DNA of 61,228 nucleotides from NCBI GenBank assembly GCA_934089255.1, contig CAKOJI010000003.1, forward strand, positions 1 to 61,228, in the 5' to 3' direction. This document shows positions 1 through 61,228 of the stretch, piece after piece; within the stretch, counting starts at the first letter, position 1, and each line of letters begins with the position of its first letter. The position numbers and the translations under genes were made by a program. This stretch comes from an uncultured Bacilli bacterium (lineage in GTDB: Bacteria > Bacillota_I > Bacilli_A > RF39 > UBA660). The notes beneath the pieces were generated by a model. The model was not told where the DNA came from and did no database searches. It worked only from the letters and a program-made list of their open reading frames with translations.

Positions 1-86
1 ATTTACTAATTAATTAAACAAGAGTGTCACTTACAAAGGGTAGACATTTCTTTCTTAAATGTTCTACTTAATATAAGTTTATCATA

Positions 87-113
87 AAGTACTTGAAAAG
101 TGTACTTTTTTTG
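87..113 (+). terminator. Rho-independent terminator of a gene that ends upstream of the window
   Basis: aagtac/gtactt stem with a 9-nt loop, followed by a T-run. Confidence 0.45.
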
Positions 114-221
114 TTATATTTTTATTAGGGTAGTAAACTACTCAAAATACCAAAGTTGGAACTGGCGAGTCTTTAAGTGATTATATTTATTTAATTTTGT
201 TCCTGTAGAGATAATACAAAT

Positions 222-527
222 ATGTATGTAGGAACATTAACGGCAGATGAAATGTCATTCGCAGGTGCAACTGGTTCAACTAATTATACTCATTATTTAA
301 TGAACAGTTATGCAAAGAGTAATTATTTATCTTGGTGGGGGCTTTCTCCGGGCAGTTATGATGCTGAGTATGGTCGCGATAACGCATTCGCCGTGTTCAG
401 CGATGGCAGCTCGGACGACAACTATGTATACAACGTCGGCTCGTTCCGTCCCGCAGTAACTCTCTTGTCTTCCATAATTATAAAAACAGGAAATGGAACT
501 ATATCAAATCCTTATGTTGTTTCGTAA
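222..527 (+). pseudogene. Orphan C-terminal cassette (101 codons) homologous to the last ~100 residues of the 9800..11425 protein. It lacks a signal peptide and an N-terminal domain.
   Basis: Shares LTADE[MV]SFAGA ... WW..SP ... FRP ... G.GT.SNPYV with 9800..11425. An in-frame stop lies at 192..194, and there is no Shine-Dalgarno before ATG 222. It contains its own GC-rich island at 341..460. Confidence 0.5.
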
Positions 528-587
528 GTTGCTTTATTAGACAAAATTTTTAAAAAATATATTTTATAATAAACTAGGTGATACTAT

Positions 588-1358
588 ATGACAGTATATG
601 TGGACCTAGTTTTTTTAATTAATTTTATTATAGATTTTTATATATTAAGTGGGGTAAAATTTATATTAAAAAGAAATACTAAGAATTATAGAATTATATT
701 AGGTACGTTTGTTGGTAGTTTATCTATTTTTTTATTATTTTTTAAATTAAGTACATTATTATTAAATTTATATAAAATACTAATTAGTATATTGATGATA
801 TTGTGTGCGTTTGGAAGAAAGAACTTTTTTACAAATATATTTTATTTATATATATTAAGTATAGTATTAGGTGGTAGTTTATATTTAATAAATGATTCTT
901 TAGGTTATAAAGTTAGTGGATATTTATTTATTAATAATGGTTATAGTATTAATTTAATAGTGTTAATTATTATTAGTCCTTTGATTATATATTTGTATGT
1001 TAAAGAGTTTTTAAAATATAAAAAGAGAATTAATACAGTATATGATGTAATAATAAAGATAGGTAAAAAGTGTATTAATGTATCTGGGTTTTTAGATACT
1101 GGTAATAAATTAATAGATCCTTATTTTTATCGGCCGATAATATTACTTAATAAAAAATATATTAAAATAAATAATAAAAACATAATTTATGTACCATATG
1201 ATTCATTAAATAATAATGGGTTATTAAAATGTTTTAAACCTGAATATATATTAATAGATAATAAAAAATATACAAACTGTCTTATTGGTATAATTGATAA
1301 TTTAAATGTGGATTGTATATTAAATGAAAGGATATTAGATTATGAAGAAAATAATTGA
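588..1358 (+). CDS. spoIIGA: Sigma-E processing peptidase SpoIIGA
   Basis: Polytopic N-terminus plus the GFLDTGNKLIDP aspartyl-protease motif. It overlaps the start of sigE. Confidence 0.9.
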   Translation: MTVYVDLVFLINFIIDFYILSGVKFILKRNTKNYRIILGTFVGSLSIFLLFFKLSTLLLNLYKILISILMILCAFGRKNFFTNIFYLYILSIVLGGSLYLINDSLGYKVSGYLFINNGYSINLIVLIIISPLIIYLYVKEFLKYKKRINTVYDVIIKIGKKCINVSGFLDTGNKLIDPYFYRPIILLNKKYIKINNKNIIYVPYDSLNNNGLLKCFKPEYILIDNKKYTNCLIGIIDNLNVDCILNERILDYEENN

Positions 1359-2031
1359 GTATATAATTAAATTATTTAAAAAAGAAAATATATGTTTATT
1401 TTTAGGAAGTACAGATATTTTACCACCGCCACTGTCTAGAGAAGAGGAAATTAAATATTTAGAACTTGCTAAAAATGGGGATGTAAGTGCACGTAATAAA
1501 CTTATAGAACATAATATTAGATTAGTAGTATTTTTAGCGAAAAAGTATGAAAATACTGGATATGAATTAGAAGATTTAGTTAGTATAGGATCTATTGGAT
1601 TAATAAAAGGTATTAATACTTATAAGATGGATAAAAATATTAAACTTGCAACATATTGTTCTAGGTGTATTGCTAATGAAATATTAATGTTTTTAAGAAA
1701 GAATAAAAGAAGAAAAAGTGAAATTAGTTTTGAAGATGCTTTGAATTATGATGCTGAAGGTAATGAGTTACATTTAGAAGATATATTAGGTACTGATGAA
1801 GATATTGTTTATAAAGAATTTGAAAGTAAAGTAGATAAAGTACTGTTAGAAAGTGAATTAAATATGTTAAATGATAGGGAAAGACATATTATGAAGTTAA
1901 GATATGGTTTAAATAATACGGAGGAATATACTCAAAAAGAAGTTGCAAATATGCTTGGTATAAGTCAGTCTTATATATCTAGAATAGAAAAGAAAGTTAT
2001 TAAGAAATTAAAGAGTGTGATGAAAGTATAA
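1342..2031 (+). CDS. sigE: Sporulation sigma factor SigE (pro-sigma-E)
   Basis: N-terminal pro-sequence, LPPPLSREEE, IEHNIRLVVFLAKKY, ATYCSRCIANEILMFLR and GISQSYISRIEKK. Synteny with spoIIGA supports the call. Confidence 0.92.
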   Translation: MKKIIEYIIKLFKKENICLFLGSTDILPPPLSREEEIKYLELAKNGDVSARNKLIEHNIRLVVFLAKKYENTGYELEDLVSIGSIGLIKGINTYKMDKNIKLATYCSRCIANEILMFLRKNKRRKSEISFEDALNYDAEGNELHLEDILGTDEDIVYKEFESKVDKVLLESELNMLNDRERHIMKLRYGLNNTEEYTQKEVANMLGISQSYISRIEKKVIKKLKSVMKV

Positions 2032-2032
2032 T

Positions 2033-2059
2033 AGTACTTGACACAAGTGCTATTTTTTT
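2033..2059 (+). terminator. Intrinsic terminator after sigE
   Basis: agtacttg/caagtgct stem followed by a T7 run. Confidence 0.6.
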
Positions 2060-2095
2060 ATATACTTATTTCTGTTCGCAAAAGGGAGTGTAATA

Positions 2096-3502
2096 ATGAA
2101 AAAAACTAAAATAATTTGTAGTATAGGACCAAGTAGTACTAATCCTGATGTTATGGAAAAAATGGTTTTAGCTGGAATGAATGTTGCTAGAATAAATTTT
2201 TCTCATGCTACTATTGAAGAAAGAAAGAATGTAGTTGAAAGTGTTAAAATTGTTAGAGAGAGAACAAAAGAAAATATTGCAATATTATATGATACTAAAG
2301 GGCCTGAATTTAGAAGTGGTAACTTAGAAAACGGTGAAATAGAATTAGTTAGTGGTAATAATATTAGAATTGTAAAAGAAGATGTTTTAGGAAATAGTGA
2401 AAGATTTAGTGTTAATCATAAAGAAGCAATTGATTCTATTAATGTAGGAAATACTATTTTACTTGAAAACGGTTTAATGAGTATGGAAGTTATTAGTAAA
2501 GATGAATTAGGTCTTACTTGTAAAATAATAAATGGTGGAATACTTGGTAATAAAAAGAGTTTGAGTGTTCCTGGCGTACATTTAGATATTCCTTTTATAA
2601 GTGAAACTGATTATGAAGATATAACTTATGCTTGTAATCATGATGGAGATTATCTTGCTTTATCCTTTGTCTCAACTAAAGAAGATGTATTAGAAGCGAA
2701 AAAAATATTAATAGATAATAATAGAGTAGATATGAAAATAATATGCAAAATAGAAAGTATGACCGGAGTAAATAATATTGATGAAATTCTTAGTGTTAGT
2801 GATGGAATAATGGTTGCTAGAGGAGATTTGGGTGTTGAAACTCCAATGGAGGACTTACCATATTTACAAAAAATGATGATAAAAAAGGCTCGTGAATATA
2901 GTAAAATTTCAATAGTTGCAACTGAAATGTTAGAATCAATGAAAAAAGCAATTCGTCCAACACGTGCTGAAGTAAGTGATGTTGCTAATGCAGTTATGGA
3001 TGGAACTGATGCAGTAATGTTAAGTGGAGAAACTACTACAGGTAAATATCCTATTGAAACAGTAAGATTTATGTCTAATATTTGTTATAAAACTGAAAAT
3101 CATATTCATTTTAATGAATTACCTGATTTTAGTAGAAAAAATAATATTGTTGAAATGATTTCAATAAGTGCTGCAACTAGTGCAAATAATTTAGATGCAA
3201 AATTAATTGTTGTTTCTACTATGGGTGGATATACAGCAAGAAAAATAAGCAATATTAGACCAGATGCAGTAATTTTAGCGGAATGTATTAATGAAAGTGT
3301 TGCAAGAAGTTTGTCTCTTTATTATGGAGTATATACTAAAATAATACCAGTTTTTGATACTACTGATGAAATACTTAATGAATCTTTAAAAAATGCAAAA
3401 AAATTTATGGATTTAAAAGAAAATGATATAGTAGTAATAACTGGTGGTAGTCATACATTAGAAAATAAGAGTACTAATTTATTAAAAATAGAAAGAATAT
3501 AG
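2096..3502 (+). CDS. pyk: Pyruvate kinase
   Basis: KTKIICSIGPS N-terminus, NVARINFSHA, MVARGDLGVE and a C-terminal regulatory domain. Length is 468 aa. Confidence 0.93.
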   Translation: MKKTKIICSIGPSSTNPDVMEKMVLAGMNVARINFSHATIEERKNVVESVKIVRERTKENIAILYDTKGPEFRSGNLENGEIELVSGNNIRIVKEDVLGNSERFSVNHKEAIDSINVGNTILLENGLMSMEVISKDELGLTCKIINGGILGNKKSLSVPGVHLDIPFISETDYEDITYACNHDGDYLALSFVSTKEDVLEAKKILIDNNRVDMKIICKIESMTGVNNIDEILSVSDGIMVARGDLGVETPMEDLPYLQKMMIKKAREYSKISIVATEMLESMKKAIRPTRAEVSDVANAVMDGTDAVMLSGETTTGKYPIETVRFMSNICYKTENHIHFNELPDFSRKNNIVEMISISAATSANNLDAKLIVVSTMGGYTARKISNIRPDAVILAECINESVARSLSLYYGVYTKIIPVFDTTDEILNESLKNAKKFMDLKENDIVVITGGSHTLENKSTNLLKIERI

Positions 3503-3514
3503 TGTAAAGTAAAA

Positions 3515-3549
3515 GTCAGTATATGTATAAAATATACTGATTTTGTTTT
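3515..3549 (+). terminator. Intrinsic terminator after pyk
   Basis: tcagtatat/atatactga stem followed by a T-rich run. Confidence 0.6.
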
Positions 3550-3591
3550 ATAAAGTTATAAACTGGTGTATAATTAATTAAGAGGTGGATT

Positions 3592-4584
3592 ATGTTAATT
3601 TTAGCAAAAACAATACTTGGAATAATGTTAGGTTTCATAACTTCATTAATAGCGGGTTTTATTATTATTCCAATATTAAGAAAAAAGAAAATTGGTCAAC
3701 AAACTTGTAAGTTAATAAATGAAAGACATATAAAGAAAGCTGGTACTCCTACTATAGGTGGTTTAATATTTATAATACCAACTATATTAACTATTATTTT
3801 ATTATATTTAAAAGGTAGTATTAGAACTAATCATAATTTAATTATATTAATGTTTGTATTTATGTCTTATGGATTACTTGGATATATTGATGATAAATTA
3901 AAGATTAAATATCATAATAATGAAGGTTTATCTATTAAAATAAAATTTATTATACAACTTTTAATAGCTATCGTATTTTATTTTATTTATAAATATAATG
4001 GTGGTTTAACAGATTTAACAATTAGTTTATTTGGAATAAAAATACAGTTAGGATATTTCTTTGGATTATTTATTTTATTTTTACTTGTTGGTACAACTAA
4101 TGCAGTTAATATAACAGATGGATTAGATGGCTTATGTGGTGGGCTATCTGCAATTGCATTCTTGTCTTATGGAGTTATAAGTTGGGGTTCATACTGGATT
4201 AGTGGTTATCAAGAAATAGCAATATTTTGTTTTGTATTAGTAGGTGCTATATTAGGATTTTTAGTATTTAATACACATCCTGCTAAAGTATTTATGGGAG
4301 ATACTGGATCTTTAGCACTTGGAGGTGCTTTAGCAACTGTTGCTATATTAACAAGACATGAAATAAGTTTAGCAATTATTGGTGGCGTTTTTGTAATTGA
4401 AACATTATCAAGTTTAGTACAAATAATTGCAATTAGAAAATTTAATAAAAAAGTATTTTTAAAAGCACCACTTCATCATCATTTTGAACAATTAGGATGG
4501 AGTGAAACAGATATTGTAAAAATGTTTTGGATAGCAGGTTTTATGTTAGGTATGCTTGGTATTATTTATGGAGTATGGTTATAA
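3592..4584 (+). CDS. mraY: Phospho-N-acetylmuramoyl-pentapeptide transferase
   Basis: Polytopic membrane protein with NAVNITDGLDGL, GDTGSLALGG and HHHFE motifs. Confidence 0.93.
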   Translation: MLILAKTILGIMLGFITSLIAGFIIIPILRKKKIGQQTCKLINERHIKKAGTPTIGGLIFIIPTILTIILLYLKGSIRTNHNLIILMFVFMSYGLLGYIDDKLKIKYHNNEGLSIKIKFIIQLLIAIVFYFIYKYNGGLTDLTISLFGIKIQLGYFFGLFILFLLVGTTNAVNITDGLDGLCGGLSAIAFLSYGVISWGSYWISGYQEIAIFCFVLVGAILGFLVFNTHPAKVFMGDTGSLALGGALATVAILTRHEISLAIIGGVFVIETLSSLVQIIAIRKFNKKVFLKAPLHHHFEQLGWSETDIVKMFWIAGFMLGMLGIIYGVWL

Positions 4585-4621
4585 ATCATACTTTTTTAAA
4601 TATTATTAAATAGGTGAGTAT

Positions 4622-5707
4622 ATGAAGAAAATAGATTATAAATTGTTTATATCAGTAGCGTTACTCGCATTATTTGGATGTTTTATGGTATATACTTCTA
4701 GTAATATATGGGCAGAATATAAATTTAATAATTCTTATAAATATTTTATAAATCAATTTGTTTTTTTTATATTGGGTTTATTTATAATGTATTTTGTTTC
4801 TAAGATAGATTATAAAATATATAAAAAAAAATCTACGTTAATAATAAGTGTATGTTTTATACTTTTAGTACTTGTATTAATACCAGGTATAGGTGTTGTT
4901 AGAAATGGTAGTCGTAGTTGGTTTGGATTACTGGGTTTTGGAATACAACCTAGTGAAGTTAGTAAAATAGGTCTTGTAATATTTGTATCAAAATATTTAT
5001 CTAATAATTATACTTTAATGTATGATATAAAAAAGGGAGTTTTTCCTATAATGAGTATTATACTTATATTCTTTTTACTTATTATGTTAGAACCTGATTT
5101 TGGTACAGGTATGGTTATTACTTTATCTTTAGTTGCTATGATTTTTGTATCAAAAGTTAAAATATCTTTCTTTGTTAAAATAGGCATATTAGGATTATTT
5201 GGTATAGTAGGTTTAATTATAGTTGCTCCGTATAGAATGGCTAGAATAGTTTCGTTTTTAAATCCTTGGAGTGATCCTTTGGGTAGTGGTTTTCAAATAA
5301 TACAAAGTTTATATGCGATAGGTCCTGGTGGTTTATTTGGTTTAGGTTTTGGTAATAGTATTCAGAAACATTTTTATCTTCCAGAACCGCAAACAGATTT
5401 TATATTTTCTATTATTTCTGAAGAACTCGGTTTTATGGGTGTACTAATTGTTAGTAGTATATTTGTATTTATATTTTATAGATGTTTAAAAGTAAGTTTA
5501 AATACTAAGGATTTATTTGGTAAATATTTATCTTTTGGTTTATCATTTATGATAATATTTCAAACTATATTAAATTTATCTGTAGTTATTGGGTTAGTTC
5601 CTGTTACAGGTGTAACATTACCATTTTTAAGTTATGGAGGATCTAGTTTACTTGTTAGTATGACTTGTATAGGTATAATACTTAATATTTCTAGGAATAC
5701 TGTATGA
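4622..5707 (+). CDS. ftsW: SEDS-family peptidoglycan glycosyltransferase (FtsW/SpoVE type)
   Basis: Polytopic protein with PEPQTDFIFS and LPFLSYGGSS motifs. It follows mraY. Confidence 0.88.
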   Translation: MKKIDYKLFISVALLALFGCFMVYTSSNIWAEYKFNNSYKYFINQFVFFILGLFIMYFVSKIDYKIYKKKSTLIISVCFILLVLVLIPGIGVVRNGSRSWFGLLGFGIQPSEVSKIGLVIFVSKYLSNNYTLMYDIKKGVFPIMSIILIFFLLIMLEPDFGTGMVITLSLVAMIFVSKVKISFFVKIGILGLFGIVGLIIVAPYRMARIVSFLNPWSDPLGSGFQIIQSLYAIGPGGLFGLGFGNSIQKHFYLPEPQTDFIFSIISEELGFMGVLIVSSIFVFIFYRCLKVSLNTKDLFGKYLSFGLSFMIIFQTILNLSVVIGLVPVTGVTLPFLSYGGSSLLVSMTCIGIILNISRNTV

Positions 5708-5714
5708 TAGACAT

Positions 5715-5756
5715 TAAAAAATGTGAAATATACTTATGTTTCACATTTATTTTATT
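5715..5756. terminator. Bidirectional terminator between convergent ftsW and the sortase gene
   Basis: aaatgtgaaa/tttcacattt 10-bp stem flanked by A-rich and T-rich runs. Confidence 0.6.
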
Positions 5757-6570
5757 TAGATTCTCTTTTTATTAATTTTGCGTGTACTACAACTTTATCA
5801 TCGTTATTATAACAAGTAGAAAGTGTTAATATTTTATCTTCTTTATTTATAGCAGTTTTAAAATTATATTGGCTTCGTTTAAGTAACATATTTAAAAAAT
5901 TATCATATTCTTCATCACTTATAAATTCTGTTTGTAAATAATCACTTGTTGTAGGTATTCTATATACACTAAATATTTGCCATAAAGTATTTTCTTTTTC
6001 TGTACTAATTTTAATTATATAATTATCTTTATTTTCTAACCAACCATTATTTAATATATTTTTTAAAGTTCCAAAAATAGTTTTGTTTTGTCTACCATGA
6101 CCATATATTATAGTATTTTTATTATCTGTTTTATTATTTCTATAATCTAAAAATACCCAACCTCCACCATTTGATGATTTATCAAACGAATGATTTAAAT
6201 AATAATCATTATTGGATGTTTGAACAAATGGGTAATTAATATTAGTACCATTTACTTTTATCCAACCAACAACATCTTTGTTAATCTTTTTTAAATCATC
6301 AAATTTAACATCTATCATATTCATTTTAATATAATCCCAGTAAGGATCACTTTTACTTAATTCTTCATTATTATTAATTATTTCTGTTTTATCAGAATCA
6401 TTTACTTCTTTAGTAATATTATTATCTATCTTACTCATTATTTTTTTAGTATTATTATTATCTATATTCCATTTTATTATTTTATATAATGAAAATAATA
6501 GAGTGATAGAAAATAATATAATTAGTATTAAACTTATTAAGTTACGTTTACTTATTTTTTTCTTTTTCAT
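5752..6570 (-). CDS. srtB: Class B sortase
   Basis: N-terminal TM anchor, VGWIKV..NYPFVQ, IIYGHG and LTLSTC catalytic-Cys context, with a C-terminal VVVHAKL. Confidence 0.85.
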   Translation of the reverse strand: MKKKKISKRNLISLILIILFSITLLFSLYKIIKWNIDNNNTKKIMSKIDNNITKEVNDSDKTEIINNNEELSKSDPYWDYIKMNMIDVKFDDLKKINKDVVGWIKVNGTNINYPFVQTSNNDYYLNHSFDKSSNGGGWVFLDYRNNKTDNKNTIIYGHGRQNKTIFGTLKNILNNGWLENKDNYIIKISTEKENTLWQIFSVYRIPTTSDYLQTEFISDEEYDNFLNMLLKRSQYNFKTAINKEDKILTLSTCYNNDDKVVVHAKLIKRESK

Positions 6571-6776
6571 ATTATTATTCCTTTATCTATATAAAACTAT
6601 ATCATATTTAATACTTTTTATGTATATAAAAAAAGTAAGTATTTCTAAATTGTCAATGTTTTATTGGAAAGTATTATTGTTATTATATATTTAGTTTATT
6701 ATAATCAATTTAGGAATGGAGTGTGATGTTAAGAATTAAAAATGTAATTTTTAATATTATTAAAAGAGGAGGATAT

Positions 6777-8234
6777 ATGAAAAGAAATAGATTATTATTA
6801 GTTTTTGTACTTTTATGTACGTTTTTTATGGAGGTTAGATATACTAATGCTTATACTATAAAAGAAGATGGTAAATATGCAATTATATTGTCTTTAAAAC
6901 CTGTTGATGAAGGTGATATAGACTTAGTGGAATATGGTAAAGTTATTAAGTTTGATTTAGATAATTTAGATGAAGAAATTAAATTATCTGATATAACTGC
7001 TGGAATTAATGCTTTTAATGGAAAAAATAAATTTGCTGGATGGAATACAGATTATAATAGTAGTGTTCCAATGAGTGATGTAACTTTTAAATCTAGTGAT
7101 TTTAAATCTTCAGGTGATATGGGTGATGTATCTTATAGTAATGGGTTAACATTATATGCTATATTTACAAATGAATTATTAAAAGATACAGGTACATATT
7201 ATATTACACTTGATCCATTTGCAGGTACTATAAATGAAAAAAATTTGTTAAGATTAACAAGTAAATCTAGTGAATTTAAGACAGTAGATTTAAGTAATTA
7301 TAAACCTGTTAGAAAAGGTTGTACATTTGTAGGTTGGGATTATAATGGTACACTAGTTACTAGTATAGATTCAAGTTATTTTAAAAATGGTGATGTTATA
7401 ACTGTAACTGCTGTTTATAAAAAAGATACATTTGAAGATGATGATAGTTATGTATTAAAGTTAAATGCTAACGGAGGTACTATAGAAGGAGAAAGTATCA
7501 AAAAATATAATTATTTAGGTGGAAATAATTCTGGTACTTTTATGGCAATTTTTCAATATGTACCAATTAAAAAAGGATATACATTTAAGGGATGGAATTC
7601 AAAAGTAGATGGTAGTGGAAAATATTATAAATATATGTATTGGCGTAATTGGTTTAAAGATTCAGAAGGATTTGATGTAGATACTTTAAATGATTATGCT
7701 TATAAAAATTTAACTTTATATGCTATTTGGGAAAAAGATGCAAATACTGAAATAGAAAAAGTTAATATTATTGAAAGTAATAGTAGTACTAAAGGAAATA
7801 TAGTATTTGAAGATGGTATAGATAAAGATTATAAATTAGATATAAAAGAAGTTGAAATTAAAGAAGATTTAAAAAATAAAAATGTTAAATTTATTGTAGA
7901 TATAAATGTATTAAATAATACTACAGTAGTTCCTATTAGTAATAGTAAATTAAAAATATCTTTTAAATTACCAGAAACATTATTAAATTATAAAAAATAT
8001 CAAATTGTTTATATTAAAGATGGTGAAATAAAAGAATATTTACCTGCTACAATAAAGAACGGGTATATAGAATTTGAAACTTCTCACTTAAGTGAATATG
8101 GTGTTATAGCAACTAATGAAGAAACTATTAAGAATCCTAAAACAAGTGATAATGTAATAAGTTATGTAGTTTTAGGTTTTATATCTATAGTATCTTTAAT
8201 AAGTATGATAGTTTTAAAAAGAAGAAAATGTTAA
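6777..8234 (+). CDS. Sortase-anchored surface protein with Listeria-Bacteroides-type repeats
   Basis: Signal peptide and FAGWNTD / FVGWDYNG / FKGWNSKVDG repeats. The C-terminal NPKTS (8133..8147) is followed by a hydrophobic helix and a KRRKC tail. I moved the start to ATG 6777 behind AGAGGAGG; the ORF track starts at 6723. Confidence 0.8.
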   Translation: MKRNRLLLVFVLLCTFFMEVRYTNAYTIKEDGKYAIILSLKPVDEGDIDLVEYGKVIKFDLDNLDEEIKLSDITAGINAFNGKNKFAGWNTDYNSSVPMSDVTFKSSDFKSSGDMGDVSYSNGLTLYAIFTNELLKDTGTYYITLDPFAGTINEKNLLRLTSKSSEFKTVDLSNYKPVRKGCTFVGWDYNGTLVTSIDSSYFKNGDVITVTAVYKKDTFEDDDSYVLKLNANGGTIEGESIKKYNYLGGNNSGTFMAIFQYVPIKKGYTFKGWNSKVDGSGKYYKYMYWRNWFKDSEGFDVDTLNDYAYKNLTLYAIWEKDANTEIEKVNIIESNSSTKGNIVFEDGIDKDYKLDIKEVEIKEDLKNKNVKFIVDINVLNNTTVVPISNSKLKISFKLPETLLNYKKYQIVYIKDGEIKEYLPATIKNGYIEFETSHLSEYGVIATNEETIKNPKTSDNVISYVVLGFISIVSLISMIVLKRRKC

Positions 8235-8351
8235 TTTAGCATTTTTTTAATATAAATTATATTTCCAAAAAGTCATTGCTTTTTTTGTCAATTTTCTTGA
8301 ATATAAAAATACTATTTAATATAATATGGAATATAGAAAAGGAGAATATTT

Positions 8352-9629
8352 GTGAAAAAAATTAAATTATTTGGAATTATATTAATTTTAGTATCGTTTT
8401 TATTTACAATTAATGTAAGAGCAGAAAATAAAAATGAAGTAAAATTGAATTTTAAAAAAGGAATTGTTTATGATGGATATGTTGAATATGATAAAATAGC
8501 AAAATTACAATTATTTAAAGGTGATGATTTAGTTGTTAACATTGAAAATAATATGGTAATTGATTTAAATGAAGCAGAATACAAGTTTGTAATTGAAGAA
8601 ATTGAAGATTCAAGTATTGCTGGCTCTAAAACACCTATAAAATTAAATATTAATAATTGGTATTACCCTATGACAACAAAATTAGGTGAAACTAAATCTA
8701 CATTCAAATTAGAAACAAGTAAATTTAGTGGAACATTAGATGTTAAATTTGTAAGAACTATAACAGTTATTAATACAAAGGTTGAAAATGTTTATGAAAA
8801 TATAACACCAAAAGGTGTAATTGATTTGACTAATAGTAAAGAATATGTAATTGATTTTTCTAAAAATGATGAGTTAACAGAAGGATTAAAATCATTTGCG
8901 GAATTAGATAAAACATTATATTATAAAAGAAGCAATGATAGTCTATTATTAACGGACAATGAAAGTGAAGCTGTTATAAAGATAGTTGGAAACAGAACAG
9001 AAAATAAAGCAATATTAACTGCAGTAAATGTTGGAACTAAAAAAAGTGAAAATTTTAAAGGATTTCATATGCAATATACGGGTTCAGCATTGGATTATAA
9101 CAACACTGAGGATGGTATTATATATGAAACAAGATATGATTACTATACCAGATGCACTTATGATTTTACATTTAAATATGCAGATGAAAAAAATATAGTT
9201 GAAGAAATTAGTTACAAGTTTTTAGAAGGTGAAAATTTAAATTATACAATTGATAAAGATAATAATGCTAGATTTAGAATTGACGCTGATTATAGTTTAT
9301 TTCAAAATGGTGGTAAAGTTTATATAGATAATGTTTTAGTTGATAGTAATAACTATACATCAGAAAGTGGTAGTACAATAATTAATTTAAAAAAAGATTA
9401 TTTAAATAAATTAAGTATAGGAGAACATAAATTAGAAGTATTGTTTAATAATGGTGGAGTAGCTGAAAGTAAATTTACTATTAATAAGACTAAAGAAGAA
9501 ATAGAGACAAAAAAAGAAGAAACTATTAAAATAGAAAATCCAAAAACTGTAGATAATATTACTATTTATTTTGTATTAAGTATTATATCTGTTTTAAGTT
9601 TAATATCTTTAAGAAAAATTTGTAATTAA
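8352..9629 (+). CDS. Sortase-anchored surface protein (no recognisable repeat family)
   Basis: GTG start behind AAAGGAGA, with a signal peptide. The C-terminal NPKTV (9537..9551) is followed by a hydrophobic helix and a basic tail. Confidence 0.75.
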   Translation: MKKIKLFGIILILVSFLFTINVRAENKNEVKLNFKKGIVYDGYVEYDKIAKLQLFKGDDLVVNIENNMVIDLNEAEYKFVIEEIEDSSIAGSKTPIKLNINNWYYPMTTKLGETKSTFKLETSKFSGTLDVKFVRTITVINTKVENVYENITPKGVIDLTNSKEYVIDFSKNDELTEGLKSFAELDKTLYYKRSNDSLLLTDNESEAVIKIVGNRTENKAILTAVNVGTKKSENFKGFHMQYTGSALDYNNTEDGIIYETRYDYYTRCTYDFTFKYADEKNIVEEISYKFLEGENLNYTIDKDNNARFRIDADYSLFQNGGKVYIDNVLVDSNNYTSESGSTIINLKKDYLNKLSIGEHKLEVLFNNGGVAESKFTINKTKEEIETKKEETIKIENPKTVDNITIYFVLSIISVLSLISLRKICN

Positions 9630-9799
9630 GTTATTAAAGAATAGGAGAGAAAAACTCTTCTTTTTTTTGTTTTTAAATTATATTTTTCTACAATATTTTT
9701 ATATTTTAAGTGTTAAATTGGTAAATACAATGAAGTTGTTGGTGGTATGATATTTTATATTTCTTTATAATTTTATTTATAGAATAGGAGTAAAAATAT

Positions 9800-11425
9800 A
9801 TGAACAGAAAACAGAAGATTATAGTAAGTGTAACAGGAATATTTATAGTATTATTAATACTTGTAGGATTAACATATGCATACTTCTTAACTAGAATACA
9901 AGGAAATACTAATACTAAATCTATTTCAGTTACAACTGCAGATTTAAAATTAACATACGGAGATGGAACTAATCAAGTATTAGCACCAGATACAAAATTA
10001 CTTCCTGGTAGTGATGCAATAGGTACTAAGGATTTTACTGTTACAAATGAAGGAAACAGTAAAACTAGTTATGTAGTAGTAATTGAAGATGTAAGTATTA
10101 CTAAAAATGGTAGTACTACTACATTCGAATCTAATGACTTTAGATATACTTTAACTTGTACTAAAAAAGATGGTACAAAATGTGATGGGATTACATCACA
10201 AACAATATTTCCAATAAATGGTGGACTTTTAATATCAAATAGTGTAGATGTAAGTGATGTACAATCATACACATTAACATTATGGTATATAGATACTGGA
10301 ATAGACCAATCAAATGATATGGGAAAAACATATAATGCAAAAGTAAATATAAAAGATACTGATTCATTAACATTAAATAATCCATATAGAAATGAAACAG
10401 ATACATTAAAGAAAACTATAATAGATAATGCTATGATAGGAACTGGTAGTACTAAAATGGGTAGTGAAGTAACTACATTTACTAAAGTTTCAGGAGAAAA
10501 TGACAAACTACTTAATACAGCACCAGATGATTATGGTACAAGTTACTATTACTATGGAGCAGTAACAGATAATTATGTATCATTTGCAAATAAACTATGG
10601 AGAATAGTACGAATTAATGGAGATGGCTCAATAAGACTAGTTTTAGATGATGTTGCAAAAGATAGTAGTGGAAGTGTAATAGAAACTGAATTTAATCCAA
10701 ATTTTGATGATAATGCATATGTAGGATATATGTATGGCACAACAGGAAGTACAACATATGATGAAACGCACAGGAATATAAATGATAGTACAATAAAAAC
10801 AAATGTAGATAAGTGGTATGAAGATAATTTAAAAACAAATTATGCAAACTATTTATCAGATACATTATTCTGTAATGATAAAACACTTTCTTCAAGTGGT
10901 ATAGGTGAAGTGACAACACAACTTGGTTATGGAGCAAATAGAACATTTTATTCAACAACAGAAAGATTGGAATATAGTACAGGAACAACAGACATAACAA
11001 CTGCAAAGCCAACATTTAAATGTGCAGAAAGTGCAACAAATGATTATTCAAGATTTACAGTAAATGTCATAACACTACCAAATGGAAATAAAACAAATGG
11101 AAATTTAACATATCCAGTAGGACTACTAACAGCTGATGAAGTATCATTTGCTGGAGCATACAAAAGTGGTCAAACAAATAAATCATGTTATTTATACAAT
11201 TCTTCCATATCTTCTCGTTGGTGGCTTTCGTCTCCGGATTTTTATGGCGGTTCGACTGCGTTTGAGTGGGTCGTTTATGCATCGTATGGTTACTTCGGAA
11301 GCAATGACGTCGTCAACAGTGGTGGTGTCGATCCTGTCGCTTTCCGCCCTAGTATCAATCTAAAGGCTGAAACGCTTGTGAGTCAGGGTGATGGTACTAA
11401 ATCAAATCCTTATGTTATAAAATAA
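9800..11425 (+). CDS. Secreted protein with a SipW/TasA-type signal peptide. It has a TasA-like N-domain and a large C-terminal adhesin-like domain ending in a WW..SP...FRP module.
   Basis: The N-terminus MNRKQKIIVSVTGIFIVLLILVGLTYAYF matches the TasA/camelysin signal class. The N-domain is paralogous to 36310..37056 and 44943..45722. The C-terminus is homologous to 222..527. Confidence 0.8.
   Translation: MNRKQKIIVSVTGIFIVLLILVGLTYAYFLTRIQGNTNTKSISVTTADLKLTYGDGTNQVLAPDTKLLPGSDAIGTKDFTVTNEGNSKTSYVVVIEDVSITKNGSTTTFESNDFRYTLTCTKKDGTKCDGITSQTIFPINGGLLISNSVDVSDVQSYTLTLWYIDTGIDQSNDMGKTYNAKVNIKDTDSLTLNNPYRNETDTLKKTIIDNAMIGTGSTKMGSEVTTFTKVSGENDKLLNTAPDDYGTSYYYYGAVTDNYVSFANKLWRIVRINGDGSIRLVLDDVAKDSSGSVIETEFNPNFDDNAYVGYMYGTTGSTTYDETHRNINDSTIKTNVDKWYEDNLKTNYANYLSDTLFCNDKTLSSSGIGEVTTQLGYGANRTFYSTTERLEYSTGTTDITTAKPTFKCAESATNDYSRFTVNVITLPNGNKTNGNLTYPVGLLTADEVSFAGAYKSGQTNKSCYLYNSSISSRWWLSSPDFYGGSTAFEWVVYASYGYFGSNDVVNSGGVDPVAFRPSINLKAETLVSQGDGTKSNPYVIK
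11221..11350 (+). other. Adenine-depleted, GC-rich codon island inside the CDS (candidate hypervariable region)
   Basis: My hand count gives A17 T45 G39 C29 of 130 nt. It is full of codons that are rare elsewhere in the window (tcg, gtc, ggc, gcg, cgc, ccg). Confidence 0.5.
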
Positions 11426-11430
11426 AATAT

Positions 11431-11505
11431 AAATCCACAAAATATTGTGGATTTTTTGATATTTAAGAGTGTATTTTAATATGATAGTATTAGAGTGGTG
11501 GTAGT
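11431..11505 (+). promoter_or_regulatory. Repeated terminator + promoter module (copy 1), upstream of the hydrolase-murF-ddl operon
   Basis: aatccacaa..ttgtggatt hairpin + T-run, then TTGATA-18-TATGAT. A ~75-nt near-copy lies at 30378..30452. Confidence 0.6.
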
Positions 11506-12246
11506 ATGTTTAAAAGAATAAATGATGTAAATATACATTATGAATTTAATGTTATAGGTAGTGATATTACTATTGTTTTACTTCATGGTTGGGGTCAAAA
11601 TATTGAAATGATGAAACCGTTGGGTGAAAGATTTAAAGAATACTTTAATATTTTATATGTGGATTTACCTGGATTTGGTAAGAGTGAAGAACCAGATAAA
11701 GTATGGAGTGTTTATGATTATAGTCGTACGTTACATAAATTATTTAATGAGTTAAATTTAAATAAAATTATTTTAATAGGACATTCGTTTGGTGGAAAGA
11801 TATCTCTTGTTTATTCATCTATTTATAAAGTAGAAAAATTAGTTTGTTTAGCTAGTCCATATTGTAAAGAAATTACACGTTTACCTATTAAAACAAAAAT
11901 ATATAAAAAAATTAAAAAAGTATGGGGTTTAAGATGGCTTAGTAGTATTCTTTCTAATTTTATTGGAAGTAGTGATTATAAAAAAGCAAGTACAATAATG
12001 AGAGGAGTTTTAGTTAATTCTATAAATATTGATATTGTAGAAGATATTAAAAAAATTAAGACTCCGACATTACTAATTTGGGGTACGCTTGATACTGCTG
12101 TACCTTTAAAAAGAGCATATGAATTAGAGAGTTTAATTAAAGATTCTGGTGTAGTAGTTTATGAAGGTGCTACTCATTATGCTTATTTAGAAAGATTAAA
12201 TGAAGTAGTTTGTGTTTTGTATAATTTCTTTAATATTAAGGAGTGA
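11506..12246 (+). CDS. Alpha/beta-fold hydrolase
   Basis: HGWGQN oxyanion region, GHSFGG nucleophile elbow and a C-terminal GATHY His region. Confidence 0.8.
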   Translation: MFKRINDVNIHYEFNVIGSDITIVLLHGWGQNIEMMKPLGERFKEYFNILYVDLPGFGKSEEPDKVWSVYDYSRTLHKLFNELNLNKIILIGHSFGGKISLVYSSIYKVEKLVCLASPYCKEITRLPIKTKIYKKIKKVWGLRWLSSILSNFIGSSDYKKASTIMRGVLVNSINIDIVEDIKKIKTPTLLIWGTLDTAVPLKRAYELESLIKDSGVVVYEGATHYAYLERLNEVVCVLYNFFNIKE

Positions 12247-12251
12247 TATTT

Positions 12252-13820
12252 TTGTATATAATTATATTTAATATATTGAGTTCGTTTTTGTATATATTTA
12301 TTAAAACTAAAAAGAATTTACATATGTTACAACAAAATTTTTATAATGAAAATAATAGATATATAAAGTGGGGTTATAAAAATTTTAATCAAGTTATTAA
12401 ATTAGATGTAGTAGTTTGTGTTATAAACTTAATTAATTTATTTTTTAAAAATAATATATTATGTTATAGTTTTTTATTATATTTAGTTTTTTATATTATA
12501 GAAAATAATAAATTAAAAAAAGAAACAGTTAAGATACCTTTAAAGGTTACTAATAGAATTAAACGTTTAGTTATGAGTATATGTTTATTGTATTTATTGA
12601 GTATAGTTTTATTAATTAAAAGTAAATATGAATATAATTTATTATTTAGTTTGTTAATATCTTTAAATTTTTATGTTGTATTTATTTCTAATATAATTAA
12701 TAAGCCTATAGAAAAGTGTGTATTTTTATATTATAAATTTAAGGCAATAAAGAAACTTAAATCTAATAAGAATCTTGATGTAATAGGTATAACTGGTAGT
12801 TATGGTAAGACTAGTAGTAAGAATATTTTAAATGATATATTAAGTGTTAAATATGATGTTCTTGCTACACCATTAAATTATAATACTGAGTATGGTTTAA
12901 TTTTAAGTATTAATAATTATCTAGATAAGTTTAATAATATTTTTATTGCTGAAATGGGTGCTTTTAAAATGGGTAGAATAGAAAAATTATGTAAGTTAGT
13001 TAAACCTAAATATGGAATAATAACTAGTATTGGTACTGCTCATTTAGAAACGTTTGGTAGTAGAGAAAATATACAAAAGGGTAAATTTGAACTTATTGAG
13101 AATATTAAAAGTGATGGTGTTGGAATTCTTAATATGGATGATCCTTATCAAGTAAGTTATAAGATTAAGAATAATTGTAAAATTATTTGGATTGGTATAG
13201 ATAGTGATGCTGATATTAAAGCTAGTAATATAAACATAGATTCTAATGGAATGAGTTTTGATGTATATTTTAAAGAAGATAAAGTAACACATACTTTTAA
13301 AACTAAATTGTTAGGTAAGGCTAATGTATATAATATACTTGCTGGTGTTGCATTTGGTAAATATATGGGTATGAATTTTAATGAGTTAGAAATAGGTGTT
13401 AAAAGGATTAAACCTATTACACATAGGTTAGAGTTAAAACGTATGAATAATTATACTATTATTGATGATGCTTATAATTCTAATCCAGTTGGTTCTAAGA
13501 TGGCGCTTGATGTTTTAAATTTAATGGATGGTGAAAAAATTGTTGTTACTCCTGGAATGATAGAGTTAGGTAGTGAGCAATATAGTTTAAATAAACAATT
13601 TGGTAAATATATTAGTGAAGTTGCTGATAATGTTATATTAGTTGGTGAAAAACAGACTAAGCCAATATTAGATGGATTAATTAGTAATAATTATAATATA
13701 AATAAAATTAAAATAATTAATGATGTAAGAGAAGCATTTTCTATAATAGATAGTATAAAAACTGAAAAAGAGAAATATGTTTTATTAGAAAATGATTTAC
13801 CTGATATATTTAATGAGTAG
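12252..13820 (+). CDS. murF: MurF-type UDP-MurNAc-tripeptide--D-Ala-D-Ala ligase with a ~170-aa polytopic N-terminal membrane extension
   Basis: GITGSYGKTSSK P-loop, AEMGAFKMGRIEKL, TSIGTAHLETFGS and IIDDAYNSNP. About 5 predicted TM helices precede the P-loop. TTG 12252 lies 9 nt after AAGGAG; the ORF track starts at GTG 12243. Confidence 0.8.
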   Translation: MYIIIFNILSSFLYIFIKTKKNLHMLQQNFYNENNRYIKWGYKNFNQVIKLDVVVCVINLINLFFKNNILCYSFLLYLVFYIIENNKLKKETVKIPLKVTNRIKRLVMSICLLYLLSIVLLIKSKYEYNLLFSLLISLNFYVVFISNIINKPIEKCVFLYYKFKAIKKLKSNKNLDVIGITGSYGKTSSKNILNDILSVKYDVLATPLNYNTEYGLILSINNYLDKFNNIFIAEMGAFKMGRIEKLCKLVKPKYGIITSIGTAHLETFGSRENIQKGKFELIENIKSDGVGILNMDDPYQVSYKIKNNCKIIWIGIDSDADIKASNINIDSNGMSFDVYFKEDKVTHTFKTKLLGKANVYNILAGVAFGKYMGMNFNELEIGVKRIKPITHRLELKRMNNYTIIDDAYNSNPVGSKMALDVLNLMDGEKIVVTPGMIELGSEQYSLNKQFGKYISEVADNVILVGEKQTKPILDGLISNNYNINKIKIINDVREAFSIIDSIKTEKEKYVLLENDLPDIFNE

Positions 13821-13833
13821 AAAGAAGGATTTT

Positions 13834-15009
13834 ATGAAGATTAAAGTTGGTGTTATATTTGGTGGAGAAAGTGTAGAACATGAAGTAAGTATAATTAGTG
13901 CATTACAAGCAATAAATAATATTGATAAAAATAAGTATATAGTAGTACCTATTTATATTTCAAAAGACAAGGTGTGGTATACAGGAAAAGATTTATGTGA
14001 TATATCTATTTATAATGATTTAGATAAAGTTAAAAAAAATTCTAAAAGTGTAAGTTTATGTAAGGTTGGTAATGAATACTATTTAATACAGACAAAAGGT
14101 TTATTAAATAAAATTGTTGATAAAATAGATATAGCTTTTCCTATTGTTCATGGACAAAATGTAGAAGATGGTTCTTTAGCAGGGTATTTAGAAACTGTTG
14201 GAATTCCGTATGTTGGACCTAATGTTCTTGGTGCTAGTTTAGGACAAGATAAAGTAGTTATGAAACAAGTATTTGAATCTTCTAATATTCCGGTAGTAGA
14301 TTATGTGTGGTTTTATGAAAGTGATTATATAAATGATGAAGAAAAATATTTAAGAGACATTAAAAAACTTGAGTATCCAGTTCTTGTTAAACCAGCTAGT
14401 TTAGGTAGTAGTGTAGGTATAAATTTTGTTAAAAATGAAAATGAAATAAAAGATGCAATAAATGAAGCTTTTACTTATGATGATAAAATTGTTGTTGAAA
14501 AAGCAGTAGAGAATTTAATTGAAGTTAATTGTAGTGTTTTAGGTGATAAGAATATGCAAAGTACTAGTGTAATAGAACAAGTCTTATCTAATAATCAAAT
14601 TTTAACTTACGAAGATAAATATATTGGAGATTCTAAAAAAAGTGGTGTAAAGAGTAAGGGTATGGCTAGTACTAATAGGATTATACCAGCTAGAATAAAT
14701 AAAGAGTTAGCTCATAGTGTAAGTAATATTAGTAAAGATGTTTTTAAAGTACTAAATTTAAGTGGAGTATGTAGAATAGATTTTTTAATTAATTCAAAAA
14801 CAAATGAAGTATTTGTAAATGAACCAAATACTATTCCAGGGTCTTTATCATATTATTTATGGGAAAAATCTAATATAAAATATAGTGAATTATTAGATAG
14901 ATTAATTAGTATTAGTATTAAAAATTATAAAGATAGAAGAAAAAAAGTATTTAGTTTTGATACTAATATATTAAAAAATTATAATAAAAATAGTGGTTTT
15001 AAGAAATAA
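13834..15009 (+). CDS. ddl: D-alanine--D-alanine ligase
   Basis: MKIKVGVIFGGESVEHEVS N-terminus and ATP-grasp motifs (LVKPASLGSSVGI, EPNTIPG). The start is set to ATG 13834; the ORF track starts at 13792, which would overlap murF. Confidence 0.9.
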   Translation: MKIKVGVIFGGESVEHEVSIISALQAINNIDKNKYIVVPIYISKDKVWYTGKDLCDISIYNDLDKVKKNSKSVSLCKVGNEYYLIQTKGLLNKIVDKIDIAFPIVHGQNVEDGSLAGYLETVGIPYVGPNVLGASLGQDKVVMKQVFESSNIPVVDYVWFYESDYINDEEKYLRDIKKLEYPVLVKPASLGSSVGINFVKNENEIKDAINEAFTYDDKIVVEKAVENLIEVNCSVLGDKNMQSTSVIEQVLSNNQILTYEDKYIGDSKKSGVKSKGMASTNRIIPARINKELAHSVSNISKDVFKVLNLSGVCRIDFLINSKTNEVFVNEPNTIPGSLSYYLWEKSNIKYSELLDRLISISIKNYKDRRKKVFSFDTNILKNYNKNSGFKK

Positions 15010-15074
15010 AGTGTATATTACTTTACATAAATTTTAAAAAATTTTAAATTTTGTATTTATTTTTTTAAAATATT

Positions 15075-15083
15075 TGATATAAT
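15075..15083 (+). promoter_or_regulatory. Extended -10 promoter (TGaTATAAT) for the sRNA candidate
   Basis: The TGATATAAT sequence ends 6-7 nt before the first base of the long hairpin. Confidence 0.45.
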
Positions 15084-15089
15084 AAATAT

Positions 15090-15194
15090 GCACAACAGAG
15101 TTCTGTATATACACTTAACTTTACTCACACTTTGTAATGATGTCGACAATTATGACAAAGTCCATATATGCGCCTTCTGTTGTGCTTTTTTTTT
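15090..15194 (+). ncRNA. Candidate ~105-nt small RNA: one long imperfect hairpin ending in a U9 tract
   Basis: GCACAACAGA (15090..15099) pairs with TCTGTTGTGC (15176..15185). Inner pairings include ACTTTGT/ACAAAGT. A T9 run follows at 15186..15194. The region has no ORF. Confidence 0.4.
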
Positions 15195-15217
15195 GCTTTA
15201 AATTATGTTAAAATTAA

Positions 15218-15270
15218 TTTGAAATGCGAATAATTATATTTTTAGACATAAAAGTGGGCTTTTAGACGTG
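15218..15270 (+). promoter_or_regulatory. Conserved upstream box (copy 1) with TTTTAGAC direct repeats
   Basis: tttgaaatgcgaataattatatttttagacataaaagt is identical to 19111..19148. A second TTTTAGAC repeat lies ~20 nt downstream. Confidence 0.5.
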
Positions 15271-15335
15271 TTTTTTAATTTAATTATAAAATTATGGTAT
15301 TGTATTTTACAATTTCAATTAGGGGAGTGATTAAT

Positions 15336-17159
15336 ATGTTAAAAGAAAAAACAGGATATGCAAGTATTGATAAACCTTGGTTAAAGTATTATCCTAACAA
15401 TGTGTATGAAACAGTTACAGAAAATGTTGATGAAAAAATATTTGATTTTATGCATTCAAAAAATATTGATGATTTAAATGATTATGCTTTAAGTTATTTT
15501 GGAAGAAAAATAACTTATACTGAAATGTTTAGCGAAATAGAAAATTATGCAAAAATACTTAAAGGATATGGAATTGGCAAAAATGATATAGTTTCATTAT
15601 GTTTACCTAACATTCCAGAAACAGTGTATTTAAAATATGCTTTAAATAGAATTGGTGCTATTTCTAATATGATTGATCCTAGACAAAGTAGTCAAAATAT
15701 TTTATCTTTTGTAAATGATACAAATTCTAAATTATTATTTTGTATTTTGGATGCTTGTGAGTTAAAAATCAATCCTATAATAGATAAATTAAAAGTTGAT
15801 GATGTTGTTATTTTAAGTGTTTCAGATTCGTTAAATATGAATACTAATTTGACATCTTCTATAGTAAATTTGATGTATAAAATCAAAAAAAATGATTATA
15901 TAAATAAAAATAAAAATTATAAAAGTAAATATAAATTTAATGATGATTTAAATAAATTCTATACTGATTATTTAAATGTTGATACTAATTATGAACCCGA
16001 TGATGTTGCAACAATAATGTACACTAGTGGTACAACAGGTACAGCAAAGGGTGCTATGTTAACTAATGAAGCTTATAATACAATGCATAATCAATTACAA
16101 TATACAGCTGATTTTAGAAGAAAAGATACTTTTTTTGGAGCTATTCCATTCTTTTCGGCATATGGTTCTTTTTGTGGAATGCATAATTCGTTGTGTTCAG
16201 GACAAGAAATAATTTTGTTACCTAAAATTGATCCAAATAAAATAGATAAAGTATTGTTAAAATATAAACCAAATATATCTTTCTTGGTTCCTGGATATTG
16301 GGAAAGTTTTAGCAATAGTAAAAAAGCGAATAAAAAAGATTTATCATATATGAAAATTATTGTTGCCGGAGGAGATAAATGGGCGCCTGCATCAATTAAT
16401 ATTGTTAACGATTTCTTGAAAAAACAAAATTGCGAACATAAAGCAAGAGTTGGTTATGGTGCAACAGAATTTGGTGGTGCTGTCTCAGTTGTTCCTGAAA
16501 GTGATTTATATATAGCAGGAAGCGCTGGTTTAGTTTTACCATCTTGTAATGCAATGGTAATTGATAGAGAAACTAATGATGAATTGAAATATAATGAGAT
16601 AGGTGAGATTTGTATATCATCTCCAACAATGATGAAAGGTTATATAAACAAAGAAGAAGAAACTAATCAATTAGTTATTGTTAAAAATAATGAAAAATTT
16701 TATAAAACTGGAGATCAAGGATATATTAATGAAGATGGAATTATTTTCGTTATTGACAGATATAAACGTTCAATGATGAGACCAGATGGTCATACAGTGC
16801 ATGCAACTCCAATAGAAAATACAATTTTAGAAAATGAAAATGTCGAAAAATGTTGTGTTGTTGGTTTAAAAATTGGAGATAAGGCTGGAGATATCCCTAC
16901 TGCATTTATTAAAGTAAAAAATAAAACTAATATAGAAGACTTTATAAATGAATTAGATAATTATTGTTTAAAATACTTAGCTGAAAGGGATAGAGCATTA
17001 GCATATGTTTTAATCGATGAAATGCCATATAATCTAATGGGAAAAATTGATTATAGAAAATTAGAACAAATTAATATAAAAGACTTAGATATAATAATTG
17101 TTGATAATACATTTTTTAGGGAAAAAAGTAATAAAAAAATATTAAAATTACAAAAATGA
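15336..17159 (+). CDS. Acyl-adenylate-forming enzyme (ANL superfamily, acyl-CoA/ACP-synthetase-like)
   Basis: YTSGTTGTAKGA AMP-binding motif, GYGATE and TGD. The N-terminal SIDKPWLKYY is shared with 19225..21570. The start is set to ATG 15336 behind AGGGGAG. Confidence 0.8.
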   Translation: MLKEKTGYASIDKPWLKYYPNNVYETVTENVDEKIFDFMHSKNIDDLNDYALSYFGRKITYTEMFSEIENYAKILKGYGIGKNDIVSLCLPNIPETVYLKYALNRIGAISNMIDPRQSSQNILSFVNDTNSKLLFCILDACELKINPIIDKLKVDDVVILSVSDSLNMNTNLTSSIVNLMYKIKKNDYINKNKNYKSKYKFNDDLNKFYTDYLNVDTNYEPDDVATIMYTSGTTGTAKGAMLTNEAYNTMHNQLQYTADFRRKDTFFGAIPFFSAYGSFCGMHNSLCSGQEIILLPKIDPNKIDKVLLKYKPNISFLVPGYWESFSNSKKANKKDLSYMKIIVAGGDKWAPASINIVNDFLKKQNCEHKARVGYGATEFGGAVSVVPESDLYIAGSAGLVLPSCNAMVIDRETNDELKYNEIGEICISSPTMMKGYINKEEETNQLVIVKNNEKFYKTGDQGYINEDGIIFVIDRYKRSMMRPDGHTVHATPIENTILENENVEKCCVVGLKIGDKAGDIPTAFIKVKNKTNIEDFINELDNYCLKYLAERDRALAYVLIDEMPYNLMGKIDYRKLEQINIKDLDIIIVDNTFFREKSNKKILKLQK

Positions 17160-17219
17160 TTTTAATATTTTTTCTTGCTATTACGGGAATATTTTGATAC
17201 TATTAGTCTAGGTGATAAT

Positions 17220-19007
17220 ATGAATGTGGGTATATCTTTTACTTTGTTAAGTGTAATATATAATTTAATTTTAAATATTATATATTTACCTAAAGAACGT
17301 ATAAAAAGTATAGAAAATACAATCTATACAGTTTTAATTTTAACAACATTATTTGGGAGTATAGAAGGTATATTTTGTTATATAGGCGTAAAATATTATG
17401 ATATATATCCTTTATTTTCAGTTTTAGTTTCTAAAGGGTATTTAGTTTTTTTACTTATCTGGTTTTCTATATTTACACTTTATGTAATATATATTTCTAA
17501 TATTAAAATTTATGGTGATAATAAAGAAAAATTTTTCAGAGTAATAAAGTTATTTGTAGTTTTAGCTATTATAATATTTTTACTTATTTGTTTTTTGCCA
17601 ATAATTTATGTATCAAATAATAATATAGTTTATACAACTGGTTCAAGTGTTAAGTGTGTTTATTCATTTTCTGTATTATATTTTATTGTTTGGATAGTTT
17701 GTGTTATAAAAAATATTAAAAATTTAAATAAAAAATTTATTCCAGTATTTTTAAATATTGTACTTTTGATTGTAGTAGTTGCTATACAAAAATATAATCC
17801 AGCGTTATTACTTGTTACATCATCTTTATCATTAATTACCTTTTTGATGTATTTTACAATAGAAAATCCCGATGTTAAACAAATGAAAGAACTGGCTAAA
17901 AATAATCTTATAACAGAACAGGCATATATAGATAAATCTAATTTTATATTTGAGATGACACAAGAGGTTAGAGAACCATTAAATTATATAAAAAATACAA
18001 CAAAGAATATGTTAGACAATGAACCTAGTAAAGATGAATACAAAGAAGGATTAACATACGTTTATAATGCTTCAAGACAATTAGATTTTGTAGTTAATGA
18101 TGTTTTAAATGTTAGTTCTTTAGATGTACAAAAAGTTAAATTTTTAAATAATAGATATAGTTTAAAAATGATTTATGAAGACTTAATAAAAAGAATTGAA
18201 CAAAGTGTTAGTAAAACTGTGGAATTTAGACATACTATTCCAAGTGAAGTTCCATATTTATATGGAGATAATATAAAATTAAAACAAGTTTTATATTCTT
18301 TATTAATGAATGCTGTTAGAAAAACTGAAAATGGTTTTATTGAGTTTAATATAGATATTATAGAAAAATATGATGTTTGTAGAGTTATTTTTAGAATAAC
18401 TGATAGTGGTGTTGGTATAGGTATAGACAAAATAAATGAAATATTAAGTGTTACTAGTGAATTAGATAAAGATGATATAGTTAATTTAGAAAAATCAGAA
18501 TTTAATATAGAATTGTGTCAAAAAATAATTAAATCATTAGGTGGTAATTTACTTATTAAAAGTAAGTTAGGAAAAGGTACTGAAATAATTTTAACAATAG
18601 ATCAAAAAAAATATATTGAAAAAAATATAGTAGACTCTAATAATTTTGGAAATAAGAGTGTTTTAGTAGTTAACCAAGATAAAAATATTAATAATCTACT
18701 TAGAAAGAAATTTCTTAAAAATGATATAAATGGTTCATTTTTAATGTATGGAATGGATGCAATAGATAAAATTAAGAGTGGTAAAAAATATGATTATATA
18801 TTGTTACAAGATGAAATGAAAGAAATGTCTGGATATGAAACTTTAAAAAAATTAGAAGAATTAGATAAATTTGATATGCCAGTAATTATAATGTTAAAGG
18901 AAAATAAATATAGTATAAAAGAGCATTATATAAAAGATGGTTTTAGTGATTATATTTTATTGGGAAGTTTTAGTAGTGAAATAGATAGAATAATGAACAA
19001 ATATTAA
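17220..19007 (+). CDS. Membrane hybrid histidine-kinase-like protein with a degenerate H-box and a degenerate receiver (pseudo-kinase, copy 1)
   Basis: About 7 TM helices. The H-box-like EMTQEVREPLN has Gln where His is expected. The N box LLMNAVRKTENG, G1 DSGVGIG and G2 GKGTE are retained. The receiver-like VLVVNQD ... ILLQDEMKEMSG has Gln at the Asp position. The start at ATG 17220 is set by analogy with the paralog (taggtgataatATG versus taggtgataatGTG). Confidence 0.75.
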   Translation: MNVGISFTLLSVIYNLILNIIYLPKERIKSIENTIYTVLILTTLFGSIEGIFCYIGVKYYDIYPLFSVLVSKGYLVFLLIWFSIFTLYVIYISNIKIYGDNKEKFFRVIKLFVVLAIIIFLLICFLPIIYVSNNNIVYTTGSSVKCVYSFSVLYFIVWIVCVIKNIKNLNKKFIPVFLNIVLLIVVVAIQKYNPALLLVTSSLSLITFLMYFTIENPDVKQMKELAKNNLITEQAYIDKSNFIFEMTQEVREPLNYIKNTTKNMLDNEPSKDEYKEGLTYVYNASRQLDFVVNDVLNVSSLDVQKVKFLNNRYSLKMIYEDLIKRIEQSVSKTVEFRHTIPSEVPYLYGDNIKLKQVLYSLLMNAVRKTENGFIEFNIDIIEKYDVCRVIFRITDSGVGIGIDKINEILSVTSELDKDDIVNLEKSEFNIELCQKIIKSLGGNLLIKSKLGKGTEIILTIDQKKYIEKNIVDSNNFGNKSVLVVNQDKNINNLLRKKFLKNDINGSFLMYGMDAIDKIKSGKKYDYILLQDEMKEMSGYETLKKLEELDKFDMPVIIMLKENKYSIKEHYIKDGFSDYILLGSFSSEIDRIMNKY

Positions 19008-19028
19008 TGTATTGTTTTGTTAAATGAA

Positions 19029-19087
19029 TTAAATTTATTTTTATAATATAAGGACTTACTTTTTTGGTAAGTTTTTTTGTTTTTTAT
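19029..19087 (+). terminator. Terminator plus flanking remnant, near-identical to the uppP 3' end and its terminator (25008..25068)
   Basis: acttac-ttttttg-gtaagt hairpin + T-run. About 45 of 48 nt are identical to the copy after uppP, and the similarity extends into sequence matching the last uppP codons. Confidence 0.6.
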
Positions 19088-19110
19088 TAACAAAAGTATG
19101 TTATAATTAG

Positions 19111-19167
19111 TTTGAAATGCGAATAATTATATTTTTAGACATAAAAGTAAGCATTTTAGACATAAAA
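19111..19167 (+). promoter_or_regulatory. Conserved upstream box (copy 2) with two ttttagacataaaa direct repeats
   Basis: A 38-nt identity with 15218..15255. The direct repeats lie at 19133..19146 and 19154..19167 (21-nt period). Confidence 0.5.
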
Positions 19168-19224
19168 TTTTATTTTTATTAAATTAGTGATATAATATTA
19201 AATTAATTTAAGGGGGGTATATAT

Positions 19225-21570
19225 ATGAATATTGGAATAGATATAGATGGAGTACTTACTGATATTAGAAAGTTTCAATTAGAAAAGGGAGAAAAGTTTT
19301 TTAATAAAAAAATTGTAAATAAAGATGGTTTTACTATTAGTGAAATGTTTAATTGTAGTGAGAGTGAATCTAGAAAGTTTTGGACTAAGTATTTATTAGA
19401 ATATTCTACTATTTTTAAAGCTAGGGTTAATGCGTCTAGTGTTATTAGTAAATATAAAAATAGTAATAATAAAATATTTATAATAACTTCACGAGAATTT
19501 ACTAATAAAGATAATTTTATGGGTAAATTAATGAGATTTATAGTTACTGAATGGCTTAAGAGTAATAATATAAGTTATGATAAAATTATTTATTGTGGTG
19601 AAAGTAAAAAACAAGAAATAATAAATAATAATATAAATGTTATGATTGAAGATAATAAGGATAATGCTTTAGAATTAAGTCCTTATACAAAAGTTATTTT
19701 AGTAGATGAAGAATATAATAAAAACGTTTCTAGTGATAATATTTATAGAGCTAATGATTGGTTAGAAATTGATGATTATTTAAAATGTTTTAGTAGATTA
19801 TTTAATAGAAGTGCTTATTTAAACCAAAAAAGTGTTACTGGATATCCTAGTATTGATAAGCCTTGGCTTAAATATTATACTTATGCTCAATCTATAAATA
19901 GAGTACCTGATATGACAATATATCAATGTATGGAATATGGTGTTAAAAATAATTTAAATAGAGAAGTTTTAAATTATGTAGATAGAAGTATATGTGGGAA
20001 TGAATTTTTAAGTAATATAGATAATGCTAAGAAGGCTTTAAAATGTTTATATAAAGATACTAATAATATTGAAGATGAAATAGTTTCTATAGTTTCAAAT
20101 AATGTACCAGAGGCAATCTATGCATTTTATGCTGCTAATAGATTAGGTATGACGGTTAATTTAATACATCCTTTATCTAGTAAAAAAAATATAATTAGTA
20201 GTATTAAAAATTGTAATTCTAAAATAGTTTTTTGTATTGATTTTGATTATGAAAAAATAAAAGATATATGTGATAGTAAAGTTGTTGTATTATCTAATAA
20301 AGATTCTATGCCTTTATTTACTAAATTAATTTATAGTAGTACATTAAAAGATTTAGAGTTTTATAAAGAAAAGAGAAAAGATAATTTTATTACTTGGGAT
20401 GAATTTAATGGTTTAGGTAAAAATGTTTTAGAAGTAGAAGATTATCCTTTTATACCTAATAGAGCTCAAGTAATACTTAGTACTGGTGGAACAACTGGAG
20501 CACCAAAAGGAGCACTTTTAACTAATGAAAATTTTAATAGTATGCCTAGTCAGTATGGTGTGAAAGCTAATTTTAGTGAAAAAGATAAAATGGTTGCAGT
20601 TATGCCAATTTTCCATGGGTTTGGACTTTGTAATTGTATTCACATGCCACTTGCACTTGGAGCTTCTGTTATATTAATGCCTAAGTATGATGCTAAGAGT
20701 TTGGCACATATATTTAAAAAACATAAACCAAGCGATATAATGGGTGTTCCAACTTTAATGAGAGATATATTACATAATAAAGTATATTCAAATATTGATT
20801 TTTCATTTATTAATTATATAGTTTCTGGCGGTGGACCTATGGGTGCAGATGAAGAATTATTTAATGAATTTTTAAAGAAAAGAAATTGTAGTAAAAAAAT
20901 AACTAAAGGATATGGTTTAACAGAAGCTACTAGTAGTTTAACATTTACATTTGATGATAGTAATGATGTTAATAGTGTTGGAATACCGCTTGTTAATACA
21001 GATATAAAAATTGTAGAACCAGGAACAACTAAAGAATTAAAATATAACGAATTAGGCGAAGTTTGTGCTAAAGGACCATCTATTATGAAAGGTTATTATA
21101 AAAATAGTGCTGCAACTAACGAAGATTTAGTTTTTCATGAAGATGGAGATTTATGGCTACATACTGGAGATATGGGATATATTAATACTGATGGAAAATT
21201 ATTTATAACAGATAGAATTAAAAGATTAATTATAGTTAGTGGTGTTAATGTGTATCCTTCTTTAATAGAAGATACAATAGCAAGTCATTATATGGTTAAA
21301 GAGTGTTGTGTTATAAAAAAACCGCATGAATATAAGTATGAAGTTCCTAAAGCATACATAGTTTTAAATGATGGATATGAGTTTACAGAACAATTAAAAA
21401 AAGAACTTTTAAATTTATGTAATTCTTTACCTAATAAATATTATATACCACAAGAAATTGAAGAAATTGATGAGTTACCAAAAACTTTAATGAATAAAAT
21501 AGATTATAAATTATTAGAAGAAAAAGAGAAAAATAATAAAGTATTAAGAAAGGAAAATAAAAATGTTTAA
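19225..21570 (+). CDS. Fusion of an N-terminal HAD/5'(3')-nucleotidase-like domain and an acyl-adenylate-forming (ANL) enzyme
   Basis: MNIGIDIDGVLTD HAD motif I, then YPSIDKPWLKYY, STGGTTGAPKGA, GYGLTE and TGD. Confidence 0.8.
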   Translation: MNIGIDIDGVLTDIRKFQLEKGEKFFNKKIVNKDGFTISEMFNCSESESRKFWTKYLLEYSTIFKARVNASSVISKYKNSNNKIFIITSREFTNKDNFMGKLMRFIVTEWLKSNNISYDKIIYCGESKKQEIINNNINVMIEDNKDNALELSPYTKVILVDEEYNKNVSSDNIYRANDWLEIDDYLKCFSRLFNRSAYLNQKSVTGYPSIDKPWLKYYTYAQSINRVPDMTIYQCMEYGVKNNLNREVLNYVDRSICGNEFLSNIDNAKKALKCLYKDTNNIEDEIVSIVSNNVPEAIYAFYAANRLGMTVNLIHPLSSKKNIISSIKNCNSKIVFCIDFDYEKIKDICDSKVVVLSNKDSMPLFTKLIYSSTLKDLEFYKEKRKDNFITWDEFNGLGKNVLEVEDYPFIPNRAQVILSTGGTTGAPKGALLTNENFNSMPSQYGVKANFSEKDKMVAVMPIFHGFGLCNCIHMPLALGASVILMPKYDAKSLAHIFKKHKPSDIMGVPTLMRDILHNKVYSNIDFSFINYIVSGGGPMGADEELFNEFLKKRNCSKKITKGYGLTEATSSLTFTFDDSNDVNSVGIPLVNTDIKIVEPGTTKELKYNELGEVCAKGPSIMKGYYKNSAATNEDLVFHEDGDLWLHTGDMGYINTDGKLFITDRIKRLIIVSGVNVYPSLIEDTIASHYMVKECCVIKKPHEYKYEVPKAYIVLNDGYEFTEQLKKELLNLCNSLPNKYYIPQEIEEIDELPKTLMNKIDYKLLEEKEKNNKVLRKENKNV

Positions 21571-22321
21571 TTATCAAACAGGAAGAAAAGTTGTTAAAAG
21601 TATATTTATGCCTTTATATCATCCTAAAATAATTAATGAAGCATTGGTTCCAAAAAGTGGTCCAATTATTCTATGTGGGAATCATTTACATGTTTGGGAT
21701 CAGGTACCAGTGATTTGTTCTACAAAGAGAACTATTCATTGGATGGCTAAAAAAGAATATTTTGATTCTAACATGGCTTGGATGTATAAGGGATTTGAAT
21801 GTATTCCAGTTGATAGATATAATAATCCACATGAATCAAAAGAAATAGCAATTAAATATTTAAAAAATGGAGAAGCTGTTGGAATATTTCCAGAGGGTAC
21901 TAGAAATAGATTAACTTTTGCTAAAAAAAATTATTTAGAGAAGTTGGAAAATTATAGAAAGTTTTTATATGAAAATTATTCTAATGATAAAGCAGTTTTA
22001 TATAATAATGAGTATTATGTTGAAATGAAAGAAGCACAAGAAAAATTAACAGAAGTAAAAAAAGATTTAGAAAAAAGAAAAATTACAGATTATGATGAGA
22101 ATGATATATTATTACCGTTTAAATTTGGTGCAGTTAAGATGGCTCAAGAAACTAATTCATTAATAGTACCATTTGGAATAACTGGGGATTATAAAGTTAA
22201 TAATAATAATTTAACTTTAAGATACGGAACTCCAATTAATGTAAGTAATATGGATTTAGAAGAAGCAAATAATATTTTAAGAAATGATATAAAAAGATTA
22301 GTTTTAGAAAATAGAAAGTAA
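21563..22321 (+). CDS. PlsC/LPLAT-family acyltransferase
   Basis: NHLHVWD (HX4D) and FPEGTR motifs. It overlaps the upstream ligase gene by 8 nt. Confidence 0.8.
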   Translation: MFNYQTGRKVVKSIFMPLYHPKIINEALVPKSGPIILCGNHLHVWDQVPVICSTKRTIHWMAKKEYFDSNMAWMYKGFECIPVDRYNNPHESKEIAIKYLKNGEAVGIFPEGTRNRLTFAKKNYLEKLENYRKFLYENYSNDKAVLYNNEYYVEMKEAQEKLTEVKKDLEKRKITDYDENDILLPFKFGAVKMAQETNSLIVPFGITGDYKVNNNNLTLRYGTPINVSNMDLEEANNILRNDIKRLVLENRK

Positions 22322-22395
22322 GGAATAGTTAATGCTATTCTTTTATTGTTTTATTAATAATATTTTGCTATACTGTTGGTATAGTAGGTGATAAT

Positions 22396-24192
22396 GTGAA
22401 TAGTATATTAATTCAATGTTGTAGTTTTCTATATATAGTTTTATTACTTTTTGTATATTTTTCTAAAAAAAGACTTAATGTTTTAGAAAATAAAATATAT
22501 ATAATTATGTTAATATCTAACTTTCTTGGTTTGATTATTGATGTTGCAAGTGTATTTACTATTAAATATATGGATACAATACCACTTTTAAATAGTATTG
22601 TAACTAAATTATATTTAATATATTTGCTTACATTTATGTTTTTATTTACTTTATATATTTTAACTATATCTATAAAAGATAAGAGTAAGGGTAGAATTAA
22701 AGTTATAAAATCTATTAAATTTGCTAGTTTTATATACTGTATATTCTTTATAATAACAAGTTTTTTACCACTATATTATAAGAATAATAATGGTGTTATA
22801 TATTCATATGGACCAGCGGCTACATTTTTATATTTAGTAAGTACATTATGTATGGCAGTTTGGTTAATATGTACAATAAGTAATTTTAAAAATATTAGAG
22901 ATAAAAAGTATTTACCTATGTTTGTTTTCTTTGTTATAGGAAGTTTAGTTACAGCTATACAAGGTGCAAGACCAGAATTATTACTGATGACTTCTATGGA
23001 ATCTTTTATAATAATGCTTATGTATTTCACTATAGAAAATCCTGATATTAAAATGTTACAAGAAATGGCAAAGAATAATGATTTAGTAGAACAAACATAT
23101 ATTGATAAATCTAACTTTTTATTTGAACTTACTGGAGAAGTTAAAAATCCACTTAACAATATCAGAGAGGTTACTAGAGAATTAGAAGAAGTTAATGATT
23201 TAGAAGAAATAAAAAGTGGTTTAAAAATTATAAATAATTCCATAAGACAATTAGATTTTGTAATGGATAATGTTTTAAATGTTAGTTCTTTAGATGTACA
23301 AAAAGTAAAATTTATGAATAATAGATATAATTTAACTTCTTTGTATAAAGATTTAGTAGCTAGAGTTAGTCAAAATATAAAAAGTGATGTAGAATTTAGA
23401 CATAGTATTCCAAATAATGTTCCATATTTATATGGTGATAGTATAAAATTAAAACAAGTTTTATATTCTTTGATAATGAATGCTGTTAAAAAGACTGAAA
23501 ATGGTTTTATAGAATTTAAAATTAATACAATAGAAAAATATGATGTATGTAGAGTTATATTTGAAATTGTTGATAGTGGTGTTGGAATATCATTAGATAA
23601 AATAAATGAGATTTTAAGTGTTACGGGTGAATTTGATAAAGATGATTTAGATTCTTTAGAAAAAACAGAATTTAATATTAAGTTATGTCAGAAAATAGTA
23701 AAATCTTTAGGTGGTAATTTACTTATTAAAAGTAAAGTAGGACATGGTACAGAAGTTATATTAACTATTGATCAGAGAATATTTAAAAATGAAAAAGAAA
23801 ATAATTTAAAAGTATATGAAAATATATTAATGAATAATAAAAGAGTATTAGTGGTTAATCAAGATAAAAATATTAATAATTTACTTAGAAAGAAATTTCT
23901 TAAAAATGATATAAATGGTTCATTTTTAATGTATGGAATGGATGCAATAGATAAAATTAAGAGTGGTAAAAAATATGATTACATTTTGTTACAGGATGAA
24001 ATGAAAGAAATGTCTGGATATGAAACTTTAAAAAAATTTGAAAAATTAGATAAATTTGATATACCAGTAATTATAATGTTAAAGGAAAATAAATATAGTA
24101 TAAAAGAGCATTATATAAAAGATGGCTTTAGTGATTATATTCTACTAGGAAGTTTTAATAGTGAAATTGACAGAATAATAAATAAGTATTAG
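22396..24192 (+). CDS. Membrane hybrid histidine-kinase-like protein with a degenerate H-box and a degenerate receiver (pseudo-kinase, copy 2)
   Basis: Paralog of 17220..19007. The H-box-like ELTGEVKNPLN has Gly where His is expected, and it has the same degenerate receiver. The last 333 nt are ~95% identical to copy 1. Confidence 0.75.
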   Translation: MNSILIQCCSFLYIVLLLFVYFSKKRLNVLENKIYIIMLISNFLGLIIDVASVFTIKYMDTIPLLNSIVTKLYLIYLLTFMFLFTLYILTISIKDKSKGRIKVIKSIKFASFIYCIFFIITSFLPLYYKNNNGVIYSYGPAATFLYLVSTLCMAVWLICTISNFKNIRDKKYLPMFVFFVIGSLVTAIQGARPELLLMTSMESFIIMLMYFTIENPDIKMLQEMAKNNDLVEQTYIDKSNFLFELTGEVKNPLNNIREVTRELEEVNDLEEIKSGLKIINNSIRQLDFVMDNVLNVSSLDVQKVKFMNNRYNLTSLYKDLVARVSQNIKSDVEFRHSIPNNVPYLYGDSIKLKQVLYSLIMNAVKKTENGFIEFKINTIEKYDVCRVIFEIVDSGVGISLDKINEILSVTGEFDKDDLDSLEKTEFNIKLCQKIVKSLGGNLLIKSKVGHGTEVILTIDQRIFKNEKENNLKVYENILMNNKRVLVVNQDKNINNLLRKKFLKNDINGSFLMYGMDAIDKIKSGKKYDYILLQDEMKEMSGYETLKKFEKLDKFDIPVIIMLKENKYSIKEHYIKDGFSDYILLGSFNSEIDRIINKY

Positions 24193-24217
24193 CATATTAT
24201 TTATAGAAAGAAGGACT

Positions 24218-25027
24218 ATGATGTTATTAAAATATATTATATTGGGAATTATACAGGGTATTACTGAACCTTTACCAATTAGTAGTAGTGGACATATATT
24301 TATATTTAAACAAATATTTAATACTAATATGTTTAATGATTTAAATTTTGAAATATTTGTTAATTTTGCTTCTTTTATAGCAATATTAATTATATTTTGG
24401 AAAGATGTTGTTAAATTAGTTAATGGATTTTTTAATTATATATTTAATAAAGATAGAGAGAAATATTATAATGAGTTTAAGTATTCATTAATGATTATAA
24501 TAGGTACTATTCCTGTGGGAATACTTGGTGTATTATTTAAAGATAAGATAGAAACTACTTTATCTAAAACTTGGATAGTAGGTTTAATGTTTATTGTTAC
24601 TGGAATTCTTTTATTATTAGTAAAAAATATAAATGGTAAAAAAGGAGATAATGATATAACTTATAGAGATGCTATTATTATTGGTTTAATGCAAAGTGTT
24701 GCATTATTTCCTGGTTTATCAAGAAGTGGTACTGTATTAGTTGCATGCTTATTATGTAAATTATCTAGAGAAACATCATTAAAATATACTTTTATGTTAT
24801 ATTTTCCAGTAAGTGTTGCAACAATATTACTTGGAGTTAAAGATGTATTAGAAACTGGCATAACTGGTAGTATGATGTTATATTATTTTGTTGGGATGGT
24901 AAACGCTTTTATATTTACTTATTTAACTTATAAAGTATTGAGTGAAATAGTTAAAAAGGGTAAACTTTGGAAGTTTTCAATATATTTATTTATACTTGGT
25001 ATTTTTACATTAATTTATTTTTTATAA
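24218..25027 (+). CDS. uppP: Undecaprenyl-diphosphatase
   Basis: PISSSGH and PGLSRSG motifs in a polytopic protein of 269 aa. Confidence 0.9.
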   Translation: MMLLKYIILGIIQGITEPLPISSSGHIFIFKQIFNTNMFNDLNFEIFVNFASFIAILIIFWKDVVKLVNGFFNYIFNKDREKYYNEFKYSLMIIIGTIPVGILGVLFKDKIETTLSKTWIVGLMFIVTGILLLLVKNINGKKGDNDITYRDAIIIGLMQSVALFPGLSRSGTVLVACLLCKLSRETSLKYTFMLYFPVSVATILLGVKDVLETGITGSMMLYYFVGMVNAFIFTYLTYKVLSEIVKKGKLWKFSIYLFILGIFTLIYFL

Positions 25028-25034
25028 TATAAAA

Positions 25035-25068
25035 ACTTACTTTTTTGGTAAGTTTTTTTGTTTTTTTA
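25035..25068 (+). terminator. Intrinsic terminator after uppP
   Basis: acttac/gtaagt hairpin + T-run, duplicated at 19054..19087. Confidence 0.6.
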
Positions 25069-25148
25069 TCAAAAAACAACGAAGTTGTTGGTTGTTATAA
25101 TTTTTAAAAAAATATACCATAATGTTAACAGAACTAGGAGGCGGTCCT

Positions 25149-25364
25149 ATGAGCTTGCGAGAAGTATTCAGAGATAATGTTAAACATTATAGGAAAAAGA
25201 AGAAGTTATCACAAGAACAGCTTGCGGAGATGTCTAATTTAAGTACTAATTATATTGGCGATATTGAAAGGGCTAACAGGAAAGTTACTATAGATACTAT
25301 TGAAAAAATATCTAAAGGGTTAAATGTGGAAGCACATTTGTTATTAATGGAAAGACGTAAATAA
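25149..25364 (+). CDS. XRE-family helix-turn-helix transcriptional regulator
   Basis: LSQEQLAEMSNLSTNYIGDIERANRKVTIDTIEKISKGL HTH. ATG 25149 lies behind AGGAGG; the ORF track starts at 25122. Confidence 0.75.
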   Translation: MSLREVFRDNVKHYRKKKKLSQEQLAEMSNLSTNYIGDIERANRKVTIDTIEKISKGLNVEAHLLLMERRK

Positions 25365-25427
25365 TTCATTTTAATGGATTTTTTTTTTGAAATTTGATAG
25401 TATATGTTATAGATTTGGTGTGATTAA

Positions 25428-26408
25428 ATGAAATGGAAAATAAAAGATGTTGCAATAAATAATCAAGTAGTATTAGCGCCTATGGCTGGTATTAGTAATT
25501 CTAGTTATAGAAAAATTATTAAAGAGATGGGTGCTGGATTAATATTTGCGGAAATGGTTAGTGATAAAGCAATAATGTTTGATAATAAAAAAACAATAGA
25601 TTTACTTAAAATGGATGATTATGAAAGACCTATTGCACAACAAATATTTGGTAGTGATGTTGATTCATTTGTTAGTGCTGCAAAAAGAATAGAGGAGTTA
25701 ATGCATCCAGATATAATTGATATAAATATGGGATGTCCTGTTCCAAAAATTGCAATCCGTAGTCAAGCTGGTAGTGCTTTATTAAAAAATCCAGAAAAAA
25801 TAGGAGAAATAGTTAGGAAAGTTAAAAATGCAGTTAGTGTTCCTGTTACTGTAAAAATAAGAAGTGGATGGGACGAACGTTCTATTAATTGTGTAGAGGT
25901 TGCAAAAATTATAGAGAAAAGTGGTGCTAGTGCAATAACACTTCATGCTCGTACTAGAAGTCAAGGTTATAGTGGAAAGGCTGATTGGTCTTTAATTAAA
26001 AAAGTCAAAGAAAATGTTAGTATTCCTGTAATAGGTAATGGGGATGTAACTACTCCAGAACTTGCTAAAAAAATGTTAGATGAAACTGGATGTGATGCTG
26101 TTATGATAGGAAGGGGAGTATTAGGTAATCCTTGGCTTATAAAACAAACTGTTGAGTATCTAGAAAATGGAACTTATAAAAAAGATGTTACTTTTCAAGA
26201 AAAGATAGAAATGTTAAAGAGACATTATAATTTGTTACTTTTAGATAAGAAAGAAAGTTTAGCACTTCTTGAAATAAGAAGTCACGCTTTATGGTATTTA
26301 AAAGGTTTACCTAATGTATCTAAAGTTAAAGTTTTAATATGTAATGCTAAAACTAGTGAAGAGTTATTTGATATATTAGATAATTATAAGGAAAGTTTAA
26401 ATGATTAA
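25428..26408 (+). CDS. dusB: tRNA-dihydrouridine synthase
   Basis: [18 protein letters not shown] and HARTR motifs in a 326-aa protein. Confidence 0.88.
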
Positions 26409-27141
26409 AGATAATTTTGATAAGTTAGAACGAATAAAAACTATTGGTGATGGTAGAAACGGTTTTATATATTTAAGTAAATATAATGGTAATATTTGTA
26501 CTTGTAAAGATTTTGCTACTAAAGAATATATTAAATTAATAAATGATAAAATGTTAAAACTTATAGAGTATTATAAAAAAGATTCTTCTTTGGTTTTTCC
26601 TTTTAAATTTTTATATAATGATTTAAATGATGATTATTTTGATTCGTATTTAACGGAATATAAAGATGGCTATAAAGATTTATATGAATTTTATAATTTA
26701 GATTATAAAGAAAAAGTGAGAATCTTAAAAAAGATAAGAGTATTAATTCAAGAAATGCATGAAGTTTATAAAGTAATTCATACTGATTTATATGATAATA
26801 ATATAATGTATAATAAAGATTTAGATAGTGTATGTATTATAGATTTTGATTCTTATATAGATATTAATAGTAAAGAAGGATATTTAGGTATTGAAATGAA
26901 TTTTTTAAGTAGAAAATATATTGAAAATACTGGTATAGATCAAAGTGTTGATGTATTTATGTTTAATTTATTGTGTTATTCATTTTTAAATAATGTAGAT
27001 TTTTATGATGTAATAAATTATATTTATAAAGGTGAATATGGTGTATTAACTGATAATAGAATTATAAATGTCTTAAAAAGTTATAAGTTTTTCGATTGTA
27101 GAAGAAAAGTTAAAAAAGAATATATATTAGATTATATTTAG
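26401..27141 (+). CDS. Small protein-kinase-fold protein (CotS/APH-like)
   Basis: [13 protein letters not shown] (HxDxxxxN-like) and IIDFDS (DFD) motifs. It overlaps dusB by 8 nt. Confidence 0.5.
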
Positions 27142-27251
27142 TATATTAAATAATATTTTATATAAGAAAGAGTTAATCTTTTTTTTTATATTTTTTATAT
27201 AAAATTTAAATTTTGTGGTAAAATAATATGGCATAAGGAGTGAGTGATTTT

Positions 27252-30059
27252 ATGGATAAAATTGTTATTAAAGGTGCTAGAGAAAATAATTTGAAAAATA
27301 TAAATATAGAAATACCTAAAAATAAATTAGTTGTTATGACTGGTGTTAGTGGTAGTGGTAAAAGTAGTTTAGCTTTTGATACTATTTATGCTGAAGGACA
27401 AAGAAGATATGTTGAGAGTTTATCTAGTTATGCTAGACAGTTTTTAGGTGGGAGTGAAAAAGCTGATGTTGATTCTATAGAAGGATTAAGTCCAAGTATC
27501 TCTATAGATCAGAAAACTACTAATAAAAATCCTCGTAGTACAGTTGCTACTGTTACAGAAATATATGATTATTTTAGATTATTATTTGCACGTATAGGTG
27601 TACCAATTTGTCCAAAACATAAAATACCTATTAAAAGTCAAAGTATAGAAGAAATGACTAATAAAGTATTATCTTTTGAAGAAGGAACTAAATTAGAAAT
27701 ACTTTCTCCAGTTGTTTATGGTGAAAAGGGTAGTCATGAAAAAGTATTTGATGATTTAAGAAAAAAAGGATTTACTAGAGTAATTGTTAATGGTACTAGA
27801 TATGATTTAAGTGATGATATAAAATGTGAAAAAAATAAAAAAGATAATATATTAGTTATTGTTGATAGAATAGTATTAAAAAAAGAAGATAGATCACGTA
27901 TATTTGATTCTTTAGAAACAGCTACTAAGTTAAGTAATGGTAAGGTTGTTATTAATTTAGTAGGAGATAAAGAAATAGTTATGAGTGAACATTATGCTTG
28001 TCCAGAATGTGATTTTTCTTTACCAGAGTTAGAACCTAGGTTATTTTCATTTAATGCTCCATATGGTGCTTGTCCAGAATGTAAGGGACTTGGTACTAAG
28101 CAAAATATTAATGTTGATTTAGTAATACCAGATAAAAATTTAAGTATATTAGATGGTGCTATTAAACCATTAAATTTAGAACAGAATATATATATGACAA
28201 ATATTTTAACAGTTGCTAAATATTATAATATTGATTTAAGTGTACCTGTTAAAGATATGAAGAAAAGTGATTTAGATATTATACTTTATGGTTCTAAAGA
28301 TATTATGGATTTTTATTATGTTAGTAAGACAGGTAGTAAAAGATATACTAAAGATTATTATGAAGGAATTATAAATAATTTAGAAAGAAGATATGTAGAA
28401 ACTACTAGTACTTGGATTAGAGAATGGTTAGAAAGTTATATGGTAGAAACTAGTTGTCCTAAATGTAAGGGTGCTAGATTAAAAAAAGATGTATTAAGTG
28501 TTTATATTAATAAAAAGAATATTTATGATTTAACTTGTATGAGTATTAGTGAATTAATTAAATTTTTTGATAAGTTAAAATTAAATAAAGAAGAAATGCA
28601 GATTAGTGAACTTATTATTAAAGAGATTAAATCAAGATTAGAATTTTTAAATAATGTTGGTTTATCATATTTAACTTTAAATAGAAGTGCTGGAACTTTA
28701 AGTGGTGGTGAATCACAAAGAATTCGTCTTGCAACGCAAATTGGAAGTCGTTTAAGTGGTGTTTTGTATGTTTTGGATGAACCAAGTATAGGACTTCATC
28801 AGAAGGATAATGAAAGACTTATTAATAGTTTAAAAAGTATGAGAGATTTAGGTAATACATTGATAGTTGTTGAACATGATGAAGATACTATGAGAGAAGC
28901 GGATTATTTAGTTGATATAGGTCCTGGTGCGGGTGAAAGTGGTGGCTATGTAGTTGCAGCTGGAACACCAGAAGAAGTTATGAAAAATGATAAAAGTATT
29001 ACTGGTAGATATTTAAGTGGCAAAGAAAAAATAGATATTCCTAAGAAAAGAAGAACAGGTAATGGTTTATTTTTGAAAATTAAGGGTGCTAAAGAAAATA
29101 ATTTAAAGAATATTAATGTTGATATTCCACTTAATACTTTAACAGTTGTTACAGGTGTAAGTGGAAGTGGTAAAAGTACTTTAGTAAATGAAATATTATA
29201 TAAAACATTAAGAAAAGATATTTATGATAGTAAAGATATACCTGGAATATGTAAGGAAGTACAAGGTGTAGAAAATATAGATAAAGTAATTGATATTACT
29301 CAAGATCCTATAGGAAGAACTCCTAGAAGTAATCCTGCAACGTATGTTGGTGTATTTGATGATATAAGAGATGTTTTTGCAGATATGAAAGAAAGTAAAA
29401 TAAGGGGATATAATAAAGGAAGATTTTCATTTAATGTAAAAGGTGGAAGATGTGAAGCTTGTAATGGTGATGGCGTTAAAAAGATAGAAATGCATTTTTT
29501 ACCAGATGTTTATGTACCTTGTGAACTTTGTAAAGGAACTAGATATAATACTGAAACACTTGATGTTAAATTTAAAGGAAAAAATATAAGTGAAGTATTA
29601 GATTTAAGAGTTGATGAAGCAATAGAATTTTTTGATTCTATTCCAAAGGTTAGAGATAAATTAAAAATATTAAGTGAAGTAGGATTGGGTTATATTAAAT
29701 TGGGACAAAGTGCTCCAACGCTTTCAGGTGGTGAAGCTAGTCGTGTTAAGCTTGCTAAGGAATTGCAGAAGAAACCTACTGGAAAAAGTATATTTATTTT
29801 AGATGAACCTACAACTGGATTACATACTGATGATATAAAGAAATTATTAGTTATTCTTGAAAGAATAGTTGATAATGGAGATACTGTACTTATTATAGAA
29901 CATAATTTAGATGTTATTAAAGTTGCAGATTATATAATAGATTTAGGTCCAGATGGTGGAGATGGTGGAGGAAAAGTTATTGTTACTGGAACTCCAGAAA
30001 AAGTTGCTAAATGTACAGATAGTTATACAGGTGAATTCTTAAAAAAGATTTTAAAATAG
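27252..30059 (+). CDS. uvrA: Excinuclease ABC subunit A
   Basis: Two GVSGSGKSS/T Walker A sites, LSGGE signatures and zinc-finger CxxC pairs. ATG 27252 lies 11 nt after AAGGAG. Confidence 0.95.
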   Translation: MDKIVIKGARENNLKNINIEIPKNKLVVMTGVSGSGKSSLAFDTIYAEGQRRYVESLSSYARQFLGGSEKADVDSIEGLSPSISIDQKTTNKNPRSTVATVTEIYDYFRLLFARIGVPICPKHKIPIKSQSIEEMTNKVLSFEEGTKLEILSPVVYGEKGSHEKVFDDLRKKGFTRVIVNGTRYDLSDDIKCEKNKKDNILVIVDRIVLKKEDRSRIFDSLETATKLSNGKVVINLVGDKEIVMSEHYACPECDFSLPELEPRLFSFNAPYGACPECKGLGTKQNINVDLVIPDKNLSILDGAIKPLNLEQNIYMTNILTVAKYYNIDLSVPVKDMKKSDLDIILYGSKDIMDFYYVSKTGSKRYTKDYYEGIINNLERRYVETTSTWIREWLESYMVETSCPKCKGARLKKDVLSVYINKKNIYDLTCMSISELIKFFDKLKLNKEEMQISELIIKEIKSRLEFLNNVGLSYLTLNRSAGTLSGGESQRIRLATQIGSRLSGVLYVLDEPSIGLHQKDNERLINSLKSMRDLGNTLIVVEHDEDTMREADYLVDIGPGAGESGGYVVAAGTPEEVMKNDKSITGRYLSGKEKIDIPKKRRTGNGLFLKIKGAKENNLKNINVDIPLNTLTVVTGVSGSGKSTLVNEILYKTLRKDIYDSKDIPGICKEVQGVENIDKVIDITQDPIGRTPRSNPATYVGVFDDIRDVFADMKESKIRGYNKGRFSFNVKGGRCEACNGDGVKKIEMHFLPDVYVPCELCKGTRYNTETLDVKFKGKNISEVLDLRVDEAIEFFDSIPKVRDKLKILSEVGLGYIKLGQSAPTLSGGEASRVKLAKELQKKPTGKSIFILDEPTTGLHTDDIKKLLVILERIVDNGDTVLIIEHNLDVIKVADYIIDLGPDGGDGGGKVIVTGTPEKVAKCTDSYTGEFLKKILK

Positions 30060-30144
30060 TTGTAAATTATATGTAAATAAAATTGACAAAATATATATAA
30101 AATAATTAATCTATAGTATATTATTAATATAGGAGGGTGGCTAA

Positions 30145-30345
30145 ATGATATATCCATCAATAGATAAGTTATTAAATATTGTAGATTCTAAGTATAGATT
30201 AGTTCACGTTATTAGTCAAAGAGCTAAACAAATGCATGAATTTGATCATTATCAAATGAAAGAATGTGACTATCATAATAAAAGAGAACTAGGTCGTGCT
30301 TTAGAAGAAGTTGAAGCAGGATTAATAAAAATAAAAACAAATTAA
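30145..30345 (+). CDS. rpoZ: DNA-directed RNA polymerase subunit omega
   Basis: The N-terminus YPSIDKLLNIVDSKYRLVHVISQRAKQ is typical of Firmicute RpoZ. Length is 66 aa. Confidence 0.7.
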   Translation: MIYPSIDKLLNIVDSKYRLVHVISQRAKQMHEFDHYQMKECDYHNKRELGRALEEVEAGLIKIKTN

Positions 30346-30377
30346 GTACTTGATGTTGAGTACTTTTTTTCTTTAAT

Positions 30378-30452
30378 AAATCCACAAATTATTGTGGATT
30401 TTTTGATATTTTAGTACTCGTTTTAATATGATAGTATTATGGTGGTGATTAA
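30378..30452 (+). promoter_or_regulatory. Repeated terminator + promoter module (copy 2), upstream of murE
   Basis: Near-copy of 11431..11505: the same aatccacaa..ttgtggatt hairpin and the same ttttaatatgatagtatta stretch. Confidence 0.6.
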
Positions 30453-31802
30453 ATGTTGAATATTAAAACTAATTCAAAACTTGTTAAAAAGGGAGATACT
30501 TTTGTTGCTATTAAAGGGAATACTGTTGATGGACATGATTTTATAGATGAAGCAGTTAAAAATGGAGCAACTAAGATAGTTTCTGAAAAAGTAAATAGTA
30601 ATTTAGAGACTATTTTGGTTAAAGATACTAAAAAATATTTGAATGATTATTTAGTTAATAATTATAGTGATAAGTTTAAAGATATTAAATTTATTGGAAT
30701 AACTGGTACTAATGGTAAAACAACGACAGCTTATTTAACTAGTCAAATTTTAACTAAACTAGGTGTTAAATGTGCTTATGTTGGTACAATAGGTTATTAT
30801 GTTGATAGTAAATTTGTTAAAGTTCTAAATAATACTACACCTGATATATTAGAGTTATATAATTTAATTTTAGATGCTAAAGAAAATGGTGTTAAAGTAA
30901 TAGTTATGGAAGTTAGTAGTCATTCATTAGATATGGGTAGAATTAATGGAATTAAATTAGATGTAGCAGTATTTACTAATTTAACAGAAGATCATTTAGA
31001 TTATCATAAAACTATGAAAAATTATTTAAATAGTAAATTATTGATATTAAATTATATGAAAGAAAATGGAGTAATGATTTCTAATATAGATGATTTATAT
31101 GGTAAATATTTTGTTTATAAAAATACTAAAACTATAGGATTCAGTGATAGTAATTATCAAATATTAAATTATAAATATGATAAAACTGGAACTAATATAG
31201 AATTTAAAAGTGATAAAGTTTATAATGTTAAAACTAATTTGTTAAATAAGTTTAATATATATAATTATATGTTAGCATTGTCTATAGTTAATAATTTAGG
31301 TTATGATATAAGTGAAATAATACGTGTTACTAAATTTGTTTATGCACCTAGTGGAAGAAATGAAATAATTAATTTAAAAAAAGGTAGAGCAGTAATAGAT
31401 TATGCTCATACTCCTGATGCAGTTTTTAAAATAATAAATGCTTATTTGGAAGAAAAAAAAGGTAGAATAATTACTATAATTGGTTGTGGGGGAGATCGGG
31501 ATACAACTAAAAGACCTATAATGGGTAATACTGCTACTAAATTATCTGAATATGTAATTTTAACAAATGATAATCCACGTTGTGAAGATGAAAAAAAGAT
31601 TATGAATGATATAGTAAGTGGTATTAAAAGTGATAATTATTGTGTTATATATGATAGGAAAGTAGCAATAAAATATGGTGTATCTATTTTGAATAATGAT
31701 GATACTTTATTGATACTTGGTAAAGGACATGAAGATTATCAAATAATTGGACATACTAAATATCATTTGAGTGATAAAGAAGAAGTATTAAAATATATTT
31801 AG
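30453..31802 (+). CDS. murE: UDP-MurNAc-L-Ala-D-Glu--diamino-acid ligase (the DNPR motif suggests meso-DAP type)
   Basis: GITGTNGKTTTAYL P-loop, MEVSSH and TNDNPR. Confidence 0.9.
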   Translation: MLNIKTNSKLVKKGDTFVAIKGNTVDGHDFIDEAVKNGATKIVSEKVNSNLETILVKDTKKYLNDYLVNNYSDKFKDIKFIGITGTNGKTTTAYLTSQILTKLGVKCAYVGTIGYYVDSKFVKVLNNTTPDILELYNLILDAKENGVKVIVMEVSSHSLDMGRINGIKLDVAVFTNLTEDHLDYHKTMKNYLNSKLLILNYMKENGVMISNIDDLYGKYFVYKNTKTIGFSDSNYQILNYKYDKTGTNIEFKSDKVYNVKTNLLNKFNIYNYMLALSIVNNLGYDISEIIRVTKFVYAPSGRNEIINLKKGRAVIDYAHTPDAVFKIINAYLEEKKGRIITIIGCGGDRDTTKRPIMGNTATKLSEYVILTNDNPRCEDEKKIMNDIVSGIKSDNYCVIYDRKVAIKYGVSILNNDDTLLILGKGHEDYQIIGHTKYHLSDKEEVLKYI

Positions 31803-31900
31803 TAATATTTACATATTTTTGTAAATATTATTTTTTTTGCTTGATTTTTATAATTAAATGTTGTAATTTATAAAAATTTGATGTATTATTTGTATAGACA

Positions 31901-31924
31901 GTGGTACATTGTGGAAGAAAGTGG
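31901..31924 (+). promoter_or_regulatory. Three GTGG direct repeats with an exact 10-nt period (candidate MraZ operator)
   Basis: GTGG at 31901, 31911 and 31921, immediately upstream of the mraZ start. Confidence 0.5.
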
Positions 31925-31932
31925 GGGATTTT

Positions 31933-32361
31933 ATGTTGATGGGTGAGTATCATCATACTATTGATGAAAAAAACAGGCTTATTATTCCTAGCAAGTTCAG
32001 AAGTGAACTTGGTGAAAAGTTTGTTATTACTCGTGGTCTTGAAAATTGTTTATTTGTATATTCTTTGGTCGAATGGGAAAATATAGTAAGCAAATTAAGA
32101 ACATTACCATTTACAAAAAAAGACTCACGAAATTTCACCAGATTCTTCATGTCTGGTGCTACTGAATGTGTACTCGACAAATCTGGTAGGGTATGCATTA
32201 CCTCCCCACTCGTTCATTACGCCGGTTTAACTAAAGATTGTGTTATAATCGGCGCTAATGACCGACTTGAAATATGGGATAATGACGCTTGGGAGAATTT
32301 CTTTAATGAAAATGAAGATAATTTTAGTGATATAGCAGAGAACTTGTTTGGGGGAGAATAA
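31933..32361 (+). CDS. mraZ: Transcriptional regulator MraZ
   Basis: MLMGEYHHTIDEKNRLIIPSKFR and a second SpoVT-AbrB repeat (DKSGRVCI). The ORF track starts at 31909. Confidence 0.9.
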   Translation: MLMGEYHHTIDEKNRLIIPSKFRSELGEKFVITRGLENCLFVYSLVEWENIVSKLRTLPFTKKDSRNFTRFFMSGATECVLDKSGRVCITSPLVHYAGLTKDCVIIGANDRLEIWDNDAWENFFNENEDNFSDIAENLFGGE

Positions 32362-32362
32362 T

Positions 32363-33283
32363 ATGCATTATAGTGTAATGAAAAAGGAATGTATAGAAAA
32401 TCTAAATATTAAAAGTGATGGAATATACGTAGATGGTACTATTGGATTTGCTGGACATTCTAAGGAAATTTTATCTCTTATACCAAATGGGCATTTATAT
32501 GGTTTTGATCAAGATGATTATGCTATTATGTCTTCAGATAAAACTTTAAAAAGTGTTGGTAATAATTATACGTTAATTAGAGATAATTTTAAAAATATGA
32601 AAAAAAGATTAAATGAGTTAGATGTAAATGGTGTTGATGGAATTCTTTTAGATTTAGGAGTTTCAAGTCCACAAATTGATGAAGCCAGTAGAGGATTTAG
32701 CTTTATGAAAAATGCAACGCTTGATATGAGAATGGATAATAGAAATACACTAACTGCTAAAAAAATTATTAATGAATATAGTGAGAAAGAATTATTAAGA
32801 ATATTTTATGAATATGGAGAAGAAAAGTTTTCTAAACCAATAGTTTCTAAGATAATGGAGTATAGAAATGAGAAAGTTATAGAAACTACTTTAGAGTTAG
32901 TTAAAATAATTGAAAGTAGTGTTCCTAAAAAATATTTTATAAATAATCATCCAGAAAGGCAAATATTTCAAGCTATAAGAATTGAAGTAAATAATGAACT
33001 TAACGTTTTAAATGATGTTTTACCTGATGCTATAAATTTGTTAAATAAGGGTGGTAGATTATGTGTTTTAACATTTCATTCTTTAGAAGATAGAATTGTT
33101 AAAAAAACATTTAAAAAATATAGTGAAGTAAATGAAGTTGTTAAAGGTTTACCTGTTATACCTGATGAATATAAACCTTTAATAAAGATAATAAATAATA
33201 AACCAATAACAGCAAATGAAGAAGAAATAAAAGAAAATAGTAGAAGTAAGAGTGCAAAACTTAGAGTTATAGAAAGGATATAG
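32363..33283 (+). CDS. rsmH: 16S rRNA (cytosine1402-N4)-methyltransferase
   Basis: DGTIGFAGHS, DLGVSSPQID and FHSLEDRIVK. Confidence 0.92.
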   Translation: MHYSVMKKECIENLNIKSDGIYVDGTIGFAGHSKEILSLIPNGHLYGFDQDDYAIMSSDKTLKSVGNNYTLIRDNFKNMKKRLNELDVNGVDGILLDLGVSSPQIDEASRGFSFMKNATLDMRMDNRNTLTAKKIINEYSEKELLRIFYEYGEEKFSKPIVSKIMEYRNEKVIETTLELVKIIESSVPKKYFINNHPERQIFQAIRIEVNNELNVLNDVLPDAINLLNKGGRLCVLTFHSLEDRIVKKTFKKYSEVNEVVKGLPVIPDEYKPLIKIINNKPITANEEEIKENSRSKSAKLRVIERI

Positions 33284-33284
33284 T

Positions 33285-33575
33285 ATGAAAAAGAAAAGTA
33301 ATAAGGTTAAATTTTTAAAGGGTGAAAAGTTTTTCCTATTTTTAATTATTTTGTTTGGTACGTTGGCTCCTATTCTTACTGTATCTAGTAAATCGATATT
33401 ATCAAGAAGTAATATTGAATTGGAAAGAATAAAAAAGAAAGTTGAACGCCAAGAAAATATTAATGATAGTTTAGAAATGCAAGTAAATGAATTAGCAAGT
33501 TTATCAAGTATTCAAGATATTGCAAAAGAATATGGATTATCATATAATAATGATAATATAATCGTTATAAAATAA
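33285..33575 (+). CDS. ftsL: Cell division protein FtsL (assigned by position and topology)
   Basis: A 96-aa bitopic protein with a coiled-coil region, located between rsmH and the PBP gene. Confidence 0.65.
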   Translation: MKKKSNKVKFLKGEKFFLFLIILFGTLAPILTVSSKSILSRSNIELERIKKKVERQENINDSLEMQVNELASLSSIQDIAKEYGLSYNNDNIIVIK

Positions 33576-33589
33576 TTGGGAGGTGTATT

Positions 33590-35683
33590 ATGAACAATGC
33601 TGTTAAAATAAATAAGTTTCTTGTAATTAGCATTGTTCTTTTATTTGGTTTAATAATAGGAAAATTAATATATGTTAGTGCAAGTACAAATATAGATGGA
33701 ATAAATATAAAAAAGTTTGCACTAAGTCGTACTACTGGGAATAAAATACTTTATGCATCGCGTGGGAGTATATTAGATTCTTCTGGTGAGGTGTTAGCAG
33801 AAAATGTTAATTCTTATACAGTAATTGCATATTTAGATCCAATTCGTACTACGAAAAAAAGTAATCCACAACACGTTGTTGATATAGATAAAACGGTTAG
33901 TGAGTTAGCACCAATTATTAATATGGATGAAGGAAGATTAAGAAATTTACTTAGTAGAGATGCTTATCAAGTTGAATTAGGTCCTGAAGGAAGGGGTATA
34001 AGTGAACTTGTTAAGGAAAAGATAGAAAAGTTAAAACTTCCAGGAATAGATTTTATTAAAGAGAGTAAAAGGTACTATCCTTATGGTTCTTTTGCTTCGT
34101 ATATTATTGGTTATGCTAAAAAAAATGATGATGGTGAAATTGTAGGTGAAATGGGAATTGAATCTCATTATAATGATGAGTTAACTGGAGAAAATGGTTA
34201 TTATAAATATCAAAAAGATGCTTATGGTTATAAAATAGCTAATACACCTGTGCAAGAAAAAAAGGCAAAAAATGGATATAATATTGAGTTAACAATAGAT
34301 TCTAATATACAGATGTATTTAGAAAATGCAATAAGTGATTTAGTAAATAATTATAGTACTGATTGGGTTACTATTACTGTTGCTGATGCAAAAACGGGAG
34401 CAATTGTTGGTAGTGCATCTAATCCTACGTTTGATCCAAATAAGTTAAATATTACTAATTATAATAATCCTTTAGTAGCATATACTTATGAACCAGGTAG
34501 TACTATGAAAATATTTAGTTTTGCATCAAGTATAGAAGAAGGTCTTTATAATGGCGATGAAACGTATAGTTCAGGTAAAATAATTGTAGATGATTATGAG
34601 ATAAAAGATTGGAATAACGAAGGATGGGGTAAAATTACTTATGATGTAGGTTTTACTTATTCATCTAACGTTGCTGCAACATTACTTGCACAGAAATTAA
34701 AGAAAGAAAAAATGTTAGATTATTATACTAAATTAGGATTTGGGCAAAAGACTGGTATAGAATTATATGGAGAAATGAAGGGTAAAGTTAATTTTATGTA
34801 TGCATCAGAACTTGCTGCTGCATCTTATGGACAAGGTATAACTGTTACTCCAATTCAAATGATTCAAAGTTTAACTTGTTTAACAAATAATGGGGTTACG
34901 GTTAAACCTTATGTAGTAAAAAGAATAACTGATCAAAATAATAAAGTAATTTATGAAACAGATAGGCAAGAATTAAATAAAGTTTACAGTAAAGAAACTA
35001 TAGAAAAAATTATTGATTTAATGGATAAAACTGTTAATGGTGAAGATAATGCTGCAACAGGTGTAGTTTATAAAACAAGTGAAGTTAGATTAATAGGTAA
35101 AACTGGTACTGCACAATATACTAGTGAAACTGGAGAATATACTAAAAATAGTACCAAAAATATTAGATCTTTCGCTGGTGTATTTCCAAAAGACAATCCA
35201 GAATATATTATATATGTTGCTATTAAAGATTTAGATGGTACTAGTAGAGTAATGGGTAATATGACAAAAAATATAGTAGAGTCTATTGCAAAATATAAAA
35301 ATTTAAGTGAAAGAGAAAGTAATAAAGATGAATCTAAATATGTTACTTTAAAATCTTATTTAAATAAAAATGTAGATAATGTAAAAGAAGAAATAGAGTC
35401 TTTAAATTTAATGCCAATTATTATTGGTGATGGAAATGTAGTTACTAATCAGTATCCTGTTAATAATAAAAATATTATAATAAATTCTAAAGTTTATTTA
35501 AAAACTAATGGAGAAAATATTAATATGATAGATATTTCTGGTTGGACAAGGACAGAAGTAATAACATTAATGAATTTTATGGGTGTTGATTATGAAATTA
35601 ATGGTACTGGAAAAGTAGTTAGTACTAATATTATGCCAGGTAATAAAATAAGTGAAAAACTTATTATAAATATGGAAGGATAG
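33590..35683 (+). CDS. Class B penicillin-binding protein (PBP2B/SpoVD type) with a C-terminal PASTA domain
   Basis: STMK, SSN and KTGT motifs and an N-terminal TM helix. Confidence 0.9.
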   Translation: MNNAVKINKFLVISIVLLFGLIIGKLIYVSASTNIDGINIKKFALSRTTGNKILYASRGSILDSSGEVLAENVNSYTVIAYLDPIRTTKKSNPQHVVDIDKTVSELAPIINMDEGRLRNLLSRDAYQVELGPEGRGISELVKEKIEKLKLPGIDFIKESKRYYPYGSFASYIIGYAKKNDDGEIVGEMGIESHYNDELTGENGYYKYQKDAYGYKIANTPVQEKKAKNGYNIELTIDSNIQMYLENAISDLVNNYSTDWVTITVADAKTGAIVGSASNPTFDPNKLNITNYNNPLVAYTYEPGSTMKIFSFASSIEEGLYNGDETYSSGKIIVDDYEIKDWNNEGWGKITYDVGFTYSSNVAATLLAQKLKKEKMLDYYTKLGFGQKTGIELYGEMKGKVNFMYASELAAASYGQGITVTPIQMIQSLTCLTNNGVTVKPYVVKRITDQNNKVIYETDRQELNKVYSKETIEKIIDLMDKTVNGEDNAATGVVYKTSEVRLIGKTGTAQYTSETGEYTKNSTKNIRSFAGVFPKDNPEYIIYVAIKDLDGTSRVMGNMTKNIVESIAKYKNLSERESNKDESKYVTLKSYLNKNVDNVKEEIESLNLMPIIIGDGNVVTNQYPVNNKNIIINSKVYLKTNGENINMIDISGWTRTEVITLMNFMGVDYEINGTGKVVSTNIMPGNKISEKLIINMEG

Positions 35684-35690
35684 GTGAAAT

Positions 35691-36242
35691 ATGAAAAATA
35701 AAAAGAAAGGAAAGAAGAAAAAAAAGTTTGATTTAAAAAAAATATTAAGTTCTTATAAAACTATAATATATATATCTTTTTTAATAAATATTATTTTAAT
35801 AGTTTTTACTTATTATACTGTTAGTAATAATAAGATATATAGTTTTAGTGGTAATGATGAATATATAGAAGTTAAAGATGGTTTAATAGCACTTAATACA
35901 GATATTAATTTACTTAATGGAAATAATATTAGTTATAAGTATAATGAAGATTATGATATTGTATCTTTTAAAATAGGTTATTATGTTATGGATAATGAAA
36001 AACTTGTTGAAATTATATCTAATAATATAAAGTTAGAATCAGATATTAAGTTAAGTGTATTATTTAATAATATTTCATCATTTAATGTATTTGAAAAAAA
36101 CAGTTCTAAAAATTACTTTACACCATATAAGAAGAAATTATTAGATGATGGATTATATTTAGTTTTTGAAGCAAAAACTAAGGATGGTAATTCTATAATG
36201 AGAAAAGTAAAAATGAATTTATCAAAAATATCTAAATTTTAA
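35691..36242 (+). CDS. Hypothetical bitopic membrane protein
   Basis: Lys-rich N-terminus, one TM helix and no recognisable domain. Confidence 0.5.
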   Translation: MKNKKKGKKKKKFDLKKILSSYKTIIYISFLINIILIVFTYYTVSNNKIYSFSGNDEYIEVKDGLIALNTDINLLNGNNISYKYNEDYDIVSFKIGYYVMDNEKLVEIISNNIKLESDIKLSVLFNNISSFNVFEKNSSKNYFTPYKKKLLDDGLYLVFEAKTKDGNSIMRKVKMNLSKISKF

Positions 36243-36252
36243 ATTTTTGTAC

Positions 36253-36282
36253 TTGACTTAACGTGATAAGGTATAATATAAT
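36253..36282 (+). promoter_or_regulatory. Near-consensus sigma-A promoter (TTGACT-18-TATAAT)
   Basis: Read directly from the sequence. The downstream leader attttattgtaggaa(a)ggatgaa is shared with 44915..44940. Confidence 0.55.
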
Positions 36283-36309
36283 TTTATTGTAGGAAAGGAT
36301 GAAGGATTG

Positions 36310-37056
36310 ATGAATACAAGACAAAAATTAACTTTAGGAATTGCTGCCATATTTATGGTAACTTTAACTATAGTAGGTGTTACTTATGCATATTTCGTAA
36401 CTAGAGTTTCAGGAGATACAACAGAGTCAGTTGATATTAAAACTGCTACTGTTGGTTCTGTTGAATATGTTCCAGGAAATGGTACTGATGATAATGTTAA
36501 ATTAGAAAATGTATTACCAGGAACTATTCTTTATAAAACATTTAGTGTAAAAAATACTGAAAAAGACGTGAATGCTAATTCAAATTACAATGTTTTCTTA
36601 ACATCAACACCAACAGCTAATAAAGCACAATTTGTACATGGAACTGTACCAACTGATTGTTATAAAACTACTGCTGGAAATTCACTAGGAAAATCTGTTA
36701 CTGGTGATGGTACTGCTGATGTTACTGCAACTGCTACTTGTTTCGATGCTACAGCTTATAATAATGTTTATGTTACATTATATAAAGTAACTGCTGCTGA
36801 TGCTGCAAAATTTGCTGATGATGGTAAAACATTACCTGCAGATGTAACACTAGGAACTCCAGTATTTGCTGAAGCTAATCTTGCTGCTGCTGCTGGTATA
36901 GTAGATACTGCTGCTACTCAAGATTTAGCTAGTGATGTTCAAATTGCTGGAAATGCTACTGACTATTATGTATTAAAAGTTGAATACAAATCAGTTGATG
37001 GAAACCAAAATATTGAAAATTTAGCTGCTTTAACAATCAAAGCTAGTATTAAATAA
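36310..37056 (+). CDS. TasA/camelysin-like secreted protein with a SipW-type signal peptide (small Ala/Thr-rich paralog 1)
   Basis: MNTRQKLTLGIAAIFMVTLTIVGVTYAYF signal. Codon choice is dominated by gct/act/gtt/ggt. It has a strong promoter, RBS and terminator. Confidence 0.8.
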   Translation: MNTRQKLTLGIAAIFMVTLTIVGVTYAYFVTRVSGDTTESVDIKTATVGSVEYVPGNGTDDNVKLENVLPGTILYKTFSVKNTEKDVNANSNYNVFLTSTPTANKAQFVHGTVPTDCYKTTAGNSLGKSVTGDGTADVTATATCFDATAYNNVYVTLYKVTAADAAKFADDGKTLPADVTLGTPVFAEANLAAAAGIVDTAATQDLASDVQIAGNATDYYVLKVEYKSVDGNQNIENLAALTIKASIK

Positions 37057-37086
37057 AAATCAAATGAAAATTTGATTTTTTTTTTG
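37057..37086 (+). terminator. Intrinsic terminator
   Basis: aaatcaaat/atttgattt stem with a gaaa loop and a T-run. Confidence 0.65.
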
Positions 37087-37150
37087 TTTTATTATTTACA
37101 AATAAAATATTAGATATTATAATAAAAATCAATTAGTTGGGAGGGAAAGT

Positions 37151-39421
37151 ATGAAAGAAAATTTACCAATACTACTGCTAAAGAAGTTAGTATTATTTCC
37201 TAACCAAGAAATTCGTTTAGAAATAAATAATGATGTATCTAAAAGTGGAATAGATGATGCTATAAAAAATTATAATTCTAATATATTAGTTATTAGTCCT
37301 ATAAATTTATTAGAAGAAAAACTTTGTACTAAAGATTTACCTAAAATAGGTGTTATAGGTAAAATCAAAACTAAAGTTAAGTTACCTAATAATAATTATA
37401 GAATTATAATAAAGGGACTTAATAGAGTACAAGTTTTAGAATATTTTCAAAATAATAATGGTACTTTAAAAAGTGAAGTAAAAAGATTGTATGTTAATAA
37501 TAAAGATGAAATATTAGAAACAGCATTAGTTAGAAAATTAAAAGAACTTATTAGTGAGTATATGTTAGTTAATAGTGAAGCTAGTAATTTAATTTCATCT
37601 ACTATAGAAACTGTAACTGATTTAGATTTACTAACTGATATAATAGTTACTTATTTACCAATGGATCAAAATAAGAAACTTTTATATATGAATGAGTTTG
37701 ATTATGTAAAAAGAGCAGAAAAGTTAATAAATGATATAAATATTGAATTAGAAGTATTAAATCTTGATACAAAAATAGATGATGAAATAAGAGAAAAGTT
37801 TGAAAAAGAACAAAGAGACTTTATATTAAAAGAAAAAATTAATAAGTTAAATAATGAATTAGGAATACTTACTGATAAACAATTAGAAGTTAATAATTAT
37901 AAAGAATTATTAAAAGAACTTAGTTTAACTGAAAAAACTAGAAAAAGATTTGAAAATGAAATTAAAAGGTATGAATATACTAATGATAATAATCCAGATG
38001 CAAGTGTTATTAGAAATTATTTGGAATGGGTTTTAAATTTACCTTGGGATAAATATTCTAAAGAAGAAACTAATTTAAAAAATATAAAGAAAAGTTTAGA
38101 TAAGACACATTATGGTTTAGAGAATATAAAAAGAAGAATATTAGAATTTGTTAGTATAAAAAAAATAAATAAAGATGTTTCTAGTCCTATATTATGTTTA
38201 GTAGGTCCTCCTGGTGTTGGTAAAACAACTTTGGGTATAAGTATTAGTGAGGCATTAAATCGTGAATTTTATAAGATTAGTGTTGGAGGGTTAAATGATT
38301 CTAGTGAGTTAGTAGGACATAGAAAAACGTTTTTAGGTGCTAATCCTGGTAAAATTATACAAGGAATAAATAAATGTGGTGCTTCTAATCCAGTTATTTT
38401 AATAGATGAAATTGATAAGATGAGTCATGATTTTAAAAGTGATCCTAGTAGTACGTTACTTGATATATTAGATGAATCTCAAAATAGTATGTTTATAGAT
38501 AATTATATAGAAGAACCATTTGATTTATCTAAAGTAATGTTTATATTAACTGCAAATGATATTAATGAAATACCGACTCCTTTAAAAGATAGATTAGAAA
38601 TAATAGAAATAAATTCATATACTGAGTATGAAAAACTTGATATTGCAAAGAAATATTTAATTCCAGATATTATATCTAAATATGGTATTGGTCATATTAC
38701 TTTTCTTGATGATGTGTTACTTTATATAATTGATAATTATACTAAAGAATCTGGTGTTAGAGAATTAGATAGAATATTAAAAAGATTAATTAGAAATTAT
38801 TGCTTAGATAATAAAAATACTAAAACTATAAAGTTAGATTATGTTAAAAAAATATTAGGAGAAACTAAGTATGTTAAAGAAGATTTAGTAAATCATAAGG
38901 GTGTTGTAAATAGTTTGGCGTGGACACCATATGGTGGTAATATTCAAAAAATAGAAACTATTATGTTTCCCGGTGATGGTAAAGTTATTACTACTGGTAA
39001 TGTACTTGATGTTTTAAAAGAAAGTATTACTGTTTCATTAAGTTTAATAAAATATAATAAATTTTATAAGGGTGATTTAAAAAAATATGATTTACATATA
39101 AATCTATTAAATGCTGGTATTAAGAAAGATGGTTCTAGTGGTGGTGTTGCAATAACAACTTCTATATTAAGTATATTAAAAAATAAAATTATAGATAGTA
39201 GTATTGCTATGACTGGTGAAGTTACTTTAAATGGTGATATATTAGCAGTTGGTGGTATAAAAGAAAAAATAATTGGTGCTTATAATAGTGATATTAAAAC
39301 TGTTTATATACCACTTAATAATAAAATAGATTTAGATTCTATACCTAGCAATATAAAGAGTGATCTTAATATAAAACTTGTTAGTAATTATAAAGAAGTT
39401 TACGATGATTTATTTAAATAA
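37151..39421 (+). CDS. lon: ATP-dependent protease LonA
   Basis: LON N-domain, GPPGVGKTT Walker A, DGSSGGVA catalytic Ser region and GGIKEK Lys region. Confidence 0.9.
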   Translation: MKENLPILLLKKLVLFPNQEIRLEINNDVSKSGIDDAIKNYNSNILVISPINLLEEKLCTKDLPKIGVIGKIKTKVKLPNNNYRIIIKGLNRVQVLEYFQNNNGTLKSEVKRLYVNNKDEILETALVRKLKELISEYMLVNSEASNLISSTIETVTDLDLLTDIIVTYLPMDQNKKLLYMNEFDYVKRAEKLINDINIELEVLNLDTKIDDEIREKFEKEQRDFILKEKINKLNNELGILTDKQLEVNNYKELLKELSLTEKTRKRFENEIKRYEYTNDNNPDASVIRNYLEWVLNLPWDKYSKEETNLKNIKKSLDKTHYGLENIKRRILEFVSIKKINKDVSSPILCLVGPPGVGKTTLGISISEALNREFYKISVGGLNDSSELVGHRKTFLGANPGKIIQGINKCGASNPVILIDEIDKMSHDFKSDPSSTLLDILDESQNSMFIDNYIEEPFDLSKVMFILTANDINEIPTPLKDRLEIIEINSYTEYEKLDIAKKYLIPDIISKYGIGHITFLDDVLLYIIDNYTKESGVRELDRILKRLIRNYCLDNKNTKTIKLDYVKKILGETKYVKEDLVNHKGVVNSLAWTPYGGNIQKIETIMFPGDGKVITTGNVLDVLKESITVSLSLIKYNKFYKGDLKKYDLHINLLNAGIKKDGSSGGVAITTSILSILKNKIIDSSIAMTGEVTLNGDILAVGGIKEKIIGAYNSDIKTVYIPLNNKIDLDSIPSNIKSDLNIKLVSNYKEVYDDLFK

Positions 39422-39509
39422 TGTAAAGTGTTGTTAAAATAAGTAAAATTTTATTTACAAAAAAAAATTAAACCTTTATACTTTAAGAAGAAAGTATGAG
39501 GGTTTTATA

Positions 39510-41024
39510 ATGGAAGAATTAAATGAGAAAAATACAAAATATTTTGTTGTTGCAATAATATTATTAATAGTACTAGGTATAATACTTATTATACATTTTA
39601 ATAATAAATCTCTTGTTTCTGGAGATAAAGATAAAGTAACTAGTACTACTAAAAAAACAACTGAAGTAAAAAAAGAAGAAACTACAACAACAACCACTAA
39701 AGTAGTTAGAGTAAGTAATACTAATAAAGACAATAATAAAGTAGTAAAAGAGACTAATGTTAGTAATGATAATTCAGTATATAAGAGTGTTATAGATGAA
39801 CATAGTAATATAATTTATAATTATAAATTGACTGATGAAATAACTAATGATGATAGAATAGTTAGTAAAAGTTTAGAACTTAATGATTATTTAAAAAATA
39901 ATAATGTTATAAGTTTATATGATATTTCTTTATATAATAATAATGTTAAGAAAGATGTAAAGAATTCTTTAATTGATATAAGTATTCCTATTACTAATAA
40001 TTTAATAGGGTATGATGAATATAAGATTATATATGTAAATGATGGTAGTATTAGTGATGAAGTATTTGATACTAAGGTAGAAAATGGATATATTAAGTTT
40101 ACTACAACACATTTATCTATGTATGGTGTTATTGGTATAAAAAATAATACTATAAATAATGATAAACAGGATGAAGTAAATGAACAAATAGATTTATCTA
40201 AAGTACAAGTAGAATTATATCAAAATAATAGTCTTATTAGTAATAGTGTGGATGTTTTAGCGAGTGTAAATGATGATATAAGTATTAAAGTTTTAAATGT
40301 TGATAGTAATACTAGTTATAAAGTATATTATGCTTTTAGAAATGATTATCAAGATTTAGAATATTTAGAGTTAAGTAATACAAAAATATTTAATAGTGTT
40401 AATACACCTAATAAGTTTAAATTATTAGTTAAGTTAGTTATAAATGATAGTGAAAAAGTATATGAGTTAAATACATTTAATATTTATGATAAAGTATTCT
40501 CATATGATAAGAATAAAGAAATTGATAGTGATATTACTGTTGGTGAAAAAGGGTTAGATAATAATTTTGAAGATATAAAAGAAAATGAAAATATAGCTAT
40601 TAAAGAAGAAACTAAAGATAATCAAAGTGAGATAGTTGATGAAGTAGAAAATAATTATAAAATAACTGTTAATGGAAATATTTATTTAGTTGATGAAACT
40701 GATATAAGTGATTTAGAAATGAATGGTTATCTTTATATAAATACAGATAAGGAAATTACTTTTAGTGATATAGATGGAAAGATAGATACTAAAGGTTTAT
40801 ATGAGATTAGAATTAATACTAAATATTTTAAAATAAATGGTGTTACGTATACTTATTTAGTTGAAGGAGATAGTATTTTAATAAAAGTAGTAGATGAAGA
40901 AACAAAAGAAGAAGTAATTAAAGATGATTTTAATGATGCTTTTATTAAAGATATTGAATTAAAGAAAAATGATAATGAAGGTATTATTATTGATTTAAAA
41001 GATAAAGAAACGGTTAAGGAATAG
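39510..41024 (+). CDS. N-terminally membrane-anchored extracellular protein with a Thr-rich linker
   Basis: One TM helix. It shares the module YKIIYVNDG...ENGYIKFTTTHLSMYGVIG with the C-terminal part of 6777..8234. Confidence 0.6.
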   Translation: MEELNEKNTKYFVVAIILLIVLGIILIIHFNNKSLVSGDKDKVTSTTKKTTEVKKEETTTTTTKVVRVSNTNKDNNKVVKETNVSNDNSVYKSVIDEHSNIIYNYKLTDEITNDDRIVSKSLELNDYLKNNNVISLYDISLYNNNVKKDVKNSLIDISIPITNNLIGYDEYKIIYVNDGSISDEVFDTKVENGYIKFTTTHLSMYGVIGIKNNTINNDKQDEVNEQIDLSKVQVELYQNNSLISNSVDVLASVNDDISIKVLNVDSNTSYKVYYAFRNDYQDLEYLELSNTKIFNSVNTPNKFKLLVKLVINDSEKVYELNTFNIYDKVFSYDKNKEIDSDITVGEKGLDNNFEDIKENENIAIKEETKDNQSEIVDEVENNYKITVNGNIYLVDETDISDLEMNGYLYINTDKEITFSDIDGKIDTKGLYEIRINTKYFKINGVTYTYLVEGDSILIKVVDEETKEEVIKDDFNDAFIKDIELKKNDNEGIIIDLKDKETVKE

Positions 41025-41100
41025 ATATTAATAAAAAATATCTATTTTTTTTAAAATAAAAAAGGAAATACAAAAAAATCGGTAATATTTATAGTAGGAG

Positions 41101-42159
41101 ATGGTTATTATAAAGAAGATTTATCCTACTTATTTAGAAATAGTTAATAGTAAAAATTTGTTATTTAATTTAAAGAATGATTGGACATTTAAAAATGTTT
41201 TTTTAAATAAAATATCTTTTAATTATGCATGTTATGTTTTTTCTGTTTTATTTAAATTTAATTATAATGATTTGTTAGAAAATTTACGTATTATTAGTGG
41301 AGAAATTCCTAGTGGTATAAGTGGAAATAATAATGCTTATACAGATATTATGTTTGAATATAAAAACATTAGAATAATATTAGAAATGAATTATAGCAAT
41401 AAAAAAGTACATATTAATAAGAATTATTATTATTTATTTTTAGAACATAGTAGTAGATTAAATAATAAAAATAATTATGATGAAAATTTAAAAACAATAT
41501 TAGTAAATATAGATTCTTATGATGTTTTAGGATTTGATGAAATGTTATATAATTCTAAATTGTTGTTTTCTTTATATAATAAGAATATATACAAAGGTAT
41601 AGAAATAATGCATATTAATCTTGATTATTTAAAAAATAAATATTATAATGAAGATGTACTAAATGAGTTTGAAAACTCAATGTTAATTTTTATAGAAAAT
41701 GATTATTATAAATTAAAAAAAATAATAAAAAGAAAGGATGTGCAAGATATTGTGGAATTTATGAATGGTTTAAAGTTTAATAAAAATGGAGTACCAACAT
41801 ATGATTATGATGAGTTTAAACGAATAGAAGAATTAGAAGGAATTAGAAATAAGGAACAGTTAGAAACAGAAAGAAAAATTTTAGAAAATGAAAAAAATGA
41901 ACTTGAAAATCAAAAGAGTGAAATAGAGACACAAAAAAGTGAAATAGAAACGCAGAAGAGTGAAATAGCAACACAGAAGAGTGAAATAGCAACACAGAAG
42001 AGTGAAATAGAAATACAGAAGAATGAGATTGAAACACAATTAAATGAAATTGAAAATAACAAGTTGGAACTTGCTAGAGAAATGAAAGAAGAAGGTTTTT
42101 CTGTAAATAAAATTCTTAAAATTACTAAGTTATCTAAAAATCAGATTATGATGTTATAA
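41101..42159 (+). CDS. PD-(D/E)XK nuclease-family transposase-like (Rpn/YhgA-like) protein with a C-terminal heptad-repeat coiled coil
   Basis: N-terminal LKNDWTFKNVF ... YTDIMFEY...IILEMN pattern. The start codon is uncertain because the SD abuts the ATG. Confidence 0.5.
   Translation: MVIIKKIYPTYLEIVNSKNLLFNLKNDWTFKNVFLNKISFNYACYVFSVLFKFNYNDLLENLRIISGEIPSGISGNNNAYTDIMFEYKNIRIILEMNYSNKKVHINKNYYYLFLEHSSRLNNKNNYDENLKTILVNIDSYDVLGFDEMLYNSKLLFSLYNKNIYKGIEIMHINLDYLKNKYYNEDVLNEFENSMLIFIENDYYKLKKIIKRKDVQDIVEFMNGLKFNKNGVPTYDYDEFKRIEELEGIRNKEQLETERKILENEKNELENQKSEIETQKSEIETQKSEIATQKSEIATQKSEIEIQKNEIETQLNEIENNKLELAREMKEEGFSVNKILKITKLSKNQIMML
41911..42057 (+). repeat. In-frame 21-bp tandem repeat, ~7 copies (QKSEIET heptads)
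   Basis: Units of the form caGaagagtgaaatagNaaca, read directly. Copies 3 and 4 are identical. Confidence 0.85.
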
Positions 42160-42162
42160 AAT

Positions 42163-42189
42163 AAAAAAAGCCGATTAAAATCGACTTTT
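42163..42189. terminator. Bidirectional terminator between convergent genes
   Basis: aaagccga/tcgacttt stem flanked by an A-run and a T-run. Confidence 0.5.
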
Positions 42190-42205
42190 CTAATAGATTT
42201 GTTTT

Positions 42206-42391
42206 TTAGTTTGCGTTGTTATTCCAAGTCCAACCTGCTCCGATTATAATTACTAATAAGATGAATAGAACGATCCATAATGCTGCACCCCATCCGTAAC
42301 CGTTTGTAGTTCCAGCATATGTTCCTCCTTGACAGCAAGGATTGTAGTTATAACCAGTGTTATAACCTCCATTATATCCGTAATAGTACAT
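42206..42391 (-). CDS. Tiny Gly/Tyr/Asn-rich membrane protein (YjcZ-like sporulation protein family)
   Basis: MYYYGYNGGYNTGYNYN... followed by a single LWIVLFILLVIIIGAGW helix. AGGAGG RBS. Confidence 0.55.
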   Translation of the reverse strand: MYYYGYNGGYNTGYNYNPCCQGGTYAGTTNGYGWGAALWIVLFILLVIIIGAGWTWNNNAN

Positions 42392-42525
42392 ATTATTACC
42401 TCCTAATCTATCTATTATAGTTTATTAACAAAGTAAAAAAAATGTTATTACAAATTAATTATTGTGTGTAAAATATATTGTAATACAAACGAATGTATGA
42501 TAAACTTTATATAGGATGTGATAAA

Positions 42526-43077
42526 ATGTACAGTTACATAATAGGAAAAATTACTGGATATGAAGGTAATAGTATAATTTTAGAAAATAATAATATTGGA
42601 TATTTGATTAATGTTTCTAATGCTTATAGTTTTAAATTAAATGAAGAATATAAAGTATTTTTATATAATCATATAAAAGAAGATGAAAATAGTTTATATG
42701 GATTTAAAAGTTTAGAAGAAAAAAGTTTGTTTTTGAAATTAATTAATGTAAAGGGAATAGGTCCTAAAATGGCTATGCCATTGTTTCAAGGTGATAATAT
42801 AAAAGGAATATATGATGCAATTAATACTGATAATATTACTTATTTAACTAGATTTCCAAAAATAGGAGAGAAAGTTGCTAAACAAATTATATTAGATTTA
42901 AAGGGAAAATTAACAGTAGAAAGAGATTTGTTTCAATATGATTCTAAAGAACTTATTGAGGTATTAGAAAGTTTGGGATATAAAAATAATGATATTAAAA
43001 AGATACTTTCTAAGATTGATACTACATTAAATATAGAAGAACAAGTTAAAGAAGCGTTAAAATTGTTAGGAAAGTGA
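42526..43077 (+). CDS. ruvA: Holliday junction DNA helicase RuvA
   Basis: [10 protein letters not shown]-terminus and the HhH motif VKGIGPKMA. It is adjacent to ruvB. The ORF track starts at 42493. Confidence 0.88.
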
Positions 43078-43081
43078 TAAT

Positions 43082-44092
43082 ATGGATGATAGAGTTATTT
43101 CAAAAGAGTTGATAAATGGTGATAATTTTGAGACTACTTTAAGACCACAATATATTAAAGACTATATTGGACAAAATGAAGTAAAGGAAAATATTAAAAT
43201 ATTTATAGAAGCGGCAAAGATGAGAAATGAATCTTTAGATCACGTTTTATTATATGGCCCTCCAGGACTTGGAAAAACTACTTTGGCACATATTATTGCA
43301 AATGAATTAGGTACTAATATAAAAACTACTACTGGGCCTAGTATAGAAAAAAGTGGGGATTTAGCAGCAATATTATCTGGATTAGAACCTGGAGATGTTT
43401 TATTTATAGATGAAATACATAGAATACCAAAATTTATAGAAGAAATACTTTATCCAGCAATGGAAGATTTTGAGTTAGATATAGTTGTAGGTACAGAAGG
43501 AAATACAAGAAATATTAAAATTGATTTACCACCATTTACTTTAGTAGGTGCTACTACTCGTGCAGGTGATTTATCTAGTCCATTAAGAGATAGATTTGGA
43601 ATAGTTTCAAAATTAAATTACTATACAGAAGAAGAATTAACATCAATTATAAAAAGAACAAGTAAAGTACTTGATATGGAAATAACTAGTGATGCAGCAC
43701 AAGAACTTGCAAAAAGAAGTAGAAGAACACCAAGAATTGCAAATAGATTATTTAAAAGAGTTAGAGATTTTGCTAGTGTTATTGGTAATGGAGTAGTAGA
43801 TGAAGATATTACTAAGGAAGCTTTAAAAAGATTAAAAGTAGATAAATATGGACTTGATCAAGTTGATTTAGAATACTTAACTAGTTTAATAAGAAAGTTT
43901 AATGGTGGACCAGTTGGTGTTGAAACTATTGCGGCAAGTATAGGAGAAGAAGTAACTACAATTGAAGATGTTGTAGAACCATATTTACTTCAAGAAGGTT
44001 TTATAAAAAGAACTCCTAGAGGTAGAATTGCTACCGATAAAGCTAAAGAACATTTAAAAGAAAATCACTTAATATTTGACAATAATCTATAA
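43082..44092 (+). CDS. ruvB: Holliday junction DNA helicase RuvB
   Basis: [23 protein letters not shown] and DEIHR. Confidence 0.95.
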
Positions 44093-44125
44093 ATTTATTA
44101 TACTCTAAGTATAGTAGGTGATGTT

Positions 44126-44320
44126 ATGAATAATAAAGGACAGGCTTTAGTAGAATATGTTTTGATTATAGCCTTAATTAGTGTTATTACAATAAGTTTA
44201 GTTAATTACTTTGGTGGATATTTAAAAGATTCTATTACTAAGTCTAGTTGTTCTTTAGTTGGACAAGTATATGAAAAAGGAGATAAACCTGGAGAAGGAA
44301 AATGCGTTGATTCTAATTAA
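44126..44320 (+). CDS. Flp-family (type IVb/Tad) pilin-like protein
   Basis: The KG/QALVEYVLIIALISV N-terminus fits the Flp G/xxxxEY processing motif. Length is 64 aa. Confidence 0.6.
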   Translation: MNNKGQALVEYVLIIALISVITISLVNYFGGYLKDSITKSSCSLVGQVYEKGDKPGEGKCVDSN

Positions 44321-44346
44321 TTCCAATAATATATTGGAATTTTTTT
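44320..44346 (+). terminator. Intrinsic terminator
   Basis: attccaata/tattggaat stem followed by T7. Confidence 0.65.
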
Positions 44347-44353
44347 GCATAAT

Positions 44354-44382
44354 TTGACAAAATGATGTAAAGGTGCTATAAT
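44354..44382 (+). promoter_or_regulatory. Perfect-consensus sigma-A promoter (TTGACA-17-TATAAT)
   Basis: Read directly from the sequence. Confidence 0.6.
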
Positions 44383-44413
44383 GTGTACACATATGAAATA
44401 AGGGGGTTATTTT

Positions 44414-44833
44414 ATGAGAGGGTTTATTTTAGATTATATTAATGAGAATGAGTTTAAAAAATTAGAAAGGGCATTGAAAAAATATAATATGCTTGCTTAT
44501 AAGAAATTAAACTTTGAATATTATCCAGAATTAAGAAAAGGTCATTTTATTGGTGAATTAATAAGTAAGAATCAAAAAGATAAAACAGAAACTTATGAGT
44601 TAAAATTGCCAAGTGATTCTATGTTTAAACAAGTTCATGGTGATGTTACATTAAAATATATAGTGTATAAGGATCAAAACATAGTTATGTTAGATACTTT
44701 AACACCAACTGACATATTATTAGAAGGCCATATGGCTGAGTTAACAACTTATAAAGGTGTTATGATTAGTAAGGCTAATGCTTCTAAAGATATGTTTAAA
44801 ATTGATTTATTAAATATGTTACAAAACAAATAG
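44414..44833 (+). CDS. Hypothetical cytoplasmic protein, 139 aa
   Basis: Good RBS (AAGGGGG) and no recognisable motif. Confidence 0.5.
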   Translation: MRGFILDYINENEFKKLERALKKYNMLAYKKLNFEYYPELRKGHFIGELISKNQKDKTETYELKLPSDSMFKQVHGDVTLKYIVYKDQNIVMLDTLTPTDILLEGHMAELTTYKGVMISKANASKDMFKIDLLNMLQNK

Positions 44834-44888
44834 ATTTAACCATCTATTTTTTTGTTACAAAAAAATGCAAAAAAATACAAAATTTAAA

Positions 44889-44917
44889 TTGACAATCAAA
44901 TAAGTATCTGATATGAT
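44889..44917 (+). promoter_or_regulatory. Near-consensus sigma-A promoter (TTGACA-17-TATGAT)
   Basis: Read directly from the sequence. Confidence 0.6.
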
Positions 44918-44942
44918 TTTATTGTAGGAAGGATGAAAAAAA

Positions 44943-45722
44943 ATGAAAGAAAATAATGGAAAGATTGCAATCGCAGTTGTAGCTATGTTTGTAGTTGCAT
45001 TATCAATAGTAGGATTTACTTATGCATACTTCACTGCTCAAGTTAAAGGTAATACCGCAGATAAGAGTGTTGAAGTTACTGCTGGTAAGTTATCTATTGT
45101 TTATGCTAATGGTAATGAAATTTTAGCTCAAAATATTGTTCCAGGATGGATTAGTGATGGTGATCATTATTATGATACTATGTGTTCATCTAGTGTTGAT
45201 ACAGATGAAAAAGGTAACCATAAAATTACTGCAGTTAAAAAATCAGATTTAAAAGATGGAAAATGTTCTGCTACTGATACTAGAACTGCTGCTAATGTTG
45301 ATCCAAAAGCTGCTGATGGTATAACTACTCCAGTAACATTTACAGTAAAAAATGCTACTGACAATACTGGCGATAATAAGTATGTTATTAGATTAACAAA
45401 CATTACAAATGGTCTAGCTACTGTAGATCAAACAAACTTTGTTTTAACTTTAAAACAAGGTGCAACTGTTGTTTGGAGTGGACAATTAGCCGCTAGTGGA
45501 ACTCAAGTTATTGTACCAAATGCTATGGAAATTACAGCTGGTGCTGCTGATCAAGAATATTCTATTAACCTTGCTTATAAGAACGTAGATAGTGCTCAAG
45601 AAAGTAAAGGTGTAGGTGTTAAAGCAACTGTTGAAATCGTTGGTGTAACTGATGCTAATGTTACTGAAGATGGTGTAACAATTTCTTATCCAACTGCAAA
45701 TACTACTGATTTAACAGCTTAG
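44943..45722 (+). CDS. TasA/camelysin-like secreted protein with a SipW-type signal peptide (small Ala/Thr-rich paralog 2)
   Basis: MKENNGKIAIAVVAMFVVALSIVGFTYAYF signal, with the same leader and domain layout as 36310..37056. Confidence 0.8.
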   Translation: MKENNGKIAIAVVAMFVVALSIVGFTYAYFTAQVKGNTADKSVEVTAGKLSIVYANGNEILAQNIVPGWISDGDHYYDTMCSSSVDTDEKGNHKITAVKKSDLKDGKCSATDTRTAANVDPKAADGITTPVTFTVKNATDNTGDNKYVIRLTNITNGLATVDQTNFVLTLKQGATVVWSGQLAASGTQVIVPNAMEITAGAADQEYSINLAYKNVDSAQESKGVGVKATVEIVGVTDANVTEDGVTISYPTANTTDLTA

Positions 45723-45846
45723 TAATAAAATATAAAAAAGGAACTTTAAATAGTTCTTTTTTTTGTCAATTTTTGACAAAATTTTTAAATTTATTTTATT
45801 TAAAAAAAAAATGTGTTATACTTTATATAGTAAGGTGGAGTAGATA

Positions 45847-46554
45847 ATGGAATTTATAGAAATAAAAAATTGTTATAAAATATATAAAAATGGTGTTACT
45901 GCTCTTGCTGATGGAAATTTATCGATAAGTAAAGGCGAATTTGTTTTTTTAATTGGTCCTACAGCAAGTGGTAAATCATCTCTTTTGAAATTATTATATA
46001 GAGAAGAAAAACCTAATAAAGGTGAAGTATACGTTGGAGGAGTAAATGTTTGTAAACTTCGTAATAGTAAAGTTTATAAGTTAAGAAGAAAAATTGGAAT
46101 TGTTTTTCAAGATTTTAAACTTTTACCAAAACTTACTGTTTATGAAAATGTTGCGTATCCATTGGAAAGTTATGGGGAAGCAGGCAGTGAAATTAAGAAA
46201 AAAGTTTTAAATGCACTTGATAGAGTAGGTTTAAAAGATAAATATAGAAGTTATCCTCATGAATTATCTGGTGGAGAACAACAACGTGTTTGTATAGCAC
46301 GTGCTATTGTAAATGAACCAAAACTTATAATATGTGATGAACCTACAGGAAATTTAGATCCTGATACTTCTAAAGAAATAATGGAAGTTATAACAAATAT
46401 AAATAAAGAACTTGATGCAACAATAGTTATGGCAACACACGATAAAGATATTGTTAATAGATTAAAAAAACGTGTAATAACTATTAAAAATGGTGTAATA
46501 GTTAGTGACAAAAAGAAAGGAAGATACGAAGATGAAGCTGATAAGAATATTTAA
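45847..46554 (+). CDS. ftsE: Cell division ATP-binding protein FtsE
   Basis: GPTASGKSS Walker A, LSGGEQQR and ICDEPTGNLD. It is followed by ftsX. Confidence 0.9.
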   Translation: MEFIEIKNCYKIYKNGVTALADGNLSISKGEFVFLIGPTASGKSSLLKLLYREEKPNKGEVYVGGVNVCKLRNSKVYKLRRKIGIVFQDFKLLPKLTVYENVAYPLESYGEAGSEIKKKVLNALDRVGLKDKYRSYPHELSGGEQQRVCIARAIVNEPKLIICDEPTGNLDPDTSKEIMEVITNINKELDATIVMATHDKDIVNRLKKRVITIKNGVIVSDKKKGRYEDEADKNI

Positions 46555-55800: not shown

Positions 55801-57353
55801 GTGGTTATGACTTACCAGATAAGATGTGTCCTAATTGTAATATTCCATTTAATAAAGCTGGACAAGATATGCCATTTGCAACGTTTTTAGGTTTTAATGC
55901 TGACAAGGTACCGGATATAGATCTTAACTTTTCTGGAGATAATCAAGCAAGTGCTCATGAATATACTAAAGTATTGTTTGGTGTAGATAATGTTTATCGT
56001 GCTGGAACAATAGGTACTGTTGCAGAAAAGACTGCTTATGGTTTTGTTAAAGGTTATTGTGAAGAAAAAGGAATAAATTTAAGAAGTGTTGAAATAGAAA
56101 GGTTGGCTGTTGGCTGTACTGGAATAAAAAGAACAACAGGTCAACATCCTGGAGGAATTGTTGTTATTCCAGGTTATATGGATGTATTTGACTTTACTCC
56201 TTTTCAGTTCCCTGCAGATGATCCTACTAGTGCTTGGAGAACTACTCACTTTGATTACCATGCAATTGATCAAGATGTTTTAAAACTTGATATTCTTGGA
56301 CACGATGATCCGACTGTGTTACGTATGCTTCAAGATTTGTCTGGGATGGATGTTACAAAAGTTCCTTTAGATGATAAAGCAACTATGGATATATTTAAAT
56401 CTCCTGAACCTTTAGGTGTTACAAAAGAACAAATAATGTGTGAAACTGGTACATTAGGTGTTCCTGAATTTGGTACTAAGTTTGTTATAGGTATGCTTGT
56501 TGATACTAAGCCGGGGACATTTTCTGAACTTATTAAAATATCTGGTTTATCACATGGTACTGATGTTTGGCTTGGAAATGCTCAGGATTTAATTAGAAAT
56601 AATATAGTTGATTTCAAAGATGTTATTGGGTGTCGTGACGATATAATGGTATATTTGATGTATCATGGTTTAGAACCTAAAAAAGCATTTAAAATAATGG
56701 AATTTGTTAGAAAAGGAAAAGCAAGTAAAGATCCAGAAACATGGAAAATGTGGGAAAAAGAAATGCGTGATGCTAAAATAGAAGATTGGTTTATTGATTC
56801 TTGTAGAAAAATAAAATACATGTTCCCAAAAGCTCATGCAGCAGCTTATGTTATAAGTGCATTTAGAATTGCTTACTTTAAAGTTCATTATCCATTATTA
56901 TATTACGCTGCTTATTTTTCAATAAGATGCGATGACTTTGATGTTGAATCAATGATAAAAGGAGAAAGTGCAATACGTGCAAAAATAGAAGAACTTCAAA
57001 ATAAAGGTTTTGAAATGACTAATAAGGAATCAAATACATTGGATGTTTTATATTGTGCTTTAGAAATGACTTGTAGAGGATTGAGTTTTAAAAATATAAA
57101 TCTAGAAAAAAGTGATGCAAAATACTTTATTATTGATGAAGACAAAAAAAGTTTAATAATGCCATGGAGAAGTTTAGATGGACTAGGTGTACAAGTATGT
57201 AACCAAATTATAGAGGAAAGAAAAAAGGGAAGATTTATTAGTATAGAAGATTTACAAAATAGAGGAAAGGTAAATCAAACGGCAATTGAGAAATTGAGAA
57301 CGTTAGGTGTATTAAAAGATTTACCAGAATCTAGTCAATTAAGTTTATTTTGA
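52818..57353 (+). CDS. polC: DNA polymerase III PolC-type alpha subunit
   Basis: A 1511-aa protein with a PHP domain (ELHTHTMMS), an inserted DEDDh exonuclease (FDLETTG, HNAKFD, HRADYD) and a polymerase core. Confidence 0.97.
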   Translation: MDNKLERFFNKIGFIYNDDFNNSKITKVVVNKIEESWTVYIYNKNCLNIDSAMDLINTAKKGIDSVSTIKIVYEYEEINDDDIKTYFRYLLNELIKNSPALSSIVNNEIYIDDDIITIEVISTNEEKLIKKESKRLVNALSELGIKDININCKINEELKNNLKEQIKNSRVEIKKTNEVVNKVIMGEAIKSKITTIDNILSEENNVTVEAYVFGKDVFESSKTNFKILTLKVSDKTDSILAKIFSKDEEEFKTITKSIKEGNWYRIRGYSKNDPYAKDMVLNIRDIEEIPSKNVSVMDESDEKRIELHTHTMMSQMDGCVDAKTILKTAVKWGHKAIGITDHNGCQSFPDVYHFVTDYNKGKSDEDKFKAIYGCELTLVDDTVRIVTRSVDKSLSDSTYCVFDLETTGFNAGGDDQIIEIGAVLIKDGVIIDRFDELIDPKRPLSYKIVELTNITDDMLKGKDDEETVVKKFISWFKDYPMVAHNAKFDTSFLEMAYKKYNLGTFNNCVIDTLELSRALDPEYSKHGLSALVKRYEVPWAEDAHHRADYDAEGTALVLDKMLKKLKTKKYSNINELNSLVDQKEIHKYGRTYHVNLLVQNKTGLKNLFKIISYANTTYLYKTPRILRSKLEEFRSGLLVGSGCYNSEVFVEARSKSEDELRTIIDFYDYVEVQPKDAYTHLIDQSDFSGETELDSTLRKIIECTKEQGKIIVATGDVHYLNKEDKIYREIIINQKVPGGGRHPLNRSNIIHIPENHFRTTNEMLEDFSFLGSDLAHELVIDNPKKIADTVDIIEVIIETGGIPFSPKMGDSRSEVYNLVFDKAHSMYGDPLPNNIEKRIAQELYGDGILKLVSDKTKEEYSDLSDDEFEEKFMTNLSSIVKDGYDKVFELTKEGIKRNNSELSDQELDKETKKNLGGIIGGGFDVIYLIAQKLVKHSNDDGYLVGSRGSVGSSFVATMMGITEVNPLPAHYLCDKCKMSIFDFEDGRPLGSEYSSGYDLPDKMCPNCNIPFNKAGQDMPFATFLGFNADKVPDIDLNFSGDNQASAHEYTKVLFGVDNVYRAGTIGTVAEKTAYGFVKGYCEEKGINLRSVEIERLAVGCTGIKRTTGQHPGGIVVIPGYMDVFDFTPFQFPADDPTSAWRTTHFDYHAIDQDVLKLDILGHDDPTVLRMLQDLSGMDVTKVPLDDKATMDIFKSPEPLGVTKEQIMCETGTLGVPEFGTKFVIGMLVDTKPGTFSELIKISGLSHGTDVWLGNAQDLIRNNIVDFKDVIGCRDDIMVYLMYHGLEPKKAFKIMEFVRKGKASKDPETWKMWEKEMRDAKIEDWFIDSCRKIKYMFPKAHAAAYVISAFRIAYFKVHYPLLYYAAYFSIRCDDFDVESMIKGESAIRAKIEELQNKGFEMTNKESNTLDVLYCALEMTCRGLSFKNINLEKSDAKYFIIDEDKKSLIMPWRSLDGLGVQVCNQIIEERKKGRFISIEDLQNRGKVNQTAIEKLRTLGVLKDLPESSQLSLF

Positions 57354-57396
57354 CAAATAGTAACAATTTTTTTGTTATTCACGATTTATTATATAT

Positions 57397-58269
57397 ATGG
57401 TGAATAATATGATGAAGATATTTAAAAGTAAGAAAAATAGATTATTAAATATAAAAAAAATATTAGTATTACTTTTAATATCTTTTTTAATATCATTTTT
57501 TATTAGTAAAATACCTATATTTAAAAATAATAAAGTAATAAATATATTAAAAAAGACTAGTTTAAATGAAATACCTAATGTTTCATTTGGAATAGATGCA
57601 AAGTATTTACTTAATATAGGTTTTAATACTTTTGATGATATAAAATTTTCTAAAGAAGTTTTTAAACAAACTAAGAAAGATACTAAGACAAATAATATTA
57701 TATATGTTTATAATACTCATCAAACAGAAGAATATAAAACTATTGAAAATTATAATTTAACACCAACTGTACTAACTGCTTCTTTAATTTTAAAAGATAT
57801 GTTAAAAGATTATGGAGTAGAAGTAATAGTTGAAGAAAGAGATTTGTTAACTGATTTAAAAAATATGAATTTAACTTATAATAAAGCATATTATGTTAGT
57901 GAAAAATGGTTAAATGATTTAAATAATAAAGATTTAAAACTATATATAGATTTACATAGAGATAGTGTTGAGTATAAATACAGTAATGTAAGTATTGATG
58001 GTAAAGATTATGCAAAAATATTATTTGTAATAGGGACTAAGGGTGAATATCAAGGAAATATGTCAGTTGCTGAAAGCATTGATAATGAAATAAAAAAAAT
58101 TAATCCAAGTATTAGTAGAGGAATATTTACTAGATACAGCACTTTTAATCAAGATTTTAGTCCTAATAATATTATTATAGAAGTTGGTGGAGTTGATAGT
58201 AGTTATGAAAGTGTTAGCAACTCATTAAGTGTTTTAGCGTTAGCAATAAAAAATTATTTGGGTGATTAA
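57397..58269 (+). CDS. spoIIP: Stage II sporulation protein P
   Basis: N-terminal TM helix with YNTHQTEEY, DLHRDS and IIIEVGG motifs. Confidence 0.8.
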   Translation: MVNNMMKIFKSKKNRLLNIKKILVLLLISFLISFFISKIPIFKNNKVINILKKTSLNEIPNVSFGIDAKYLLNIGFNTFDDIKFSKEVFKQTKKDTKTNNIIYVYNTHQTEEYKTIENYNLTPTVLTASLILKDMLKDYGVEVIVEERDLLTDLKNMNLTYNKAYYVSEKWLNDLNNKDLKLYIDLHRDSVEYKYSNVSIDGKDYAKILFVIGTKGEYQGNMSVAESIDNEIKKINPSISRGIFTRYSTFNQDFSPNNIIIEVGGVDSSYESVSNSLSVLALAIKNYLGD

Positions 58270-58270
58270 T

Positions 58271-58594
58271 ATGGAAGAAAAAAAGAAAAAGAATACTTTT
58301 TTAAAAATTATATTTGCTGTATTTATTTTATTTCTTTTGTTATATTTAATGGATGATTTAGGTTATTATAATATACGTGCTAAGAATAAGGTATTAACCG
58401 AAGAAAAAATAAAAGAGTTTGAAAGCGATGTTAAAAATGGTAAAAGTATAGATTTAAAAGAATATACTGTAGATAATACTAATTATAGAAATGTATATAG
58501 TAATATTGGTTATAATTTATCAAATGGTATAGATACAGTATTGAATAAAGGTTTTAAAGAATTTGGTAAAATATTAAAAAAATTATTTAAATAA
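58271..58594 (+). CDS. Hypothetical small bitopic membrane protein
   Basis: ATG behind GGGTGA and one TM helix. Confidence 0.5.
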   Translation: MEEKKKKNTFLKIIFAVFILFLLLYLMDDLGYYNIRAKNKVLTEEKIKEFESDVKNGKSIDLKEYTVDNTNYRNVYSNIGYNLSNGIDTVLNKGFKEFGKILKKLFK

Positions 58595-58600
58595 AAAAAG

Positions 58601-60244
58601 TTATTCATCTATTAAAACAGCATGAATAACTAATCTTGTTGGACTGTTAGTTGTACTAGTACCACATGTAGATATTGTAAGTATATGATCATCTTTTGTA
58701 ACGTTCACATTAAAGTTATACATACTTCTTGAACGTATCATATCTAAGAAAGATTGAAACTCATTTAAATCACCAAAATTAGCATATAAATAATCATTAG
58801 TAACTGGTATTTTATATATTGAAAATATCTTCCATTTCATATTTTTAACTTTAGTATTAAATGTTATTATTTGATTATCTGGATTTTTATACCAAGATGG
58901 GTTAGTAACGTATCTTAATGTTCCAAGCATTAAACCAGTTCTAGAATTATGTCCCCATATAATAGTATTATTACTTAAATTGTATATGTTATTTCTATAA
59001 TCCATAAATATCCAACCAAATGAATTGGTTTGTTTATTAAAATCTCTTTTTAAATAGTAGTCGTTATCAGTATGTTGTACTACTGGATAGTTAACTTTAG
59101 TATTATTTACTGTTAACCAACCGACCGTTTCATTATTTATACTCGCTAGTTCATCAAATATTTGATTATATTTTTTATAATATGAACTAGTATTAGGAGT
59201 ATAACTTGAAGTAGTAGTATTTGTTGTTTCATTTTCTTCAGTATCTATGTATTCTATATCGCTAGTATCATCATCTAATTCTACGTCGTAATTATCTAAT
59301 ATATCAGTTAAAGCATTATTAATATCATTTACGTTATTTTCACTAGAATAGTTTTTATAGAAATCTAATGATGAAAATACTAATGAACAAACTATTACTA
59401 CAAAGCATATATATTTTAATGTTACAAAGTTTAGCTGCTTAAATAAATTTTTCTTTTTATAAGTAGCAGAATATACTATTTTAAAATCTATATTTTTATT
59501 TTCTAAATAATCTTTATAAATAGATTTTAAATAATTTATAGAATTAACTATAACATCAATATTATTATTTTCATAAAATACTATTATTTTATTATTTAAA
59601 TTATATTCTTTAAATAAGTCCATTATAGTATATATTAAATCATTAGAATAATTTTTAATATGTATTTCTTTTAAATATTTATTTATTTTAATAAATGTTT
59701 TAAAATCTTCTATTTCTTTTTTATCAAAGTTTTTAGTTATAACTATATTTTTCTTATAGTATATATCAGAATATTTATGTAATTTATTGTCTTCCATAAA
59801 TTTACTTAGAAAAAACATTTCACTTCTAATATCAACTTTTAATTGTTTATTTAAGTCTAATTTTTCTAATAAGTAGGGTGGTATATCATAACAGTTTACG
59901 TATTCTAAATATTTATTATCAAGTAACTTCATAAATATTTCGTAATCTATTGCCTTATCTTCACTTAATAATAATTTTTTTATAGTTTTAGAGTTATTTA
60001 TTAGATCTAGTGTTAGAGTAGTAAGTTCTATATTATTAACTCTTACTTTGTCTATATTATTTTTTATTATTATCGTATTTATGAAACTACTAACTAATTC
60101 TAAGTTATCTTTTATATAATTGTATGAAAATAATAGTTCTTTTGTATCTATTATATTAGTATTATTTAAGTTTTTATTTTCTTTTTTATTAATTAGACTA
60201 ATAGTAAGTAATGTTGAATTAATTTTAATTAGTATATTATTCAT
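58601..60244 (-). CDS. Class B sortase catalytic domain fused to a ~280-aa N-terminal cytoplasmic domain and an acidic/Thr-rich linker
   Basis: The C-terminal part has VGWLTV..NYPVVQ, IIWGHN, LTISTC and RLVIHAVL. A single TM helix lies near residue 285. The N-terminal domain is Asn/Ile/Leu-rich with no recognised family. Confidence 0.75.
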   Translation of the reverse strand: MNNILIKINSTLLTISLINKKENKNLNNTNIIDTKELLFSYNYIKDNLELVSSFINTIIIKNNIDKVRVNNIELTTLTLDLINNSKTIKKLLLSEDKAIDYEIFMKLLDNKYLEYVNCYDIPPYLLEKLDLNKQLKVDIRSEMFFLSKFMEDNKLHKYSDIYYKKNIVITKNFDKKEIEDFKTFIKINKYLKEIHIKNYSNDLIYTIMDLFKEYNLNNKIIVFYENNNIDVIVNSINYLKSIYKDYLENKNIDFKIVYSATYKKKNLFKQLNFVTLKYICFVVIVCSLVFSSLDFYKNYSSENNVNDINNALTDILDNYDVELDDDTSDIEYIDTEENETTNTTTSSYTPNTSSYYKKYNQIFDELASINNETVGWLTVNNTKVNYPVVQHTDNDYYLKRDFNKQTNSFGWIFMDYRNNIYNLSNNTIIWGHNSRTGLMLGTLRYVTNPSWYKNPDNQIITFNTKVKNMKWKIFSIYKIPVTNDYLYANFGDLNEFQSFLDMIRSRSMYNFNVNVTKDDHILTISTCGTSTTNSPTRLVIHAVLIDE

Positions 60245-60475
60245 TAAATCACTTACTTTCTATTATTATTTTATATATATAATATTAGCATATTTGTTAT
60301 TAAAATACAAATAAAATTACTGGTATGTTGGTTATTATAAAGTGAAAGTATTTAATTAATAATGTTTAACAGTAACTGTTCACTTGTTTTGTATTTTTCT
60401 ATTTTAAAGTAAGAATAAGAGATAAAATGAATTATCATATAAAAAAGCCCTAATTTAAGGCTTTTATTGTTAAAG

Positions 60476-60560
60476 TGGTGCGGGTAACAGGACTTGAACC
60501 TGCACGGAAGAATCCACTAGATCCTAAGTCTAGCGCGTCTGCCAGTTCCGCCATACCCGC
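60476..60560 (-). tRNA. tRNA-Leu (anticodon TAG)
   Basis: Hand-folded cloverleaf with a long variable arm and encoded CCA. A terminator hairpin follows at ~60446..60466. Confidence 0.85.
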
Positions 60561-60570
60561 AATTAAAAAA

Positions 60571-60647
60571 TGGTGGATCTTGTAGGACTCGAACCTACGA
60601 CCGCCCGGTTATGAGCCGGATGCTCTAACCAACTGAGCTAAAGATCC
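60571..60647 (-). tRNA. tRNA with a CAT anticodon (elongator Met or lysidine-type Ile2, not initiator-like)
   Basis: GGATCTT/AAGATCC acceptor stem and CTCATAA anticodon loop. The anticodon stem lacks the GGG/CCC feature of initiator tRNA. Confidence 0.8.
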
Positions 60648-60756
60648 GTAATTATCCGCCATTGCTCTTTAATAATAACATATTTAGATATACAACGCAA
60701 CATATTTTTTAAATTTTTTAATAAAAAAAACTTATTACTAAGCTTTAAATCAATTT

Positions 60757-60833
60757 TGGTGACCCGTACGGGATTTGAACCCATGAATGCATGCGTGAAA
60801 GGCATGTGTGTTCAACCACTTCACCAACGGGCC
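60757..60833 (-). tRNA. tRNA-Glu (anticodon TTC), copy 1
   Basis: GGCCCGT/ACGGGTC acceptor stem, CTTTCAC loop and encoded CCA. Confidence 0.85.
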
Positions 60834-60924
60834 ATAAATGACTAGTTAAATATACTATATTAATGGTAATGTTGTCAAGAAAAAAATAAAAAAACTTATC
60901 AATTTGATAAGTTTGTATTCAAAA

Positions 60925-61001
60925 TGGTGACCCGTACGGGATTTGAACCCATGAATGCATGCGTGAAAGGCATGTGTGTTCAACCACTTCACCAACGGGC
61001 C
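60925..61001 (-). tRNA. tRNA-Glu (anticodon TTC), copy 2, identical to copy 1
   Basis: The same 77-nt sequence. Confidence 0.85.
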
Positions 61002-61005
61002 AAAA

Positions 61006-61082
<77 letters not shown>

Positions 61083-61155
61083 ATCACAATTGACTTATTT
61101 ATTATAACTAATAAAATTAACATTTGTCAATAAAATATTTATTAATAATCAAAAA

Positions 61156-61228
61156 TGGTGGGCTGTTAGGGATTCGAACCCTAGACCCACTGATTAAGAG
61201 TCAGTTGCTCTACCAACTGAGCTAACAG
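61156..61228 (-). tRNA. tRNA-Lys (anticodon CTT). The 5' end is truncated by the window edge.
   Basis: ACAGCCCACCA 3' end and CTCTTAA anticodon loop. About 3 nt of the acceptor stem are missing. Confidence 0.75.

Follow-up and report, generated by a model that had tools for sequence, protein, structure and literature searches.

A G+C-rich cassette at the start of the window

The first nucleotides of the window (the whole stretch of DNA that was analysed, 61,228 nucleotides in length) raise the question of why a short ORF that resembles only the end of a much longer gene should hold a G+C-rich patch in an extremely AT-rich genome. Our analysis of this ORF, hereafter the cassette, leads us to consider it, at a probability of roughly 0.8, a 5'-truncated, rearranged and non-functional remnant of a surface-protein gene that retains the fossil of a DGR variable region (VR). 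The features on which the first part of the argument depends are the following.

334..458, + strand: G+C island of the cassette, a putative former DGR variable region, from TGGTGG (WW) to the IMH-like motif CCGTCCCGCAGT
9800..11425, + strand: full-length family member of 541 aa, with an N-terminal membrane/signal segment followed by a C-terminal DUF6273-like module
11219..11345, + strand: second G+C island, a putative former DGR variable region of the 541-aa gene, as judged by TR comparison

The ORF at 222..527 comprises 101 codons (101 aa) from an ATG start, and an in-frame TAA lies at 192..194, 27 nucleotides 5' of that ATG. A previous interpretation of this locus (the sequence-only reading) had described both, and its base count for positions 341..460 (A24 C33 G33 T30, 55% G+C) is exact. 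The mean G+C content of the genome is 24%, as determined from a 1.10 Mb assembly in 49 contigs that is 73% complete, the genome being put at approximately 1.1-1.2 Mb. When G+C was calculated per 100 nucleotides, the fraction peaked at 0.54 at 351..450 and reached 0.47-0.52 at 11201..11400, with values of 0.15-0.33 in the flanks, which had been correctly reported as AT-rich. The G+C island of the cassette is far outside chance expectation.

Comparison of the cassette product with the 541-aa protein demonstrated 42% identity to the last ~100 residues of the latter, which bears out the claim that nothing but the C-terminal module of 9800..11425 is reproduced in the ORF. Protein identity is 50-63% to the C-termini of full-length paralogs from the same genome and 70-78% to full-length proteins from elsewhere. 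A conserved C-terminal region spans ~300 residues, and the ORF accounts for just the final ~100 of these; its product has no signal peptide, and the family homology begins at approximately position 207, that is 15 nucleotides before the ATG (RDNTN-MYVG). A Pfam search gave no match for the cassette ORF itself, its own match being below threshold, and a profile search against solved structures gave no match. AlphaFold produced poor models both for the cassette, at pLDDT 58, and for residues 226-541 encoded by the full gene, at pLDDT 43.

The module belongs to a large family. A tblastn search located ~24 copies in the same genome, most of which form the ends of 540-650-codon genes and many of which lie at contig ends; a comparable G+C island is present in 11 of the ~24. 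More than 6,000 homologues of the family occur in public assemblies, and some full-length homologues carry precomputed PF19789 (DUF6273), PF12389 (camelysin-type) or PF07963 (prepilin-type) matches. Weak matches to DUF6273 were obtained in 5 of the 24 aligned C-terminal modules (best E=5.7e-4). In published work DUF6273 figures as a C-type-lectin-like domain that DGRs target, and its C-terminal end holds the variable region (PMC10743442, PMC11792537). The weak similarity, taken together with this literature, suggests that the variable domain of the present family may adopt a C-type-lectin (DUF6273) fold.

BLAST provided no DNA-level alignment between the two window islands (341..460 and the island of 9800..11425), as the sequence-only reading had stated. 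The four-codon difference that it gave for the spacing between WW and FRP also stands, although the actual numbers of intervening residues are 35 in the cassette and 39 in the 541-aa protein rather than 37 and 41.

Intact DGRs in the genus and the origin of the islands

RVT_1 is present in 10 of the 15 other genomes of the genus, and three same-genus genomes (G002, G003 and G005, at loci L032, L033 and L038, respectively) contain classic DGRs on orthologues of this family. The elements are ordered as target gene, MutS-like small ORF, TR, Avd-like ORF and RT. The RTs (333-393 aa) match RVT_1. Similarity of the Avd-like ORFs to the Avd model, and of the MutS-like ORFs to the MutS model, is weak and falls below threshold. 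The TRs lie 3' of the target gene and are AAC-rich and otherwise adenine-poor. Mismatches between VR and TR fall at TR adenines in 19 of 19 cases in G002, 20 of 21 in G003 and 15 of 16 in G005, and the VR/TR homology begins at the WW codons and ends in a G+C-rich motif located immediately 5' of the conserved (F)RP..L scaffold. These results show that the protein family is a genuine DGR target in three same-genus genomes.

Additional repeats were observed in two of these relatives. A non-adjacent VR in G003 (L104, G003:C31:856-983) differs from the G003 TR at 13 of 39 A sites and 1 of 89 non-A sites, a mismatch pattern which indicates that DGRs of the genus also act on non-adjacent copies, and a second TR-like copy, 94% identical, is located at C10:33319-33440 of the same genome. 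In G005 (G005:C37, L038:8522-10727) three tandem TR-like repeats of ~360 nucleotides each, 82-84% identical, are interspersed with a 299-aa ORF. A single repeat of the three matches the adjacent VR with adenine-only differences, and the others may template remote paralogs.

When the window was compared with the active DGRs of L032 and L038, both window-island limits were found to coincide with the limits of VR/TR homology. The motif CCGTCCCGCAGT occupies 447..458 and is the same sequence that ends the VR of L032 in G002, the L032 TR having A for the final G; a G+C-rich IMH-type 3' VR boundary is thus present in the cassette by sequence. Scored against foreign TRs only, the cassette VR displays a moderate adenine bias (p ~0.003), with mismatches at 48% of TR adenines and 17% of non-adenine sites relative to the L032 TR (p=0.004) and at 49% and 21%, respectively, relative to the L038 TRc (p=0.003). 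An equivalent comparison of the 541-aa VR with the G003 (L033) TR gave mismatches at 61% of TR adenines and 10% of non-adenine sites (Fisher p=9.5e-9). Third-position C is found in 47% of the 38 VR codons of the cassette versus 6% of the ORF's other 63 codons, and in 1% of codons in the housekeeping genes adjoining the ORF; this NNC pattern is the expected leftover of AAC-codon mutagenesis. We infer from these comparisons that a DGR once wrote this particular cassette VR. That the G+C island marks a former DGR variable region can in part be shown and in part be presumed from the relatives. The proposal of the sequence-only reading that some process repeatedly rewrites this segment is upheld to the extent that the relatives' DGRs and the adenine-biased mismatches identify the segment as the variable region in a family of DGR targets.

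The islands could have arisen as follows. The RT of a DGR would copy an AAC-rich, otherwise adenine-poor TR, erring at adenines, and the resulting cDNA would replace the WW..(F)RP stretch, thereby introducing NNC and adenine-free scaffold codons into a gene of 24% G+C. Since different paralog subfamilies would each have their own TR, the islands would be independent of one another, occupying the same structural position and yet being unalignable.

Horizontal transfer, or amino acid composition only, might instead account for the G+C islands without a retroelement. The stretch is indeed rich in Gly, Ser, Asp and Tyr, and its G+C content is sharply unlike that of the host. This explanation is scarcely credible, however, because the synonymous third positions are shifted as well, the scaffold codons on either side have host composition, the limits of the islands are those of TR homology, the mismatches relative to the relatives' TRs are adenine-biased, and TR-like templates exist in L032 and L038.

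DGR machinery in the genome carrying the cassette

A profile search detected no RVT_1 in the 73%-complete assembly of the genome itself, and tblastn of the same assembly with the relatives' proteins found no intact RT, Avd or MSL, but only an RT tail. BLAST with both islands located no TR, and nothing more than ~70% identical to 341..460 occurs elsewhere in the genome. Analysis of the mismatch spectrum in pairwise comparisons of 24 family C-terminal copies and of the genome matches revealed no adenine-specific repeat pair. Queries from the relatives identified no TR-spacer homologue in the assembly, only TR-upstream homologues at C7 and C23. At 73% completeness, an intact DGR and the cognate TR could sit in the missing part of the genome, which counts against reading the cassette as a relic.

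A single DGR locus is recognisable in the assembly, and it is degraded.

C16:13003-16176: degraded DGR locus, consisting of a target gene (13003-14856), an IS30-like gene (15065-15802) and an RT tail (15919-16176)

The IS30-like transposase gene has HTH_38 and rve domains, and the RT remnant consists of the last 86 codons, which are 60-68% identical to the relatives' DGR RTs. No MSL, TR or Avd is left at this locus, and the C16 target protein is not on record in other assemblies. From this arrangement the DGR locus appears to have been destroyed, with the IS30-like gene standing where the DGR genes belong. After this loss of the RT, the cassette VR would be frozen and would drift by ordinary mutation.

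Two orphan C-terminal copies were observed elsewhere in the genome, namely L012 (C7:9930-10287, the copy itself at 9930-10235) and L010 (C23:14919-15180), each located right after a full-length family gene. Both are preceded by a homologue of the G003 TR-upstream sequence (86% and 80% identical, respectively) and have a diversified body and a coding 3' end. The C7 orphan is 90% identical to the C43 gene across the VR. These orphans probably result from crossover between TR and VR, which would have deleted avd and RT.

Anatomy and chromosomal setting of the cassette

The sequence around the start of the cassette is a composite of several family-derived pieces, which together with the downstream neighbour are listed below.

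1..148, + strand: non-coding 5' module common to family genes, located ~130-280 nucleotides 5' of the start codon in intact copies
149..184, + strand: family coding scrap (KVGTG.SLSDY), located ~58 codons 5' of the junction in intact paralogs
182..207, - strand: inverted copy of the 26 nucleotides directly 5' of the junction in intact paralogs
207..527, + strand: retained 3' end of the family gene, its last ~106 codons (RDNTN at 207-221, after the stop at 192-194; ORF at 222..527)
588..1358, + strand: spoIIGA (Peptidase_U4), the conserved downstream neighbour and synteny anchor

The non-coding module is 95-98% identical to copies in the same genome at C22:17103-17192, C37:7840-7950, C47:1-133 and on C12. 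In those copies it is followed by a G10-11 tract, a TATAAT box, an RBS and the start ATGAAT(A/C)G(A/T)AAACA, all of which are missing from the cassette. Window positions 152-184 match the coding strand of the C1 paralog (88% over 33 nucleotides, E=6e-6), and 182..207 matches C1, C17, L041, L042 and L054 at 100% over 25-27 nucleotides, in reversed orientation and just 5' of GAGATAATACAAATATG. On this anatomy the cassette is best described as an orphan, promoter-less and scrambled deletion remnant. A later deletion-inversion, as suggested by the junction, would have removed a phase-variable-looking promoter, the start codon and ~400 to 500 codons, thereby fusing the upstream non-coding module to the last ~106 codons. 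A candidate sigma-70-like site (TTGAAA-16-TATATT) is present at 93..120, 5' of the ORF, so that transcription of the cassette, for example by read-through, is possible; the cassette ORF is nevertheless likely to be unexpressed or non-functional.

A 100-kb contig from another sample (L017), which is 99.97% identical over 3 kb, runs 10 kb upstream of the window. These 10 kb hold genes for UDG, a SPOUT methylase, DnaB and ribosomal proteins and nothing that corresponds to the N-terminal part of the cassette gene, and this is the outcome of the inspection of upstream sequence that the sequence-only reading had proposed. Six more strain-level contigs carry the same cassette (L018, L019 and L086-L089). 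In all five of these that reach far enough (L018, L019, L087-L089) the cassette lies directly 5' of spoIIGA, and L086, which also extends 5' of the window start, stops 29 codons into an uncharacterised downstream ORF.

Window position 1 is itself a contig end (C3:1), and the ORF might consequently represent an intact gene of which the assembly boundary has left just the 3' end, or the product of a chimeric join. Such an artefact would fit the many family copies at contig ends and the several strain contigs that break within the repeated 5' module at ~83-88. The same junction is, however, found in independent assemblies from other samples; L086 also passes the window start, and L017 spans 10 kb upstream without an N-terminal part. 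The contig artefact that the sequence-only reading had named as fatal to its proposal has therefore not materialised, as L017 reproduces the junction, and we regard it as extremely improbable.

A ~32-codon ORF with a hydrophobic product is located between UDG and the cassette (L017:9630-9730), immediately 5' of window position 1. Its 3' end and the following sequence recur 5' of the C37 and C47 family genes, which indicates that the repeated 5' module is longer than its window part.

Related genomes also hold family sequence at this position. In G004 and G002 a family gene of at least ~300 codons lies directly 5' of spoIIGA, both loci ending before the 5' parts of these genes, and truncated family pieces occur 5' of spoIIGA in G011 (in the UDG-spoIIGA interval), G006 and G010. 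These copies are only ~40% identical to the cassette and may not be orthologues in the strict sense. The remaining nine genus genomes displayed no family copy in the ~1.5 kb fetched 5' of spoIIGA.

Variation among strains

Analysis of the strain contigs demonstrated 0-1 differences in the cassette VR of L017, L018, L019, L088 and L089, despite the fact that spoIIGA diverges by 2-2.7% in L088 and L089. A second VR haplotype is present in two strain contigs, L086 and L087. L086 has five VR substitutions and a 7-nucleotide duplication that results in a frameshift, and L087 has the five substitutions of L086 and five more, giving 10 in the 120-nucleotide VR versus 3 in the ORF's other 186 nucleotides. 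Approximately half of the second-haplotype changes fall where related TRs have a base other than adenine, and half are GC-to-AT. Because of this graded series, the non-adenine sites and the GC-to-AT changes, the second haplotype has the look of ordinary mutation in a stretch that is rich in G+C and under weak constraint, and not of retrohoming. Against the relic reading, the VR changes of L087 exceed the prediction of uniform drift. Conversion from a paralog of the same genome was also considered as a source of the second haplotype and was rejected, as no paralog matches better.

The ORF is open in 6 of the 7 other strain contigs. Strain substitutions within it are non-synonymous and synonymous at 13:6 versus 13:16 in spoIIGA, a difference that is not significant (Fisher p=0.14), and one of the variants, G92V, changes a family-invariant glycine. 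The L086 frameshift, G92V and the 13:6 count (p=0.14) are read as possible signs of relaxed constraint on the cassette. The three synonymous-only differences of L018 were discarded as a signal of selection, since this contig was found by exact-protein look-up and is subject to ascertainment bias.

These results bear upon the possibility that the cassette still serves on its own as a live, remote DGR target, with a DGR in the unassembled 27% of the genome or in other strains retrohoming into 334..458. Such a target would need just an IMH-like 3' end and homology to a TR. The IMH-like motif is preserved and does not differ from that of the active L032 VR, non-adjacent DGR action occurs in the genus (G003:C31), the changes in the second VR haplotype are clustered, and DGR targets that are multiple and remote from their retroelement, including very short, lectin-only ones, have been documented (PMC5758913). 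We nonetheless consider this explanation unlikely. The genome yielded no TR within 70% identity and no intact RT, and the VR is unchanged in five contigs despite up to 2.7% divergence next door. The second haplotype is graded (5, then 10) with about half of its changes at non-adenine positions, while a DGR event normally rewrites most variable sites together, as seen in P0154-P0162. In addition, the product lacks a signal peptide and consists of just the last ~100 of ~300 conserved residues.

Exchange between the cassette and its paralogs

A search of 5.8 billion proteins with a composite query, in which only the cassette part was scored, found no full-length carrier of the cassette VR, the best match being 78% identical. 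In the best full-length matches (P0154, 78%) a near-perfect scaffold is combined with an entirely different VR, as expected of a DGR-diversified family. P0154 was considered as a syntenic counterpart of the cassette and was rejected, as its gene sits after mutL.

The VR of the 541-aa protein shows 0-1 amino acid change in four strain alleles that differ at 1-23 residues overall. Exchange between the cassette and the full-length gene, which the sequence-only reading had proposed to look for, was not encountered; none of the four strain alleles is a chimera of 222..527 and 11100..11425. Together with the near-invariant VR of five contigs, this comes close to the state of no variation and no exchange that the same reading had regarded as incompatible with its proposal.

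In three 541-aa alleles (P0030, P0031 and P0033) a block of 11-15 amino acid changes was observed at residues 103-156 (window 10106-10267). At every site checked by eye this block has the sequence of the C16 paralog, and the VR is unchanged. The pattern points to gene conversion between paralogs, which is suggested to have occurred in the N-terminal domain of these alleles.

Orphan-sized ORFs of ~103 aa that start at the same MY(V/I)GTLTADE motif were also observed in other assemblies, at L093:5149-5460 and L090:3229-3540. One of the two lies between gerA and a marR-type gene with its N-terminal part missing, and the other lies 245 nucleotides 3' of a 413-aa ORF and may belong to a split gene.

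The cassette could alternatively act as a silent donor that is copied by homologous recombination into expressed paralogs, in the manner of pilS or vls, and thereby swaps binding tips. The cassette is a partial copy that lacks a promoter, and the scaffold on its flanks is highly conserved among paralogs. Gene conversion between paralogs is seen (the block at residues 103-156), there are further orphan copies (C7 and C23, with L093 in another species), and the C7 orphan and the C43 gene are 90% identical over the VR. Still, among 5.8 billion proteins no full-length one carries the cassette VR, and the differences are concentrated in the VR itself. No chimera with 11100..11425 occurs in the four strain alleles, the cassette is single with no array beside an expression site, and a frameshift and changes of invariant residues are tolerated. 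A donor function is therefore quite improbable. Similarly doubtful is the broader idea that the orphan cassettes (this one, C7, C23 and L093) form an archive of diversified binding tips that are recombined into expressed paralogs; if true, recombinational variation would be layered on DGR mutagenesis and would outlast the loss of the RT.

Of the three options offered by the sequence-only reading, the decayed paralog is thus favoured, and the second DGR target and the silent donor are not, on the results for TR, RT, hypervariability and mosaic alleles. The decayed paralog follows from the scrambled 5' junction with the family promoter, start codon and N-terminus missing, from the failure to find a cognate TR or intact RT in the assembled genome, from a VR unchanged in five strain contigs and frameshifted in one strain, from the lack of any full-length protein with the cassette VR, and from the fuller or truncated family copies 5' of spoIIGA in relatives. 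The open ORF in most strains, the sigma-70-like site at 93..120, the documented short, lectin-only DGR targets (PMC5758913) and the moderate degree of the adenine bias weigh against it.

Relation to known systems

The family shares a C-terminal VR in a DUF6273-like module with the C-type-lectin-like DGR targets of gut phage and of a Faecalibacterium prophage (PMC10743442, PMC11792537). Also shared with the DGR/DUF6273 systems are the AAC-rich TR, adenine-specific substitutions (in relatives) and a G+C-rich IMH-like VR end. The MutS-like, Avd-like and RT cassettes of the relatives correspond to architecture D of Wu et al. 2018 (PMC5758913), and multiple, non-adjacent targets (in relatives) are a further likeness to known DGRs. 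Unlike the phage DUF6273 targets, the present family is cellular, has very many paralogs and possesses a TasA/camelysin-like or prepilin-like N-terminal segment. The cassette itself differs from DGR/DUF6273 targets in having no TR, RT, N-terminus or promoter.

In cyanobacteria, VR paralogs that are frozen and DGR cassettes that have degraded next to transposases are both known (PMC7517822). Like the cassette, the paralog all3226 of Nostoc PCC 7120 has retained VR-type sequence although no RT lies close to it, and the RT of Anabaena sp. 90, with transposases on its flanks, resembles the DGR of the present genome eroded beside an insertion sequence; the dispersal of the variable protein within the genome is common to both groups (PMC7517822). 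Unlike the cyanobacterial frozen VRs, the cassette is cut to ~100 codons and has an inversion-deletion junction, and the contrast between 55% and 24% G+C shows the fossil by eye. It is an informative relic within the DGR/DUF6273 system and no new mechanism. The patch, at 55% G+C against 24% for the genome, is interpretable as fossilised codon rewriting by a DGR, and the 'orphan cassette' as what a deletion left behind. A rule for extremely AT-rich genomes may be formulated accordingly, in that short, adenine-poor, NNC-rich islands ending DUF6273-like modules mark present or past DGR targets, and this rule is usable even where the RT and TR are lost.

Silent partial cassettes serve recombinational antigenic variation in Neisseria (pilS), Borrelia (vls) and Mycoplasma genitalium (MgPar). 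The present cassette resembles these in being promoter-less and partial and in representing the variable end of a surface protein with conserved flanks. It differs from them in that no mosaic expressed allele was found, that it exists as a single copy, and that it is drifting and is frameshifted in one strain.

Proposed variation devices of the surface-protein family

The family context outranks the cassette in interest, as it concerns a human-gut bacterium with ~24 copies of a surface-protein family. Three devices of variation appear to operate on this family, namely DGRs (shown in relatives), G10-11 tracts (as candidates) and gene conversion (as suggested by the 541-aa alleles). The family also shows the loss of DGRs by an insertion sequence and, probably, by recombination between TR and VR.

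Eight G/C homopolymer runs of at least 8 nucleotides were observed in the genome, all of which are G10-11 tracts followed by TATAAA..TATAAT.

C12:131-140, C16:12937-12947, C22:17264-17273, C31:11788-11798: G10-11 tracts
C37:8053-8062, C5:29069-29079, C13:6444-6453, C27:394-404: G10-11 tracts, continued

These tracts are candidate slipped-strand phase-variable promoters of the surface family. Within the genome, the pairing of such a tract with TATAAT is restricted to the 5' sides of eight family genes. Five of the eight lie 45-60 nucleotides 5' of recognisable surface-family start codons. The C13 tract is located just 5' of a family gene, and the C5 and C27 tracts have a common downstream sequence.

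What the first reader, a model, noticed from the sequence alone, without database searches (positions are those of the whole stretch)
11221..11350. Adenine-depleted ~52% GC codon island at the C-terminus of a SipW-signal surface protein: candidate DGR-type variable region
Inside an otherwise AT-rich CDS, the 130 nt encoding WWLSSP...VAFRP have A17 T45 G39 C29 by my hand count (13% A, 52% G+C). The window as a whole is about a quarter G+C and A-rich on coding strands. The shift is at the synonymous level: tcg (x4), gtc (x5), ggc, gcg, cgc and ccg are used here, whereas the rest of the window uses agt/tct, gtt/gta, ggt/gga, gct/gca, aga and cct/cca. A mutational or foreign origin is therefore more likely than protein-level selection. 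The island sits in the last ~70 codons of a secreted protein, in a WW..SP ... [FV]RP module resembling ligand-binding lectin-like folds. That is where diversity-generating retroelements place variable regions. Randomising the adenines of an A-rich template (A->N) predicts low A and raised G, C and T, which is what is seen. The AT-rich flanks LTADEVSFAGA and GDGTKSNPYV are conserved with the paralog at 222..527. No reverse transcriptase, Avd or template repeat is present in this window, so the mechanism is inferred.
Basis: partly seen in the sequence, partly recalled or inferred. Interest (0 to 1): 0.78.

Follow-up and report, generated by a model that had tools for sequence, protein, structure and literature searches.

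The report
Retroelement-written variable region, template missing here
The odd GC-rich, adenine-poor patch at the end of this surface-protein gene is the variable region of a diversity-generating retroelement (DGR), a known kind of targeted hypermutation system. The template and reverse transcriptase that write such regions are present next to related genes in other gut bacteria but absent from this window, where the patch looks frozen.

Summary
Window 11221-11350 is A17 T45 G39 C29. It has the lowest A count of all 130-nt windows in the 61 kb. Third-position GC is 0.50 against 0.09 in the rest of the CDS.

The DGR reading is supported by comparison, although no template is present here. Islands in related genes (49-67% aa identity) share an A-free nucleotide scaffold interrupted by NNY codons. 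In three related loci a template repeat (TR) with AAY at those codons lies about 115-130 nt downstream of the target gene's stop (about 190 nt after the variable region). VR/TR mismatches fall on template adenines in 18 of 18 and 21 of 22 cases. In two of those loci the TR is followed by MutS-like, Avd-like and reverse-transcriptase genes.

The window itself has no TR, RT or Avd, and only an 80-nt terminator-bearing gap downstream. Its VR is 44 codons long; every TR found is 39. Five strain variants carry an essentially unchanged VR.

Verdict: a DGR-written variable region in a DUF6273-related target. It is probably orphaned, or rewritten only rarely from a remote template. It is a new member of a known kind, of modest interest.

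The parts
9800..11425 (+). DGR target gene (541 aa). It has an N-terminal signal/TM helix, a beta-rich domain, and a C-terminal DUF6273-related module that carries the variable region.
   Evidence: ORF list and translation. 4655 homologues at E<=1e-3. PF12389-type N-terminus in 15 of 65 relatives and PF19789 (DUF6273) in 11 of 65 at E<=1e-3. The window's C-terminus scores 19.6 bits against DUF6273, below the 23.5-bit cut-off.
9806..9901 (+). N-terminal hydrophobic helix with the ...GLTYAYF... motif (camelysin/TasA-type signal region).
   Evidence: AF2 helix at residues 3-34. Peptidase_M73 N-terminal hits in relatives. It is the only such motif in the window.
11219..11350 (+). Variable region (VR): 44 codons, WWLSSP...AFRP. 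This is the adenine-depleted GC-rich island.
   Evidence: Composition. Scaffold and NNY pattern shared with VRs of 10 other loci. Against heterologous TRs, mismatches are enriched at template adenines: 13-14 mismatches at 20-21 A sites against 6-9 at 57-58 non-A sites, p=2e-6 to 6e-5.
11219..11236 (+). 5' invariant scaffold TGGTGGCTTTCGTCTCCG, identical to the 5' end of the TRs in L002 and L080.
11339..11352 (+). 3' invariant scaffold GCTTTCCGCCCTAG, the end of VR/TR homology. It is a candidate IMH-like element.
   Evidence: Identical to the L080 TR end. VR and TR diverge immediately after ...CCCTAG in all three cognate pairs. The IMH function is inferred, not tested.
11353..11371 (+). VR-specific downstream flank TATCAATCTAAAGGCTGAA. 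It is conserved at the nucleotide level in nearly all VR loci and absent after TRs.
   Evidence: No significant hairpin (DNA fold z = -0.65).
11426..11505 (+). 80-nt intergenic gap with a terminator-like hairpin (about 11432-11458). It contains no leader, TR or spacer.
   Evidence: Sequence. blastn with the relatives' leader and spacer finds nothing in the window.
222..527 (+). Remnant (101 codons) of a second family member (WWGLSP...SFRPAV type). Its 5' part is lost.
   Evidence: Full-length in L001 (411+ aa). Split by a frameshift in L085.
333..452 (+). Second adenine-poor GC-rich island (GC 0.57, A 0.17). It is a type-2 VR-like region inside the remnant.
   Evidence: The same region is hypervariable in 25 relatives, with fixed G, D, F and SRP positions. 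No template was found for it.

Best explanation
The island is the variable region (VR) of a diversity-generating retroelement target gene.

**How it was written.** In this family a template repeat (TR) encodes WWLSSP-NNYNGSNANEWNVNGSNGNINNNNVNNTNAFRP. The fixed residues use adenine-free codons and the variable residues use AAC or AAT. The TR is transcribed and copied by an adenine-error-prone reverse transcriptase. The cDNA then replaces the homologous stretch at the 3' end of the target gene. That leaves NNY codons between an unchanged T/G/C-only scaffold. In a 24% GC genome such a stretch stands out as A-poor and GC-rich.

**What was shown and what is inferred.** The scaffold, the A-specific VR/TR mismatches and the RT-Avd-MSL cassette were shown in relatives. 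That the window's own VR was written this way is inferred from homology and from its codon pattern.

**State of this locus.** The cassette is not present in the window. The VR is 44 codons long, while every TR found is 39. It is unchanged in five strain variants. It is therefore most likely an orphaned VR, or one only rarely rewritten from a remote template. If orphaned, it now evolves at the background rate.
For: - **Shared scaffold.** Islands in L002, L062-L069, L080, L082, L083 and L094 share TGGTGGCTTTCGTCTCCG ... GGTTCG ... GCG ... GAGTGG ... GTT ... TCG ... GGT ... GTC ... GCTTTCCGCCCT, identical at synonymous sites. The proteins are only 49-67% identical to the window's, and all intervening codons are NNY.
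- **Template repeats.** A second copy with AAY at exactly those codons begins about 115-130 nt after the target's stop codon (about 190 nt after the VR) in L002-L005, L067 and L080.
- **A-specific mismatches.** VR/TR mismatches within the repeat are 18 of 18 at template A in L002 and 21 of 22 in L080. Counting one junction position just past the repeat, Fisher p is 1.6e-10 and 2.2e-11.
- **Cassette genes.** In L067 and L080 the TR is followed by a conserved spacer and then three genes: a MutS_I-like gene (26.2 bits, cut-off 20.6), a bAvd-like gene (38.9 bits, cut-off 40; NCBIfam DivGenRetAVD E=1.2e-8) and an RT (RVT_1 32.2 bits, cut-off 29.6; motif IGSYISQ). This matches the MSL-containing 'architecture D' of Wu et al. 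(PMC5758913).
- **Residue repertoire.** In 39 distinct 39-residue VRs, 620 of 624 residues at template-Asn positions are reachable from AAY by changing only the adenines. K, E, Q, M and W make up 13.5% elsewhere in these proteins.
- **The window's own VR.** GC3 is 0.50 and A3 is 0.05, against 0.09 and 0.49 in the rest of the CDS. Its 5' and 3' scaffolds are identical to known TR ends. Its mismatches to three heterologous TRs are concentrated at template adenines.
- **Literature.** DUF6273 is a published DGR target domain with the VR at its C-terminus and a C-type-lectin-like fold (PMC10743442, PMC11792537).
Against: - No TR, RT or Avd lies in the 61-kb window. No room exists for a TR downstream of the gene.
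That scan returned only the two known TRs and not even this VR, so this genome or this allele may not be in that collection.
- None was found among 15 template-like small ORFs in the protein collection.
- The VR has 6-9 non-A mismatches to every available TR in its first 78 nt. Most are third-position C/T differences.
- The VR does not vary among five strain variants beyond two single-residue changes. It shows 1 nt difference in 130 against a strain that is about 99% identical genome-wide.
- The C-type-lectin fold could not be confirmed. Both AF2 models have pLDDT below 50 in this region.
Confidence: 0.9

Rival explanations
1. Active remote target. The VR is still rewritten, but by a DGR cassette (TR plus RT) located elsewhere in the same chromosome or on a mobile element. 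It would act in trans on several paralogous genes, rarely enough that sampled strains look identical.
For: - The 5' and 3' scaffold ends needed for homology with a TR are intact and identical to known TR ends.
- Most family members examined have no adjacent TR: L082, L083, L094 and L095.
- Genomes carry several VR-bearing paralogues. Two contigs from the sister strain's sample with matching coverage carry three.
- VR invariance within 90%-identity clusters is the rule in this family (4 of 9 other clusters have a single VR). In the cluster of the L080 target, which has a complete cassette next door, the three members carrying the L080-type C-terminal module share one VR.
Against: - No 44-codon TR was found anywhere searched.
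- All six template-like sequences seen are 39 codons long.
- The VR evolves at the background rate between strains.
- Relatives show cassettes in several stages of decay. Loss is therefore common in this lineage.
Confidence: 0.3
2. Foreign DNA. The island was acquired by horizontal transfer or gene conversion from a higher-GC donor gene.
For: The composition shift is local and occurs at synonymous sites.
Against: - The same scaffold occurs in many paralogues and orthologues of equally AT-rich genomes (loci at 24-26% GC).
- The donor-like copy that exists, the TR, is itself resident in those genomes and is A-rich at the variable codons.
- The island is specifically A-depleted with excess T (AT skew -0.43). 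It is not simply GC-rich.
- No high-GC match was seen in any search.
Confidence: 0.02
3. Hypervariable loop maintained by diversifying selection plus recombination among paralogues, with no retroelement involved.
For: - Strain comparisons show mosaic recombination in this gene. The N-terminal patch 10084-10306 holds 35 of the 38 differences.
- Whole C-terminal modules are swapped within 90%-identity clusters.
- VR lengths vary from 39 to 45 codons.
Against: - Selection on protein does not explain identical synonymous codons at fixed positions.
- It does not explain the near-absence of A in third positions.
- It does not explain the restriction of variable residues to the NNY set (620 of 624).
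- It does not explain AAY-bearing non-coding copies with A-only mismatches.
- Recombination plausibly moves VRs around, but it does not create this pattern.
Confidence: 0.05

Closest known systems
DGRs with MutS-like (MSL) and Avd accessory genes ('architecture D' of Wu et al. 2018, PMC5758913)
   Same: Relatives of the window gene carry target - TR - MSL - avd - RT on one strand. Mutagenesis is adenine-specific, and the VR lies at the 3' end of the target.
   Different: - In the window only the target and its VR are present.
- In relatives the TR is preceded by a conserved leader of about 95 nt containing an imperfect hairpin, and followed by a conserved spacer of about 220 nt. Neither matches any Rfam family.
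- Several loci keep only parts of the cassette.
DUF6273 (PF19789) C-type-lectin-like DGR target proteins of gut Firmicutes phages (tentaclins, Faecalibacterium prophage targets; PMC10743442, PMC11792537)
   Same: The VR lies at the C-terminal end of a DUF6273-type module with a WW..S ... [FL]RP frame.
   Different: - This is a chromosomal gene for a protein with a camelysin/TasA-type N-terminal signal region. The neighbourhood is housekeeping and sporulation genes (spoIIGA, sigE, pyk, mraY-like, ftsW), not a phage tail protein.
- No relatives or template junction were found in the viral contig collection.
- The Pfam match of the window protein itself is below threshold.
Bordetella phage BPP-1 DGR (Mtd, TR, Avd, bRT), the reference system
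   Same: Same logic: an AAY-rich TR, A-to-N substitutions, VR/TR homology ending in a GC-rich 3' element, and an Avd-like accessory gene. The comparison to BPP-1 rests on established knowledge. The A-specific pattern was tested.
   Different: - The gene order differs: TR - MSL - avd - RT rather than avd - TR - RT.
- There is an extra MSL gene.
- No significant hairpin lies downstream of the VR.
- The host genome has 24% GC, so the VR is compositionally conspicuous.

Membership tests
Diversity-generating retroelement (DGR) variable region | A cognate template repeat (TR) of the same length whose differences from the VR fall at template adenines. | tested here: inconclusive
   For this VR no TR was found in the window, in the genome-contig scan or among template-like ORFs. 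The rest of this genome could not be read. For homologous VRs the feature is met: 18 of 18 and 21 of 22 mismatches at template A.
Diversity-generating retroelement (DGR) variable region | A DGR-type reverse transcriptase associated with the TR. | tested here: inconclusive
   Absent from the 61-kb window. Present next to the TR in L067 and L080 (RVT_1 32.2 bits against cut-off 29.6; IGSYISQ motif). The RT is truncated by the contig or locus end in both, so its clade was not placed phylogenetically.
Diversity-generating retroelement (DGR) variable region | An accessory gene (Avd, HRDC, MSL or CH1) in the cassette. | tested here: inconclusive
   None in the window. In relatives: bAvd-like 38.9 bits (cut-off 40), NCBIfam DivGenRetAVD 35 bits (cut-off 80) and MutS_I 26.2 bits (cut-off 20.6).
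Diversity-generating retroelement (DGR) variable region | Variable codons derive from AAY, and substitutions are confined to the two adenines (NNY codons; no K, E, Q, M, W or stop). | tested here: met
   In the window VR, 24 of 26 variable codons end in C or T and none encodes K, E, Q, M or W. Across the family, 620 of 624 residues fall in the NNY-reachable set.
Diversity-generating retroelement (DGR) variable region | An invariant scaffold shared between VR and TR at the nucleotide level, including a GC-rich 3' end (IMH-like). | tested here: met
   The 18-nt 5' end and the 14-nt 3' end of the window VR are identical to the L080 TR. IMH function itself is not testable with these tools.
Diversity-generating retroelement (DGR) variable region | VR-confined hypervariation among closely related strains or reads. 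| tested here: not met
   Five strain variants differ in the VR by two single residues only. The VR shows 1 of 130 nt different against about 1% background divergence. Read-level data were not available.
DUF6273 / C-type-lectin-fold DGR target | A significant match to PF19789. | tested here: inconclusive
   The window's C-terminal 111 aa scores E=8.9e-4, 19.6 bits, below the 23.5-bit cut-off. The full protein gives no hit. 11 of 65 relatives match at E<=1e-3, the best at 7.4e-7.
DUF6273 / C-type-lectin-fold DGR target | A C-type-lectin-like fold with the VR on an exposed face. | tested here: inconclusive
   Two AF2 runs gave pLDDT below 50 over the C-terminal half, so no fold search was run. 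The PDB sequence searches returned only two insignificant antibody heavy-chain matches (E about 0.5).

The most novel reading that the evidence does not exclude
This uncultured low-GC gut Bacilli lineage carries one MSL-type DGR, or none at all, alongside a large family of scattered surface-protein paralogues. Their VRs are written once and then orphaned as the cassette decays. The stages seen are TR without RT, leader only, and leader fused to a target tail. The orphaned VRs are afterwards spread and reshaped by recombination and indels. Under this reading, DGR activity would be episodic, possibly gated by a (GT)n tract that forms the 21-nt spacer of the putative promoter of the MSL-avd-RT operon. 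The window's 44-codon VR would be one such fossil.
Probability: 0.2. Interest if true: 0.5.

Novelty: new member of a known kind. Interest (0 to 1): 0.35.

Why it matters
**Method.** In very AT-rich genomes a DGR variable region can be recognised from composition alone (A-poor, GC3-rich, NNY codons) even when the template and reverse transcriptase lie elsewhere or are lost. RT-anchored DGR finders would miss such orphan or remote targets.

**Biology.** The family is a large set of secreted or surface proteins of uncultured human-gut Bacilli whose ligand-binding tips were diversified by a DGR. Cassettes at several stages of decay, next to intact VRs, give a natural series for asking how long DGR-written diversity persists after the writer is gone.

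For specialists the system itself (DUF6273-type target, MSL-Avd-RT cassette) is already known.

Tried and rejected
- **'X-or-A' pattern on viral contigs.** An IUPAC pattern for the whole island returned 56 matches. The two inspected were poly-A runs and many others lie at contig ends. I replaced it with a pattern anchored on fixed non-A scaffold bases.
- **Viral contigs.** There are no relatives of the protein and no TR/spacer junction. The element is not obviously phage-borne.
- **Genome scan.** The single genome-contig scan found only two TRs, L080 and L081 (the latter is the same contig as L003). It did not find the window's VR, so it could not test this genome.
- **Template-encoded ORFs.** A protein search with a TR-encoded peptide found 15 small ORFs. 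None has 44 codons or is collinear with this VR. Several are leader-TR-tail chimeras.
- **Long-VR relatives.** I looked up the relatives with the longest VRs (P0004 with 43 codons, P0104 with 44) and the nearest relatives (P0003, P0006, P0185), hoping for an adjacent long TR. None had one.
- **Structure.** AF2 on the full protein and on residues 236-541 with a broadened alignment gave low confidence in the C-terminal half both times. I did not run fold searches, because they would be meaningless on such models. PDB sequence searches returned only two insignificant antibody matches.
- **RNA.** Rfam finds nothing on the leader-TR-spacer region. A DNA fold downstream of the VR shows no significant hairpin.
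- **Horizontal transfer.** Considered and rejected; see the rival explanations.
- **Paralogue VR as evidence of activity.** The paralogue's VR differs between the window and L001. I rejected this as evidence of activity because the flanks also differ (about 89% identity, with a different 3' tail). They are therefore different alleles or paralogues.
Full report
**1. The observation**

- The window as a whole is 24.5% G+C. Sliding 130-nt windows have mean GC 0.245 and sd 0.062.
- The island has the lowest adenine count of any 130-nt window in the 61 kb.
- The only comparably GC-rich stretches are a tRNA cluster at 60476-61228 and a second island at 325-460.
- The local profile shows GC rising to 0.49 and AT skew falling to -0.43.
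- Within CDS 9800-11425 (541 aa), the 44 codons 11219-11350 have GC3 0.50 and A3 0.05. The other 497 codons have GC3 0.09 and A3 0.49.
- The shift is therefore real, extreme for this sequence, and located at synonymous sites.
- One small correction: there are three in-frame TCG codons, not four.

**2. What the window lacks**

- A scan of both strands for a copy in which mismatches are allowed only where the copy has A found nothing. The best candidate has 27 non-A mismatches in 130 nt.
- No ORF of 150 aa or more carries reverse-transcriptase motifs.
- tblastn with the RT, Avd-like and MutS-like proteins later recovered from relatives gives no hit in the window.
- The gene is followed by an 80-nt gap with a terminator-like hairpin, and then by a hydrolase gene.
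- The neighbourhood is chromosomal housekeeping: spoIIGA, sigE, pyruvate kinase, a MraY-like transferase, FtsW and a sortase.

**3. The family**

- The protein has 4655 homologues at E<=1e-3 in the metagenome protein collection. The 120 best are 55-97% identical.
- Some carry precomputed PF19789 (DUF6273) or PF12389 hits.
- At the protein level, the stretch between WWLSSP and AFRP is hypervariable inside a fixed frame, while the flanks are conserved.
- At the nucleotide level, islands from ten other loci share an invariant scaffold identical at synonymous sites: TGGTGGCTTTCGTCTCCG ... GGTTCG ... GCG ... GAGTGG ... GTT ... TCG ... GGT ... GTC ... GCTTTCCGCCCT.
- Every intervening codon in those islands is NNC or NNT. 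These proteins are 49-67% identical to the window's, from loci of 24-26% GC.
- Family members that lack this pattern (L070, L073, the second copy in L066, L078) have ordinary AT-rich codons and contain K, E, Q and M in the same region.

**4. Templates and enzymes in relatives**

- *Template repeats.* Searching the fetched loci for the scaffold revealed a second copy that starts about 115-130 nt after the target gene's stop codon (about 190 nt after the VR). It is present in L002-L005 and L067, and in L080, which was recovered from the genome collection.
- *AAY codons.* These copies have AAC or AAT at exactly the variable codons. In-frame translation gives WWLSSPNNYNGSNANEWNVNGSNGNINNNNVNNTNAFRP.
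- *A-specific mismatches.* VR/TR mismatches within the repeat are 18 of 18 at template adenines in L002 and 21 of 22 in L080. Including one junction position just past the repeat, Fisher p is 1.6e-10 and 2.2e-11.
- *Homology boundaries.* Homology begins a few bases before TGGTGG and ends at ...CGCCCTAG.
- *Cassette genes.* In L067 and L080 the template is followed by a conserved spacer of about 220 nt and then three genes:
  - a MutS-domain-I-like protein (26.2 bits, cut-off 20.6);
  - an Avd-like protein (Pfam bAvd 38.9 bits, cut-off 40; NCBIfam DivGenRetAVD E=1.2e-8);
  - a reverse transcriptase (RVT_1 32.2 bits, cut-off 29.6; IGSYISQ motif), truncated by the end of the contig or locus.
- *Classification.* This is the MSL-containing cassette type described by Wu et al. 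(PMC5758913).
- *Source.* The two genome records are titled 'uncultured Bacilli bacterium' MAGs from Hadza gut samples.

**5. Family-wide test of the mutational signature**

- In 39 distinct 39-residue VRs aligned without gaps to the template translation, 620 of 624 residues at template-Asn positions belong to the 15 amino acids reachable from AAY by changing only the adenines.
- K, E, Q, M and W make up 13.5% of residues elsewhere in these proteins.
- Non-Asn template positions are retained in 86% of cells.

**6. The window's own VR**

- Its 5' 18 nt and 3' 14 nt are identical to the ends of the L080 template.
- 24 of its 26 variable codons end in C or T, and none encodes K, E, Q, M or W.
- Over the collinear first 78 nt, mismatches to three heterologous templates fall at 13-14 of 20-21 template adenines. 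They fall at only 6-9 of 57-58 other positions (p=2e-6 to 6e-5).
- Most non-A mismatches are third-position C/T differences. That fits either a template variant using AAT where these use AAC, or later drift.
- The VR is 44 codons long. All six template-like sequences seen are 39 codons long.
- Other VRs of 40-45 codons exist. One of them, in L067, sits next to a 39-codon template. Length changes therefore occur after writing or during it.

**7. Is it active here?**

- The 90%-identity cluster of the window protein has five full-length strain variants.
  - They differ by recombination-like patches in the N-terminal and middle parts.
  - In the VR they differ only by two single-residue changes.
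- Against the sister contig L001, which is about 99% identical over 21 kb, the CDS has 38 differences. Thirty-five lie in 10084-10306 and one lies in the island, a synonymous GGA/GGC change.
- VR stasis within clusters is common in this family. One paralogue, P0185, is identical in 23 or more contigs.
- Most family members examined have no adjacent template.
- Cassettes occur at several stages of decay:
  - template and spacer without RT within 10 kb (L002);
  - leader only (L062, L069);
  - leader fused to a target-tail remnant (L093).
- I could not read the rest of this genome.
- My estimate is about two to one that the VR is orphaned rather than serviced from a remote template.

**8. Why the island is GC-rich**

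The templates show something more specific.
- Fixed residues are encoded with adenine-free codons: TGG, CTT, TCG, TCT, CCG, GGT, GCG, GTT, GTC, GCT, TTC, CGC and CCT.
- Variable residues are AAY.
- After A-to-N substitution the VR keeps C or T at every third position and loses most of its adenines.
- In a genome whose codons normally end in A or T, that produces the observed A-poor, T-rich, GC3-rich patch.

**9. Comparison with known systems**

- DUF6273 is already described as a DGR target domain with a C-type-lectin-like fold and a C-terminal VR. It has been reported in gut phages and in Faecalibacterium prophages (PMC10743442, PMC11792537).
- The window's C-terminus matches PF19789 only below threshold (19.6 bits against 23.5).
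- 11 of 65 relatives match at E<=1e-3.
- Two AF2 attempts failed to give a usable model of the C-terminal half. The fold is therefore not confirmed here.
- Unlike the phage cases, this is a chromosomal gene with a camelysin/TasA-type N-terminal signal region. No viral contig carries a relative or the template junction.

**10. Verdict**

- The island is a DGR-written variable region.
- It is a new member of a known kind. What interest it has lies in two things:
  - the detectability of template-less VRs by composition in AT-rich genomes;
  - the apparent decay series of cassettes in this lineage.

Noticed in passing
window 333-452 (within 222-527): A second adenine-poor GC-rich island (GC 0.57) lies in a truncated paralogue of a different VR type (WWGLSP...SFRPAV). 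The same region is hypervariable in 25 relatives, with fixed G, D, F and SRP positions. No template was found for it. A near-identical strain (L084) differs inside the island by five substitutions, each with an A in one of the two sequences, plus a 7-nt duplication. The roughly 650 nt of flanks hold about eight differences.
   Followed up: partly
window 1-221; L085 2900-3230: The paralogue is a decayed gene. In L085 it is split by a frameshift at an A-run. In the window its upstream part is reduced to short patches of homology. Gene callers therefore report many stand-alone ORFs of about 101-103 aa (P0156-P0173).
   Followed up: partly
window 10084-10306: 35 of the 38 nucleotide differences between the window and the sister strain (L001) in the target CDS cluster in this N-terminal-domain patch. 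This points to allelic recombination in the beta-rich domain. Similar mosaic swaps of middle and C-terminal modules occur within 90%-identity clusters.
   Followed up: partly
window 15287-19092: A 3.8-kb segment holding two ORFs (15294-17159 and 17175-19007) is absent from the otherwise 99%-identical contig L001. Part of it resembles the downstream sensor-kinase/response-regulator gene at about 82% identity.
   Followed up: no
window 50312-50800 (+): OLE (ornate large extremophilic) RNA, Rfam RF01071, 225.8 bits, matched over the full model.
   Followed up: no
window 60476-61228 (-): A cluster of six tRNA genes (Leu, Met, Glu, Glu, Ile, Lys). It accounts for the other GC-rich 130-nt windows.
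   Followed up: yes
L002 11647-11743; also L067 1233-1328, L080, L062 1370-1462, L069 3098-3192, L093 about 2110-2200: A conserved 'leader' of about 95 nt lies between the target stop codon and the TR. It contains an imperfect GC-rich inverted repeat (CACATCTAACGGCG...CGCCGTAGATGTG). It persists alone downstream of target genes that have lost the TR. It matches no Rfam family.
   Followed up: partly
L067 1704-1736; L080 (reverse strand) 6884: The putative promoter of the MSL-avd-RT operon reads TTGACA-C(GT)10-TATATT. Its 21-nt spacer consists of a GT microsatellite. This may be a slipped-strand ON/OFF switch for the retroelement. It is untested.
   Followed up: no
proteins P0145-P0155; L093 2200-2300; L095 12270-12325: Small ORFs and intergenic remnants join the TR leader, or a TR-like stretch, to the C-terminal tail of a target gene (...SINLK...GDGT..NPY). 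They could be products of TR/VR recombination or assembly chimeras across the repeat.
   Followed up: no
L067 1023-1145 vs 1341-1457: A VR of 41 codons lies next to its 39-codon TR in a locus with a complete cassette. VR length can therefore drift from, or be miscopied from, the template.
   Followed up: no

Follow-up and report, generated by a model that had tools for sequence, protein, structure and literature searches.

Two open reading frames in the 61,228-nt stretch of DNA analyzed here (referred to below as the window) resemble hybrid histidine kinases that have lost the residues needed for phosphotransfer. This raises the question of what such proteins still do and how they could pass on a signal. 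Histidine pseudokinases and pseudo-receivers are recognized groups of proteins, but few of them have been studied and their mode of action is mostly unknown (PMC12632262). We examined the two proteins domain by domain, together with their homologs and their gene neighborhood.

Two hybrid-kinase-like proteins with a seven-helix membrane domain

The initial annotation had described a pair of hybrid-kinase-like proteins with about seven transmembrane helices, and this description held: both open reading frames are real, and seven transmembrane helices were found by hydropathy and in an AlphaFold model. The first protein, psHK1 (W1; positions 17220 to 19007; 595 aa), consists of a seven-helix membrane domain (7TM), a degenerate DHp domain, a degenerate CA domain, and a pseudo-receiver, as judged from the open reading frame, Pfam matches, and the AlphaFold model. 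A ribosome-binding site, GGTGATAAT, lies immediately 5' of its ATG. The second protein, psHK2 (W2; positions 22396 to 24192; 598 aa), identified by its open reading frame and Pfam matches, is a paralog with 61% identity to W1. Both genes are on the plus strand, as are all the other features given below. HATPase_c and Response_reg of Pfam matched both proteins, at 47 to 53 bits and 35 to 38 bits, respectively. The HisKA matches were at 27.3 bits for W1 and 20.9 bits for W2, compared with a cut-off of 26.9 bits.

The model of W1 had a mean pLDDT of 77.9 and was weak in the DHp domain, with values of 38 to 55 around residues 231 to 247 and 294 to 309. According to a Foldseek search, the DHp and CA fold is present in the window kinase, with matches to WalK, HK853, RetS, and DivL (E values of 1e-10 to 1e-14) as well as GacS. 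Only ordinary kinase domains were matched in this search, and none of the matches covered the 7TM part. The membrane domain of W1 (aa 1 to 215; 17220 to 17864) was defined by hydropathy and by model helices with a pLDDT of about 90. Its outward loops are 5 to 16 residues long in both hydropathy and model; it has a short outward hairpin at aa 129 to 140, and it ends with an invariant junction motif, MYFTIENPD. The 7TM domain of W1 matched no Pfam family at an E value of ≤1, and it is common to the His-less and the canonical relatives described below.

The phospho-accepting histidine is replaced in the DHp domain

The H-box remnant of W1, FEMTQEVREPLN (17949 to 17984), was located by phmmer alignment to solved structures (RetS, GacS, and SrrB) and by the columns of the family alignment. 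As initially proposed, the phospho-His is lost: Gln248 stands at this position in W1 (codon 17961 to 17963) and Gly247 in W2 (23134 to 23136). Canonical relatives within the family likewise align their own His to these two residues. No substitute His was found in the DHp region, since the only His residues are at positions 338 and 569 in W1 and at positions 336, 450, and 572 in W2. At the phosphatase motif (E/DxxT/N), W1 reads Q-E-V-R-E, with Glu252 in place of Thr/Asn, and W2 reads G-E-V-K-N, in which the motif is formally there. Close homologs have Glu (105 sequences), Asp (11), or Asn (6) in the Thr/Asn column.

The CA domain keeps its fold and lacks the ATP-lid motifs

The CA (HATPase_c-like) domain of W1 (18150 to 18614) was delimited by Pfam, phmmer, and the family alignment. 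Its N, G1, and G2 boxes had been read as intact. The N-box Asn and the DSGVG of G1 are indeed kept; however, the GKGTE taken for G2 is the G3 box (18570 to 18584 in W1), which is kept, and the true G2 is lost, as is the F box. In a gap-free alignment, the canonical LFNKFER...EGTGLGL, covering the F box and G2, corresponded to ILSVTSE...EKSEFNIEL in W1, with the F-box Phe changed to Leu and with EGTGLGL of G2 facing EKSEFNIEL (18489 to 18515). The G2 position of W2 reads EKTEFNIKL (23659 to 23685).

In the N box of W1, LLMNAVRKT, Asn364 (18309 to 18311) is at the position of the Mg-binding Asn, which is present in 119 of 122 close homologs. The N-box Tyr equivalent next to it is Lys, and the Tyr column is variable across the family. 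The G1 motif DSGVG occupies aa 395 to 399 (18402 to 18416), and its Asp and both Gly residues are invariant in the 122 sequences. The Bergerat fold is retained in W1 and W2 despite the loss of the F box and G2.

The ATP lid of HisKA-type kinases is made up of the G2 glycines and the F-box Phe. The G2 glycines were retained in none of 230 His-less relatives, and the F-box Phe was replaced in all of them. Because the F box and the G2 lid motif are gone in every His-less member, the sequences indicate that autokinase chemistry in W1 and W2 is very unlikely, and the ATP-dependent scaffolding put forward initially is possible.

The C-terminal domain is a pseudo-receiver

The pseudo-receiver of W1 (18654 to 19004) was analyzed by phmmer against solved receivers, by the family alignment, and by the strand ends in the model. 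Alignment to the solved receivers 6ont, AdeR, and TM0468 bore out two of the substitutions noted earlier. The acidic pair is replaced by Asn485-Gln486 in W1, and the phospho-Asp (Asp57) is replaced by Gln530 in W1 (18807 to 18809), which ends beta3 in the model, and by Gln533 in W2 (23992 to 23994). The conserved Thr and Lys, which had been read as Lys and Gly, are both lost, but the residues standing in for them were misassigned: according to the alignment and the model, the equivalents in W1 are Leu559 (18894 to 18896) for Thr87 and Leu581 (18960 to 18962) for Lys109, not Lys560 and Gly582.

The neighboring Asp531, in LLQD, was considered as the true acceptor and rejected. It is at D+1 in gap-free alignments to both solved receivers and canonical relatives, and Asp at D+1 is also found in canonical family members. 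Asp531 is not the acceptor because the canonical LMDDMMPKMSG aligns gap-free with LLQDEMKEMSG of W1. The receiver fold itself, (beta-alpha)5, is kept in W1, with five strands alternating with helices at a pLDDT of 84 to 92 in the model. The Asp57 column of the 122 sequences sharing at least 49% identity was occupied by Glu in 90, Gln in 27, Asp in 2, and Lys in 1.

A DNA alignment with windowed identity showed that the receiver-coding 3' ends of the two genes (18651 to 19007 and 23836 to 24192) form a near-identical tract. Identity between W1 and W2 was 88 to 95% in the receiver part versus 49 to 61% in the 7TM part, a pattern that probably reflects recent gene conversion between the two receiver tracts. 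Since the receiver DNA is nearly identical, the receiver degeneracy shared by the paralogs has no independent weight, and the use of W1 and W2 as independent witnesses of the receiver state was ruled out. The shared degeneracy had been taken as a sign of a maintained state; the state is maintained, as seen from the homologs, but the two receivers do not testify to it independently.

The acceptor-less state is conserved within a family that has canonical members

A survey of homologs confirmed that the Gln/Gly state extends beyond the window. The His column of these 122 sequences (identity of at least 49%) held Gln (67), Gly (54), or Ala (1), never His, and none of the 120 close homologs at this identity had His at this position. 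Mean identity to W1 was 80% in the CA domain, 71% in the DHp domain, and 38% in the 7TM domain, and the proportion of invariant columns was 30%, 26%, and 2%, respectively. The degenerate sites hold conserved residues of their own, such as T-Q/G-E-V-R-E-P and K-S-E-F-N-I-E-L-C, and hundreds of clusters drawn from independent metagenomes have uninterrupted reading frames. At the level of sequence comparison, the acceptor-less state is a conserved and selected one. Since the loss of the phospho-acceptors is conserved and selected, and both acceptor sites and the accessory receiver residues are missing as a conserved state, the output of W1 and W2 would have to be non-canonical, in agreement with the initial proposal.

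Within the wider family there is a canonical sister group with all motifs. Its 33 canonical sequences formed one cluster in a Kimura-distance neighbor-joining tree, which gives a rough phylogeny. The G2 box was present in 30 of the 32 canonical sequences scored versus 0 of 114 His-less sequences; the phospho-His, F box, and G2 are jointly absent throughout the His-less lineage. Receiver decay is graded in the family, from DD.D.T.K to DD.D.L/I.K and then to [NST]Q.x.L.L, and the acidic pair, Asp57, Thr87, and Lys109 are all lost in the subclade of the window proteins. A single family therefore spans canonical members, members without His and G2 that have a near-intact receiver, and members in which every site is lost, making the order of loss visible. 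Relatives were sampled by their similarity rank to W1, which biases the proportion of pseudo and canonical members.

In sequence sources, proteins of this family are annotated as "response regulator" or "hybrid sensor histidine kinase/response regulator." Therefore, two-component counts in metagenome-assembled genomes (MAGs) of gut Bacilli and Clostridia include proteins unable to signal by phosphotransfer. We consider the window family to be a new, large, and unstudied gut-bacterial variant of the known histidine pseudokinases.

Lipid-acylation genes are constant neighbors

An acyl-AMP (fatty-acid-CoA type) ligase gene, ligase 1 (15294 to 17159; Pfam AMP-binding, 4e-64), is directly upstream of psHK1, with a gap of 60 nt. 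NCBIfam long-chain-fatty-acid--CoA ligase models matched its product under their cut-offs. Between the two kinase-like genes, profile matches identified an NT5C/HAD-like domain fused to acyl-AMP ligase 2 (19225 to 21570). The stop codon of ligase 2 is overlapped by a gene for a PlsC-type acyltransferase (21563 to 22321; Pfam Acyltransferase, 2.5e-19), which lies 74 nt upstream of psHK2. An undecaprenyl-diphosphatase (BacA/UppP) gene (24218 to 25027; Pfam BacA, 2e-73) lies 25 nt downstream of psHK2, in the slot that is occupied by Hpt and receiver genes in canonical relatives.

About 15 distinct loci have an acyl-AMP ligase or PlsC-type acyltransferase gene directly upstream. At both window copies and at L001 to L006, L009 to L012, and L015 to L018, the gene immediately upstream, on the same strand, encodes an acyl-AMP ligase or (HAD-)acyltransferase, and this pairing persists while other flanking genes vary among loci. 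These upstream enzymes also occur at the four canonical loci, where Hpt and/or receiver genes follow downstream. The upstream enzymes of canonical and pseudo loci are homologous, with 44 to 46% identity: the core of ligase 2 shares 44% identity with the ligase encoded upstream of a canonical kinase in L013, and the window PlsC shares 46% with the acyltransferase half of the NT5C-acyltransferase of that locus. The NT5C/HAD module was seen fused to a ligase, to an acyltransferase, and, in P0108, to a cytoplasmic pseudokinase. No Hpt or receiver partner gene was present at any of the about 11 His-less loci examined, and the 61-kb window contains no other two-component gene (canonical kinase, Hpt, and receiver included) besides W1 and W2. 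Searching the literature for hybrid kinases with a link to an acyl-CoA synthetase or acyltransferase gave nothing relevant. Together, the canonical sister clade with its Hpt and receiver genes and the constant acyl-gene pairing point to the destination of the non-canonical output, and the conserved acyl-AMP ligase/acyltransferase neighbor is a concrete candidate target.

In the region from 14900 to 25200, a promoter scan gave 108 promoter-like sites compared with 100 expected and was uninformative in this DNA of 24% G+C, and a terminator scan found none by its criteria. Visual inspection of the DNA alignment showed an AT-rich hairpin and a subsequent T-run after psHK1.

A possible role as phosphorylation-independent sensors

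We lean, with moderate confidence, towards the view that W1 and W2 are phosphorylation-independent sensors derived from a canonical seven-helix hybrid kinase and coupled to membrane-lipid acylation. The ancestor would have been a canonical seven-helix hybrid histidine kinase working with an Hpt protein and a stand-alone receiver, and its gene would have been encoded with an acyl-AMP ligase, an HAD/NT5C-like domain, and a PlsC acyltransferase. W1 and W2 would no longer perform phosphate transfer. They retain the membrane sensor, the dimerization helices, the CA fold, the receiver fold, and the slot directly downstream of lipid-acylation genes. The seven-helix domain may sense a membrane cue, such as the lipid or free fatty-acid state, and the constrained surfaces of the DHp, CA, and pseudo-receiver domains would relay the signal via direct protein contacts. 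Judging from gene order, the partners in these contacts would most likely be the acyl-AMP ligase and the acyltransferase encoded alongside. The CA domain may bind nucleotide as a ligand, not as a substrate.

A more specific version of this model is tentative. A two-component sensor may have become a phosphorylation-independent regulatory subunit of an acyl-AMP ligase/HAD-NT5C/PlsC lipid-acylation machine. The canonical sisters, in which a seven-helix hybrid kinase would act through Hpt on a stand-alone receiver and in which no DNA-binding output lies nearby, would then represent a phosphorelay that targets an enzyme, not a promoter, and the pseudokinases would have hard-wired this control by direct contacts. 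If true, this would be a previously undescribed way in which gut Firmicutes match fatty-acid uptake or lipid remodeling to the membrane state.

Alternative explanations

W1 and W2 might instead be modulators similar to RetS or DivL, which would bind, or form mixed dimers with, a canonical seven-helix hybrid kinase of the same family encoded elsewhere in the genome; they would tune its phosphorelay as a decoy, an inhibitor, or a co-sensor and would not control enzymes directly. Canonical and pseudo members have the 7TM and DHp layout in common, with 30 to 35% full-length identity, and conservation of the DHp domain is strong. It is common for a genome to have several paralogs; there are two in the window, and L002 and L003 come from one MAG. 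RetS (E value of about 1e-16 to W1) and GacS were among the best sequence matches with solved structures, and RetS, GacS, and DivL were among the fold matches. We nevertheless regard this explanation as unlikely, because a canonical member, an Hpt gene, and a receiver gene are absent from the window and from the about 11 His-less loci, and because the partner conserved across loci is the acyl enzymes, not another kinase.

RetS of Pseudomonas aeruginosa (PDB 6dk7 and 6dk8) is likewise a seven-helix membrane hybrid sensor, with degenerate G1 and G2 boxes, and it is reported to work by binding the kinase GacS and not by its own phosphorelay (PMC12148439). However, RetS keeps the H-box His and carries two receivers in addition to a periplasmic DISMED2 domain and a 7TMR-DISM membrane domain; neither 7TMR-DISM_7TM nor DISMED2 gave a Pfam match in W1 or W2 at an E value of ≤1. 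DivL of Caulobacter (PDB 4q20; PMC4211667) is a histidine pseudokinase, with His replaced by Tyr, whose DHp and CA domains have been repurposed as a surface for binding and sensing. It differs from W1 and W2 in having PAS sensors and no receiver and in regulating the kinase CckA within the alphaproteobacterial cell-cycle network.

Less likely still, the proteins may remain enzymes, with a CA domain that binds and hydrolyzes ATP, or that transfers phosphate to another protein or to an acceptor other than His; the term "pseudokinase" would then be a misnomer. The CA domain is the most conserved domain, and of the 230 His-less members, 88% have the N-box Asn, 97% the adenine-binding Asp of G1, and 94% the glycines of G1, although this persistence may reflect fold stability and not nucleotide binding. 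Against an enzymatic role are the replacement of the G2 glycines and the F-box Phe in all these members, the variable N-box Tyr, the DHp region devoid of His, and the behavior of PsmA, which has a comparably degenerate lid and no autokinase activity (PMC12963549).

Finally, it is highly improbable that these genes are functionless relics of recently inactivated kinases heading to loss: no catalytic residue is left and there are no partner genes for Hpt and receiver, but hundreds of clusters of independent metagenomic origin have intact frames, the degenerate sites have their own conserved residues, and conservation is higher in the dead domains than in the membrane domain.

Comparison with known pseudokinases and pseudo-receivers

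Sensors that act without phosphorylation, as we favor for W1 and W2, have parallels in several systems. PsmA (SCO4009 family), a hybrid histidine pseudokinase of Streptomyces whose ATP lid is degenerate, acts through protein binding (PMC12963549). It resembles W1 and W2 in that the H-box His is missing, with a variable residue there among orthologs, in that the ATP-lid motifs are not conserved, and in its lineage-wide conservation; protein-protein interaction takes the place of a phosphorelay in PsmA. However, PsmA is a cytoplasmic protein of >1200 aa with PAS domains and a long disordered region, and it binds DivIVA, whereas W1 and W2 are 7TM proteins of about 600 aa from Firmicutes with a link to lipid-acylation genes. 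PsmA keeps its receiver Asp, which is dispensable, whereas W1 and W2 lack this Asp and all accessory residues. There is no homology between them beyond the generic kinase domains.

A pseudo-receiver has been defined as a computationally detected receiver without key catalytic residues (Bourret et al. 2025; PMC12632262). The receivers of W1 and W2 fall within this definition, with a Pfam match and the residues lost. Similarly to bacterial pseudo-receivers, they have a receiver fold from which the acidic pair, Asp, Thr, and Lys are missing; they differ from those as defined in being fused to a pseudokinase. Counts given in the review, in which the domains are treated separately, are 0.9% of HisKA domains with His missing and 2% of receivers with Asp missing (PMC12632262). 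A pseudo-histidine kinase in the sense of Collins and Childers is a kinase-like protein with at least one kinase function missing that is nevertheless conserved (as cited in PMC12632262). W1 and W2, without His or G2 and belonging to a conserved family, fit this sense as far as their sequences go.

The Glu at the Asp57 position in 90 of the 122 close family members is a known substitution in plant pseudo-response regulators. Subfamily-2 plant ethylene receptors (ETR2, EIN4, and ERS2) combine a membrane-embedded sensor with a kinase-like domain devoid of His and further motifs and, optionally, a receiver, and they signal through physical association with a downstream protein. They differ from W1 and W2 in being eukaryotic, in having a three-helix copper/ethylene binding domain and a GAF domain, and in being unrelated to lipid enzymes.

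psHK1 and psHK2 lack both phospho-acceptor residues

The window has a G+C content of about 24% and carries Firmicute cell wall, division and sporulation genes, including those for MraY, FtsW/SpoVE, Mur ligases, Ddl, UppP, MraZ/MraW, PBP2B, FtsEX-PcsB and PolC. SpoIIGA and a sporulation-type sigma factor (588..2031) and SpoIIP (57397..58269) are also encoded; therefore, this gut organism of the "uncultured Bacilli/Tenericutes" type appears to be an endospore former. Five plus-strand genes are located between Ddl and UppP and encode acyl-AMP ligase 1 (15294..17159), psHK1 (17220..19007), a fusion of an NT5C/HAD-like domain with acyl-AMP ligase 2 (19225..21570), a PlsC-type acyltransferase (21563..22321) and psHK2 (22396..24192). 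psHK1 and psHK2, 61% identical, both have seven predicted membrane helices (7TM) joined by very short loops and, immediately after these helices, HisKA-like (DHp), HATPase_c (CA) and Response_reg (receiver) domains; the outward-facing part is only a hairpin of about 16 residues. No other two-component genes were found in the 61-kb window.

Residue-level phmmer alignments to solved kinases placed Gln248 of psHK1 opposite the phospho-His (..FEMTQEVREPLN.. versus ..KISHEIRTPMN..). psHK2 has Gly at this position, and no His is present anywhere in the DHp region. In alignments to solved receivers, Asn485-Gln486 lay opposite the acidic pair and Gln530 opposite the phospho-Asp. These substitutions are the ones proposed in the initial annotation, and no profile alignment placed a His or a receiver Asp at the catalytic positions. 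The proposed loss of the receiver Thr and Lys was also confirmed, but the true equivalents, Leu559 (opposite Thr/Ser87) and Leu581 (at the Lys109 position), are each one residue earlier than reported. Asp531 was considered as an acceptor and rejected: it is the D+1 residue in a gap-free alignment of canonical LMDDMMPKMSG with LLQDEMKEMSG of psHK1, and beta3 in the AlphaFold model ends at 530. The observation is real and more than chance.

Integrity of the ATP site had been overstated. The N-box Asn and the G1 Asp are kept, but the motif read as an intact G2 box, GKGTE, is the G3 box. The true G2 box, EGTGLGL in canonical relatives (those with the phospho-His and all motifs), is replaced by EKSEFNIEL, and the F-box Phe is likewise lost. 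Judged from these motifs, the retained Asp and Asn speak for nucleotide binding by the CA domain, and the lost ATP lid speaks against catalysis.

The degenerate state is conserved

We then surveyed the 120 closest database clusters (49 to 98% identity, nearly all full length), in which the acceptor position was never His. With psHK1 and psHK2 included, it was Gln in 67 sequences, Gly in 54 and Ala in 1, and the Asp57 position was Glu in 90, Gln in 27, Asp in 2 and Lys in 1. Among the close homologs, the H-box flanks were near-invariant (F-E-M-T-x-E-V-R-E-P-L), the second residue of the acidic pair was invariably Gln, and K-S-E-F-N-I-E-L-C, which replaces G2, was itself conserved. Mean identity to psHK1 was 80% for the CA domain (30% invariant columns), 71% for DHp (26%), 62% for the receiver (21%) and 38% for the 7TM part (2%). 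Conservation therefore peaks in the "dead" domains, which fits purifying selection on a new function rather than decay. We are highly confident that psHK1 and psHK2 are not phosphorylatable at the canonical sites and are kept by selection. Since the residues for autophosphorylation and phosphotransfer are absent and this state is conserved, a noncanonical output is obligatory, and the earlier interpretation was right in spirit.

The initial annotation had argued for a maintained state from degeneracies shared by the two paralogs. The homologs bear out such a state, but the pair itself is poor evidence for the receiver. The receiver-coding 3' ends (18651..19007 and 23836..24192) are 88 to 95% identical in DNA, versus 49 to 84% for the rest of the genes (49 to 61% in the membrane part), with a sharp boundary at the receiver start. 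Recent gene conversion between the two loci probably explains this, so that the two receivers count as one observation.

A large His-less family has a canonical sister group

When 1.84 billion cluster representatives were searched exhaustively with an HMM, 1035 of them matched at an E value of ≤1e-30; nearly all of the best 150 aligned over their whole length, including the membrane domain, at identities as low as 30%. The aligned best relatives split cleanly into 33 canonical and 114 His-less sequences, proportions that are biased because the sample was ranked by similarity to psHK1, although motif correlations are not. The canonical sequences are marked by SHEIRTPLN, NAxKYT, DxGxG, EGTGLGL, DD, Asp57, LTANA and KP, and all 33 fall into a single tight group in a rough neighbor-joining tree. 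The His-less sequences mostly have Gln at the His position, but also Asn, Glu, Ala, Thr, Asp or Gly, and a GxGxG G2 box was found in 0 of the 114. The receivers form a graded decay series: DD.D.T.K, then DD.D.[L/I].K and, in the subclade of the window, [N/S/T]Q.x.L.L. In a larger motif set (230 His-less and 35 His-containing sequences), the N-box Asn was kept in 88% of the His-less members, the G1 Asp in 97% and the G1 glycines in 94%. The G2 glycines were lost, the F-box Phe was mostly Leu (191/230), Thr87 was Thr or Ser in only 29%, and the small T+1 residue was replaced by Asp, Asn, Lys or Glu. Database entries give members the name "response regulator" or "hybrid sensor histidine kinase/response regulator," and a literature search found no paper describing this family.

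Acyl-enzyme genes accompany all loci examined, and relay partners only the canonical ones

Genomic context, missed by the initial annotation, is the most informative result and gives the finding its value. At all loci examined, the gene directly upstream, on the same strand with a gap of 0 to 75 nt, encodes either an acyl ligase of the AMP-binding type or a PlsC-type acyltransferase, in many cases with an HAD/NT5C-like domain attached. It is ligase 1 for psHK1 and PlsC, preceded by NT5C-ligase 2, for psHK2. Among loci of psHK1 relatives in other contigs, it is a ligase in L001, L002, L009, L010 and L015 to L018 (the last four His-less with DD-D-K receivers), NT5C-ligase plus PlsC in L003, and an HAD-acyltransferase of 463 aa in L004, L005, L011 and L012 and of 467 aa in L006. 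The outer neighbors vary (IleRS, LexA and MGDG synthase in one locus; PheRS, TetR and an ABC transporter in a second; elsewhere, Mur ligases or tRNA synthetases); therefore, the conserved unit is the acyl-enzyme/kinase-like gene pair itself.

The canonical loci L013, L014, L019 and L020 have the same upstream enzymes as the His-less loci. Downstream, they encode Hpt and a receiver, either fused or as separate genes, or else a receiver protein, and such partner genes were present at none of the His-less loci examined. The acyl enzymes of canonical and pseudokinase loci are homologous: the ligase of L013 and the core of window ligase 2 share 44% identity, and the L013 NT5C-acyltransferase is 44% identical to the window NT5C domain and 46% identical to the window PlsC. 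Loss of the His, loss of G2 and the missing neighboring Hpt and receiver genes co-occur, and the acyl-enzyme pairing persists at all stages of motif loss.

The NT5C/HAD module is fused to acyl-AMP ligase in the window (19225..19800) and to PlsC acyltransferase in other genomes (L013, 5472..6941; L011, 6558..7946; L006, 7123..8526). That the module has changed partners inside one gene set suggests that these enzymes serve a single pathway, which may make diacylglycerol-type lipids. A second recurrent neighbor set, absent from the window, follows the acyltransferase-linked pseudokinase in L003, L004, L005, L011, L012 and L021: a TetR-family regulator, an ABC ATPase and a 530-aa 12TM_1 membrane protein. 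An in-frame chimera, P0108 (L021, 7001..8824; L022, 2977..4800), was found outside the window, in 14 contigs from several samples. Its residues 1 to 250 are 69% identical to the N terminus of window NT5C-ligase 2, and residues 227 to 607 share 97% identity with the cytoplasmic portion of the L011 pseudokinase. With the gene order otherwise unchanged, the chimera takes the place of both the HAD-acyltransferase gene and the 7TM domain, and its product would be a soluble NT5C-pseudokinase fusion.

Possible mode of action and comparison with known pseudokinases

Histidine pseudokinases (DivL and PsmA, with RetS acting noncanonically) and pseudo-receivers are already well recognized; according to a 2025 survey, 0.9% of HisKA domains lack the His and 2% of receivers lack the Asp (PMC12632262). 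By analogy, the closest functional counterpart of psHK1 and psHK2 is PsmA of Streptomyces, a hybrid kinase-like protein that lacks the His and autokinase activity, has a degenerate ATP lid and does not need its receiver Asp to function (PMC12963549). psHK1 and psHK2 fall outside the PsmA, DivL and RetS families and share only generic kinase domains with them. Unlike these proteins, they have a seven-helix sensor matching no Pfam family (no 7TMR-DISM or PAS domains were detected by Pfam), have lost both phospho-sites and all receiver accessory residues, have a canonical sister clade whose relay partners can be identified, and are invariably linked to acyl-AMP ligase and acyltransferase genes. 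To a two-component specialist the family is unsurprising in principle, yet it is large, clean and testable.

We lean towards a relay-free membrane sensor that acts via protein surfaces, most plausibly on the co-encoded acyl enzymes. Its ancestor may have been a phosphorelay that sensed the membrane and was coupled to a lipid-acylation module. The ancestral output, a stand-alone receiver lacking any nearby DNA-binding domain, would probably have targeted proteins even then. In L013, L014, L019 and L020, the canonical kinases are followed by Hpt and a stand-alone receiver, and no DNA-binding output domain lies near; the target of even the intact phosphorelay may therefore be proteins and not transcription. 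The His-less lineage would have dropped the relay, and the sensor would now transmit via conserved DHp, CA and pseudo-receiver surfaces, with the ligase and acyltransferase as the most plausible target. Since so little of the protein faces outward, the natural guess is that it senses lipid packing, free fatty acids or lysolipids within the membrane.

That the proteins instead modulate a canonical paralog in the manner of RetS or DivL is possible but rather unlikely. Residual ATPase or non-His kinase activity, with which the retained nucleotide-binding residues would be compatible, is less probable still, because the ATP lid is lost and PsmA, with a comparable lid, lacks autokinase activity (PMC12963549). 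A decaying relic is scarcely credible and is contradicted by the conservation.

Other genes in the window

A 246-aa ORF (26401..27141), overlapping the stop of a dihydrouridine synthase gene, has a weak Pkinase match (34 bits; cutoff, 31.7) and could be a short Ser/Thr-kinase-like protein or pseudokinase. Sizeable ORFs (139 to 541 aa) at 8352..11425, 39510..42159, 44414..45722 and 49515..51943 had no Pfam match at an E value of ≤1e-5. Near these ORFs lie a gene for a Listeria-Bacteroides-repeat protein and two sortase genes (5752..6570 and 58601..60244), the second of which encodes a long N-terminal extension.
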